A stretch of 64,000 bases of DNA from Eledone cirrhosa. Its lineage: Eukaryota. The stretch covers positions 61,256,001-61,320,000 of the forward strand of contig OZ024747.1 in NCBI GenBank assembly GCA_964016885.1, written 5' to 3'. A program made the translations under genes and the position numbers. Positions 1-64,000 of this stretch are shown in pieces. The notes beneath the pieces were generated by a model. The model was not told where the DNA came from, searched no databases, and saw nothing but the letters and a program-made list of their open reading frames with translations. How positions within the stretch are numbered: the stretch's first letter is position 1; each line of letters starts with the position of its first letter.

Positions 1-403
1 GTATGTATGTATATATATATATATATATGTATGTATATATATATGTATGTATATATATATGTATGTATATATATATGTATGTATATATATATGTATTTAT
101 GTATATATATATGTATGTATATATATATGTATGTATGTATATATATATATGTATGTATGTATATATATATATGTATGTATGTATATATATATGTATGTAT
201 GTATATATATAGGTATGTATGTATATATATATGTATGTATGTATATATATATGTATGTATATATATATATGTATGTATATATGTATGTGTATATATATAT
301 ATATATGTATGTATGTATATATATAGGTATGTATGTATATATATATGTATGTATGTATATATATATGTATGTATATATATATATGTATGTATATATGTAT
401 GTG

Positions 404-434
<31 letters not shown>

Positions 435-620
435 GTATATATATATGTATGTATGTATATATATATGTATGTATATATATATGTATGTATGTATATATAT
501 ATGTATGTATGTATATATATATGTATGTATGTATGTATATATATATGTATGTATGTATATATATAGGTATGTATGTATGTATGTATGTATATATATATAT
601 ATGTATGTATGTATATATGT
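1..620. repeat. Compound (TA)n/(TATG)n microsatellite
   Basis: Pure TATG/TA iterations; all overlapping Y/I/V/M/C-rich ORFs are translations of it. Confidence 0.98.
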
Positions 621-749
621 ACTTACAGTAAACATTGATGCAATTCACTTCAAGCTCTCTACGTACTTTTTCCACATGGGAATGACAGAGTATATTTAGA
701 ATAAGAAAATGTAAAGTAGTTGTAGATGTTAAAGTCTTTTATTGATAAG

Positions 750-824
750 GCTGTGATACATATTTCAATGACGACAGTGGCCACACGATTCCATGCAACC
801 AGTGCCATGATCTCATCAGACAGC
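750..824 (-). ncRNA. Type I hammerhead ribozyme, long stem II, minimal helix III
   Basis: Minus strand reads GCTGT-CTGATGA-[~21-bp G:U-rich stem II, GAAT loop]-GAAA-T-ATGT-A-TC|ACAGC; helix I GCTGT/ACAGC is perfect; cleavage triplet AUC. Confidence 0.82.
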
Positions 825-926
825 TTCATTACATAATAAGGTTACATTCTCAAGGCAATCCGAACTAAAACAAGAAGGGAACAGACAAAGATGATGTTCT
901 TGAAGCCTTCACCAATATATATCCTC

Positions 927-1422
927 ATCATCATCATCATCATTTTATGTCCGCTCTTCCCTGCTTGCAAAGGTGGGACGGGTCTTATTCAGCACAGCAT
1001 CTCTCCACTTGTCACGGTCCTTCATCATCTCCACCGTGAGCTTCAGTGATCTGAGGTCTGTTCTCACCACCTCTGCCCATATTTTTTGTGGTCTACCTCT
1101 ACCACGTCTTCCTTCAACTGGCATTTCCTGGCACTTCTTCACCCATCGGTCATCCTCCATGCGTATCACATGTCCATACCACCTCAGTCTCCTCTCTCGC
1201 ACACTACGTTCTATCCCTCTCAGACACATTCATGCTGGGTCGTTCATTGCACATCCAACGGAGCATGCTTGCCTCATTTCGCTCCAACCGTCGCATATCC
1301 TCTGCAGTTGCTGCCCATGTCTCACTACCATGCAACATCGCGCTCCTCACACAGGCATCATATAACCGGCCTTTCGTACACAGGGAGAAACCCTTCTTCA
1401 TCAGCAGAGGAAGCAGCTCCCT
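927..1422 (-). mobile_element. RTE-clade LINE, 5'-truncated 3' end
   Basis: ORF pieces KGRLYDACVRSAMLHGSETW...RRLRWYGHVIRM...RGRGRP..W...DRDKWR are typical of the RTE C-terminus; ends in an (ATG)n tail. Confidence 0.93.
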
Positions 1423-1430
1423 AATATATA

Positions 1431-1461
<31 letters not shown>

Positions 1462-1494
1462 ATCCATATACATACATATATATATGAAAGATCC

Positions 1495-1650
1495 AGCTGA
1501 ACTGTTGCCATTTCAACAGCTAGTTTCAAACTAGCTGTTGAAATGGCAATAGTTTAGTTATCATGGTCCTGACTCTTTCATATTACCACACTCTACTACC
1601 TCAAGTATCAAGTACTCTTGTGAGTAATGGTCTAACAGGTTTTTACTGCA
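1495..1650 (+). mobile_element. PLE-like pseudo-LTR fragment with terminal palindrome (1495-1559) holding the 3' half of an HHR
   Basis: Inverted repeat centred on C1527; GAAA-TGGC...GTTA-TC half core; related to 41020-41140 in the opposite orientation. Confidence 0.6.
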
Positions 1651-1934
1651 TCCATTTTAATTTATATATATGTGTGTGGCAGAAACTCAAGTTCGGGTAT
1701 AAATTGAAGGTACCCATTTACGTGTGTTGTGTTAAAACAAATAACTATGTGTATACTTTGGGAGTTTACTTATCATTACCTATGGTGTACACTGAGATAC
1801 AACCGGTACTAGTAGTGAAACCCATGCTAGTCCCATCAACTTATTCTTATATATATATGTATGTAATACAGACGACCCAACTTCCCACAGGTACAAGCCG
1901 AATCTGAAGCATATAGACAATATGCCCCCATCCC

Positions 1935-2188
1935 CTTCCACTGCAAAGTGGTCGTGGAGATGCCACACTGTAAAGTGGTCGTGGAGACTCTACAGAAAAA
2001 AATCACCCAGCATTCACTGTAAAGGAGGTTGGTGTTAGGAAGGGCATCCAGCTGTAGAAATCAAGTCAAAATCAGTTCCCGTATGAGCAAGACATAGTCA
2101 GCCGACCTGGCACTGTTCACAACAGAACAACCCGTCTAACTCATGCTGGTGTGGAAGATTGGACAGAAAATGGTAATGATGATGATGA

Positions 2189-2190
<2 letters not shown>
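1935..2190 (+). mobile_element. Non-autonomous RTE-tailed element (GGTGTTAGGAAGGGCATCCAGC module)
   Basis: Module recurs at ~13100, 18070, 20500, 25520, 26020, 32090, 41400, 60400; RTE-like 3' end with (GAT)n tail. Confidence 0.75.
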
Positions 2191-2236
<46 letters not shown>

Positions 2237-2241
<5 letters not shown>

Positions 2242-2720
2242 CAAAACATAAGTCAATTGCATGAACTCATAATCCTTTATTTACTGCTATATATATTTCG
2301 ATGATAGCCATTGAATGGCTATGACCTCATCAGGCAGTTAGTCAGTTCTTAGATATGCCAGCTCTGTGTTTATAGTGTTGATGGTATCAGAGCCTTGGGA
2401 CATACGAGCTTGTTAGGAATAATTTAATGTTGTCAGCAGGAATAGTCTTAATTCTCATTGGTCAGTTTGTAGAAGCTAGTAGGGTTGGTATTTGACCTCA
2501 AAGAGGCAGGTGGTGTTGTAAAGTTCAAACCATCAGACAAGATGACAATAGTTCCATATGACTGATTTTCACAAAAAGCATTCCTGGTCAGATATATATT
2601 CAATTGAGGTTTATAGTATGAAATTCAATACTACAGGGTATACTTAAATTGAGGAATTTCGTTTGTCCGTTGGTAATTTTGCCCGTTTTCTTGGACATTA
2701 TTTCAATGTTTGCTGCTGGC
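2237..2720 (-). mobile_element. Penelope-like element 3' remnant
   Basis: Broken frames give NIEIMSK...ISYYKPQLN, resembling a PLE GIY-YIG C-terminus, ~260 nt upstream of the HHR on the same strand; (TA)n on both sides. Confidence 0.55.
2283..2338 (-). ncRNA. Type I hammerhead ribozyme
   Basis: Minus strand: ACTGC-CTGATGA-GGTCATAGCCATTCAATGGCTATCATC-GAAA-T-ATAT-A-TA|GCAGT; helix I ACTGC/GCAGT; palindromic ATAT loop in helix III; AUA site. Confidence 0.85.
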
Positions 2721-2734
2721 ATATATATATATGT

Positions 2735-2982
2735 GAAGGCGCATGGCTTAGTGGTTAAAGCATTGGGCTTGCAATCGAAAGGTTGTGAGTTCAATTCTCA
2801 GACCGGGTGATGTGTTGTTTCCTTGAGCAAGACACTTTATTTCACATTGCTCCAGTTTACTCAGCTGTAGAAATGAGTACCGGCCAGCCCGCCCAGCCAG
2901 TGGGATGGCGTTACCTTATGGCTAAAACAGCACGATGTGACCAGCGGCGCCGATTAGCGCTCGACAGACTGGCCGGTCAAGG
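2735..2982 (+). mobile_element. tRNA-headed SINE, family 2 (TCCTTGAGCAAGACACTT core)
   Basis: A box TGGCTTAGTGG, B box GAGTTCAATTC; central motif of CORE/Meta-type SINEs; other copies at ~9393, 12525, 17095(-), 20298, 22378, 41168, 58645. Confidence 0.85.
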
Positions 2983-3009
2983 TGATATATATATATATAT
3001 ATATATATT

Positions 3010-3090
3010 TATTTATTAAAATAACAGATTAAAGTTTAAGCAAAGAATAGGATTCTTTGCTTAAACTTTAATCTGTTATTTTAATAAATA
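3010..3090. repeat. Perfect inverted repeat, 39-bp arms, 3-nt loop
   Basis: TATTTATTAAAATAACAGATTAAAGTTTAAGCAAAGAAT-AGG-reverse complement. Confidence 0.95.
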
Positions 3091-3174
3091 TTTGCTCTAA
3101 GGTTCCTATATATCTGATATATATTTATCCTTATCGAGCCCTCTTTGGATTTTAGTCTTCAAATTTATTATTAT

Positions 3175-3209
<35 letters not shown>

Positions 3210-3719
3210 GTTTTATTCCATTTTTCCACCTAAAACTTCAATAGGAAATTTGAAGTAAATGTTTTATTTCCTCTCACTTATGATGTGTCACATTTATCTA
3301 GAGGGGCTTCCATTCAACCCTAAAATTCTATTCAGTCCTGGTTGATAGATTTAATCCATCATGTGTATCAAATCTCTCTCTATCTCTCATGAACTCTGCT
3401 TCCTTCTTCTGTCAACCTTTGATAAATTTCAAAATTATGATGTGAATTTAATGGACCTTAATTTATTACTACTAATGAAACACAATGAAGCACAAACAAC
3501 AAATCATATTTGAATCATTATCATCTTCTTCCCCGTCTAATGTCTATATTTTATGTTTGGGTTAGATGAGTTGTAATGTTATGAGGCGAGACAGGTCAGT
3601 TGACCACATCTTGTTCAGACAGACAGGACCAGATTTAGACCTTAGAGGGTTCCGGGGATAGGTAGTTCATGTTTATGGGGCCCTCGTATAACAACACATA
3701 CATACACACACACATATAC

Positions 3720-3797
3720 ATATATTGGGTCGTCAAGTATGAAATTTGTAGAAATGTGTAGAAATAAAAGAAGTTTCTACAAATGTCATACTTGACG

Positions 3798-3808
<11 letters not shown>
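3720..3808. repeat. Inverted repeat, ~35-bp arms, ~19-nt spacer, between TA/CA tracts
   Basis: ATTGGGTCGTCAAGTATGAAATTTGTAGAAA versus TTTCTACAAATGTCATACTTGACGATCCAAT. Confidence 0.9.
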
Positions 3809-3837
<29 letters not shown>

Positions 3838-3964
3838 AAAGTTTTATTTAAAATTGTTGGGTTACAACGAGTAAATATTTTATAACTGATATAAAGCACT
3901 CAACAAGTTTTAGAGTAGATATACGATATTAAACAAATGGAAACTATATTTATAAAACCATATT

Positions 3965-4030
3965 TATTTCATTATACATATTTCAGGGATACCATATTAA
4001 AAATATGGCATGCCTTCCTCAGATAAAATA
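3965..4030 (-). ncRNA. Type I hammerhead ribozyme (left arm of palindrome)
   Basis: Exact reverse complement of 4156-4221. Confidence 0.83.
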
Positions 4031-4155
4031 CAATATATAAGCAGTTTTATAAATAAATTTGACGTACCATAAATATTGATCAACTTCCATTTCAAATGGA
4101 AGTTGATCAATATTTATGGTACGTCAAGTTTATTTATAAAACTGCTTATATATTG

Positions 4156-4221
4156 TATTTTATCTGAGGAAGGCATGCCATATTTTTAATATGGTATCCC
4201 TGAAATATGTATAATGAAATA
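4156..4221 (+). ncRNA. Type I hammerhead ribozyme (right arm of palindrome)
   Basis: TATTTTAT-CTGAGGA-AGGCATGCCATATT(TTT)AATATGGTATCCCT-GAAA-T-ATGT-A-TA|ATGAAATA; 8-bp helix I with one G:U. Confidence 0.83.
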
Positions 4222-4262
4222 AATATGGTTTTATAAATATAGTTTCCATTTGTTTAATATTG

Positions 4263-4294
<32 letters not shown>

Positions 4295-4402
4295 GCATGC
4301 CTGGTTTTTCTATCCATGCATGGACAGGAAAGGAATAACTATTACAGCTGAAATGTAACAAAATTTGAATAAACATCAAGTGAAAAATTAATATAATAAT
4401 AA

Positions 4403-5078
4403 TAATTGTTTCTACTTTTGGCACAAGGCCAGCAATTATTCAGTGCATTACTGGTACTTTATTTTATCTACCCCGTAAGGATGAAAGGCAAAGTTAACCT
4501 CGGCGGGATTTGAACTCAGACTGTAAAGGGAGGTAACTATGCTGGAAAGCATGGCGTCCGACCTTCTACTGATACTGCCAATCCAATAATAATGATTTCT
4601 AGTATAGGCACAAGGCCAGTAATTCTGGGGAGGGGGTCGATTAAATCGACCCCAGTACGTTACTGGTGCTTTATTTTATCAACTTCGTAAGGATAAAAGG
4701 CAAAGTTAACCTAGGTGGGATTTGAACTCAGACTGTAAAGGGCCGTAACTCTATGCTGCAAAGCATGGTGTTCGACGTTCTACCTATACTGCCAATCCAC
4801 TGCCCTTAATATAATAATAATTATGATTGTGTACAGTGCTCAGGTGCACTACAACTCATCAAAGGTGCATGTATAGTACATAGAATAATTGTTTCTACTT
4901 TTAGGCACAAGGCTAGCAATTACCCAGTGCATTACTGATACTTTATTTTATCGACCCCGTAAGGATGAAAGGCAAAGTTAACCTCGGCGGGATTTGAACT
5001 CAGAATGGCAAGGGCCGTAACTCTATGCGTCAAAGCATGGCGTCCGAACCTCTACCGATACTGCCAATCCACTGCCCT
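4403..5078 (-). mobile_element. Three tandem copies of tRNA-headed SINE family 1 (Nin/Deu-like core)
   Basis: Minus strand: A box TGGCAGTATCGG, B box GAGTTCAAATCC, core GCCTTTCATCCTTACGGGGTCGATAAAATAAAGTACCA, (TTA)n tail; copies at ~4403-4585, 4592-4808, 4887-5078. Confidence 0.9.
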
Positions 5079-5079
5079 T

Positions 5080-5442
5080 TTGTTTCATAATGGCAATGAA
5101 ACTAGGATGAACTCCAGATTGAAATGCCTCTGGATAGGATTGGATTTAGACCTGGGAGAGGGCATTTCAGGTTAGCCCACCCCCTCCCCCATTCCATACA
5201 CAACAAATTAGAATACACAGCAAAGCCCCCAATTTTACATATCAAAGTTAGCTTGGTGCAAGTAATTGGAACTGAAAAGTTATACATACAGGTATTAAAT
5301 TCAAAAAATTCTAACCATCCTAAAACTAAAAAGCCCAGCTGAGGGCACAAATAGATTACTACGGCTGACACTGGTGGTGCCCTCAACTGCAAGGAGGCCT
5401 GCGGCAATTGACCCCTCCCTCCCCCCTTAAAATCCGGCCCTG
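5080..5442. mobile_element. Interspersed repeat, probable hAT-type MITE
   Basis: Shared with 47660-47905 and, reversed, with 22910-23035; ends in CCGGCCCTG (CAGGGCCGG-type terminus). Confidence 0.55.
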
Positions 5443-5924
5443 CCTCTGGGTTTAAGATAGACTTAAAAATCTTCGGTCATCATCATCATCATCATTTAAC
5501 ATCCATCTTCCCTGCTAGCAAGGGTTAGCTAGGTCTGTACAGACCAAGTCAGTATTATTTAAGCAGAACTTCTGACTTCTCAGATGGGCCAGGGGCCTAC
5601 ATCTCACTTATATATACATTCCAGCAAGTTCTCTCCCTTGAAATTGAAACTAAACCAACCAATAAGGATGAAGCTTTTAAATCTATAAAGTTGTACCTTG
5701 AAAACTAAGTAACAAGTGTGTGAGTGGTGTCACTAGTGTTGAGTCAGTTGTATTAAAGTGAATATATTGAAGTGTGTGAAATGGTTAAAGAGGAATTAAG
5801 TGTTTGTATCTCTTGTACAGGAGAGATGAAAGAGATTATCTGACTAATCATAGCAAAGATAAAATACACACACTCACACACATATCATATGTATCATGTA
5901 TAAATTATATATGATTATATGTGT

Positions 5925-5925
5925 G

Positions 5926-5991
<66 letters not shown>

Positions 5992-6125
5992 CTATCTCTC
6001 TCTCTCTCTCTGTATATATATATACATTTATACAGATATATACATATATACAGATATATATATATATATACAAATATACAGATATATATATATATATATA
6101 TACAGATATATATATATATATATAC

Positions 6126-6205
<80 letters not shown>
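5925..6205. repeat. (TA)n / TACAGA(TA)n compound microsatellite
   Basis: Read directly. Confidence 0.95.
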
Positions 6206-6206
<1 letters not shown>

Positions 6207-6704
6207 TCTCAAGCGTGAAACTAATACTAATATCATTTGTACTGCCTCTTTTTTTTTTGTTCTCTGTTTATTTATTAAACTATATACAGTATATATATAA
6301 TATGAGAGAAAGCTAGATCAATTGATTGATGCATAGATATATTTCTAATGATTGATAGGTTTACCCCCCCCCCCCCCGCCACACACACACCCGCGCACAC
6401 CCACCCGCACACACCCACCCGCACCCACCCACCCACCCGCACCCACCCACCCGCACCCACCCACCCGCACACACCCACACACACCCACCCACACTCACCT
6501 ATGAATGACATATAGGGATACCTTATAATGAAAATGTTTGATGTTGCAGAGAAGAGTATATGTGTGTATATCTAATGTGTATGTATGTATAAATCTATAT
6601 AACTATATGTATAACTATATATATAACATAACATATATATAACTATATGTATATATGTATAAATCTATATATCTAATGTTTATACATATTTTGCAGGGGA
6701 CACA

Positions 6705-6763
<59 letters not shown>

Positions 6764-6786
6764 CATATATATATACATATATATAT

Positions 6787-6980
6787 AACGAAGGAAGTGT
6801 GGTAAGGAACCAGGTAGACCATAATGCACCAGAGTACTCAATACTTTGGGTAGTAGAGTGGGTAATAGGAAAAGAGTCAGAACGCCAACTGCAGAGCTCA
6901 AGCTGTTTTGACAGCTATTTCTAGAAATGGCTGTCGAAATAGCTTGAGCTCTACTGTCAAGATTCTGACTCTTTTCCTAT
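6787..6980 (-). mobile_element. PLE-like short repeat (family A) with 116-bp terminal palindrome (6865-6980)
   Basis: Homologous to 19062-19275 and 20632-20826; (TA)n on both sides; degenerate HHR 3' half. Confidence 0.75.
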
Positions 6981-7201
6981 ATATATATATATATGTAAAA
7001 GGTAAACAGAAATAACAACACAATCGGTACACTATATGGAAGAGATATATATATATATATATATATATCCCTTCCATATAGTGTACCTTTTACATACATA
7101 TATATATATGTCTGTGTGTCTGTATACCTATATATATATATATGTATGTATATATATATATATATAATATAAGATCAAAAGATGGTTAAAAGAGTTCCAT
7201 G

Positions 7202-7272
7202 TATTTTATTATGCGCATTTCAAAAACAAATATCATCATGGGATGATATTTGCGTTCTCATCAGATAAAATA
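7202..7272 (-). ncRNA. Type I hammerhead ribozyme
   Basis: Minus strand: TATTTTAT-CTGATGA-GAACGCAAATATCATC(CCAT)GATGATATTTGTTTTT-GAAA-T-GCGC-A-TA|ATAAAATA; perfect 8-bp helix I; palindromic GCGC loop. Confidence 0.88.
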
Positions 7273-7577
7273 GGGACATGATATGAAGCTTAAAAAACAC
7301 TTGCGAGCAGTGAAGTGTTAAATCAACATATTTCAAATGATTTGAAATGCACATAATTTCCAGCATAGTTACGTCCCTTTACGATCTGAGTTCAAATCCC
7401 GCCTCTGCCTTTCATCCTTACGGAGTCGATAAAATAAAGTACCAGTAATGCACTGGGTAATTGCTGGCCTTGTGCCTAAAGTAGGAACAATTATTTATAC
7501 TCCAGTCCTATAAACTGTTGAGTGCTACTTATCCAATATTTGCATTGCTTTATTGTGCTACAATACAACTCACCTCC

Positions 7578-7639
<62 letters not shown>

Positions 7640-7654
7640 TGTGTGTCTGTATAC

Positions 7655-7689
<35 letters not shown>

Positions 7690-7788
7690 CGTGTGTGCGT
7701 GTATAATATGTATATGTGTATATGTCTATATGCATATATGTCTGTATATATAAATGTCTGTATGTATATATATGTATATATGTAAATA

Positions 7789-7839
<51 letters not shown>

Positions 7840-8639
7840 GTCTGTGTGGTTAATGTGTATGATATGAATCTCTGTGTATATGTATCTAGTCTCTATGTCT
7901 ATATATGTATATGTGTATATATGTCTAGTCTTTATATCAATATATTTATATGCCTTCTGTGCTCAGCTTTCTGTATTAAGTCTTACAACACTTTGCTTTA
8001 AATCTTCATAATCAGGGTCGAAACCTTTAGCTGGACCCTAGTCTGTATGTGTGTGTGTATTTATGTGTGTTTGTGTATGTGTATGTATGTGTGTGAGTAT
8101 GTGTTTGTGTGAGGAAATTAATCTCATTTGTCTTCCATAATCAATGTTTTCATAGTAATGGCAATTGAAAGACAAAAAGAAACATTGAGAGACATTCTAT
8201 TCCGACCCCTCTTCCGCTACCCCAGAGTCCATCCCCACCTTTGCCACCACCAACCTGCTACTGTTGCTTCTCTTACAATAAAACCAATTAGGAAATAGAC
8301 AAATCTGATTAACTGCTTTTAGTTTTAGCTTATATTGTCTTCCATAACTTTCACAACATTGACAATTTCGACAGATGACTCCAAAACTTACTTTATATTG
8401 TTGGAACCAGGCCAAAACAGTGGATAGAACTGTCCTGAGAAAGCAAATGGACCAGTTACCATGGTTCAACAATTCTGAGAGACTCTATTGCCCTCAAGTT
8501 CTAATTCCTTTATTCTGTTCTGTTACCTATATGTACATCATGTACACTATATATATACCATGCACACTGTATATATATATGTGTGTGTAAGTCAATCACA
8601 CATCATGTATTTTACACTAAAATATTTAATGTGCAGTTG

Positions 8640-9035
8640 GATACATTTCACATATCACCAGCCTATATTTTACATCTGATTTGGAGGCCTTCATTTCACA
8701 GCTGGCTTGGGCTCATTATTAGCTTCAGGGTCCTTCATTTCACATCTGGCCTGGCCCCATTACTAGCTTTGAGGGCCTACATATCACAACTGGCTTGGGC
8801 CCATTACCAGATTTTGGGTCCTACATTTCATGCCTGGCCTGGGCCCATTACTAGCTCTAAGGGCCTACATTTCATGTCTGGTCTGAGCCTATTACTAACT
8901 TTAAAAGTCTACATTTCACATCTGGCCTGGGCTTGTTACTAGCTTTGGGAGGCTTATATTTTACATCAGGCCTTAGCTTGTTACTAGTTTGAGGGCATAC
9001 ATTTAATTTCTGGCTTGGATCTATTATCAGCTTTG
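8640..9035. repeat. Diverged ~44-bp minisatellite (~8-9 units)
   Basis: Consensus approx. GGGCCTACATTTCACATCTGGCCTGGGCCCATTACTAGCTTTGA. Confidence 0.85.
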
Positions 9036-10905
9036 CATTAGTCAGCATAGCATCAGACATATTTCTTTAGTTAGGTTAAGTTGTGGGTTCTCCCAGGGAA
9101 AGGCATGATTGTCACAACAACCCATCCATATTACCAATAAATACTATATTTTGTGGCTTGTGTAAAAAACATGATTATGTAAATAAATGTTTCGACACAA
9201 GGCCAGCAATTACCCCAGTGCATTATCGACCCCGTAAGGATGAAATGCAACGTTAACCTCAGCAGGATTTGAACTCAGACAGTAAAGGACCGTAACTCTG
9301 TGCTGCAAAGCATGGCATCTGACTCTTTACCGATACTGCCAGACCATCGCCCTGATTATGTAAATAATGTTACTATATTACATAATATCAGGAAGGTACA
9401 TGTCTTAGTGGTTAGAGGATTGGGCTCGCAATCGTGATGTGAGTTTGATTCTTGGGCCAGGTGATGCATTGTGTCCTTGAGCAAGACACTTTATTTCACA
9501 TTGCTCCAGTTTACTCAGCTGCAAAAATGAGTTGCAAAATCACTGGTGCCAAGCTGTATCAGTCATTGTCTTTCCCTTGGACAACATTGGTGGTGTGGAG
9601 AGTGGTAGACTGGTATGCATGGGCAACCGTTCGTCTTCCACAAACAACCTTGCCTGGACTTGTACCTTGGAGTGGCACTTTAGATGTAAATCCCATAGTC
9701 ATTCACGACCGAAGGGGGGGGGGTCTTTATCCTTTATTATATAATATTACATTGACTTCAGCTGAATGAGAAATTAAACTTCTCTTCTACCTGGTTTGAG
9801 TTTATGATGTAGAGAGATGAAGTTAATTTCTTTCACATACATTACCATTTCTGTCACTCCATTGCTTTTATATCACTAATACTGCTGGGAAAGGCATGAA
9901 TGTTACACATTCTCATTTACCTCCCTTCTATAAATCTGAGGTTTTAATATTGTATATACAAAATGTCCTGATGGGTGAGAAATAAATGATCGTTGCTTGA
10001 GCTGAAGTGGAAATGTGCATTGGGTAGAGGATTATGTGGTCTGGGGAGAGAGATAATTGTTTCTACTTTTGGCACAAGGCCAGCAATTACCCAGTGCATT
10101 ACTGGTACTTTATTTTATCGACCCCGTAAGGATGAAAGGCAAAGTTAAACTCAGAATAGCAAGGGCCGTAACTCTATGCGTCAAAGCATGGGGTCCAACC
10201 CTCTACCGATACTGCCAATTCAAGAGAGATAATGTGGGTTAGAGAAAGGTGATTATGTGAACTGGGTAGTCCCTTTACGGACTGGATTTGAACTCAGTCC
10301 GTAAAGGGACGTAACTAATAATAACTACTACTAATAATAATACTGTTGCCACCACTACCACTGTTACTGCTACTAGTACTACTTCCATTACCACCACCAC
10401 CACCACCACCACCACCACTACTACTACTACCAGTAGAGAATGACAAATGTAAATGTGTCCAACTTCACCCCACCTCACCCCACTTTTCCTTTTAAAAGCT
10501 CATCATTGAAGTGTTACTTCTGTCCAAATTGATAAAATATTAGCCAGTGAAATACCAAGTAAACCTACTAAATTGTACATTTTGTTAGCAAGAGACTATG
10601 AGAAATGGTGACAAATAAACATTTTTATGGGATACCAACTGCATCATAATTCAACAAGTCCAATTTAAATCATTAAATATGCTTTCACTTATATAATGTA
10701 ATTATCATGTCAATGATGGCTTTCCATTCAATTATCCTGTAATTTTGTGTAGTGGACTAACAAGTTGAGACACTAATTAAATATATGGTTAAATTTCCTA
10801 CTTCTCTGCCATATTTCAAGTTAAGTTGATTGTGTTAACTCAATGACAAACAATACATTAACCCTATGATGGATACAGTGAGTGGAAACACTTGTACGGC
10901 CAGTT

Positions 10906-11582
10906 GTAAGGTCAACAGTTGCTGCATGTTCTTATAAGGTCAGCAGTTGCTACATGTATTCATGAGGTCAACAGTTGCTACATGTACTCACAAGGCCAGC
11001 AGTTGCTACATGTCCTTATAAGGTCAACAGTTACTACATGTACTTCTTAGGTCAACAGTTGCTACATCTCCTTATAAGGTCAAAATTGCTACATGTTCTT
11101 ATAAGGTCAAAAGTTGTTACATGTTCTTATAAGGTTAACAGTTGCTACATGTTCTTACAAGGTCGACGGTTGCTACATGTCATTGTAAGGTCAACAGTTG
11201 TTACATGTTCTTATAAAGTCAACAGTTGCTACATGTTTTTACAAGGTCGACGGTTGCTACATGTCATTGTAAGGTCAACAGTTGCTACATGTTCTTATAA
11301 GGTCAAAAGTTGCTACATGTTCTTATAAGGTCAAAAGTTGCTACATGTTCTTATAAGGTCAACAGTTGTTACATGTTCTTATAAGGTCAACAGTTGCTAC
11401 ATCTCCTTATAAGGTCAAAAGTTGCTACATGTTCTTATAAGGTCAAACGTTGCTACATGTTCTTATAAGGTCAACAGTTGCTACATGTTCTTATAAGGTC
11501 AACAGTTGCTACATGTACTTCTAAAGTCAACAGTTGCTACATCTCCTTATAAGGTCAACAGTTTCAACATGTACTTATAAAG
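10906..11582. repeat. 28-bp minisatellite (~24 units)
   Basis: Unit TAAGGTCAACAGTTGCTACATGTTCTTA. Confidence 0.95.
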
Positions 11583-11627
11583 CTACATGTTAATGGTTCA
11601 CATTAATGGAGAGCACACCCACATTAA

Positions 11628-11997
11628 CCCTTTAGTTACCAACCCAGCCAAAACCACCCATTTGAAAAGTTTCCAATTTAAATTAAAATCTTCCAACAAA
11701 ATTTTATATAAGAACCTTACATTAAGTTACTATCTTAGTAATTGTTACTACTTTTGGCACAAGGCCAGCAATTATCCCAGTACATTACTGGTACTTTATT
11801 TTATCGACCCCCGTAAGGATGAAAGGCAAAGTTAACCTCGACAGGATTTGAACCCCGACCGTAAAGGGACATAACTATGCTGGAAAGAATGGCGTCCGAC
11901 CCAATGAAATGATTGATAATTTTAGTAAATCCCTCAAAATTTTTCATCAATTATATAAACTAGAACATATTCCAATAGAAATGTGGCCATGAAAGGG
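11628..11997. mobile_element. piggyBac-type MITE with nested family 1 SINE (~11738-11902)
   Basis: TTAA|CCCTTT ... AAAGGG|TTAA termini; internal sequence shared with ~27590-27920 and ~38220-38530. Confidence 0.7.
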
Positions 11998-13149
11998 TTA
12001 ACAAATGGCTGGCTATTTTTTTATGCTTCCATTCTTTTACTGGTTTAAGTCATTTGATTGGCACTGTACTGGGGCACTGCTGTCAAGATTTTAGTGAATC
12101 ATATTGATCCAAGTGCTTATTTACTGAAAGTCTGGTGCTTATTTCATCAATCTCTGTTTGTCAAACTTCTAAGTTATAGAATGTAAGCACGTAGTATCAG
12201 TTGTTAAGCAATATATTTACAATTGACAAACTGACAGACATGAACAGACAAGCACACGCATGCACACACGCACACACATGCACACACGCACACACATGCA
12301 CACACATGCACACACCCACATGCATACACACAACACACATGCACACACCCACATCCACCTGTATACACTCACACATGCACACACCCACATCCACCTGTAT
12401 ACACACACACACATGCACACACACACACCCACACCACACACACACAAAAACATATATCTAACAGACTTCTGCACAGTTCTAATCTACCAAATTTCACTCA
12501 TAAGGAATTGGTCAACCTGAGGTTTAGTCAGTGTGATTAATGGTTAAGGTGTTAGTCCCTCAATTGAAACTTCGTGGGTTCAATCCTTGGGGCATGTGAC
12601 AGGTTGTACTCTTGAGCAAGGTACTTCATTTCATATTATGCCAATCCAGCACAGCATCTAGGATATGGGGAACGGGGTGGTAACCTTTCAACAGACTGCC
12701 GCCGGCCTAAGTCTTGTACTCACAGTCTCTTAATGCAACATAAAACCAGAATAAGATCTGGCCTGATGAAGGATTTTAACCCTTTAGTGTTTAAACTGGA
12801 TATATCCAGCCAGAATTCTCTCACCTCTTTCTGTTCAAACTGGTCACAACCGGCCACTCATACTAATGTTAAAGTATTGTTCTCAAAATAAATAATATCA
12901 AAATTTCATAGATTTGATATTATGTGAAATAATTATGTAAGGTAAAGCCTTTACCGTGAAAATATAATAGTATATATATAGAGTAATCATCATCATCATC
13001 ATCATCATCATCCTCACTGTTTAACACACTGGCATGGGCTCGAATAGTTATCCTGTTTTGAACAATGCCAAGTCAGGTGACCATGTCTTGCTTGTACAGA
13101 ACTGATTTTGGCTTGGTTTCTACAGCTGGATGCCCTTTCTAGTACCAGC

Positions 13150-13690
13150 CTCACTCACAGTGAGTGCTGGGTGCTTTTTGTAATGCCTCCTACACAACCA
13201 CTTTACAGTGTGGACTGGGTGCTTTTTGCTGTGACACCTACACGACCACTTTACAGTGAGTACTGGGTGCTTTTTGCTGTGAAACCTACATGACCACTTT
13301 ACAGTGTGGACTGGGTGCATTTTGCTGTGACACCTACATGACCACTTTACAGTGAGTGCTGGGTGCTTTTTGTTGTGACACCTATAACACCACTTTACAG
13401 TAAGTGCTGGGTGCTTTTTGTTGTGACACCTATAACACCACTTTACAGTAAGTGCTGGGTGTTTTTTGCCGTGACACCTACATGACCACTTTACAGTGAG
13501 TGCTGGGTGCTTTTTGCCGTGACACCTACATGACCACTTTACAGTAAGTGCTGGGTGCTTTTTGTTGTGACACCTATAACACCACTTTACAGTAAGTGCT
13601 GGGTGCTTTTTGTTGTGACACCTATAACACCACTTTACAGTAAGTGCTGGGTGCTTTTTGTTGTGACACCTATAACACCACTTTACAGTG
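13150..13690. repeat. 48-bp minisatellite (~11 units) inside an RTE-tailed non-autonomous element
   Basis: Unit CCACTTTACAGTAAGTGCTGGGTGCTTTTTGTTGTGACACCTATAACA; accounts for the 16-aa-periodic ORF 13120..13704. Confidence 0.95.
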
Positions 13691-14769
13691 TGATGTAAAT
13701 GCAAAAAGGTTAATATATATATTTTTTAACTACAACATTTAGGGATATTGTGTACTTATTCTAAAACCCATGATAGACATAAATAAAGTCTAATACTCTA
13801 CCAAATAAGCTATGAGAGAAGACGACTACAACAGCTGGAATAACAAGTTGAAACCCTTTGATATCAACTCACCTGAAACTATCCCTGGTCCTCAGATATA
13901 AAACTTCGCATGTTTATATTTACATTAAGACCTTCCATCATATGTTTTGTGTTAGAACCCTTATTTTAGTCAGTTGTAAACATCAGTTCAATAATGAAAA
14001 GTTTATGTTATTAAATTCTTACTAAATTTTTGATTATTTTTCAAAATTAATTGAAACATATGATAGGTGCATTTCATTTTAAGATGGCAACAAAAGAACT
14101 AATGAATAATTTAACCCTTTCATTATTATATTTCTAATGAAATACACTTTATTATTTTAAAACAATTTAAAAAATAATCAAGAATTTAGATGGATTTAAT
14201 AATGTAACTACTTTTCTCATTATTAAGCTGGTGTTTAGAATATAACTTAACAAAAGTTCGTTCATATTTGATGAAAGGGTTTAGATAAATATAAACACTT
14301 TAAAATGAACAATTAAGTATTGTAGAACCAGGATCAGTTTCTTATTATTATTCATTTTAAGCCTTTCATCCTTTCAAGGTCAATAAAATAAAGCACCAGT
14401 AAGTATTGGGGCTGATTTAATTGACTTTCCCCTTCCCTTCAAATTGCTGGTCTTGTGCCTAAATTAGAAACAATTATTAATCTAACGTCAGACAAATGCT
14501 TTGCAGTGTTAGTTCCGGTTCATTACTTTCTGAGTTCAAATCCTACTAAGGTTAATTTTGTCTTTTATTCCCTAGGGTTGAGAAAATGAAGTACCAGTCA
14601 TGTACTTGGGTTTATATAATCAACTGTCCTTTTTCCCCAACAATTACTGGCCTGGTGCCTAAATTAGAAATCATTATTCAACTGGTGTTTGGAACATAAC
14701 TTTACAAAGGTTCTTGCATGAAACTATGATGGAAGGGTTTTAATTAGATATAAATATTTAAACACTTTA

Positions 14770-15150
14770 AAGCTTGGTGTAATGACTGAAAGAATATGAT
14801 CATGAATACAAGCAACTGAAATGGAGTTCCTCTGAAGGGTTTTTGGAATAATGTTACTTGCTAAGGTGTGTAGCTCAGATATCAGGGAGTCACTCCAGGT
14901 AGAGTTGCTGCTTCTCCAAATTGAGAGATCACAATTCCAATAGTACAGACATGATTGGAATATCTAAGGAAAAAAATCTCTGAATAGATTTTACAGAAAA
15001 AGCTAACCATCAGATGGTTGGATAACTGGTTAACATCCATAAGCATGGTTGGTCTTGCTTGTGGATCCAGGCAGACTATTTGAAGATGTTGTTTATGAAA
15101 GAACCCTCTGGAAGGCATGTCTGAGGACCGTTCCAGGAATAACTGGGCAA
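14770..15150 (+). mobile_element. Decayed RTE-clade (Expander-like) LINE fragment
   Basis: Broken frame VMTERI..IQATEMEFL.RVFG...IRESLQVELLLLQIERSQ; homologous to 54960-55140. Confidence 0.75.
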
Positions 15151-15594
15151 AGAAGAAGAGGAATAAAATAAATAGTTTTGTATTGTAGAACCTGGGGCAG
15201 TTTTAGGCAGATTGGTATCAGAAGGATTAATTCAAAGAAGAGATTCCAACTAAATAACACAAAAAGAAAGAAAGAAAGAAAAATAAGCCAAAAAGTTTTG
15301 TTTTCTTAAGAAATTCTAGTTATTGAGAAATTTATGGCATGGAAGAAGAACCTATGGTATTAAGTTCTCACATGTTAAGTTTCCTGGACTGTTCCATCTT
15401 GGAATTGACAGTCGGTAATCTTGAGATGGAATAACTAATCTCTCTTTGACTCACCTATCAATCAATTAAATATAATTATTGGACAGCCATGTACCAGCCA
15501 CTTTCTACATTTCTAGCTGAATGGTTTGCAATCTACTAAATTACTTAACTTTCTTTCTTTCTTCTTCTCCATCTATCTCTTTCTCTTTCTCCAG

Positions 15595-15621
15595 AGTCCT
15601 CTGGGGAAAGTGCTGACTGAA
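15595..15621 (+). CDS. Candidate 27-nt microexon (SPLGKVLTE) of an unidentified host gene
   Basis: ~45-nt polypyrimidine tract ending CCAG, then 27 nt, then GTATGT donor; only phase 0 is stop-free. Confidence 0.5.
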
Positions 15622-15669
15622 GTATGTCATAGTCATCTGTTTCTCTGCATATGGCTGTGTGTATGTTTC

Positions 15670-15700
15670 TCTGTATATATATATGTATGTAAATATGTGT

Positions 15701-15747
<47 letters not shown>

Positions 15748-15830
15748 ACATATACATATATACAAATATATAAATATATATATATGTGTGTGTATGTGTG
15801 TGTAGATATATACCAATATATATATATGTA

Positions 15831-15884
<54 letters not shown>

Positions 15885-15978
15885 TATATAAATACATATA
15901 CACACAACATATACATATATACAAATATATAAATATATATATATATATATGTGTGTGTATGTGTGTATATATATATAC

Positions 15979-16062
<84 letters not shown>

Positions 16063-16080
16063 GTGTGTAGATATATACCA

Positions 16081-16128
<48 letters not shown>

Positions 16129-16130
16129 TT
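15670..16130. repeat. TA/TG compound microsatellite with internal duplications
   Basis: Read directly. Confidence 0.9.
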
Positions 16131-16794
16131 GTGTATCTATATTTCAAGTGTATATCCTCTTTAATTTGATTGCAGTAAATCAAATTAACAAAAGTTTGTT
16201 TCAAACAGGCAAAACTCTTTCTTTTAATGTTTAGACAACAATGAAATTGCAATACTTTGCATATTATAATTCTATTATATGAAATAGATTGAATTTGGAG
16301 GAGTTTCAATCAGTTGTTTGCCTTCTTCAGAAACCCATCTCAACTTTAACTCCATAGATATTTGCTAACATCACCAAGAGGCAATATTAAATTCAAAAAT
16401 ATACAATATCTGCAGGTTCTACATATATTACCTGTAGACATTTCATTGTTCTTATTGCTTTATTGTGGTGGGTTGGCAGTATTGGTAAAGCATCGGACAG
16501 CATACTTCGCAGCATAGAGTTATGTCCCTTTATAACCTGTGTTCAAATCCTGCTGAGGTTAACTTTTACCTTTCATCCTTATGGCGTCGATAAAATAAAA
16601 TACCAGTAATGCACTGGGATTGATTTAACTGACTTTCCCCTTTCCCAAAAAACTCTTGGCCTTGTGCCTAACTCAGAAACCATTTTTTTTTTTTTTTTGC
16701 ACCAGTCATACCAGTTAAACAATTGGACCCTGAAAACTGTTTAAATTTTGGGGTTTTGAAGTTTCTTCAACCTTCTTTTCTTGTTGTTACAGTT

Positions 16795-17075
16795 CACACC
16801 TATGGAGGTTTAGCTAGCTTCCTACAAGGTTGCATCTCAAAACAAAAAAAGGTTTCTCAGGTGTTTTAATGAGAGGAGCCAGAGTGTTATGTTGTTGTCG
16901 CCTCTCACATCTATGGAGGCCTAGCTGACCTCCTACAAGGTTGTATCTCATAGGAGGTTTCTCGGGTGTTTTAATGATAGGGGCCCCAATCTTATGCTGT
17001 TCTCACATCTCACACTTATGGAGGTTTAGCTGGTTGCATCTCATAGGAGGTTTCTCCGGTATTTCAATGATAGAA
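16795..17075. repeat. Three diverged tandem units of ~110 bp
   Basis: CACAYCTATGGAGG...TAGCT...GGTTG(C/T)ATCTCA...GGTTTCTC.GGT recurs at ~16795, 16905 and 17010. Confidence 0.8.
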
Positions 17076-18995
17076 TCACCAGTCTTATTAGGAAAAGCAA
17101 TGTGAAATGAAGCATCTTGCTCAAGAACACAATATGCCATCTGCTCCAGGAATCAAACTCATTACCTTACGATCAGGAGTCCAAGACTTAAATCAACCCC
17201 AGTACTTGGTTGGTACTTTATTTTATTGACTCCTGGAAAAATGAAAGGAAAAGTTTACCTATGTGGGGTTTAAACTCAGAATGTAAAATGTCACAAAGCA
17301 CTTTCTACAATATTCTAACAACTTTGCCAACCCAACAAGTACTATTCCAAGAAACTATAGAAGTCCATATTCTTGTAAACAATCTTCACTCTGACTTGAA
17401 CTTACAACTATGATATTACAGTCAATTTCTTTCAGGCACAAGCTCTTAACCTCCATTCTCATAACCTCATCACACTCCAATTTTATATATAATTTCTTTA
17501 TCAAAAAGTTTCACTACTCCATTCTACTCTCTTTCATAGACAAATACTGCTGAACTTCACCCAGCCTCACCTCCTTCCAAGTTTCATTCAACTTCTTCAC
17601 ATCTCTCCTCTTAGAATTACCAACTTACAGCAATTAATATCACAACAAAGACACAAAACAAACAAGCAAACAAACAAAGAGAATTTAACATTAAATGAAG
17701 AAGTTAAATAATCCAATCGTTAAAATTTAATTCTGACAAGATTGAGATTTTTGTTATAAAATAGATTCTGTTTGTTTTTTGAATAAATTTTAATCACTTT
17801 CAGAGATTAACTGTTCAAAACAAACAAGATTTCTTAAGACATTATTGATGCTTTCTCAAAAACAATAAAAAGTGTAATATTTAGAAAGGAATATCAAGTT
17901 ACTGAATGGTTAGACTAAATGTCTTGGTATGTTATAAGACATGAAGTTTTGTTGAAGAAGATTTGGCTATGTGGTTGTAAAGTTACTGAGTGGTTAGACT
18001 ACATGTCTCGTTCTGTTCTCTTATAAGACATGTTTAAGTTTTGTGTTGGTATCATGACAAAAAGCACCCAGCACACACTGTAAAGTGGTTGGCATTAGGA
18101 AGGGCATCTAGCTGTAGAAACCAACCCCAAATCAGTTCTGTGTGAACAAAACTCTGTCCCAAAACCTGGCTGTCTCACAACAGGACAACTTGTCTAACCC
18201 ATGCTAACATGGAAAATGGATGCTAAACAATGATGATGATGATGAAGACTTGACTGTGTGGTTAAAAAGTTTGCATCACAACTATAAGGTTTTAGGTTCT
18301 ATCCCATATCATGATACATTGGACAAGAGTATTCTACTTATAACCTTGAGCCGACTTGGGCCTTGTCAGAGGATTTGATAGACAGGAATAGTAAGGAAGC
18401 TCACTTTTACATGAAATTCATAGAAAAGTCCAAACTTCCTGATCAAAAATAGGGCGAGGTGAACATTTACATGTGTTTATATGGTGTGTCATTTGATTGT
18501 GTGATCATCATGCTATTTCTGTGGGCCTTAGAAATGCATTGAGGTGCCCATTTCCTCACTAAACATCCAGTCACTCACTAAGTTTAGCCTGCCAGCTGAA
18601 GCAATTACTGAGCTGTGGTGGAAAAATTCCCCACAGCAAAGGTGTGAGTCAGGTAAAAACCAGTGTTCCTGCTAATCTCTAAGGATGTGGCTGCCGAACA
18701 CCCAGGTATTTTCTCAACTCAAACACCCCATACAACATTTTTATGTGTACATAATGTAGCATAGAGACCAGTGGTGATAGCTGGCTGCAAAAACATCAGA
18801 AGTGGTACCCCAATGACTGGCTACACCAGTTGTGAAACCTTGATGATGATTTGTTGTGCGTGAATGTTTATATGATACACACACACACATGTACTCTTTT
18901 AACTGTTCCAGCCATCCAGCTGAGACCATGCTGGGGCACCATATATAAATATATATATAAATATTTATATAAAACTATGCTAAATGATGATGCTA

Positions 18996-19061
<66 letters not shown>

Positions 19062-19066
<5 letters not shown>

Positions 19067-19274
19067 AATGAGTAGGACCCCGACGGCTGAGCTCAAGCCG
19101 TTTCGACGGCTAATTCTGGACTAAAATAAAAATTTTAGTCCAGAATTAGCCGTTGAAATGGCTTGAGCTTAGCCGTCGGGGTCCTACTTGTTCCTATTAC
19201 CCACTCTATTACCCTAAGTATTGAGTACTTTGGTGCGTTATGGTCCACCTGGTTCCTTACCACATTTCCTTCGT

Positions 19275-19275
<1 letters not shown>
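19062..19275 (+). mobile_element. PLE-like short repeat (family A) with 136-bp palindrome (19062-19197)
   Basis: HHR 3' half GAAA-(C/T)GGC-TTGAGCT(T/C)A-GCCG-TC|GGGGTC on both arms; (TA)n flanks. Confidence 0.78.
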
Positions 19276-19301
<26 letters not shown>

Positions 19302-19305
<4 letters not shown>

Positions 19306-19722
19306 TCATCATCATCATCATCAACGTTTAACGTCCGTGTTCCACGCTTGCATGGGTTTGGACGGGGGTATTCCCACTTGAGGCAAGAGTGATTGTCTTG
19401 CTCGCATAGGACTGTCTGGCAGGTTTTCTACAGTTGGATGCCCTTCCTAACACCAACCACATTTACAGTGTGGGTCTGGGAGGTTTTTACCGTGTTGCCT
19501 ACACGGCCACATTACAGCGTGGACTGTGTGTTTTTTTGTTGTGACACCTACACGATCTCATTTGTTTCGGACTGGATGTTGTGGTACCAACATAACTTTA
19601 CATAGGAGGGGGTGGTGTGGATGGGGTGGGGGTGGTGTATTTTGTTAGAGATGCCTACTGGCTGTAGTAGGTTTTACTATGTATTTAGGTAAGGCGGGTC
19701 TTCTCTATTACTGAGTACCGCC
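19302..19722 (-). mobile_element. RTE LINE 3' UTR (severely 5'-truncated copy)
   Basis: Colinear with 46352-46785, where the same sequence follows the RTE ORF stop; (ATG)n tail. Confidence 0.85.
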
Positions 19723-19994
19723 ATATATATATATATACAGCATCATCATTTAGCATAGATTTTATAAGTTATCACAAACTAATTGAAGCCACTAACATCT
19801 CAAATGAGCTGGAGGCTGAAGCTTGCTTATATACATTCCCACAATTATATAGATGAGTGGGTATTTCTTATCATGTCCCCAAACACAACTGAAGAGTACG
19901 CTTGGCTGTGTGTGTGTGTGTATATCTATCTATCTATCTATTAGATATATCTAATATCTATTTAGATATTAGATATATCTATCTATCTGTATAT

Positions 19995-20182
19995 ATATTA
20001 TTTAAAATGTTAATAAATGAAAAATATTCTCATACTCAAAATATATATTTTATTATACATATTTAAAAAGTACAATGGTGTTTAAGTATGTTTTCACACC
20101 ATTGTACCTTTGAACTATGTATAATAAAATATATATTTTGATTATGATAATATTTTTCATTTATTAACATTTTGAATAATAT
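19995..20182. repeat. Diverged ~190-bp palindrome with decayed HHR 3' halves
   Basis: Arms pair over ~90 bp; GAAC-TATGTATA-ATAAAATA matches the 3' halves of the 4156 and 7202 ribozymes. Confidence 0.8.
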
Positions 20183-20297
20183 TAAAAACTCCAGGAAAAT
20201 CTCTTGTTGAATGCTTCTAATCTATTGTAATGTTGTATTTGTTGAGTAATCAACGAACCATATTAATCTTTGGTCATATCTGTATATATATATATAT

Positions 20298-20622
20298 GGA
20301 GGCACATGGCTTAGTGGTTAGAGCATTGGCCCTGCAATCGAAAGGTTGTGAGTTCAATTCTCAGACCGGGTGATGTGTTTCACTTTATTTCATATTGCTC
20401 CAGTTTACTCAGATGTAGAAATGAGATGATAGGGACTGGGGTCCATATCATTCCACTGCAAAGTGGTCGTGGAGGTGCCACGGCAAAAAAGCACCCAGCA
20501 CTCACTGTAAATGAGGTTGGTGTTAGGAAGGGCATCCAGCTGTAGAAATCAAGCCAGAATCAGTTCCTGTCACACCCTTGCAAGCAGGGAAAAGTGGACA
20601 TAAAAATGAAATGAAATGAAAT
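20298..20622 (+). mobile_element. Family 2 SINE with RTE-derived 3' tail
   Basis: Near-identical to 41168-41505 apart from an internal deletion. Confidence 0.88.
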
Positions 20623-20631
20623 GAATATATA

Positions 20632-20826
20632 TAACAAAGGAATTGTGGTAAGGAACCAGATGGACCATAACGCACCAGAGTACTCAATACTTAGGATATT
20701 AGAGTGGAAAATAGGAAAAAGTATGACCCCGACGGCAGAGCTCAAGCCGTTTTGACGGCTATTTCCGTCCAGAAATAGCCATCAAAACGACTTGAACTCT
20801 GCCGTCGGGGTCATACTTTTTCCTAT
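20632..20826 (-). mobile_element. PLE-like short repeat (family A) with palindrome 20711-20826
   Basis: Apex GACGGCTATTTC-CGTCCA-GAAATAGCCATC; helix III CGGC...GCCG-TC. Confidence 0.78.
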
Positions 20827-20930
20827 ATATATATATATATGAGTCCCAGGTTCAATCAGGAGTAACCACAGTAAGTGAGGTACTCAATACATTAGAAGAG
20901 TGTAAACATCATGCTTAATATAGAAATGTA

Positions 20931-20979
20931 TTCTACAAGACTAGAACTGTTTCATTCAAAAGAAATCATCAGGAAAGCC
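20931..20979 (-). ncRNA. Hammerhead ribozyme motif (family C)
   Basis: Minus strand: GGCTTTC-CTGATGA-TTTC(TTTT)GAAT-GAAA-CAG-TTCTAGTC-TTG-TA|GAA; short stem II with non-canonical U-U base. Confidence 0.62.
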
Positions 20980-21165
20980 AACTGTTCTTGTAAAACTAGT
21001 ATTTATATGTTTTGGGGGAGTTGGGGAAGGTGGGAATTTTAGGGATCAATGGAGGTCATTGGCTAAGGGATTTTAAAGAACAGGTATTCTTTGCCTTGGT
21101 GATGGTTATAAGGGGAAGGGTTAGGTGCTAAGTGATATGTGAGGCCCATGTTCAACTGGGGATAA

Positions 21166-21204
<39 letters not shown>

Positions 21205-21224
21205 CTTATATAGGCTTTAATATA

Positions 21225-21273
<49 letters not shown>

Positions 21274-21316
21274 CCTTATTGAGCCCACTTCAGATTTTAG
21301 TCTTTCCATTTATTAT

Positions 21317-21362
<46 letters not shown>

Positions 21363-21569
21363 CTGTGTATCTGTGTGTATACGTGTGTGTGTGTATGTGT
21401 AAGTATGTGTTTGTCTCTCCTCTTTACCTTTGACCTCACAGGCAGTGACATTTGTTTATGGTCTGCTGAAACAGAAATCACACTACTCAGTAGTTAGACA
21501 TGCAAAGGTTAGGACCTCACTTACATCATAGAGAATTCTGCCTCAAAATATCTCATCCAGCCCATGCCA

Positions 21570-21846
21570 ACATGGTGGTGGTGGTGACGATGGTGGTGGT
21601 GGTGGTGATGACGATGGTGGTGGTGGTGGGGACGGTGGCGGTGGTGGTGATTACGATGGTGGCGGTGGTGATGATGATGGTGGTGGTGGTGATGACGGTG
21701 GCGGTGGTGATGACGATGGCGGTGGTGGTGATGACGATGGCGGTGGTGGTGATGATGATGGCGGTGGTGGTGATGACGATGGCGGTGGCCGCGGTGGTGG
21801 TGGTGGTGACAGCGGCAGCAGCAGCGATGATAATGGTGATGATGAT
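21570..21846. repeat. (GGT/GAT/GAC)n trinucleotide mosaic
   Basis: Read directly; poly-V/M and poly-T/I ORFs are artefacts. Confidence 0.93.
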
Positions 21847-23154
21847 CAGGGCTGGATTTACCATTGTGTTAGGTGCACTTAACCATAGTTCTCCGTTGGT
21901 TAGGGGATGGGACAGTGCATCTTCCTGTGTAGGCCTACCAGGCCTACTTTCTTCAGGGCCCAAGTAAGGGTCCTCAATTGTCCTTAACCCAGCACTCATA
22001 ATGATGGTTCCATATCATTTACTTTCATACATCCTATATATATATAAATCCAATTAAAATCTAAAACCCTTCTCTTTTAAGACCCTTCTCTTTTAAGACC
22101 CTTCTCTTTTAAGACCCTATTTCTAATGAAATGCCTTCTATTTCAATTAATTGATGAAAGATTTTTAGAGATTCCTTAAAATTATTAACCATTTCATGCT
22201 TTCCAGCATAGTTACGTCCCTTTACGATCTGAGTTCAAATCCCGCCGAGGTTAACTTTGCCTTTCATCCTTACGGGGTCGATAAAATAAAGTACCAGTAA
22301 TGTACTGGGTAATTGCTGGCCTTGTACCTAAAGTAGAAACAATTATTAACCATGTCATTACTAAGATAGTTAAGGTGTGTGTCTTAGTGGTTATGGTTTT
22401 CAGTTCATAATTATAAGGTAACGAGTTCAATTTCTGGATTGGGTAGCACATTGTGTTCTTGAGCAAGACACTTTATTTCACATTACTCTAGTCTACTCAG
22501 TTGGTAAAAACGAATTGTAGCCATAATTCAAGCAGTCAGTCTTGTCACATATAGGTTATGCTGAATCTCCCTGAGTACTAAATTAATAGTGAATGTTTCT
22601 GTGGAATGCTCAGTCAAGTACTATACATACACTTTTGAGGAGTTGTAGTGCACCTGAGCACTGTACACAATATTTTCATTTTATTTATTTAATGAGCTGG
22701 CAGTTCTGTTGATTCAATCAAATGGAGCCCTTAACAACAAAAACAACAGAGGTACAACAACAATAATATGTTAGTAAATAACATTGATACATTAAAAATT
22801 TGATCTATGGCAACTGACTTGATAAACACCTACAAAATTATTAACCATCTTTCCAACAACAACCCTGAGCACCTTTTTGACTCCCATATGTCTAACACCC
22901 GTGGACATTTTTTTGTGTATGGGGGAGCCCCCAAACCTAAAATGCCCCCCCCCCCCCCCCCGGTCTAAGTACAATCCTACCCAGAGGCATTTCAATCTGG
23001 AGTTCATCCCAGTTTCATTGCCATTATGAAACAGAAAGTGGACTGAAAAATATGAAATAAAGAGTCTTGTTGAAGAACATAATGTGCCACCTTGTCCAGA
23101 AACTCATTACAATCTTTAACCCAACGCCCTAAATACAAAACTACATGGCTTCAC

Positions 23155-23558
23155 ACACCATCTTTCCAACAACAACCCTGAACACCTTTTTGAATTCCAT
23201 ATGTCTAACACCCGTGGACATGCTTACAAAATCAGAAAACAGTACAGCTCCCATGACTTTCGGAAACATTTTTTCACATTTCACAGTTGCGGAGCGCATG
23301 GAACAAACTACCTACATCAGTTGTTAACTGTTGGGACACTACATCCTTCAAAACTTCCATGCTTCCCGGAATTAGCCAACACTACACCTGATATTCCACC
23401 TCCATACACATGCACGCATGTATCTGTGTCCATTTATGTTCGGGGTTTGTATGATATATCCCACTAGGTTTGAAAACACTCATACACTGTTCACTTTCCT
23501 GACATTTTTACATTATTCTATGAACTATACATGCACTTTTTATGAGTTGTAGTGCAGT
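23155..23558 (+). mobile_element. CR1-group LINE 3' end
   Basis: SNTRGHAYKIRKQYSSHDFRKHFFT...WNKLP is the classic CR1 ORF2 C-terminus; a second piece at ~22790-22908; 3' tips at ~22620 and ~4825(-). Confidence 0.85.
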
Positions 23559-24641
23559 TTCAGACACCATGGTTTGCAGCATAGCGTTACGGCCCTTTAC
23601 ACTCTGAGTGCAAATCCTGCCGAGGTTAACTTTGCCTTTCATCCTTACGTGGTCGATAAAATAAAGTACCAGTAATGTACTGGGGTAATTGCTGGCTTTG
23701 TGCTAAAAGTAGAAACATTATTTTGGAAGATTAAAATTTAGATAGGAATTCTTAAAAATTGGTTGTTTTATTTCATAGAAGTAGAGATGGATTTAGCTGA
23801 GTTTGTATCAAAAATTTAAAAGAATAATTGATCTTCCTGAACCATCATCAAATTATTTCAGTTTTGATTTGATATTTGATCAAGGTTCAAATCTGTCTTT
23901 CAACAATTCCCTTGAGAAGCTAATCTGCTGTCAAGGATGTTTCAACTCGTTAACCTTTTCATTACCGTATTTTTAATTAAATAATTAGTATTTTAATTCA
24001 TTAATAGAAAATTTGGAGGGATTTACTGGAATTATTGTTTCATTAAAATGGCATATAACAAAATGTTCTAAGATAAAATTATGTTGGAAATTTTTAATCT
24101 AAATAGGAGCTCTTTTAAATTGTGATCCACAGAAACAGAGGTGGTTTTGGTAAGGTCAATATAAAAGGTCTTAATCTTTTCATTATCATATTTCTAATAA
24201 AACACACTGCCTATGATTTATTAAAATAATCAAACATTTGGTTGGATTTAGTCATATATCTATCTTTTGAATATTAAGTTGGTGTTTATATCATAACTTA
24301 AGAATATGTTCTTACTAAAACATAGAAGGAAAGGTTTAAATTCAAGCATGAACATTTTAAAACAAAGATTCTCATTCTAGAGCCTGTGGGTGTTCAGGTG
24401 AAATGGTATAAAAAGGGGAAATTATAATAATCATAGATCCATTTAACTTATTCTCTTGTTTGGATTCCTGGAAAAAGAAATTAAATTAAGTGAAATTGTT
24501 ATCATTTAATTCTATAAAGGTTTGTTGTTAATAAAGGGCAAGTGAGATGAGATGATGAGCTAAGAGAAGTAAATTTTCAAGTGATGTAACTTAAAATGTG
24601 GAATGTAGAGAGAGGTGGAAGCTGAATAACGATATAGAATA

Positions 24642-25283
24642 TCTATATATATAAAACTGAGGATGTCTGTGTGTGTGTGAGTATGAATTCCTAAAACTAG
24701 AGAACCACCCAACCGACTGTTTTCAAACTTTACACATGTAATACTTATGTTTCAGGGAATGTTCTGAGCAAAAACAAATTTCAAATTTTCAATGCTCTAG
24801 CGATTTAGCGATCTCTCCCTATAATTCTTAGTCTTTCTCTTTTTAGATAGATACATACATATAACATCGCGCCCTTATAATATCTGTCTGTATATCTGAC
24901 TGTCTGCATTACGTCACTTCCTTCAATTCCCTCTCCAACCAGAATGCGCCCTTATATCTGTCTGTATGTCTGGCGGTCTGCTGCCTGCATTAGGTAAAAA
25001 ACTTCATTTTTTCAGCTTTTTAGGGCTTTTTTCCCGAAATTTCAAGGCATATTATGCACATAAAAAAATTAATTTTCTTGATCCCCTAGGGCCTGCATTA
25101 GGTGAAAACCTGCATTTTTCCTGCTTCATCGAGGAAAATCTTAAAGATTATCCAGCCATCAGAGTATTCGGTTTATTTTCTTTACACATATTGTCGGGGC
25201 ATGCAGTTTTTCTACAATTAGGTCTGTTGGCCGCCTGCGTTCCAAAATAACTTATCCCATGCAATGCCGAGTACCACTGCTAG
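24642..25283 (+). mobile_element. Non-autonomous Helitron
   Basis: Starts A|TCTATATATATAAAA and ends ...CCCATGCAATGCCGAGTACCACTGCTAG|T: TC...CTAG ends, A/T insertion site, decayed subterminal hairpin, no TSD. Confidence 0.82.
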
Positions 25284-25654
25284 TGATTAATAAATGAGAT
25301 TAAAACTAAGGAGGAAAATAGCTTATGAAAGTTTGAGGAGAATATTGAATAACAACTAATTCTACAGAGGAGTAGATACACTAAGAGAAAAAGGACTTGG
25401 TATGGCAGAGTGTTTAGACAGAATACAAAAGCTCTCAAAGGGTTGAAATTGGATATAATATAATATAACGCTGTAAAGTGGTTGTGTAGGAGACACGGTA
25501 AAAAGGCTCCCAGTCTACACTGTAAATGTAGTTGGTGTTAGGAAGGGCATCCAGCCGTAGAAAAACCTGCTAGATACAGTCCTATATGGGTGAGCATGTC
25601 TCACCCAATCAATCTTGCTTCAAGTGAGACAATTCCCGTCTAACCCATACGGTC

Positions 25655-25866
25655 AGAGATATTTAAACATGTAGCTGAATGAGGTCAGAGAGGTTTAAAC
25701 ATGTAGGTGGATGATGCCAGAGAGGTCTTAACATGTAGGTGGCAAGATCAGAGAGATTTAAACATGCGGGTGGATAAGATCAGATAGATTTAAACATGTA
25801 GGTGGATGAGATCAGAGGGATTGAAACATGTAGGTGAATGAGATCAGAGAGGTTTAAACATGTAGG
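25655..25866. repeat. ~32-bp minisatellite (~7 units)
   Basis: Unit GAGATCAGAGAGGTTTAAACATGTAGGTGGAT. Confidence 0.9.
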
Positions 25867-26296
25867 CAGAACAGAAGTTGCAACTGAGTAGGAAGGGTAT
25901 CACCCAGCCATAGAAACGATGCCAAAATATGGAACATATGAGCAACACATACTCTGGCCTCTCTAGTCTTGGAGTGTGGCGACCCAGCCAAGCTATGCCA
26001 GCATGGAAAATGAACTCTGTAATGGGGTTGGTGTTAGGAAGGGCATCCAGCTAAAGAAAACTTGCCAAACAAAGTATAGTGAGGACCTTTTAGTGGTGCT
26101 ATGATAAAATGAACTCAGCAGAGTGTGGGATTGTAAGTCAGATGTTCAGCCCTTCAGAGCAATCAACAGAGTAGAGGAACATATGTAAATAGGATGTGTG
26201 TTACTCAGCCCATCTGGAGGTCAGTAGCTCCAATTAAGTACTGACTGGTCTGGGACAACATGTCCAACCCTTGCTAGCAGGGAAAATGTACATTAA

Positions 26297-26514
26297 CCCT
26301 TAACATTTAAACCAATGATATCTGGTCAGAATTCTCTCACTTCTTTCTATTCAAACCAACAATAACTGGCTGCTCATACTGATGTTAAGGTATTGTTCTC
26401 AAAATAAATAACATCAAAATCTTGTAGATTCACTATTATGAGATAATTATGTAAGATAAAGCCTTTACCATAAAAATACAATAGTATATAGGGAGTAATG
26501 TAAATGTTACAGGG
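26297..26514. mobile_element. piggyBac-type MITE
   Basis: TTAA|CCCT...AGGG|TTAA; homologous copy at ~12780-12985. Confidence 0.7.
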
Positions 26515-26904
26515 TTAAACAATGGTTTCTTATATAGGCACAAGGCCAGCAAAATTGGGGGAGAGAAAGTCGATTATATTGACCCCAGTGCATGACTGGT
26601 ACTTTATTTTATCGACCCCGTAAAGATGAAAGGCAAAGTTAACCACGGCGGAATTTGAACTCAGATCATGCCACAAAGCATGATGTCTGACGCTCTATCG
26701 ATACTGCCAATCCACCACCCTTACAAGGTTAAACGATGATGATGATGATGTTGATGATGATGATGATGATGATGATGATGTTGATGATTATGATGATGAT
26801 AGCTTTTCACAAAAATGCCAACTATTTTCCAGTTGGTCATTTCTATCATAGTTACATATCTGTAAATTAAGAAGTTATATATTAATTAATTAATTAATTA
26901 ATTT

Positions 26905-27150
26905 AGGATGATAATGATGATGGTGGTGATGGTGGTGTTTATGCTGATGATAATGGTGTTAGTTGTGGTGGTGGTAGCAGTGGTGATAGTGATGGTGGTG
27001 ATAGTGGTGGTGATGGTGGTGGTAGCAGTGGTGATAATGATGGTGGTGATAGTGGTGGTGATGATAGTGGTGGTGGTGGTAGCAGTGGTGATAGTGATGG
27101 TGGTGATAGTGGTGGTGGTGGTGGTAATGGTTGTGATAGTGGTAGTAAAT
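26905..27150. repeat. (GGT/GAT/AGT)n trinucleotide mosaic
   Basis: Read directly. Confidence 0.92.
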
Positions 27151-27924
27151 TGATAGTCATAAATGGTAAAGATTTATTGTGTTTTTCCCTGAAAGGATTC
27201 AATACATCTCCACTGATGAAATATGAAGTCCTGTCATTTCAACCATAAAGGTCAGCCATCTTGTATTTGTCACCTGTTGTGACAGTACAGTAGACTATCC
27301 TACCTCTAACAAATAACAACAATGGCTAAGGTGAATGATTACAAAAGATGTTTTCAACCAATAAGATACACACTTAATCATTGCCATATCCATCAACAGT
27401 GATGATGGAATAGTGATAAGAATGAAGGCCCCTTGTGTCCTTAATCAAAAACCCAAATTATGAAGGCCACTTACTTCCTCAATCTACAATATATCTTCAA
27501 TATTCAATATATCTTTTTGTATCTTCTCAATTAAAATGGAAACCAATTTACACCTCCCTTTTCTTCTCTTCTTCCTTCCGCTTTCTTTAACCCTTTAGTT
27601 ACCAACCCAAACAGAACCAGCTCTGGTTCTATGAAATAAAACCACCTCTCTTTTGTATAATTCACTCACCTTCTCTGGAAGAAATTGGTTGTGAGGGAAG
27701 GGCTCTTTCAGGTTTAAAATGCTTAACCCTTTAGTTACGAACCAGACTAAAACTGGCTCTGGTTCTATGAAATAATAAAACCACCCATTTTCAAGGTTTC
27801 CAATTTAAATTAAAATCTTCCAACATTTTATATAAGAAACTTGCATTAAATTACACATTTTTCATTAATCAATTAAAATAGAGTGTATTTCATTAGAGAT
27901 GCAGCCATGATAGAGTTAACCTGA

Positions 27925-28278
27925 ATGATTGACTAAATCAAGGCAGTGCCTTAACAATACTGTTGTCTAATGATAGAAATAAGTACTAGGGTCAATATGA
28001 TTGACTAAATCAAAGCAGTGCCTTAACAATGCTGCTATCTAATGATTGAAATAAGTACTAGGGTCAATATGATTGACTAAATCAAGAAAATGCATTAACA
28101 ATGTTGCAGTCTAATGATAGAAATAAGTACTAGGATCAATATGATTGACTAAATCAAGGCAGTGCCTTAACAATGCTGCAGTCTAATGATAGAAATAAGT
28201 ACTAGGGTCAACATGATTGACTAAATCAAGGCAGTTCCTCAGTAGTGCTGCAGTCTAATGATAGAAATGAGCAAAAGT
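27925..28278. repeat. 72-bp minisatellite (5 units)
   Basis: ATGATTGACTAAATCAA starts at 27925, 27997, 28069, 28141 and 28213. Confidence 0.95.
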
Positions 28279-28673
28279 ATCAACAACAACCAGAAAGAAA
28301 GCAAATAAATGCCTCCTTCTTCCACCAAATAAATAGATAAATAAATAAATGAATAAATAAATAAAATGGAAGTATATTTAGTGTTGGATTAACCAGACCA
28401 TTTTAAGATTCTTCGGAACAGGTCAGAGAGAAATGATCCTTCTTTGATTCTTAACTGCATTCTGCACTGTCCATCTATAAGATGTGATAAGTTAAACGAG
28501 ATCAAGACATAGATCTATTATTTATGACATACATAATAAATAAGAATGAGGGAGACCATTGAATGGCATAAATAATAAATAGGGAGACATTGAGAGATAT
28601 ATAGGTTGATAAGTTTAGAATGACTGACATTATATAAATACCAATACCATTGATTCTTATTTATATTCCTTAG

Positions 28674-28730
28674 ATGGGTTTTCCTGTGTCCACTGATGCA
28701 GAAAGAACACTGACGAAGTCCACTGAATGA
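28674..28730 (+). CDS. Candidate terminal coding exon (MGFPVSTDAERTLTKSTE*)
   Basis: Acceptor TTCTTATTTATATTCCTTAG, then 19 codons to TGA; phase 0, compatible with the 15595 microexon. Confidence 0.33.
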   Translation: MGFPVSTDAERTLTKSTE

Positions 28731-28924
28731 GGCTTCTGTCTTCTTATACACTTCTTCTTTTTCCTTTTCTTTTTCTTCTTCTTCTTTCCATCACCTTTTG
28801 TTCATACCTTTTCCTCCTTTATTTTTTTCTTTGTCCTCTACTTCCCCCTCCCCCTTATAATTCTGACAATGATGAAACCCAGAGATGGCAAAGTAAAGCC
28901 AAAATATATAATATGATTATGTTG

Positions 28925-30047
28925 TTGGAGTGGAGTAAAGCCAGAATATACAATGTTATGTAAAGTGAGTCAGGCTGGAGTGGAGTATAGTCTGTAAAGT
29001 GAGTGAGGCTGAGTGGAGTAGAGCCTGTAAAGTGAATGAGGCTGGAGTGGAGTAGAGCCTGTAAAGTGAGTGTGGCTGGAGTGGAATAGAGCCAGGATAT
29101 AGAATATGTTAGGTAAAGTGAGTAAGGCTGGAGTGGAGTATAGCCTGTAAAGTGAATGAGACTGGAGTGGAGTAAAGCCAATACATACATTATATCACGT
29201 AATGTGTTTTTTTTTTGTCATATAACATATGCTCAGTAGCTAGAGAGGCAAATGAAGACCAGCAAGTCAGACCAAGGTGTCATTTGCAGCATTATGGAGA
29301 GCCTCCAGGCCACCTGGGATACATTTGAGGGGGGGGGGGGGGGCAATCCCTGTCTGGTCAGGATCCCCAGTCACCTGCTGGGCTGTCTTTCATTTTCTAT
29401 CAATGGAGATGATGGGCTGTCTTGGCATGTGTTGAGCAGATCTGATTAAGGGACACCCATTGCTTTCTGGGAAGGTCCAAGCTAGCTGGTTTAGATGTGA
29501 GGTCCTAGATAAGGTCTTGGCTGGCAAATTTGGACACATTCCATGATTTTTGCCATGATCTTTGCCACTCTTCCTTCAAATCAAAGTTAGTGTCTTAAAG
29601 GGTGTTTATTGATCCCCGAATGCTGTATGTGATTTCAAGCACATGTTGGAGTAGAGCCAATATATAAAAAATTACTTGTTTTCGTTAATAATATGGTTGA
29701 GAATTTTCTGTAAAAACTATGGTTAAATGACAAGATTTCCTGTGAGATTGCTAAGCTAGGGAACATGATTATTATTTTACATGAAATCCAGCCCAGCATA
29801 TAACTGTAGCGACCTTCACCTGATAGTACTGTATGTTGTTCAGGATTTCCCCCTCAAATGTTTTCCCAGTGGCCTGGAGGCTCTCCATAATGCTGCAAAT
29901 GGCACCTTGGTCTGGCTCACCAGTCTTGACTTACCTCTCTAGCTACTGATCATATGTTATACGACAAAAAGAAGCCTCACTTTACTTGATATGATATATA
30001 TTCTAGCTCTACTCCACTCTAGCCTCACTCACTTTACAGGCGATACT
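28925..30047. repeat. ~34-bp tandem units plus ~210-bp inverted arms (29136-29345 / 29843-30047)
   Basis: GACCAAGGTGTCATTTGCAGCATTATGGAGAGCCTCCAGGCCAC recurs near-exactly in reverse complement ~600 bp downstream. Confidence 0.8.
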
Positions 30048-31275
30048 GTTACAAATACAACTGTTGAGTTAGGAATTTTGCTTCACAACCACATCATCTT
30101 TGTTTCCATCCCAATCCATGACATCTATTCTTAACTGGATACACATAAACAGTGATAATGATTTCTGATTTAGGCACAAGGCCAGCAATTGTTTTGGGGA
30201 GGGGGAAAGTTGATTAAATCGACGTCAGTACATTACTGGTACTTTATTTTAGTGACCCCGTAAAGATGAAAGGCAAAGCTAACCCTGGCAGTATTTGAAC
30301 TCAGAATGTTAAGGGCCGTAACTCTGTGCCGTTAATCATATTGTCCAATGCTCTACCAATACTGCCAATCCACCTATACAAACAATGATAATACAAATAA
30401 TTCTTTCTAAATTTGGCACAAGGTCAGCAATTTCTTTTGTGGGGTGGGGGTGAAGAATGTCGATTATATCCAGCCCTGTAGTAAACTGATTCTTTATTTT
30501 ATTGACTCTCAGAAGGATTTAAAGTAAAGTTGGCCTCAATTGAATTTGAACTCAGAATGTAAAGAGTCAAAACAGATATTTGTCTGATTCTTTAACAACT
30601 CTGCCAATTCACCAGTATGTATGTCACTTTGAGTGTGATATTTGTTAATGAGTCATTAATGCTTGCAGTAGTTAAATGGTTAGTATATTTTGGAAGGCAT
30701 CGTAGATGAATATCTAGCATTAAATCTTCTTCGTGTTTACACAGTTACTTTATATTTTTTCCAAAGATATCTTCAGCTGTTTTTTCTATCATCATAGTTT
30801 CGTGTCACCATTAAACGGTTTCAAACCTCAAGTCTAATTTGCCAAAAGAAATTTTTTTTTTATTTCGAAGGGGAAAAAAAAATTATTGCTTATCTATTTT
30901 TATTGCGTTTTATTTTTTCTATTAAGCACATCTTTTTGTGGATCAAATTTCTTTTTTAGTGTTTTCACTGCAATCTAAATTCTCAATCTTCACGGAAACG
31001 GAGTTCTTACTTTTGATGTTTTGAAATTTTATTTTTATTCTACTCACTATCCTCTCTCTTTCACCCACCCACCCCAAACTGATGCAGTAATTCACCTCTA
31101 AGACAGATAACAACAACAACACCAACAACAACAACATCAATAGCAACTATAACAACAACTGAAAAAGTAACTGACATTTAATTGACTGTAAATCATTCTT
31201 TTCAAGTGTGTGTTGATCTATCTATCTATCTATCCATCTAGCTATCTCTCTCTCTCTCTGTGTCTCTGTCTCTCC

Positions 31276-31315
<40 letters not shown>

Positions 31316-31354
31316 CTCTGTCTCTCTTTCTCTCTCTCTCAATATATATATACA

Positions 31355-31390
<36 letters not shown>

Positions 31391-31687
31391 CATACACACA
31401 CATGTGTATGTGAGAGTATATATATATATATATATATATACACATAAAATGATGATGATGGTGATACACATGTATGTAGTATATATATATATATAGATAT
31501 ATATATACACGTGTATTTATGTATATATATATATGGGGGGGGGGTGCATATGTGTGTGTGGGTGTGCTTACACATGCAAGTATGTATATTTTGTGTGTAT
31601 ATGGGATGTTGAATGTCAAATTGGAAAACAGTTTCTGTCAGACATTCAATTAAAGTTTGTGAAAGTAAGTGTAACATATCATTGGTT

Positions 31688-32092
31688 ACAACATGTAAAG
31701 TTGACATGTTAGGGGATACATGTAATGTTGACATGTTGGAGGATAGAACATGTAGGGTTGACATGTTGGAGGATAGAACATGTAATGTTGACATGTTGGA
31801 GGTTGAGAATGTAAGGGTTGTCATGTTGGAGGTCACCACATGTAAAGTGGACATGGTGGAGGTTACATCATGTTAAGTTGTCATGTTGGAGGTCACCACA
31901 TGTAAAGTGGACATGTTGGAGGTTACATCATGTTAAGTTGTCATGTTGGAGGTTACAGAAAGTAAGGTTGTCATGCTGGAGGTTACCACATGTAAAGTGG
32001 ACATGTTGGAGGTTACATCTTGTTAAGTTGTCTGTCATATTGGAGGTTACAGAATGTACGGTTGTCATGCTGGAGGTTACAACATGTAAGTG
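31688..32092. repeat. 30-bp minisatellite with partial 60-bp higher-order pattern
   Basis: Unit approx. ACATGTTGGAGGTTACAxCATGTAAAGTTG; alternating GTCACCAC/GTTACATC variants. Confidence 0.92.
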
Positions 32093-32517
32093 GATGATGG
32101 TGGGAAGGGTATCCAGCTGTAGAAACCATGCTGGAACCAGAACATGTGTAAAATATGGTTCCCAATCTGTTCAAGAGGACAGTAACTTCAGTAAAGTACT
32201 GACTTTGTCTGTGACAACCTGTCAAACCCATGCTAGCATGGAAAAACAGACATTAAACGAAGGATATATTTGTGTGGACATATATATTATATATATATAT
32301 GTTGTGAATGTACATGGCATAGTGGTTAGGGTGTTTCTCTGATATCCTGAGCTCCAGATGTATGTAGCCTCATTGTCTCAGCAGACAGAATAGAGAAGTG
32401 TTTCCATGGAGGATATTGAGGGAGATACATTGAAATAGACTTATGGGGCTCACTGACGTAAGTTACAATTCCAACCTAATAACAATGAGAAGAGATGTGG
32501 TTCGGTGACCCAGAATG

Positions 32518-33132
32518 CCAGAAGTCCCCACTCCTTTAAGTTACCAATTCCCACCAGAAGTCTCTACCCCTATAAATTATCAATTCCAACCAGACGTCTC
32601 CACCCCTATAAATTATCAATTCCCACCAGAAGTCTCCACCCCTATAAGTTATCAATTCCCACGAAGTCTCCACTCCTATAAGTTATCAATTCCCACCAGA
32701 ATTTATCAATTCCCACAAGAAGTCTCCACCCCTATAACTTATCAATTACAACCAGAAGTCTACACCCCTATAAGTTACCAATTCCCACCAGAAGTCTCCA
32801 CCCCTATAAGTTATCAATTCCCACCAGAATTCTCCACCCCTATAAATTATCAATTCCTATCAGAAGTCTCCACCCCTATAAATTATCAATTCCCACCAGA
32901 AGTCTCCACTCCTATAAGTTACCAATTCCCACCAGACGTCTCCACCCCTATAAGTTACCAATTCCCACCAGAAGTTTCCACCCCTATAAGTTATCAATTC
33001 CAACCAGAAGAGATGTGGTTCAGTCCCCCAAACTGCCAGAAGCCCCAGCAGCTATAGGTTATCAATTCCCACCAGAAGTCACCACCCCTATAGGTTATCA
33101 ATTCCAACCAGAAGTCCCCCACAGCTATAGGT
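32518..33132. repeat. 36-bp minisatellite (~16 units)
   Basis: Unit CCAGAAGTCTCCACCCCTATAAGTTATCAATTCCCA. Confidence 0.95.
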
Positions 33133-33184
33133 TCCACAACAAATCTATCAGAAAGGGACCAATACTTCAAAAGTTTCCAATCTG

Positions 33185-35900
33185 CAGCTTGTCAAGGAAC
33201 AAAACATGGTTCTATTACTGAATTGACCAGCTTGTCAGAGAACAAAACGTGGTTCCATTACTGAATTGACCAGCTTGTCAGGGAACAAAACATGGTTCTA
33301 TTAATGAATTGACCAGCTTGTCAGGGAACAAAACATGGTTCTATTACTGAATTGACCAGCTTGTCAGGGAACAAAACGTGGTTCTATTACTGAATTGACC
33401 AGCTTGTCAGGGAACAAAACGTGGTTCTATTACTAAATTGACCAGCTTCTCAGGAAACAAAACATGGTTCTATAACTGAATTGACCAGCTTGTCAGGGAA
33501 CAAAACGTGGTTCTATTACTGGATTGACCAGCTTGTCAGGGAACAAAACATGGTTCTATTACTGAATTGACCAGCTTGTCAGGGAACAAAACGTGGTTCT
33601 ATTACTGGATTGACCAGCTTGTCAGGGAACAAAACGTGGTTCTATTACTGAATTGACCAGCTTGTCAGGGAACAAAACGTGGTTCTATTACTGAATTGAC
33701 CAGCTTGTCAGGGAACAAAACGTGGTTCTATTACTGAATTGACCAGCTTGTCAGGGAACAAAACGTGGTTCTATTACTGAATTGACCAGCTTGTCAGGGA
33801 ACAAAACGTGGTTCTATTACTGAATTGACCAGCTTGTCAGGGAACAAAACGTGGTTCTATTACTGAATTGACCAGCTTGTCAGGGAACAAAACGTGGTTC
33901 TATTACTGAATTGACCAGCTTGTCAGGGAAGAAAACATTGTTCTATTACTGGATTGACCAGCTTGTCAGGGAACAAAACGTGGTTCTATTACTGAATTGA
34001 CCAGCTTGTCAGGGAAGAAAACATTGTTCTATTACTGGATTGACCAGCTTGTCAGGGAACAAAACATGGTTCTATTACTGGATTGACCAGCTTGTCAGGG
34101 AAGAAAACATGGTTCTGTTACTGAAATGACCAGATTGTCAGGGAACAAAACGTGGTTCTATTACTGAATTGACCAGATTGTCAGGGAACAAAACGTGGTT
34201 CTATTACTGGATTGACCAGCTTGTCAGGGAACAAAACGTGGTTCTTTTACTGGATTGACCAGCTTGTCAGAGAACAAAACGTGGTTCTATTACTGGATTG
34301 ACCAGCTTGTCAGGGAATAAAACATGGTTCTATTACTGGATTGACCAGCTTGTCAGGGAACAAAACGTGGTTCTATTACTGAATTGACCAGCTTGTCAGG
34401 GAAGAAAACGTGGTTCTATTACTGGATTGACCAGCTTGTCAGGGAACAAAACGTGGTTCTATTACTGGATTGACCAGCTTGTCAGGGAACAAAACGTGGT
34501 TCTATTACTGAATTGACCAGCTTGTCGGGGAACAAAACATGGTTCTATTACTGAATTGACCAGCTTGTCAGGGAACAAAATGTGGTTCTATTACTGAATT
34601 GACCAGCTTGTCAGGGAACAAAATGTGGTTCTATTACTGAATTGACCAGCTTGTCAGGGAACAAAACGTGGTTCTATTACTGAATTGACCAGCTTGTCAG
34701 AGAACAAAACATGGTTCTATTACTGGATTGACCAGCTTGTCAGGGAACAAAACGTGGTTCTATTACTGAATTGACCAGCTTGTCAAGGAACAAAACATGG
34801 TTCTATTACTGAATTGACCAGCTTGTCAGGGAACAAAACGTGGTTTTATTACTGAATTGACCAGCTTGTCAGGGAAGAAAACATGGTTCTATTACTGGAT
34901 TGACCAGCTTGTCAGGGAACAAAACGTGGTTCTATTACTGGATTGACCAGCTTGTCAGGGAACAAAACGTGGTTCTATAACTGAATTGACCAGCTTGTCA
35001 GGGAACAAAACGTGGTTCTATTACTGAATTGACCAGCTTGTCAGGGAACAAAACATGGTTCTATTACTGAATTGACCAGCTTGTCAGGGAACAAAACGTG
35101 GTTCTATTACTGAATTGACCAGCTTGTCAGGGAACAAAACATGGTTCTATTACTGAATTGACCAGCTTGTCAGGGAACAAAACATGGTTCTATTACTGAA
35201 TTGACCAGCTTGTCAGGGAACAAAACATGGTTCTATTACTGAATTGACCAGCTTGTCAGGGAACAAAACGTGGTTCTATTACTGAATTGACCAGCTTGTC
35301 AGGGAACAAAACATGGTTCTATTACTGAATTGACCAGCTTGTCAGGGAACAAAACATGGTTCTATTACTGAATTGACCAGCTTGTCAAGGAACAAAACGT
35401 GGTTCTATTACTGAATTGACCAGCTTGTCAGGGAACAAAACGTGGTTCTATTACTGAATTGACCAGCTTGTCAGGGAACAAAACATGGTTCTATTACTGA
35501 ATTGACCAGCTTGTCAGGGAACAAAACATGGTTCTATTACTGAATTGACCAGCTTGTCAGGGAACAAAACGTGGTTCTATTACTGAATTGACCAGCTTGT
35601 CAGGGAACAAAACGTGGTTCTATTACTGAATTGACCAGCTTGTCAGGGAACAAAACATGGTTCTATTACTGAATTGACCAGCTTGTCAGGGAACAAAACA
35701 TGGTTCTATTACTGAATTGACCAGCTTGTCAGGGAACAAAACATGGTTCTATTACTGAATTGACCAGCTTGTCAGGGAACAAAACGTGGTTCTATTACTG
35801 AATTGACCAGCTTGTCAGGGAACAAAACATGGTTCTATTACTGAATTGACCAGCTTGTCAGGGAACAAAACATGGTTCTATTACTGAATTGACCAGCTTG
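33185..35900. repeat. 43-bp satellite array (~63 units)
   Basis: Unit GACCAGCTTGTCAGGGAACAAAAC(A/G)TGGTTCTATTACTG(A/G)ATT, head-to-tail, no spacers. Confidence 0.98.
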
Positions 35901-36002
35901 CTGCTAGAGAAAGGGTTGAGGTCAGCAGATAGTAATAGCAATGGTAAGACCAACAGATGAATCATTTCTGTGGTCTACTCTAACAATCGGCTACTTGCTT
36001 CA

Positions 36003-36592
36003 GTCTGTGTATATATTCATGTGTGTGTGTGTGGGTCTTTATATATTCCTGTGTGTGTGTCTGTTTATATATATGTGTGTGTGTTAATTTATATATTCGG
36101 GTGTTTGTATGTGTCTTTCTATATTCGTGTGTGTGTGTGTGTGTATATTCATGTGTGTGTGTGTGTGTGTGTCTGTATATATTCATGTGTGTGTGTGTGT
36201 GTATATATATTGATGTGTGTGTATGTCTGTTTATATATTCATGAGTGTGTGTGTCTGTATATATTCGTGTGTGTGTGTGTGTGTGTATATATTTGTGTGT
36301 GTGTGTGTGTGTATATATTCATGTATGTGTGTATGTCTGTTTTTATATTCATGTGTGTGTATGTGTGTATATATATATTCATGAGTGTGTGTATCTGTTT
36401 ATATATTCATGTGTGTGTGTGTCTGTTTATATATTCATGTGTGTGTGTGTCTGTTTATATATTCATGTGTGTGTGTGTGTGTGTGTATATATTCATGAGT
36501 ATGTGGGTATATACTCATGTGTGTCTGTTTATATATTTGTGTGTGTGTGTGTGTGTATTCATGTGTGTCTGTTTATATATGTGTGTGTGTAG
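36003..36592. repeat. (TG)n-TATATTCA compound microsatellite
   Basis: Read directly. Confidence 0.93.
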
Positions 36593-39112
36593 ACAAGAGA
36601 TATAAAGGGAGACAAAGAAATAGACAGATATGTTTGTGTCCTATAAGCAACCAACTCTGCATTACTGCATTTTAGCATTTCTCACTCTTCATTTCTTAAA
36701 GATAACTGAAACTATAAACTTCTTTTCACCTCTAAATACGAAAAATCTAGAAAGATTCTATCTCAAAAGTCATTAACTCTCTTTAAACATTGAAAAATAT
36801 TTTCTGTAATAACAACAACAACAACAACAGTTATTATATAATCCTCTCCATTTGGCAGTTGGGTTTTTATTTTTAAAAAATATAGACAATAAAATTTGTA
36901 AATTGTCGTAGTTTCTCAATTTTATATAGTTTAAAATCATATTTTCTTTATCTATATTTGTCTTATTTTCAAATGTTATTATTATTTATTTTTTTTTTTG
37001 TGATTTAAAAGTTTTTCATTAAAATTTTTTTTTTTAATTTTATATTTATTTCTTTCCATCATTTTTATCTTCCGCTCAATTTCTGTATCTTGTCAATTTT
37101 TTAAAAATTATTTTTTCATTTTTTCTAAAATGTCATGTTTAAAAAGAAGAAAACATTTGTACATATTGTTAATTTCTGTGGTTTCCACAAATTCTTTTAT
37201 ATTATATTTCTCAATTTCATCCATAATATTTCTACCATTTTCCTTTTTTCATATTCTATTTTATTTTAACCATTTTGTTTTTAGATTGTCTAATTTTTTT
37301 CTTTTTCTTATATCTGCTGCCATTAAAACAAATTTTCTTAGGTTTAAAATCATTTTTACATATTTTCTAATTTCCTTAAACCTCCATCCATCACCCACCC
37401 CATCAATTTTCTCTGTTATTTGTGTTCGATGATGTTTTTATTTCAATTTTTTTTTTTTTTTTACATTTTTATCAAGACTACAAATAATATTTGTGGTTTC
37501 ACAGCTGAACTTTGCTTTTTATCCCCTTAAGGTTCATCATCAAACGTTGCTTTGTTTTTGCTCTTAAAAACAGAGCAAATACCTCTTAAGTGCAAAAGTG
37601 CAAATACTAAGATCCTAACCTAATTTCAGTTCTCTATGAAAGTCTTTCTTTATGTATTACAAAGAACACATGTTCCTGGAAAAGCAGGAATCCCACAACA
37701 CATCAGTCTCTTCTATCAATTTGTGTGAATATGCTTTACGAGAACATTAGGAAAACAAATGAGACAACATAAACAATATCAGTTTTTTGACCAGTATAAA
37801 CATACACACACATACATACAAATAAAAACACACACACACACACACATTTCAATCACAGAACACAAGACAGACAGTGAGTCACCAAAAATTGCACTATTAT
37901 AACCCCCTGCAGATATAAACTCACTGGTTGATATGTTCACACTCTCCTGTTTGTTACAAATTTCTGGAAGATGTTGTTTAGCTCCATGTCAGCCCTGCGA
38001 TTGAACAAATCGGTCATCAAAAGCATTCCAATTATGACCACCCCATCTATTGTTTAGGTATATACAGAAATAGTTATGCTGTATATAGATCTCTAACCTT
38101 TTGCAAGATGGTAGGGTGTAAATTTAGAGCAGATTTTGCTGCTATATCTAACAGTTGAAGCATGTAGAGGATTCCTCACTAATTGTTGGTATTTCCTTAA
38201 CAATTGAATGTTATAGCAACCCTCTAATTATGAATCAGGCCAAAATCAGTTCTGGTTCTATGAAATAAAATTATCCATTTTAAAGGTTTCCAATTTAAAT
38301 CAAAATCTTCCAACATTATTTTATATAAGAACCTTTCATTAAGTTACTGTCTTAGTAATGAAATAATTAATACTTTTAGTAAATTCCTTAAAATTCTTCA
38401 TTAATTAATTAAAATAGAGTGTATTTCATTTTAGTAAAGAAATAATTAATAATTTTAGTAACTCCCTAAAAATTCTTCATTAATTAATTAAAATAGAGTG
38501 TATTTCATTAGAAATGCAACATGAAAGGGTCAACTTGTATACTATATCATTAAAAGGATACAAATTCAATTAATTGTAGAGAAAAATTATGTTCATACTT
38601 CTACTATCATTTATTCATTCTTTGTTATTTGGTATCTAATTTGTGTGTGTGACAGCAAATAAAAACATCTTGCAAGTTATTATATGTGGATATTTTTCCA
38701 TGATATCAAAGATTTACTTTAAATTACTTTAAATTTAAGATTTATCTCAAAAATATCCAACCCACCAGCTCATTTAAATATTTGTCAGACATATTTTTTT
38801 AAAACCCAGAACAAAATCAGTAGCAGAAGAGAGTAAGAAAATACTAATCGGAAGTAAACGTTTAAGTTATATTATTTATTTACTTTACAATTTACTTTTT
38901 CGAATTTCTGTTTTTGAAATTGCAAACAGAATATAATAAAACTTTCACACACATACAAAACAAATAAAAACATAAATAAAGAATCTATAACTATGGAATA
39001 TTGAAATGTAGGTTCTGGAACAACAACAATAAAAATGTAGAACAGAAAAAGTAAAATATATTCCAAAATTTTCAAAATCTATGTATTTCCTATTCAACCA
39101 ATTTTTTTTATT

Positions 39113-39195
<83 letters not shown>

Positions 39196-39208
39196 GTATG
39201 AATGTTTG

Positions 39209-39312
<104 letters not shown>

Positions 39313-40074
39313 TATATACATACAAACATTCATATATACATATATATAGATATATAGATAGACAAACACATATACATAGACCTGAACACTGTACACAATA
39401 AATTCATTATTATTATTATTATTATTATTATCATATATACATGCATACAACAACAAGAACAATAATAATAACTAATAGTCTGAAGAAAAAAGAACATTTC
39501 CTTTCAATCTTTCAATCTAAATGTAACCAAAAGTCTGGATTTAAAAACTATAGAAATGACGTTTCTGTTTGGTTAAAGGTAAACTTAGAAAATATATACA
39601 TTTTCTTTTTTCTCTCTCTCTCTATATATATATACATGCACATACATATTCACATGTACTTACAATATATGTATGTATGTGTGTATATATATAAGGTGTA
39701 GGTAGAAATGAAAGAAAAAAACAATCAATAAAAGATGCTGTAGTAGTTGAAACTATTTATGTCAACAATTTGACATATTTCTGTTTTACTTAAATTTATG
39801 TTTACGAAACCGTTTGTGATGCTGAAATTATCCAACCTTTTAATATAAATACTATATCATCATCATCATCATCATCATCATCATGTCCACCATACATCAT
39901 CTATTTTCCAGGCTTGGATAGGTTAGATGGGTTGTCACTTATTGATGTTAGTCTCACAAGCACTGCCCTTACGAATGTCACCACATTACAGCATATACTG
40001 GGAATATTTACAGAATGGACTGAGTGATTTGTTTTTTGTCACACTATATATATCATACACAATACGCCAGCATC

Positions 40075-40298
40075 AATGGTTTTCCAAGAGATGTCAACAT
40101 GAATGGACCTGTTATTTTTATCTAAAGACATTTTTTCCAATTCCACCCCACTCGTCCCTTCAATCTATCTTATTTCTCATTCTTTCTTCTGATGAAGGAC
40201 TAGGATCCGAAACGTTATGACCCTCTTTCAGCTATTTCAAGCGTTAACCTAATATATTCCTTCCATATACTGTATCGATTGTGTTGTTATTTCTGTTT

Positions 40299-40310
<12 letters not shown>
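40075..40310 (+). mobile_element. PLE-like pseudo-LTR (family D)
   Basis: Homologous to 58928-59155 and, reversed, to ~6995-7072; ends in (TA)n; carries an HHR. Confidence 0.75.
40185..40220 (+). ncRNA. Minimal (dimer-type) hammerhead ribozyme
   Basis: TCTT-CTGATGA-A-GGA(CTAGGA)TCC-GAAA-CG-TT|ATGA; AACGTT palindrome in place of helix III; helix I has one mismatch. Confidence 0.68.
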
Positions 40311-40332
<22 letters not shown>

Positions 40333-40388
40333 TAGATAGATAGATATAGATATACATATATAAAAGAAAGTAAGGTTTTTTAAAATAC

Positions 40389-40769
40389 AACTGGAGTCTT
40401 TTAAGAATATTTATTTACTTTACCAGTTTCACTGTTCTTATGATTTTCAAGAATAAAATTGAGAGAGGGATTTCTGTTTCTGTTGTATTTTATCTCGCAT
40501 CTAATTGGAGTTTGAAAATTCTTTCTGTTTTTTGCGCCATCCATTTTTTGTGCAAATATTTTTAAGTCTAATAACATGACTGTCATCAACAATTAAAAAG
40601 CAATCCTGAGCCACTTTTTTCGTACAAAACAGAAAGAATTTTCAATCTCCAACTAGATACGAGACAAACTACAACAGAAACACAAACCCTCCATCTCAAT
40701 TTTACTTTTGAAAATCATAAGAACTGTGAAATTGGTAAAGTAAATAAATATTCTTAAAAGACTCCAGTT
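40389..40769. repeat. Inverted repeat, ~145-bp diverged arms, ~85-bp spacer
   Basis: AACTGGAGTCTTTTAAGAATATTTATTTACTTTACCA... pairs with ...TGGTAAAGTAAATAAATATTCTTAAAAGACTCCAGTT. Confidence 0.9.
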
Positions 40770-41167
40770 ACATTTTCAATTTCTTTTCTTTATACATACA
40801 TACATCATCATCATCATCATCATCATCGTTTAACGTCCATCTTCCACGCTTGCATGGATTGGTTGTCTTGCTCGCATAGGACTGTCTGGCGGGTTTTCTA
40901 CGGCTGGATGCCCTTCTTAACACCAACCACGTTTACAGTGTGGACTGGGACGGTTTTACCATGTTACATACACGGCCACATTACAGCGTATATATATATA
41001 GAGGAATCAGGATAGAACCAGTTTAAAACTAGTTAGACCATTACTCAACAGAGTACTTGATACTTGATGTAGTAGAGTATGGCTATATTATAAAGAGTCG
41101 GGACCTGATGGCTGAGTTCTTGCCATTTCAATAGCTAGTTAATTTATATATAAAATATATATATAAT

Positions 41168-41505
41168 GGAGGCATATGGCTTAGTGGTTAGAGCATTGGC
41201 CTTGCAATCGAAAGGTTGTGAGTTCAATTCTCAGACCAGGTGATGTGTTGTTTCCTTGAGCAAGACACTTTATTTCACATTGCTCCAGTTTACTCAGCTG
41301 TAGAAATGAGATGATAGGGACTGAGGTCCCTATCATTCCACTGCAAAGTGGTCGTGGAGGTGCCACAGCAAAAAAGCACCCAGCACTCACTGTAAAATGA
41401 GGTTGGTTGGTGTTAGGAAGGGCATCCAGCTGTAGAAATCGAGCCAGAATCAGTTCCCGTCCCACCCTTGCAAGCAGGGAAAAGCGGACGTAAAATGATG
41501 GTGAT
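41168..41505 (+). mobile_element. Full-length family 2 SINE: tRNA head, conserved core, RTE tail
   Basis: A and B boxes present; 3' end CGTCCCACCCTTGCAAGCAGGGAAAAGCGGACGTAAAATGATG matches the LINE end at 940-982. Confidence 0.9.
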
Positions 41506-42034
41506 TTGATATGATGATATATATATATATATATGGGTGTGTATGTTGTATGTGTGCATGTTTATGCATGTGTTAATAGTACTTGGATGTATCTGTTTGT
41601 TAGTTGGTGTTTGTTAGCAGTGTGTGTGTGTGTGTGTGCATGTGTGAGTGTAACTAGGTATTGTTTAGTCCAAGCAACAAAACAACAACAACAATAACAA
41701 CCAAAAGACAAATTTCTTGCTTATTTCTTTCTTTCAAACAATATACAGATTTATGGTGCAATATTTATCAATAATAGATAATAATATATCACTACTGACC
41801 CTGCTGCCACCTTTACCCCTAATTCCATATACCTGAGTATTTTAACTTCTATATTATTGGGGAAATACGGCACTAAAGTCTTTATCTCTCTCCCTTGAAG
41901 AAACTTTCATATCTATAAGCAATTTCTATTATTGCAACTATTAATCATTTCATTTATCTGGAATTACCGCAATAATGTTTCTTTGATATCATTAACAACT
42001 GCAATAATAACAATATCATAAAAGGTTCTAGTAA

Positions 42035-42074
<40 letters not shown>

Positions 42075-42176
42075 TTCTACTTTAGGCACAAGGCCAGCAA
42101 TTACCCAGTGCATTACTGGTACTTTATTTTATTGACCCCGTAAGGATGAAATAATAATAATAATAATAATAATAAT

Positions 42177-43625
42177 GCTTTCTTTATTAACCACAAGGGT
42201 TTACATAAAGTAGACATTAAGGACTGTACAGGACAATACAGGACGGTACAAATGGGCATTTCTGCGTGTAAAAAAAACAGAGGATGTAATAAAAAATAAC
42301 AATCTCATAGCGCTCAGCGTCGACCGTCGAGATGCGCAGCAAGCCGTCAAAGTAGGGACTGAAATCCGCTACTCTCTCTGACTCGCCACTCTCCCTGAAC
42401 AACCGAGCAAAGTGCTGGCAAAAGGCCTCACACATCCGCTTGGAATCGTTTATCTCGTGTCCGTTTCGGTCCGCCAAAGACCGAATTGTGGTTTTATTAC
42501 CACGCTGCACCTCCGCCACGCGGGCCCATCGAACAGCTTTAGTTCCCTCGTTTCTCAGCGCATGCACCTTAGCTCTGACAATGCAACCTTCGTGTTTGGC
42601 ATTGAAGAAATGGTCTAATGCCATTCTCTCCGCTAGCACGTCAGTTGCGATGCCACTACAAATAGCCTCGTCTAACTTATCTACCAGCTCCCCCTCCTTT
42701 CTATGTTTCTCTAACGCTAGTTCTTTGCTGAACTCTATCGAAGTTACTCTAATCTCTCTTTTGAGAGCCCCCCACCATCTGTTGTTGATGATCCCCCCTG
42801 TCAACTTTTGCTTAACTAAATTGTTGACTCGGTCCCTGTAAGCCTTACGTGCCGGAAATGACATGTTCAGCTTCCAGTAATCCGGTCCTAACCTACGCGT
42901 TTTATTTAGGTCGACCGTACAGATCACAAATTTGTGATCTGAATAGGCAACCGTTTTAAAAAGTGGGCAGCCCACACTATTTCTATCTATTTTCCTAATG
43001 AAGATCCTGTCTATATACGATCTAGATGACCCCATTCGGTTGGTCCATGTCCATACTGGCACATTGGGGAAATCTAGTCTATACCTGTCAGACAGTTGGA
43101 ACTGGCTGAGTAGGTGCTTGAGGCTTTTGCACCCCCCGCTCCTATCAGCTACTCCCACACAATCCCAGCGTGCGTCTAAGATGCCATTCCAGTCCCCCGC
43201 TAACAGTAAAGGGCGAGACGTACCCAGAAAGGTCTCCAGGCGCCTAAAGAAGTCAGGTCGTCCGGCCCCTGTAGGGGCGTAGATGGCCAGCAGTCTAAAG
43301 GCACCACCTTCGCTACTGCTCACATCCCAGACCACCAACTTACCGTCCGGGTCCCGGAAGATCGACCTTACCTCGAGATCCAGTCCTTTCCTTAACAGCA
43401 CTGCCACCCCACCCTCCATTCCCGGCCTGCTAACAGATGCGAAGATCTGATAGTCGTCGAAAATGGGGGCTAGTGCGCGCTTGTCGGAAATTCTGGTCTC
43501 GCTTACGGCAATCACATCCATTTCCAGCGACCGGAGGTCATTGAGCAGGCGACCCTGCTTCCAGGGTGACCCCAGGCCGCGAACATTTAAATTTCCTACT
43601 CTTAATATGGCCATATTGGAAAGCT
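42177..43625 (-). mobile_element. Tx1/L1-clade retrotransposon derivative; APE endonuclease ORF (42217-43614, 465 aa) with RT deleted
   Basis: APE motifs NVRGL, SET, IYAP, GDWN, WTW...SYIDRI, SDH, YWKLN; frame jumps from ...VDAERYE into the 3' UTR; (TTA)n tail. Confidence 0.92.
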
Positions 43626-43639
43626 AAGAGAGAGAGAGG

Positions 43640-43975
43640 GAAGGTTTAGAAACATTAACCACAGACACAGCAGCAGCGACCACAGTAGTAATAACGGTAA
43701 CAATACAAACAACAACAACAATAACCACAGTGGTAATAATGGAAATAGTACATGTAGCAACATCAATGATAGACACAACAAAAACAAGAAACATAATAAA
43801 AGTAACAACCACAATGGTAGAAATAACAGTAACAACAACAATAACGGTGAAGTAAACAACAATACATCTAGCAATCATAACAATAATAATAATGCTAATG
43901 ATAGAAACAACAACAACCACCATGATAACAATAATAGCAACACACACAACTATGACGATAGATATAATGACAACC
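43640..43975. repeat. (AAC/AAT/AGT)n low-complexity tract
   Basis: Read directly. Confidence 0.85.
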
Positions 43976-44414
43976 CCTTAGAGAAACTATTTTTCAACCC
44001 AGCTGACAAAACATATAAGATGGGTAATATCTATCCTACGAGGTTACCCTTTAATAAAAGAGTTTGCATACCACAACAAATAGATGACAAGACAGAGGCA
44101 CAGTTCACCATAGCTAGAAATAAGATTAGACAAATAGTAGACAGGTATACTAAGAGACAGAGCAGACCAGAGGCCCAACAACTTGGGAGGAAACCTGTAG
44201 AAGGCTTGGTTAGCCTCAAGCAGCGCACAAGGGATGGTGAGTAAATAAAATAAAATAAATAAATAAATAAATAAATAAAGCACAATAACAACAAGCACAT
44301 AAACACACACTAGTCACCCATCACACGGCAAACAAAACACTATACACACACGCAAACGCATGCGCAAAGAAGACAAAATAAAATAAACAAACAAGCAAAT
44401 AAATAAATAAATAT

Positions 44415-44778
44415 ATAGACAGACTGAATAAAAATGGCGTAGACATACAATACAACAGGAGGAAAAGATAGCACCACTGACGATGTTGCAGATGTGCAAC
44501 GAAAGATTTATGATAAACTATATATATGTGTTTGTGTCTATATTGTATCTGTATTATTTTTGACCGTTGGTCAGTCAATGGCAACATTGAGGACCGAGTA
44601 AGTTAGATTACCGATATAAAAGACACAGAAGCGAGAAGCGAAAACCAACCAAACAGTGAGTGTGTTCTGTTATTAATTCTGGCAATATTACACAAATATG
44701 ACCTCCCCAAGTATAACAATATTTGTTTCGACACACGATTTCATATAAAAAACCTCGCAAAACTAATTCATCGCCGCT
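44415..44778. mobile_element. Interspersed repeat (family E) with HHR-like core at 44472-44520
   Basis: Homologous to 59515-59842; CTGACGA-T-GTTGCA(GATG)TGCAAC-GAAA conserved in both copies; helix I not convincingly formed. Confidence 0.65.
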
Positions 44779-44976
44779 ATATATTTATATATATATATAT
44801 ATATAATATATATATATCATATATATATAAAGCATATATCATATATATATATTTATATATTATATATATATATATTAATATATATACATCATATATAAAA
44901 CATATATTATATATATATATATATTATATATATATATATATATTAATATATATATATCATATATAAAGCATATATC

Positions 44977-45011
<35 letters not shown>

Positions 45012-45276
45012 ATATATATTAATATATATATATCATATATAAAACATATATTATATATATATTTATATATTATATATATATATATATATTAATATATATA
45101 TATCATATATATATAAAGCATATATCATATATATATATATTTATATATTTATATATATATATATATAATATATATATATCATATATATATAAAGCATATA
45201 TCATATATATATATTTATATATTATATATATATATATATATATTAATATATATATATCATATATAAAGCATATATC

Positions 45277-45307
<31 letters not shown>

Positions 45308-45360
45308 ATATATATTAATATATATATATCATATATAAAACATATATTATATATATTATG
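44779..45360. repeat. AT-rich compound repeat with (TA)n-CATATATAAA(A/G)CATAT units
   Basis: Read directly. Confidence 0.9.
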
Positions 45361-46119
45361 TGTGTGTGTGTGTTTACACCCCCTTCCTCCATCTCTTTAT
45401 AAGTGTTCCTCTTCCCCACCATCAGTTTCATGTGAGTGATATAATTTTCTTAATTAGCTTTAACAGTTAATTAATGGACTACTCAATTAGTAAAGCAATT
45501 AAGAGATTGGCCCAGAGGCCAAATGATAAACTGATTATTTCCCTTTAGTTTATAACGCTGTTATATTTCAGTTTGCCATGTAGATCGTAAATAGTTATTG
45601 GATATTTACGATATTTATATGGACTATCTGGGTGTAGGATATTTCCAGCTCATTTTTATTGGAAATATATAATATTTACATAGAACATGTGGCCTAATGA
45701 GTAGAGTATTGAATTGATTATGAGACAGTCATGGATTCAATTCCCGGACCATGTAGTGTAGTGTGTTATATATTTTTAGCAAGATGTTTCATTTTATATA
45801 TATCCAATGAAATATGGTTTTAAATTAAATTTGGAGAGAATTTACATAGATTTAGAAATGTAACTAACTTTCTCATTGCTAAATTGGTGTTTGGAACATA
45901 GCTTAAAGAAAATTCTGACGGAACGTATTTAAATAAATATAAGTAGTTCCATATTGTAGAACCAGGATTGGTATAAAAAAAAGGTAAGATAATTTGATTA
46001 AGTAAATACCTCACAGTATTTCACCCAACTCTCTGTATTCTGAGTTCAAATCCCACAGAGGTCATCTTTGTCTTTTATCTTTTCAGAATCAATAAATAAT
46101 ATAGTAGTCCAGGGCAAAT

Positions 46120-46350
46120 CATCATCATTTTTATGTCCGCTTTTCCATGCTTGCATGGGTTGGACAGGTCCTTCTCAGCACGGCATCTCTCCACTTGTCT
46201 CCCTCCTTTCTCATCTTCTCTGCCGCCAGACTTAGCAATTTGCAGTGCTTCATAACCTCTACCCAGGTCTCTCTTAGTTGTTCTCTATTGCAGCTTCTTT
46301 CCACTAGGATTTCCTGGCATTTCTTCACCCATCGGTCATTGTCCATGTGC
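46120..46350 (-). mobile_element. RTE LINE 3' fragment
   Basis: MDNDRWVKKCQEI...KWRDAVLRRTCPTHASMEKRT, homologous to 945-1229. Confidence 0.88.
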
Positions 46351-46351
46351 A

Positions 46352-47425
46352 GATCATCATCATCATCATCATCATTTAACGTCCATCTTCCACGCTTGCA
46401 TGGGTTTGGACGGGAGTTTTCCCACTTGAGGCAAGAGTTGTTGTCATGCTCGCATAGGACTGTCTGGCGGGTTTTCTACGGCTGGATGCCATTCCTAACA
46501 CCAACCATGTTTACAGTGTGGACTGGGAGGTTTTTACTGTGTTGCCTACACGGCCACATTACAGCGTGGACTGTGTGTTTTTTTTGTCGTGACACCTACA
46601 CGACCTCATTTGTTTCGGACTGGATGTTGTGGTACCAACATAACTTTACATTGAAAGGGGTGGTGTGGATGGGGTGGGGGTAGTGGGACGGAGATGTATT
46701 TTTGTTAGAGGTGTCTACTGACTGTAGTAGGTTTCACTTTGTACTTAGGTAAGGCAGGTCTTCTGTATTACTGTGTAGCGCCAAAGATCTCGGTCCAGTG
46801 ACATTGTCTTGGAGAGGTGTAAGTGTGTGAGGTCGGAATTTATCAAGTCGTCCCAGGTTTTTCTGGGTCTGCCTACTCCGTGGCTACCGTCTATTTTTAT
46901 TGACCTGCACTTTTTTATACAGCTGTCGTCTTTCATGCGCATCACGTGACCATACCAACGTAGTCTTCTATCGAGTAAACAACATCTGATCCCTCTTATT
47001 TCTAATTTTTCCCTTAGTTTGTTTATGCTTTGCCGTTCACGTATATTACTATTACACATCCAGCGGAGCATGCAAGCTTCATTCCTCTCCAGTCTGCGTA
47101 TATCCTCTGCACACAATGCCCAGGTCTCACTGCCATGTAACATTACTGTTCTATGCAGGCATCATACAGCCTGCCTTTCATTTTTAGAGAGAACCCTTTA
47201 GCAGCTAATAGTGGTATAAGCTCTCTGAACTTTTTCCAACCAGTTCTGACTCTAGCTACTGTACTTTCAGAGCACCCTCCACCACTGCTGATTTTGTCAC
47301 CCAAGTAATGAAAGGTGTCCACTATTTCTATAGAACCATCTGTGCAATGGAATGAGCTAGTATTTTTGGGCACTTGCTGCTACTTATTGCACCAGAGCAC
47401 CGGCCACATATAAAATCTATGTTCT
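46352..47425 (-). mobile_element. RTE LINE, 5'-truncated, with long 3' UTR
   Basis: FHYLGDKISSGGG...KGRLYDAC / MLHGSETW...RRLRWYGHVMRM...GRPRKTW with one frameshift. Confidence 0.93.
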
Positions 47426-48284
47426 TAGTTGTTTAAGAAAATTGTTAAAACATTTCACATGATGACTTGTAAGATATCTTTCAGCCATTTGTGTTCTGAA
47501 TTTCCATGCAGTATCACTGGTGCCAAGTTGTATTGGTCTTAGACTTTCTCTTATAGAACATTAGTGGTGGAGATGAGAGACTTATATGGACGGGTAATTG
47601 CTGGTCATCCAATCAGGCTTGCATTTAGAACTTGGGGAGCCCAGGGTAGTTCAGGTTTTCATACACAAAAAATTAGAATACACAGCAAAGCCCCCAATTT
47701 TACATATCAAAGTTAGCTTACCACATGTAATTGGAATTAAAAAGTTATACATACAGGTATTAGATTCTAAAATTCTAACCATTCTTAAACTAAAAAGCCC
47801 AGCTGAGGGCACAAATTGATTGCTACAGTCATCGCTGGTGGAACCCACCACTGCAGGGGATCCAGGGCAATTGCCCCCTTTGTCTCTCATTATATCTGGC
47901 CCTGTATGCAATATAAAAAGAACAAAAGAAAAGACCTGTACATCCGTGCTCTCCCAACACATACAGAGAAACACCAGTAACATAAAAATCCATAGAAAGA
48001 AGTATAACACACATTAAGACAGGCCAGTCACTGCAATAAAGGCATACATACTATGTTTAAAATATGGCTGACAAACATAATATAGGAGAACAGAATGTAG
48101 AGATATAAGGGAAAGGGTCTCTTTGTTCGCTACTTTAAGAAAGGTTGCAGGAATGGTAAAAGATGTAGAAGTTGGCATATATTCACTTCTTGTTAAACAC
48201 TCTGTTACTTTACAGTTGCCACAAGACAAATTGTTACTTTCTCTATTCACACTGTAAATAGCAGGATTCCATGAATATATGAAT

Positions 48285-48965
<681 letters not shown>

Positions 48966-49602
48966 GCCCACACATGTACACCTACATATACATAACACCA
49001 GCACATACATCAATGCCTGGCTTCAAGCCAGATAAGTTTCAGGCGGAAGATCAAATAGATTGTTGAGCCAGTTTCAGTAGTGCGTGAAATTTCTATTTGG
49101 ACTGCAAATGATTCTTGCAATATTCCACAACGACTGAGGAGCTTCCACCTGCCATAACCATAATAGGTTTTGGTGTCATTCGTAAACAGAAACTGTCAAA
49201 GATATTTTACTGTCGACCATTTCAGCTTCTAAAAATAAATTGAATATCCTTGTAGCTTCACTGTCTTTTATAGATCAGAAAATTCCATTATGTTTTTGGA
49301 AAGCTTGATTTAGGCTACTGCTACTACTACTACTACTACTACTGCTACTACTACTACTGCTACTACTACTGCTACTGTTGCTGTTGTTGTTGTTGGTGTT
49401 GTTAATCTTGCTGCTGCTGTCTCAGCAGATTTTGATGTATGTATAGTAGGTTTTTGTCAGCCTGATTAAATCAAGCTAAAACAACAACAACTAAGGACAT
49501 AAACACAAATTGGGAAAAGAAAAAAATGGGGGGGGGGAGAAGGGAAAGGAAATATATATTTAATTTATTTATAGAAATAATAATAATAATAATAATAATA
49601 AT

Positions 49603-52600
49603 GATTTCTTTGTTGGCCACAAGGGCTGACATCAAGAAAAACATTACAGACGGCACATGACGGTACAGGACGGTACGATGTGGGTTTTGTGCGTGTAAAT
49701 ATTTTTATTATTTATATAAGAAAAGAAAAAAAAGGACATAGAAACATATATATAAACAATAAAAATGAAAATTGAAACAATAGGGGGGAAACCTCCGAGG
49801 GTTACTCGTGGCGAAAACCACACAAAAGACCACGGCCACCCTGACCACCAGGGCAAGCGCCCTCTCTCAATTTTTCCATCTCTCAAACTACAGACGTATA
49901 TTCAGAGCGGTCCCGCTCACTCGGACCATTCTCGCTACATTCACCCACCTTTCAACAAACTTGCTAGAAGGCAGCACTTGCCTCTCCACCCTGATTTTCC
50001 TCTTCAAGTGAAACTTGAAAAAGTTAATTAGGGATTCGCTGAAGAGGAAAATGTCTGTCTTTAACCCTTTTAACCTTGTCCACCACACAATCTCTTTCGC
50101 CATGGCCACCAGGCAGATGAAAACTGCCTGCCCTTCCTCCTCGAAGGAAGACGGTGAAACGATCTGCACAATGGACTCAGTCGACAACCGGATCAATCCT
50201 ACACATGACAGCAACTGTTCGACATAGCTCCACAAGTCAGCAATGCTCAGGCACTGAACGATTGCATGCACGACAGTTTCGTCGCTCTACGCGCATCTCG
50301 GACAGGCTCGGCTGACGGCACTTCCGTGCCTGTAGAGCTTATTCTCGAACTGGCAGCGCTCCCCGGTAGCCCTGCCAGGCCAGGGATTTTTGGAAGTTAT
50401 CCATAGGCCCCGGGCTGAAAGTTCTCCGGAAGAGAGCAAACAGCTGATCTTCTTTGACGCCCAGGATTTCTCCGAGAATGTAGTCGCTCTTCCCCTCCAC
50501 TAGTCCTCTATAGAACGCCGAGGTGGATGTTCCACCGATACTGGTGCCCAGCTGACAGAGAGCAGTGAGCGCCTTGAGACATTCCAGTTTCCAAGCGCTA
50601 TCCCTCGGTCTTTTTCTGATCCAAGACTGCAGCTCCATCAAGGAGACGAGCTGTGGGAAAACATGCCTGGCGAACGGCGACCACACCTGTTCACCATCAA
50701 GGAAGCACCAGAGATGTCGCAGCCTCAGCGCATGTTTGCGCATCATCAGCCATGGCATGACCAGTCCTCCAACGGGTGTTGACAGCAGATGGATCGTCTG
50801 ACCACGGGAGCGCGTCCCTTCCACAAAAAGCGGAAGAGGAGGCGCTCCATTTTGGTGAGAGTTGGGCTGGAGCAAGGGACGACGGTGAGGCAGTAGCAGA
50901 TGACGGATGCAATTTACGCATTCGCCACCTCCGCCCGGCCTTTCAGGGACAGCTTTCTCTCGGCCCATTTCTGGGTGAGGGAGGCCACCCTGCTCGTCAC
51001 CTCATTCCAGTTTTGCTCCATCTGGAGGTCTGGTCCGAACCAGACCCCGAGCAATTTAATTGGTCCGTCCGTCCAACGCCCCACGACGCTGTCGGACAGC
51101 ATGGACTTGCTTTTCCAGGTGCCGAGCTGCAAGCCCACCGACTTTTTCTGGTTTATCTTTGCTCCTGTCACCTCTTCGTATTCTTTGAGCGCGGTGCCGA
51201 GCATCTGGACGTGTCTGGTGCTCGACACCACCACTGTGACGGATTTCCCGCATCCTAGTTTGCGTGGGACGCCCCTCATCGCCCCAAGTTTGTGCAGTAA
51301 CGGCTCGAGAGCCAATACGTACAAGAGGGACGAGAGGGGACAACCCTGGCGGACTGAGCGCATGATGCTGAATGGCTGCGACAGGTGACCGTTCACCCTC
51401 ACAACTGAGCAGATGTCGCTGTACATTGCTGCGATCCAACCCTTGAAAATGGGCCCGAAACCGGCTGCCTCGAGGACCGCACCAGATACCGATGGTCGAC
51501 CCTATCGAATGCTTTGGATTGATCCAAGTTGATCAGGGCCCACCCGTGCCAGGTTCCTTAACCACCCTCTCAATGATGTATCGCATGAGGTGGAGGTTGT
51601 CGTGTATGGATCCGTCCGGAATGGCGCATGTATGCGCCCCTCCCACCAGACCCTTGACGACAAGCGCCAACCTCATTGCTAACACCTTGGCCAAAATCTT
51701 GCACTCTGCGTTTAGCAGGGTTATGGGCCTGAAATTATCGATAACATCCCCCTTGTTCGGGTCTTTTCTCAGCAGCGCCACCGCTCCCCGGCTCACAAAA
51801 CTGGGAATGCTTCCGTTCTGCTGCCAGTTGCAGTAGATGTCTGCCAAGAGGTCACCGAACAAGTCTGGCATAAATGCATAAAGATCGTAGGGCAGACCAT
51901 ACAAACCTGGCGATTTACCCCTTGTGCAGTTAGCCATCGCTTCCCATATTTCACAGGCTGTTATTGGCTTTTCGCAACACTGTGCTGCGATCGTCGAGAG
52001 CCGAGGAAGTCCGTTGAGGTATGCACTGAAGTTCATTCCCTGATCCGGGCCACCGCCGCTCCTGAACAGTTCAGCAAAGTGCTGCTGAAAAGCTTCACAC
52101 ATCCGCTCGCGTTCAAGCATCACGCACCCGTTTTGGTCAGACAAAGACCGAATTGTGGCTTTGTTGCCACGTCGCGCCTCTGCCACCCGGGCCCATTGGA
52201 CGGCTTTTGTCCCCTCGTGTTTCAGAGCACGCGCTCTAGCTCTGACAACGCAGCATTCGTGTTTTGCGTTGAAGAATTGGTCGAGTGCCAATCTCGCCGC
52301 AAGCACGTCGGTTGCGATGCCTGTCCTAAACGCCTCTTCTAGCTTTCTGACTAGCTCTCCCTCTACTCTATTTTCCTCTATCACTACTCCTTTGCTAAAC
52401 CTAATCGACTCTACTTTAATTGCCCTTTTCAGGGCGAACCACCACCTGTTGTTGACGACCGCTCCCGTCAACGCCCGCTTAACTAATACGCTTATCCAGT
52501 CTCTGTAGGCTTTGCGCGCCGGGAAAGACGCGTTCAGCTTCCAGTAACCAGGCCCTTGTCTATGTTGATCTCACAGATCACAAATTTGTGGTCTGTGTAG

Positions 52601-53283
52601 TCGACTATTTTAAATTGTGGACAACTTATCTAGTTCTTTGCAGAATACCCTATCAAGATACGATCTGGATGACCCGATGCGGTTTGTCCATGTCCACATT
52701 GGCACATTCGGGTGATCCAGTCGATACCTGTCAGACAGTTCAAAACGTCTGAGCAGGTTGGTGAGGCTCTTGCACCCTCCTCCCCTATCCACTAGCCCCA
52801 CACAATCCCAGCATGCATCCAAGATACCGTTCCAGTCGCCCACTAACACTAAAGAGCGGGACGTTCCAAGAAAGGTCTCTAGACGTCTGAAGAAATCTCG
52901 CCGTCCTGCCCCTGTTGGGGCGTAGACGGCTACTAGCCTGAAAGCATTGCCTTCGCTGCCAGTCACGTCCAGCACCACCGACTTACCTTCTGGGTCTAGG
53001 AAGATGGCCCGTATTGCGAGATCCAAGCCCCTCCAAAAAAGGACGGCAACCTCTCCCCCCGATCCTGGACGGCTGGGAGATGTGTATACATCGTAGCCGC
53101 CGAAGATCGGTGCAAAGGCTTGTGCTTCGGAGATTCTGGTTTCACTGATGGCCACCACATCTATGTTTAGTGACCTGAGGTCGTTGAGCAGGTGACCCTG
53201 CTACCAAGATGACCCCAGGCCACGTGCATTTATGCTGCCTATTCTGAGTATGGCCATGTTGGATGAGAAACGGGGCAAGTGAG
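49603..53283 (-). mobile_element. Tx1/L1-clade retrotransposon, near-complete but disrupted ORF2 (53257-49888), no ORF1
   Basis: APE domain; RT motifs KSPG..GLP, NFRPITLLN, DQSKAFDRVDH, VRQGCPLS, KINQKKS, KLLGVWF; Cys-rich C-terminus; several stops and frameshifts; (TTA)n tail. Confidence 0.94.
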
Positions 53284-53452
53284 AATTGTTTCTACTTTTG
53301 GCAGAAGGCCAGCAATTATCCGAGTGTATTACTGGTACTTTATTTTATTGACCCCGTAAGGATGAAAGGCAAAGTTAACCTCAGACCATAAAGGGCCGTA
53401 ACTCTCTGCTGCAAAGCATGGCGTCAGACCCTCTACCGATACTGCCAATCCA
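53284..53452 (-). mobile_element. Family 1 SINE abutting the Tx1 5' end
   Basis: Same core as 4887-5078; its (TTA)n tail is missing at the junction. Confidence 0.88.
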
Positions 53453-54104
53453 CATGAATGAATATTACATAATTTATGTACTAAATTTCATAACATAAAT
53501 AATTTAAAATTGACTTCTTTTCAAAGTTGCACTTCCGGTATATCATCGCCACCACCACCACCACTTCAACAAACGATACATATAGAGAGAGTGTGTGATG
53601 AGAGAGATAGAGAGATTATGACTTTCTACATGCTGACGCGTATGAGTGTGCACATACATACATCTATATGTATGAGTATATAACTATAATCGTGCAAACA
53701 CAAACTTATAAAAATACACCTTCACAGAAATACACATACATTCACACAAATACACATACATTCACACAAACATACATACATTCACACATACATTTACACA
53801 AACACACACATAGTCATGATAGCAGCGTTCGGTGAAATTAGAAATGGGAGGGTAAAACAAGTATAACGTTTTAATATATTTATTAACTCTTTTTTTTAAA
53901 ACTCATTTAATATAATTGTTACAGAACGAAAACACTAACAAATATTATACAAAAGAAAGGGAAAGGAAAAAAAGAAAGAAAAAATACACACATCTTAGTT
54001 CATAGAAAAATATGCAGGCAAAAGAGTGGTAAAATGAGACGCTACCAGAGCAAAAGATAGCAATATAGCGAGGAGCACTGGGAAACCTCTCTAATAATTT
54101 TTGA

Positions 54105-54530
54105 GTCAGGCCAGCACGCTTGCAGCGTTACCTGGGGGTGATGGTGAGGCTGAGGTGCTGGAATAACCAAGTGCCCTCACGAGCATCAGTTACCTGTGTG
54201 GCGAGCCGCCAGTGAAGATAAGAACCTCGCTGTCAGTAGCCCGACTCCCTCAAACGTCTCGAACGCCACAGGCTGGATAATGTATTTATCTGACAGAACA
54301 CGGTATTTTAGGGTTTTGTTCCATTCAGCTGCGGATGCTGTAGCTCTCGCCCTTACCTCTGCATCCAGAATGTGGAAAGAAGCAAAAGAGTCACTAACTG
54401 TGACGTCCCAGGTAAGGCTCCTGCCTGCCTCTTGACCAAGAGCACAGAGTGAGACTGTCAAGTTTCTCATCAATTCAGGACAACCCAGACGGTTCCAAAA
54501 TTGAGGAGATGTTTGCCCGGGCCAAAGTTC
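54105..54530 (-). mobile_element. CRE-clade non-LTR retrotransposon, restriction-like endonuclease remnant
   Basis: LEPSGL...GRSLTWDVTVSDS.A...AAE..K..KY..L...Y...P+A+ET...WLFQHLS....GNAA pattern typical of CRE elements. Confidence 0.82.
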
Positions 54531-54689
54531 TTGAGTGGTAATAGGACAGTGTGTGTATGTGTGCGTGCGTGAGTTTGTCGGCGTTCTTAAATTAGAGACA
54601 CGTGTGTGTGTGTGTGTGTCACTGTTTTTGAGTTAGAGATGTGTGTATCCCTTTCCTTCCTTTCACACAAACACATACATTCACACATT

Positions 54690-55150
54690 GCATGATGGAC
54701 GGGTGGACAGAAGTCCCTTGAATTTATATACATGTGAATGGAGTTCTACTGAAGCAGTTAGAGAAGTTCAAGAATCTTGGAGCCGTGTTCATGAGTGATG
54801 GAATGCAGGGGGGTAAATTAAGTGCAAGAATTACAAAAGCTGATGCAGTAATGTGCCAGCCTCAGCATTCAGCAATCAGAAGAAGGGGGTAGGTGTAAAA
54901 GCCAAACTCACTGTCTTCCTGGTATTCCTGCCAACTCTTACCGAGGATCATGAATCTTGAGTAATGACCAAAATAATACAATTGCAAATAAAAGTGGCAG
55001 AAATGGGATCCTCCGAAGGGTCTTTGGAGTAAAGTTACTCGATAAAGTGCATAACTCAGAGACCAGAGTCACTCCTGGTAGAGCCGCTACTTCTCCGAAT
55101 TGAGAGATCACAACTCCGATATTATGAGCATGTGGTTAGAATGTAAAGAA
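54690..55150 (+). mobile_element. Decayed RTE-clade (Expander-like) LINE fragment
   Basis: LKQLEKFKNLGAVFMSDG...KAKL...EPLLLRIERSQLRYYEHVVRM. Confidence 0.85.
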
Positions 55151-55164
55151 TCGCTAGACACATA

Positions 55165-56770
55165 ATAAATAATTATTGTGGGTCAAGTTGTGGTTAAAAT
55201 GGTAGGTAAAATAATTATTGTGGGTAAACGGGTAGGTAAAATAAATATTGTAGATAAAATGATTATTGTGTGTAAAATGGTGGGTAAAATAATTATTGTG
55301 GGTAAAGTGGTAGGTAAAATAAATATTGTGGGTTATTGATTATTGTGTGTAGTGGTATGTAAAATAATTATTGTGGGCAAAGATGTGGGTAAAATGATTA
55401 TTGAAGGTAATAATTATTATTGTGGGTAAATAATTATTGTGGGTAAAGTGATGGATAAAATGATTATTGTGGGTAAAAGCGTGGGTAAAATGGTAGGTAA
55501 ATAATTATTGTGGATAAAATGGTAGGTAAAATGATTATTGTGGGTAAAATAGTGGGTAAAATAATTATTGTGGGTAAAATGTGGGTAAAATAATTATTGT
55601 GGGAAAATGATTATCGTGGGTAAAGTGGTGGGTAAAATGATTGTTGTGGGTAGTGGTAAGTAATAATTATTTATGTGGGTACATGGTGGGTAAATAATTA
55701 TTGTGGGTAAAATGGTGGGTAAAATGATTATTGTGGGTAAATTTATGTGGGTAAAAGATTTGTGGGTAAAATGGTAGGTAAAATAATTATTGTGGGTAAG
55801 ACGGTAGGTAAAATGATTATTGTGGGTAAAGGGTGGGTAAAATAATTATTGTGGGTAAAAGGTGGGTAAAATAATTATTGTGGGAAAATGATTGTGGGTA
55901 AAGTGGTGGGTAAAATGATTATTGTGGGTAAAAAGGTGGGTAAAATAATTATTGTGGGTAAAATGGTGGGTAAAATAATTATTGTGGGTAAAACGGTGGG
56001 TAAAATAATTATTGTGGGTAAATTGGTGGGTAAAATAATTATTGTGGGTAAATTGGTGGGTAAAATAATTATTGTGGGTAAAATGGTGGGTAAGACGGTG
56101 GGTAAAATAATTATTGTGGGTAATATGGTGGGTAAAATAATTATTGTGGGTAAATTGGTGGGTAAAATAATTATTGTGGGTAAAATGGTGGGTAAAATAA
56201 TTATTGTGGGTAAAATGGTGGGTAAAATAATTATTGTGGGTAAAACGGTGGGTAAAATAATTATTGTGGGTAAATTGGTGGGTAAAATAATTATTGTGGG
56301 TAAAATAATTATTGTGGGTAAAATGGTGGGTAAAATAATTATTGTGGGTAAAACGGTGGGTAAAATAATTATTGTGGGTAATATGGTGGGTAAAATAATT
56401 ATTGTGGGTAAATTGGTGGGTAAAATAATTATTGTGGGTAAAATGGTGGGTAAAATAATTATTGTGGGTAAAACGGTGGGTAAAATAATTATTGTGGGTA
56501 AAATGGTGGGTAAAATAATTATTGTGGGTAAAATGGTGGGTAAAATAATTATTGTGGGTAAAACGGTGGGTAAAATAATTATTGTGGGTAAATTGGTGGG
56601 TAAAATAATAATTGTGGGTAAAACGGTGGGTAAATTAATTATTGCGGGTAAAATTGTGGGTAAAATAATTATTGTGGGTAAAACGGTGGGTAAAATAATT
56701 ATTGCGGGTAAAGTTGTGGGAGAATGATTATTGTGGGTAATGTGGTAGGTAAATATTTATTGTAGGTAAA
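55165..56770. repeat. 30-bp minisatellite (~50 units)
   Basis: Unit GTGGGTAAAATAATTATTGTGGGTAAAATG, built from 18-bp and 12-bp subunits. Confidence 0.96.
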
Positions 56771-57146
56771 AAACGCCCCCCCCCCCAAATAAAAAACAGA
56801 CCCCCAAATAAAAAACGGGCGTTGTTCATTGATCAAACCATCCCTGGTCTTCACCTCTACACGAAGCGCCCAAACCCAATAGAGCTTGGCAACCCAGCAG
56901 GGATTATGACTGTCTTAACAAAAGTACCTCACCCTACTGCTCCTCCATTCAGTTCAGTTAGCAGGGTGCTCGATTTTCTCCAAAATCTACCTCAACCGAG
57001 GTTATCATCAATTACCTGTACTAGATAATATGTAAATACAATTTAATACAAAAAGAAAAAAGAAAATTTAGATTAAGAAGAAAGAATGGAATGTAAAATA
57101 AAATATTTAAAAAAACGGAAAAAGAAAGATATGGCAAGAGCTCTAG

Positions 57147-57556
57147 TAATAATTGTTTCTACTTTAGGCACAAGGCCAGCAATTACCCAGTGCATTACTG
57201 GTACTTTATTTTATCGACCCCGTAAGGATGAAAGGCAAAGTCAACCTCGGCGGGATTTGAACTCAGATCGTAAAGGGACGTAACTATGCTGGAAAGCATG
57301 GCGTCCGACCCTCTACCGATACTGCCAATCCACCGCCTTGCCAATCCACCGCCTAAGAGCTCTAGTAATAATAATAATTGTTTCTACTTTTGGCACAAGG
57401 CCAGCAATTATCCCAGTGTATTACTGGTACTTTATTTTATCAACCCCGTAAGGATGAAAGGCAAAGTTAACCTCGGCGGGATGTGAACTCAGACCATAAA
57501 GGGCCGTAACTCTTTGCTGCAAAGCATGGCGTCTGACCCTCTACCGATATTGCCAA
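57147..57556 (-). mobile_element. Two tandem family 1 SINEs; the first is young with a TSD
   Basis: AAGAGCTCTAGTAATAAT occurs at ~57136 and ~57355, flanking the first copy. Confidence 0.9.
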
Positions 57557-58193
57557 ATAATAATATATATACTGACTGATTAGATTGAAAGACACAGACA
57601 GACAGACCATGAGAAGAAGAACTGGACAACTAGATGGACAGAATATATGAGAAAAAGAGAGGGAGAGATTGACAGATATATAAAGAAAGGGATAGATAGA
57701 TTTGAGAGAGGGGGGGGGGCAGAGAGAGATAGGGACAGAAAGAGAGAGAGGAAGGAAGAAATAAAGGAATGGGGAAACCAAATAAGGGAAGAAATGGATA
57801 GAGAGAGAGAGAATGAGGGAAGGATCTACAGACTGATGGTCAGTTAGAATTTACCAAAATATTGATTTCCAGTTACTTTGGTTTTACGAGGATATTGTTG
57901 TCTATATACAGGAAGGTAAAACCCCATTCTTACCAAATACAAGTCAACACCACTAAGCATTATGGTTGGGATTTTACCTTCCTTTTCACCTACTCTGCTT
58001 CTTCCCATGCTTAGAGTACTACCCTGATTTGTGGTCTTTCTAGTCTTGGCACCAGACTTTACATATGTCTCTCTCTCACTCCCTCTCTGTTTCTCTCTCT
58101 CACTCCCTCTCTGTTTCTCCCTCTTCTTCTCACTCTCACTATCGAGGGTAAACACAGTAAGTAAGGTACTCGATACATTAGTCGAGTATAAAG

Positions 58194-58333
58194 ATCATGT
58201 TTAATATAGAAATGGCTTCTACAGGACTAGAACTGTTTCATTCAAAAGAAATCATCAGGAAAGCTTTCCTGATGATTTCTTTTGAATGAAACAGTTCTAG
58301 TCCTGAAGAAGCCATTTCTATATTAAACATGAT
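58194..58333. repeat. 140-bp palindrome with no loop (family C)
   Basis: Centre AAG|CTT at 58263/58264; one mismatch between arms; homologous to 20870-20980. Confidence 0.96.
58214..58264 (-). ncRNA. Hammerhead ribozyme motif (family C, left arm)
   Basis: GCTTTC-CTGATGA-TTTC(TTTT)GAAT-GAAA-CAG-TTCTAGTC-CTG-TA|GAAGCC; the mirror copy on + has GTA>GAA at the cleavage triplet. Confidence 0.66.
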
Positions 58334-58885
58334 ATATATATATGAGTAAGACAGAGTCACCTGACCCAACTTACCTTAAATGGGACAACCCGTCTAACCC
58401 ATGCTAGCGTGGAAAATGGATGATAAACGCTGATGATGATGATGATATATATTTATTTTTGGGATGAAGCTTATTGAATAGAATGGACACACCTTCAGTC
58501 GTTTCTTTACTCACTCAATTATCTAATTAAGTCCAAATTATTAAAATTCAGACTCAACCAATTAGATTGGACACATGCGTTAATCAGTGAGGAAGACCAC
58601 TTTGTGTGGTTAGGAAAATTAAAATATATATATATATATATGAGAAATCACATGGCTAAGTGGTTAGTGTGTTAAGCTTATGATCATAGAGTCATGAGTT
58701 CGATTCCCAGTGGTGCATTGTGTCCTTGAGCAAGACACTTTATTACATATTGCTCCAGTTCACTCAGTTGGCAAAAGTGAGTTGTACCTGTAAGGATGTC
58801 AGTGGAATGACACTTGTTATCAGAATCAATAATATATTTCCTTCATTGTACTGTGTCATTTGCTTTATTATTTATGTTTACCTTT

Positions 58886-58927
<42 letters not shown>

Positions 58928-58930
<3 letters not shown>

Positions 58931-59155
58931 CCAAGAGATGTCAGCATGAATGGACCTGTAATTTTTATCTAAAGTCATTTTTTCCAATTTCTCCCTGCCC
59001 GTCCCTTCAATCTATCTTATTTCTCATTTTTTCTTCTGATGAAGGACTAGCATCTGAAACATTAAGATCCTCTTCCTGCTATATCAAGCATTAACCTAAT
59101 ATATTCCTTCCATATACTGTACCGATTGTGTTGTTATTTCTGTTTACCTTCTCCA
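58928..59155 (+). mobile_element. PLE-like pseudo-LTR (family D) with HHR variant at 59032-59067
   Basis: TCTT-CTGATGA-AGGACTAGCATCT-GAAA-CA-TT|AAGA; (TA)n on both sides. Confidence 0.72.
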
Positions 59156-59254
59156 TATATATATATATATATACATACATACACACATATTGACATACTT
59201 ATTCAGATATATGTGTATATGAATGTTTATATAGATTAGACATCTACCCAGTAA

Positions 59255-59497
59255 TGTCTGTTTCTGCTGCACCTGCTCCCTTAAACATTTTGTTTTGCCA
59301 GATTGGTTGATCCGAGCGTAGTGAACCCCAGCTGCTGTGTTTGATGTTGAGGTTTTTGAGGAACAATTTCAAATTGTTTTTGCAGTGTTTTTTCTGTCCA
59401 CTAACTAAGCACTTGCCTTGGCTCAGCTCTCCATACAGTAGCTGTCCAGTGTGTGTGTGTGTGTATGGCTCAGCTCTCCATACAGTAGCTGTCCAGT
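59255..59497 (-). mobile_element. RTE-clade ORF C-terminal remnant
   Basis: QLLYGELSQGKCLVSGQKKHCKNNLKLFLKNLNI....W..L..D...W; the QLLYGELS segment is duplicated around a (CA)n. Confidence 0.75.
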
Positions 59498-59905
59498 ATG
59501 TGTGTGTGTGTGTATATATACAGACTGAACAAAAAAAATGGTGTAGACATACAACACAACAGGAGGAACAATGAATATAACACCACTGACGATGTTGCAG
59601 ATGTGCAACGAAAGGTTTATGTAAATTATGTAAACTATATATATGTGTTTGTGTCTATATTGTATCTGTATTATTTTTGACCGCCGGTCAGTCAATGGCA
59701 ACATTGAGGACCGAGTAAGTTAGATCGCAGATATATATATATAAAAGACAGCGAGAAGCGAAAACCAACCAAACAGTGAGTGTGTTCTGTTATTAATTCT
59801 GGCAATATTACGCAAATATGACCCTCCCCAAATATAACAATATATATATATATATATATATATAAGAGAGTATTGAAGTTTGCTTGAAGCATTGTGGAAT
59901 AATAA

Positions 59906-60267
59906 ATAAATATCTTTAAGTCGTTTGGAAGCCTCGACAATGCAAAGATATTCAAAACAACAAACAGCGGAGGACGCGTTTCGCACCTGTCCGACAGACA
60001 ACCTTTACCCCGGAAAAAAACCCCAGTTGATGGATGTGAATCCGAAATATATAGGGACTATTAAATCTCGCCCAAGGTAACTCCCTCTTGTGTTGTTATT
60101 TTTATTTTATCCTTTATACTCTTCCCTTCTTTCTTCTACACATTTACACATCTTTACACACCACGTATCTCAACGTACACCCACTTACATCTCTCTCTCC
60201 ACCACCGGATCTTGTTACCCGGAGATTTACCCATTTGCATTGTCGAGGCTTCCAAACGACTTAAAGA

Positions 60268-60274
<7 letters not shown>
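59906..60274. mobile_element. Element bounded by perfect 41-bp inverted repeats, with HHR-like relics inside
   Basis: ATAAATATCTTTAAGTCGTTTGGAAGCCTCGACAATGCAAA at 59906-59946 and its exact reverse complement at 60234-60274. Confidence 0.7.
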
Positions 60275-60310
<36 letters not shown>

Positions 60311-60879
60311 TCATCACCGTTTAACGTCCATTTTTCTACACTAGCGTGGGTTAGATGGGTCATGTGACCATGTCTTGTTCACACACAGAACTGTTTCTGG
60401 CTTGGTTTCTATGCTTGCATGTCCTTCCTAACGCCAACCACATTTACAGTGTGTGCAAGGTGCTTTTTGTTGTGACACCTACACGACCACTTCACAGAGG
60501 GGGCTGGATGCTTTTTGTCATGACACCTACATGACCATTTTACAACATGGGCTGGGTGCTTTTTGTTGAGACATCTACACGACCACTTCACAGAGGGGGG
60601 GCTGGATGCTTTTTGTTGAGACACCTACACGACCATTTTATAGTGTAGGCTGGAGTCTTCACTGGACATCTACTACAGTCTGTCCTGTTGAGATGTGTAT
60701 GGGTGTATGGGAGGGGTGGAGAAACACACACAGACATATGTATAGACAAATGTATAGACATGTTTACATACACTGTATGTGAGGGTGTATATATTCATAT
60801 ATATAAATCAAAATGTGTACATATTTAAAGCTACATAAGCTGAAATACACACACACAAACATAGAAGTATATATTCAGT

Positions 60880-61182
60880 TATATATATATATACACACAT
60901 ATACATATATATATTATATATATATATATATATACATATATATACATATACATATATATATATGTATATGTATATATATGTATATGTATATATATGTATA
61001 TATGTATATATGTATATATACATATATATATATATACATACATATATATATATACATATACATACATATACATATATATATATGTATATGTATATATATA
61101 TATGTATATGTATATATGTATATATCTATATATACATATACATGTATATGTATATATACACACACACATATATATATATGCG
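60880..61182. repeat. (TA)n/(TATATG)n microsatellite
   Basis: Read directly. Confidence 0.93.
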
Positions 61183-61572
61183 TGTATAATGTGTACTTAT
61201 AAATCTACAATGACAACATTTTCTTCAACTGCCATTGTTTTTATCGGGATAGCCATTTCACTAAAACACTCCGCAAATGCATTAACTTTTTTTTATTGGT
61301 AAACCATCAATAAAAGCTATAGAACATCACACACATATACACACAGAGGTACACACACACACAAGCATACACACACAAGTATACACACATAGACAGGTAC
61401 ATACATATACATTGTCTGTCCATCTTTACTATTTCTGTTTTAAGGAGGTCTTTTGGGGGTATTTCCATTTATTTGTTCACATCCGCAATAATAACTTCAG
61501 ATTCTACAACAATTATATGCCATTACAATGAGAAATCATAACAATTCTTTGATAAAATGATATGTATATATG

Positions 61573-61631
<59 letters not shown>

Positions 61632-62095
61632 TGCCCCCTCATTATCGAGTATGACCATTGCACGATATACCATTATTAATAATAATTAATTAATTCTATC
61701 GTGCAATGCCTGTGCGTGAAGATATTTTTTAAAGTGAGGAAAGACTGTGCACTGAGCCAATCCCACTCTCTGAGTGACAGTAGCTATAACCCGAAAAGAA
61801 GAAAAGATCAACATCATCGGTAACTACTGAGCCGCAGGTTTTATATCGGAGTTATCCCAGTTTCCTGAGTTGCCTTCTCCTAGAAGAATGCCATGAGAAA
61901 GGCTAGGGGTCCTTCACTCCCAGTTGTTTAACCGCGTGATCGGGTGTCCAGCCCGACTATTTCTATGTCCCCCGCGCATATACATACACATGCACCCATG
62001 CATATACACATATACACACACATGTACATGTGTATATACCTATTTACACACTTTTGGATGTCCGTTGACCCTTATGAGTTCTTCCGCACTCTGTT

Positions 62096-62127
<32 letters not shown>

Positions 62128-62545
62128 TGTGTATATAAACACCACTTGTTTAGATATTATCAATATTATTATTACTATTACATGGTTTGGAAGCATTGTT
62201 AGAGCGTTGAACAAAATGTTTTGCATCATTTGCACCAAGAGTAGAACCAGTAGTGTCGAACTACATGCTTAGCAGCATAGAGTTATGACCCTTTACGTTC
62301 TGACTTCAAATCCCGCCAAGGTTAGCTTTGCTTTTCATCCTCACAGGGTCGATAAAATAAAGTACCAGTAATGTACTTGGGTTGATTTAACCGACTTTCC
62401 CTTTCGCTCAAAATTGTTGGTCTTGTGACTAAATCAGAAACCATTATTTGCTGTGACTCTTTATATTATTTTCCATTTTATATAAAATCAATTACCAGTA
62501 ATGCACTGGAGTTGATTTAATTGACTTCCCCTCCCCCAAAATTGT

Positions 62546-62766
62546 TGGCTTTGTGCCTAAATCATTGGATTGGCAGTATCGGTAGAGGGTCGGACGCCAT
62601 GCTTTGCAGCATAGAGTTATGGCCTTTTACGTTCTGAGTTCAAATCCTGCCGAGGTTAACTTTGCCTTTCATCCTTACGGGGTCGATAAAATAAAGTACC
62701 AGTAATGCACTCGGATAATTGCTGGCCTTGTGCCAAAAGTAGAAACAATTATTATTATTATTATTG
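62546..62766 (+). mobile_element. Full-length family 1 SINE
   Basis: TGGCAGTATCGG ... GAGTTCAAATCC ... Nin-like core ... (TTA)n. Confidence 0.9.
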
Positions 62767-64000
62767 GAAAGACCCAAACCTTACTTCAGTCCTATTATCA
62801 ATCTGCAATGACTCCTTAAGTAACAAAACTCCTCCAACAAGTTGGCTAAAAGAAGGCATAGTTCCTGTCCCCCAAAACTACTGGGAATATCACTTATGCC
62901 CATTGTTGCCAAGATCTACAACAAGCTTATCCTCAACCGTATAGTTCCGTATGTTGATCCAATCCTTTGCATCAACCAAAACGGTTTTAGACCATAATAG
63001 ATCTACACTTGCACAGATTTTGGCCTTGAGAAGTGTAGGGGAAGAGATGAGAAACTCCAACAGACAAATGGCTCTAGTCTTTGTTGACTTTAGAAAAGCT
63101 TTTGACAGCATAAACAGAGACATTCTGTTTGAAATTCTACCCTTGTATGGCATCCCAGCAAGATTTGTGAAGCAATTAAGGCTCTGTATCTCAACACAAG
63201 TGCCCCTATCATCACCACTGATCACCTAACAGAGTTCTTTTACATCTCAGCAGGAGTGCTGCTGGGTGACACACTTGCCCCATTTCTCTTTATCATTGCA
63301 CTAGACTACGTTCTGAGGCTCTCAATTGACAAAATCAATAACAAAGGTATAACCATCAAACCCCGCATGAGCTCTAGGCATCCCTCCAAACATCTCACTG
63401 ACCTTGACTTTGTGGATGACATTATACTTCTTGCAGATTGCCTAGAAAATGCGACAACTTTTGAGATCTCTCCAGGAAGCATCCGCCCTTGTTGGCCTAC
63501 ATCTCAATGAGGGTAAAACAGTAGATATCAAACTGTACAGGCAACAACATCAAAACAATCAATGGCAGTTAATTCAAGCAAGTCGAGGATTTTAAGTATT
63601 TGGGGTCTGGGATCATGGATTCTGGGAAGGATTATGCCATCAGGAAGGCTCAAACATGGTCAGCTTGCAACAAGATGGATCGAGTTTGGAGGTCAAATCT
63701 TTCCAAACACACCAAAATCAGACTCTTCCAAGTAACAATTCAACCAATTTTACTATATGGAAGTGAAAGATGGATGTTTTCATCCAAACAACAAAAGCAT
63801 CTTGATGGCAGCTTCACTCACCTACTTCGACGCATTTGGATCATAAGCGACATCTGACTTTGAAAGAAATATATGCCGGCCTTCCACGCATATCTGACAT
63901 TGTACGCAAAAAGAGAGTAAGATTTGCTGGCCACTGCCATCGTGCAACCTCTGAGGCTGTGTCCCCATTAGTGCTCTGGAAACCACAAGCAGTCACTAAT
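62766..64000 (+). mobile_element. Decayed RTEX/RTE-group LINE, RT region
   Basis: GISLMPIVAKIYNKLILNRI, FVDFRKAFDSI, GVLLGDTLAPFLFII.LDYVLR, DLDFVDDI, ILLYGSE.W; multiple frameshifts; runs off the window end. Confidence 0.9.

Follow-up and report, generated by a model that had tools for sequence, protein, structure and literature searches.

A window of 64,000 nt from Eledone cirrhosa (contig OZ024747.1, positions 61,256,001 to 61,320,000; "the window" below always means this whole stretch) holds four divergent type I hammerhead ribozyme (HHR) motifs. They were likely carried by Penelope-like retrotransposons (PLEs) in the pseudo-LTR that forms the 3' end, and the elements are now present as likely 5'-truncated copies in (TA)n runs. 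We predict that these HHRs are nearly silent as monomers and that they cut only when two copies in a tandem transcript pair their helix III 8-mers. We place the probability of this reading at about 0.68. As far as the sequences go, what is new is a stem II of 11-19 bp whose fourth position is mismatched (C·C or C·U). Published precedents exist for the AUC/AUA triplets, for the dimer model and for a short palindromic helix III.

The five motifs that an earlier, sequence-only reading had pointed out are present where it placed them, and all five have intact CUGANGA, GAAA and UH cores with zero core mismatches. The loops (ATGT, ATAT, ATGT, ATGT and GCGC at 750, 2283, 3965, 4156 and 7202) and the cleavage triplets (AUC, AUA, AUA, AUA and AUA, in the same motif order) are also as it gave them. 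The design is indeed shared, but by only four independent sequences rather than five, because the motifs at 3965 and 4156 are the arms of one 98.9% identical inverted duplication (Table 1). The length that had been stated for stem II, 12-21 bp, holds if mismatches are counted (21, 12, 14, 14 and 16 positions) but not as base pairs (19, 11, 13, 13 and 15).

Table 1. Hammerhead motifs and associated remnants in the window; positions are those of the window.
Feature	Position	Strand	Description
Likely 5'-truncated element with HHR A	621-915	-	AT-rich microsatellites on both sides; AAUAAA 12 nt past the cut
HHR A, type I	747-827, core 755-819	-	Stem I 5 bp; stem II 19 bp; C·C at position 4; helix III 8-mer AUAUGUAU; predicted cut after C at 755 (AUC)
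Likely 5'-truncated element with HHR B	2238-2720	-	Flanked by (TA)n runs; no upstream ORF match
HHR B	2280-2341, core 2288-2333	-	Stem I 5 bp; stem II 11 bp; C·C at position 4; helix III 8-mer AUAUAUAU; predicted cut after A at 2288 (AUA)
Extension of left arm only	3835-3918	-	84 nt, up to (TA)n; likely one-sided PLE tail, judged from a single copy
Inverted duplication, head-to-head	3919-4267	.	174-nt arms; 1-nt centre at 4093; 2 differences; (TA)n to the right
HHR C	3965-4030, core 3973-4022	-	Stem I 8 bp; stem II 13 bp; C·C at position 4; helix III 8-mer AUAUGUAU; predicted cut after A at 3973
HHR C'	4156-4221, core 4164-4213	+	Stem I 8 bp; identical twin of HHR C in the opposite arm of the inverted duplication
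Likely 5'-truncated element with HHR D	7172-7345	-	(TA)n about 40 nt past the cut site
HHR D	7202-7272, core 7210-7264	-	Stem I 8 bp; stem II 15 bp; C·U at position 4; helix III 8-mer AUGCGCAU; predicted cut after A at 7210
Inverted pair, sixth occurrence of the design	19995-20182	.	Arms 93% identical; a 14-nt loop within stem II lies at the centre

At the level of sequence, the motifs are confirmed as genuine type I HHR folds. All five have the type I order C3UGANGA9, G12AAA, N-U16.1-H17. Block-wise dinucleotide shuffles yielded a match of such a layout in 0 of 200 cases, and a pattern derived from the motifs was matched in 0 of 100 shuffles, the latter being less independent since the pattern was built on the motifs themselves. 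Stems I and II covary. Across the four distinct motifs 48 of the 48 cells are paired and seven of the 12 pairs are altered on both sides; the covariation score, computed from four sequences only and with a structure set by the analyst, was attained in none of 500 shuffles. A stem I bulge conserved as in the Schistosoma HHRs was looked for in the motifs and none was seen.

Rfam gave no hammerhead at gathering score in the whole 64 kb, and at E<=10 there was none for positions 1-9000 among the 150 matches listed of 155. A covariance model run on the window returned only the five, followed by 12755-12816 (E 0.74) and the 20 kb locus (E 0.77); the former is without GAAA/UH and was rejected as a further copy. 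A degenerate scan of the window gave two additional two-mismatch matches, which sit in simple repeats and were also rejected. The sequence pattern by itself means nothing without the stems, as a search of prokaryotic genomes shows: it gave 26 matches in 596 Gb, and none of the 26 shows the stem II ladder, nor does any have a stem I that reaches 4 bp, so all of them are taken as chance matches and not as HHRs.

Stem II is the most unusual part of the design. Published PLE HHRs have a stem II of 3-9 bp (PMC4209133, PMC8557442), and a comparison with these sets, which the sequence-only reading had proposed, puts the stem II found here above every row, at 11-19 bp, the maximum being 8 in one set (56 rows) and 9 in the other (34 rows). 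The core spacer is 27-46 nt, versus at most about 23 nt in the 56 rows of PMC4209133. However, the descriptor behind the 56-row set specified a stem II of 3-7 bp, a loop of 3-10 nt and no helix III insert, and so the set could not include a long stem II. Position 4, which follows three stem II base pairs and precedes the long distal helix, is a C·C or C·U mismatch in all four distinct motifs, a feature that the sequence-only reading had not pointed out, while mismatches occupy only five of the 48 positions of the ladder overall. Random placement would give this with P=0.0013 (post hoc), or P about 0.014 if the effective number of motifs is three, as it may be because HHR C and HHR D share stem I. 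The long stem II and the same-position mismatch may mark an overlooked HHR variant. A literature search, with most subscription papers outside its scope, gave no report of cephalopod long-stem HHRs or of a position-4 mismatch.

The vestigial helix III belongs to the shared design, as had been proposed. Its tetraloops were described as palindromic, and they are self-complementary in 4/4 with G·U allowed (chance about 5e-4), but a strict palindrome occurs in only 2/4. As a monomer hairpin, helix III has a predicted energy of +4.7 kcal/mol, and closing it as a monomer in context costs 2.7-3.9 kcal/mol; the self-duplex of the 8-mer, by contrast, ranges from -2.2 to -10.5 kcal/mol. Dimer-type cleavage is therefore the likely mode of these HHRs, because the vestigial helix III 8-mer is self-complementary, as far as energy models can tell. 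A helix III of 1-2 bp with a palindromic loop of 2-4 nt, dimer action and an enlarged helix II have been published for metazoan/PLE HHRs (PMC4209133). A distinct dimer-dependent subtype, as suggested earlier, is plausible in that stem II exceeds the published rows, but it would be founded on four sequences and on a comparison descriptor blind to long stems. The AUC and AUA triplets had been seen as a departure from the common GUC, and this view does not stand: in published PLE HHRs a hand count gives AUH in 16/56 and GUC in 14/56. The A16.2 found here follows from U15.2.

The sequence-only reading also took ATGT for a CpG-decayed ACGT. In this account, which we consider unlikely, ACGT was the functional loop and the ATGT and ATAT copies decayed after insertion. 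The composition of the window would allow it (CpG observed/expected 0.43; TpG 1.27, CpA 1.25), as would another remnant family in the window, in which 13 of 18 CpG arm-sites have decayed. The ACGT duplex would be the stronger one (-6.5 vs -2.2), and ATAT is what decay on both strands would produce. However, ATGT needs no CpG repair because UAUGUA already pairs with itself through two G·U pairs. Decay in the other family went both ways (TG 8, CA 4, TA 1, CG 5; n=18), whereas the loop is ATGT in all five arms at three loci and neither ACAT nor ACGT is seen; this last test is weak because the arms may be homogenised, leaving three independent loci. Furthermore, the two arms that are 98.9% identical both have ATGT, whereas they contain two further CpG sites, one preserved in each arm and the other changed in just one of them. 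ATGT is also common to elements with only 76% identity. An earlier CpG origin of ATGT, in the master element, is still conceivable.

Another possibility is that these PLE-derived HHRs cleave as monomers, with the long stem II plus the C·Y mismatch, or the element protein, stabilising the core and the palindrome being a leftover. The Anolis Poseidon HHR cuts only with its protein (PMC11167929), the long stem II is predicted to be stable (-9.5 to -18.5 kcal/mol), the U-A rich dimer helix is weak in three of the four motifs (-2.2 to -3.2 kcal/mol), and no partner copy is nearby. However, all four divergent loops keep their self-complementarity, including a double-sided A-U to G-C change and G·U variants, and monomer closure of helix III is unfavourable. 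In addition, an HHR of the same helix III class, axolotl HHR_Amex1, is poor as a monomer (6% cleavage, and far more as a dimer, in PMC7229834). We therefore give monomer cleavage little credence.

We infer a PLE origin for the motif-bearing remnants. Their location in (TA)n, the inverted arrangement and the one-sided tail are likely typical of 5'-truncated PLEs, as judged from the sequences. PMC8557442 describes PLE insertions with an inverted 5'-truncated copy, a one-sided tail and a (TA)n preference, and the inverted-pair architecture is present here at both 3919-4267 and 19995-20182. At the second of these loci each arm keeps the 3' half only, consisting of a decayed GAAA, TATGTA, UA and the 3' strand of stem I, with 76% identity over 55 nt to the HHR C element. 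An AAUAAA lies 0-12 nt past the cut site in 4/4 (background 1.7% each), and an AT microsatellite or the element end comes 43-140 nt past each cut site. Distances upstream of the motifs, and those at the 20 kb locus, were left out as unreliable owing to AT runs within the motifs. At 84-100 nt, the one-sided extensions exceed the 30-40 nt given for PLE tails in PMC8557442; in two further families of the window that bear HHRs, a second copy corroborates the tail. A SINE-like repeat begins at about 7360, after the HHR D element.

The protein searches linked no PLE RT or GIY-YIG endonuclease ORF to any of the motifs, which weighs against a PLE origin; the remnants are too short to contain such an ORF. 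Pfam at E<=0.1 gave no match for six upstream frames of elements A and B, which are short and decayed, and on 17 frames/ORFs it found only L1/RTE-type domains, distant from the HHRs. When one frame upstream in element B was run as a profile against 1.84 billion proteins, the sole match was a cadherin-repeat protein, which is unrelated and was rejected as spurious. An ORF fragment of PLE-like appearance, at 43942-44241, matched none of 24 candidates.

The size of the remnants (170-480 nt), which is in the retrozyme range, and the lack of a detected ORF would also fit solo copies of non-LTR retrozymes, that is, non-coding HHR repeats that spread via small circular RNAs, instead of the ends of coding PLEs. 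Retrozymes are frequently monomers and PLE-derived, according to a preprint (bioRxiv 10.64898/2026.07.22.740005). This origin is nonetheless quite improbable. The retrozyme criterion is tandem repeats of 170-400 nt, and no HHR in the window is inside a tandem repeat; inverted pairs, an extension on one side and ends in (TA)n are characteristic of PLEs. In retrozyme HHRs, moreover, the helices are of canonical size and loop 1 contacts loop 2, which a stem II of 11-19 bp could not achieve in the usual manner. Finally, it is very improbable that the four are a co-opted cluster that heterodimerises in, and processes, one host transcript: all four have a minus-strand copy in 755-7264, within 6.5 kb (0.004 by chance under uniform placement), and the 8-mers of A, B and C cross-pair at 8/8 positions, but part of the clustering is explained by the first 8 kb holding 29 of the 97 (TA)6+ runs, SINE-like repeats nearby occur in both orientations, cross-pairing is easy for AU-rich 8-mers and D is a poor partner for the others.

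If the motifs are PLE 3' ends that act as dimers, cleavage would be of the double-hammerhead type, probably aided by the element's own protein, and weak monomer activity would leave the RNA intact until target-primed reverse transcription. In all five motifs DNA is preserved on either side of the scissile bond, from which it follows that the RNA template was presumably uncut or re-ligated. The Anolis Poseidon HHR is protein-assisted and its insertion substrate is the uncut RNA (PMC11167929). The C·Y mismatch is placed where loop II starts in canonical HHRs and likely serves for docking or for contact with a protein. A transcript reading through the inverted pair would form one long duplex concealing the ribozyme; the predicted fold of the inverted locus is -265 kcal/mol, with the HHR wholly paired to its antisense twin. 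The copies in the window are likely fossils because this duplex hides the ribozyme and there is no same-family partner on the same strand, no same-strand repeat of any of the four motifs, whether direct or partially tandem as in PLE pseudo-LTRs, being present within the 64 kb.

A more tentative proposal, and a possible one at best, is that we are looking at a class of PLE HHRs unseen by published descriptors, in which stem II follows a fixed plan of 3 bp, then a C·Y mismatch, then a long distal helix. Docking, or contact with the RT protein, would fall to the mismatch in place of loop II, and the long hairpin would also act as a snap-back primer that builds inverted pseudo-LTRs. Five of the seven inverted HHR-bearing loci in the window are centred 12-30 nt upstream of GAAA, i.e., at stem II. 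Palindromes centred there could help to test how the inverted structure of PLE insertions, so far unexplained, comes about, and the C·Y mismatch at the canonical loop II position is a concrete, mutable site for asking whether PLE hammerheads are activated by dimers or by protein. HHR censuses have used descriptors with a 3-7 bp stem II, a core-only search with a 7-17 nt core spacer (Craig et al.) or Rfam models. The long-stem II design is outside these, and therefore a whole set of ribozymes may be missed in cephalopod and other PLE HHR censuses.

Several known systems resemble these HHRs in part. The Naiad HHR_half_core (Craig et al. 2021) has core halves 35-50 nt apart and (TA)n targets and is reported from Octopus and Euprymna, traits shared with our motifs. 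However, identity with it was rejected: the cephalopod consensus 3' ends that were compared are without the layout seen here, and the Octopus ones have GAAA before CUGAUGA. The layout was found in none of 30 CUGAUGA places (27-56 of 62), and four loop-specific 11-mers gave one match only, inside an ORF, in text where line breaks may mask matches. The Hydra-clade PLE HHRs, including Hydra-1_oBim of Octopus bimaculoides (PMC8557442, File S2), belong to the same host group, lie about 100 nt from the 3' end and have (TA)n targets; however, the stem II of 3-7 bp and the helix III of 3-4 bp with a 1-3 nt loop given there leave our motifs outside these ranges, and by eye there is no sequence resemblance. 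The HHRs of newt satellite 2 and axolotl HHR_Amex1 have one extra base pair and a palindromic tetraloop in helix III, as here, whereas these retrozymes are tandem 330-350 bp repeats with canonical loop 1-loop 2 contacts (PMC7229834) and ours are solo or inverted copies with a long stem II. The small HHR variants of PLEs (Lünse, Weinberg, Breaker 2017, RNA Biol 14:1499), as described in PMC6765202 and PMC6466107, have a diminished palindromic stem III, as here, and show the dimer cleavage that is predicted for the present design.

There is also a close likeness with the PLE pseudo-LTR HHRs of Cervera and de la Peña (2014) from D. willistoni, D. virilis and Aedes (PMC4209133, Fig. S3). Our motifs differ from this set in a stem II of 11-19 instead of about 5-8 bp, in the C·Y at position 4 and in two published min-HHR hallmarks: the unpaired nucleotide between A9 and 10.1 occurs in none of the four, and G10.1-C11.1 in one (pairs G-U, G-C, A-U, G-U). 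They agree with it in the type I fold, the palindromic helix III, the short helix I, the AUH triplet and the enlarged helix II. The copies in that study are also mostly solo and truncated, with opposite-strand pairs 100-700 bp apart, and the GAAA-U-N4-A-UA layout of the motifs described here recurs in the PLE HHR of D. willistoni.

A descriptor scan for type I hammerhead ribozymes (HHRs), run on both strands of the 64 kb window, produced six candidates. Five are the motifs of the sequence-only reading, with loops and triplets as it gave them; the sixth (58210-58268) is of another design with a short stem. None of 200 block-wise dinucleotide shuffles produced a match to the layout of the five. 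However, HHR C and C' are the two arms of one inverted repeat (3919-4267; 2 differences per 174 nt), and therefore the independent motifs are four, not five. Across these four distinct motifs, 48 of 48 covariation cells are paired, with both-sided changes in 7 of 12 pairs. Folding gives modest z-scores of -1.4 to -3.1, and an Rfam search of the window did not find a hammerhead. HHR C and D have stem I in common and may be related. The earlier observation is thus confirmed, and its interpretation, as described below, is partly supported.

Hammerhead motifs and other repeats in the window
Feature	Position	Strand	Properties
HHR A core	755-819	-	stem I 5 bp, stem II 19 bp, core spacer 46 nt; loop ATGT, AUC
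HHR B core	2288-2333	-	stem I 5 bp, stem II 11 bp, core spacer 27 nt; loop ATAT, AUA
HHR C core	3973-4022	-	stem I 8 bp, stem II 13 bp, core spacer 31 nt; loop ATGT, AUA
HHR C' core	4164-4213	+	twin arm of C
HHR D core	7210-7264	-	stem I 8 bp, stem II 15 bp, core spacer 36 nt; loop GCGC, AUA
Second HHR design	58194-58333; 20900-20977	both arms; -	descriptor scan, repeat comparison
Third HHR family	1500-1641, 6782-6980, 19062-19280, 20628-20826, 41027-41140		(TA)n-flanked palindromes
tRNA-like SINE head	2744-2801	+	Rfam tRNA, 32 bits
Second dispersed SINE-like family	4400-5080, 7360-7500, 9175-11924	both
LINE remnants, decayed	42217-43623, 49888-53200, 46745-47161, 930-1410	-
LINE remnant, decayed	63133-63510	+
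Young 43-bp tandem array	33185-35900		63 copies, 96% matches

One feature absent from that reading is common to all of the motifs. Counted from the core, stem II has three pairs, a mismatch at position 4 (C·C in A, B and C, and C·U in D) and then the long helix. Mismatches occupy 5 of the 48 ladder positions, and one at a common position has P=0.0013 under random placement (post hoc), or about 0.014 by our own arithmetic with three independent motifs only. A canonical 4-bp stem II would put loop II, the tertiary-contact partner of stem I, at about position 4 (parts of PMC3088659). The signal AAUAAA begins 0-12 nt past the cut site in all four motifs (background 1.7% each).

The predicted mode of HHR A-D is likely dimer cleavage within a tandem transcript, because closing helix III inside one molecule has a computed cost of 2.7-3.9 kcal/mol, two copies of each helix III 8-mer can pair along their full length (8 of 8 positions; computed -2.2, -3.2, -2.2 and -10.5 for A to D), and an axolotl HHR of the same helix III class was 6% cleaved as a monomer and far more as a dimer (sections of PMC7229834). 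Two tandem copies would pair their 8-mers and cleave as a dimer, probably with protein help by analogy to the Anolis Poseidon element, in which HHR cleavage is protein-assisted and uncut RNA is the insertion substrate (sections of PMC11167929). In 5/5 motifs the scissile bond still has DNA to its left and right, which agrees with such a substrate. Against dimer cleavage, the dimer helices are weak in three of the four motifs, the 10.1-11.1 pair is G-C in just one of four, and no same-family partner was found on the same strand in the window. Read-through of the inverted pair has a predicted fold of -265 kcal/mol with the HHR buried. The copies in the window are likely fossils. That they form a co-opted heterodimer cluster is unlikely and has no positive support: four motifs, each with a minus-strand copy, do lie within 6.5 kb (P=0.004 if placement is uniform), but 29 of the 97 (TA)6+ runs fall in the first 8 kb, which explains part of the clustering.

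The suggestion that the ATGT loop is a decayed ACGT is not supported for decay after insertion. ATGT is present in 5/5 arms at three loci, both near-identical C arms included, and ACAT never. UAUGUA is already self-pairing by way of two G·U pairs and needs no repair to ACGT; in the computed full duplex, ACAT breaks pairing (+0.4) and ACGT strengthens it (-6.5). CpG decay is present in the window (CpG o/e 0.43, TpG 1.27, CpA 1.25) and is seen in both directions within a control family (TG 8, CA 4, TA 1, CG 5 at 18 arm-sites); octopus transposons are reported as hypomethylated (parts of PMC9476566). ATGT was probably present in the source elements already, with three loci too few to settle it, and a CpG ancestry older than the insertions is possible.

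The surrounding DNA is animal, rich in AT microsatellites, with SINE-like and LINE remnants. Pfam APE endonuclease and RT domains mark the LINE remnants at 42217-43623, 51533-52570 and 63133-63510, and the others are assigned by appearance; the one taxon-named match among five to a LINE ORF is the octopod Argonauta hians (54%), which makes an octopod the likely host. ARAGORN found no tRNA gene at the SINE head.

We infer an origin of the HHR remnants from Penelope-like elements (PLEs) from their architecture, since no RT or endonuclease ORF was linked to the HHRs by Pfam on frames and ORFs or by protein profile search. The flanks of the four HHRs do not align outside the motif, an AT microsatellite ends each remnant 43-140 nt past the cut site, and the inverted pair at 3919-4267 has an 84-nt extension on a single arm. 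A sixth locus (19995-20182) is an inverted pair with just the 3' half of the motif in both arms; it is 76% identical across 55 nt to the likely PLE remnant around HHR C, and its centre is a 14-nt loop within stem II. PLEs leave inverted 5'-truncated copies with one-sided tails at (TA)n targets (parts of PMC8557442), and their HHRs form opposite-strand pairs 100-700 bp apart (parts of PMC4209133).

Two more HHR-bearing families in the window are built alike, and second copies confirm their tails. The second design has a 3-bp stem II with an extra U on each side, a Hydra-clade-like layout, and a 4-bp helix III with an 8-nt loop; the centre of its inverted pair precedes the core by 5 nt, and the pair has a one-arm tail common to the 20.9 kb copy. 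Arms of the third family carry the HHR 3' half (GAAA, a helix III of 5-6 bp and its palindromic loop, and GUC), start 12-24 nt upstream of GAAA at 5/5 loci and have a tail of about 80 nt on one arm only; no complete copy was found in the window. At five of the seven inverted HHR-bearing loci (1500-58333) the palindrome has its centre 12-30 nt upstream of GAAA, at the expected place of stem II, which suggests snap-back priming at the hairpin; the two remaining centres precede the core by 5 and 70 nt.

TA-flanked palindromes at 3010-3090, 3714-3814 and 7026-7087, with no recognisable HHR, may be inverted element ends of very short length. One reading frame in the region upstream of HHR B (2340-2720, -) has a short K-P-Q-L-N stretch reminiscent of GIY-YIG C-termini, a likeness backed by neither Pfam nor protein profile search. 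The end of an ORF piece at 43942-44244 (+) may resemble the stretch that precedes the DKG motif in PLE RTs; the piece had no Pfam match and no homologue among 24 candidates.

A close published set is that of Cervera and de la Peña 2014 (PMC4209133), parts of which describe a 1-2 bp helix III, palindromic 2-4 nt loops, dimer action and an enlarged helix II of 7-8 bp. Its D. willistoni row has the GAAA-U-tetraloop-A-UA layout of HHR A-D. The AUC and AUA triplets, earlier set apart from the common GUC, are ordinary, because a hand count of its 56 rows gives AUH in 16 (AUC 9, AUA 2, AUU 5) and GUC in 14. Stem II is indeed longer than published, 11-19 bp in HHR A-D compared with maxima of 8 bp among those 56 rows and 9 bp among 34 rows from part of Craig et al. 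File S2. However, the Cervera descriptor was limited to a 3-7 bp stem II, a 3-10 nt loop and a helix III without insert, so a long stem II was undetectable there. By eye, rather than by systematic count, a fourth-pair mismatch occurs in two of the 56 rows. The cephalopod Naiad half-cores and Hydra-1_oBim in portions of the Craig et al. supplement do not match HHR A-D, and 26 prokaryotic-genome pattern matches were dismissed (stems in 0/26). Several Naiad half-core 3' ends in part of the PMC8557442 supplement look by eye like permuted hammerheads, with the strand of the cleavage site placed within or ahead of the core halves, which suggests on this visual basis that Naiads carry HHRs of unusual topology. 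Long-stem II motifs may already be among the HHRs of Lünse et al. 2017. By analogy, HHR A-D would act like the PLE double-hammerhead, already known in kind. Because they depart from the published min-HHR consensus in three of its listed features (stem II length, the extra nucleotide and G10.1-C11.1), they appear best classed as a new structural variant, with three base pairs, C·Y and a long distal helix as its definition.
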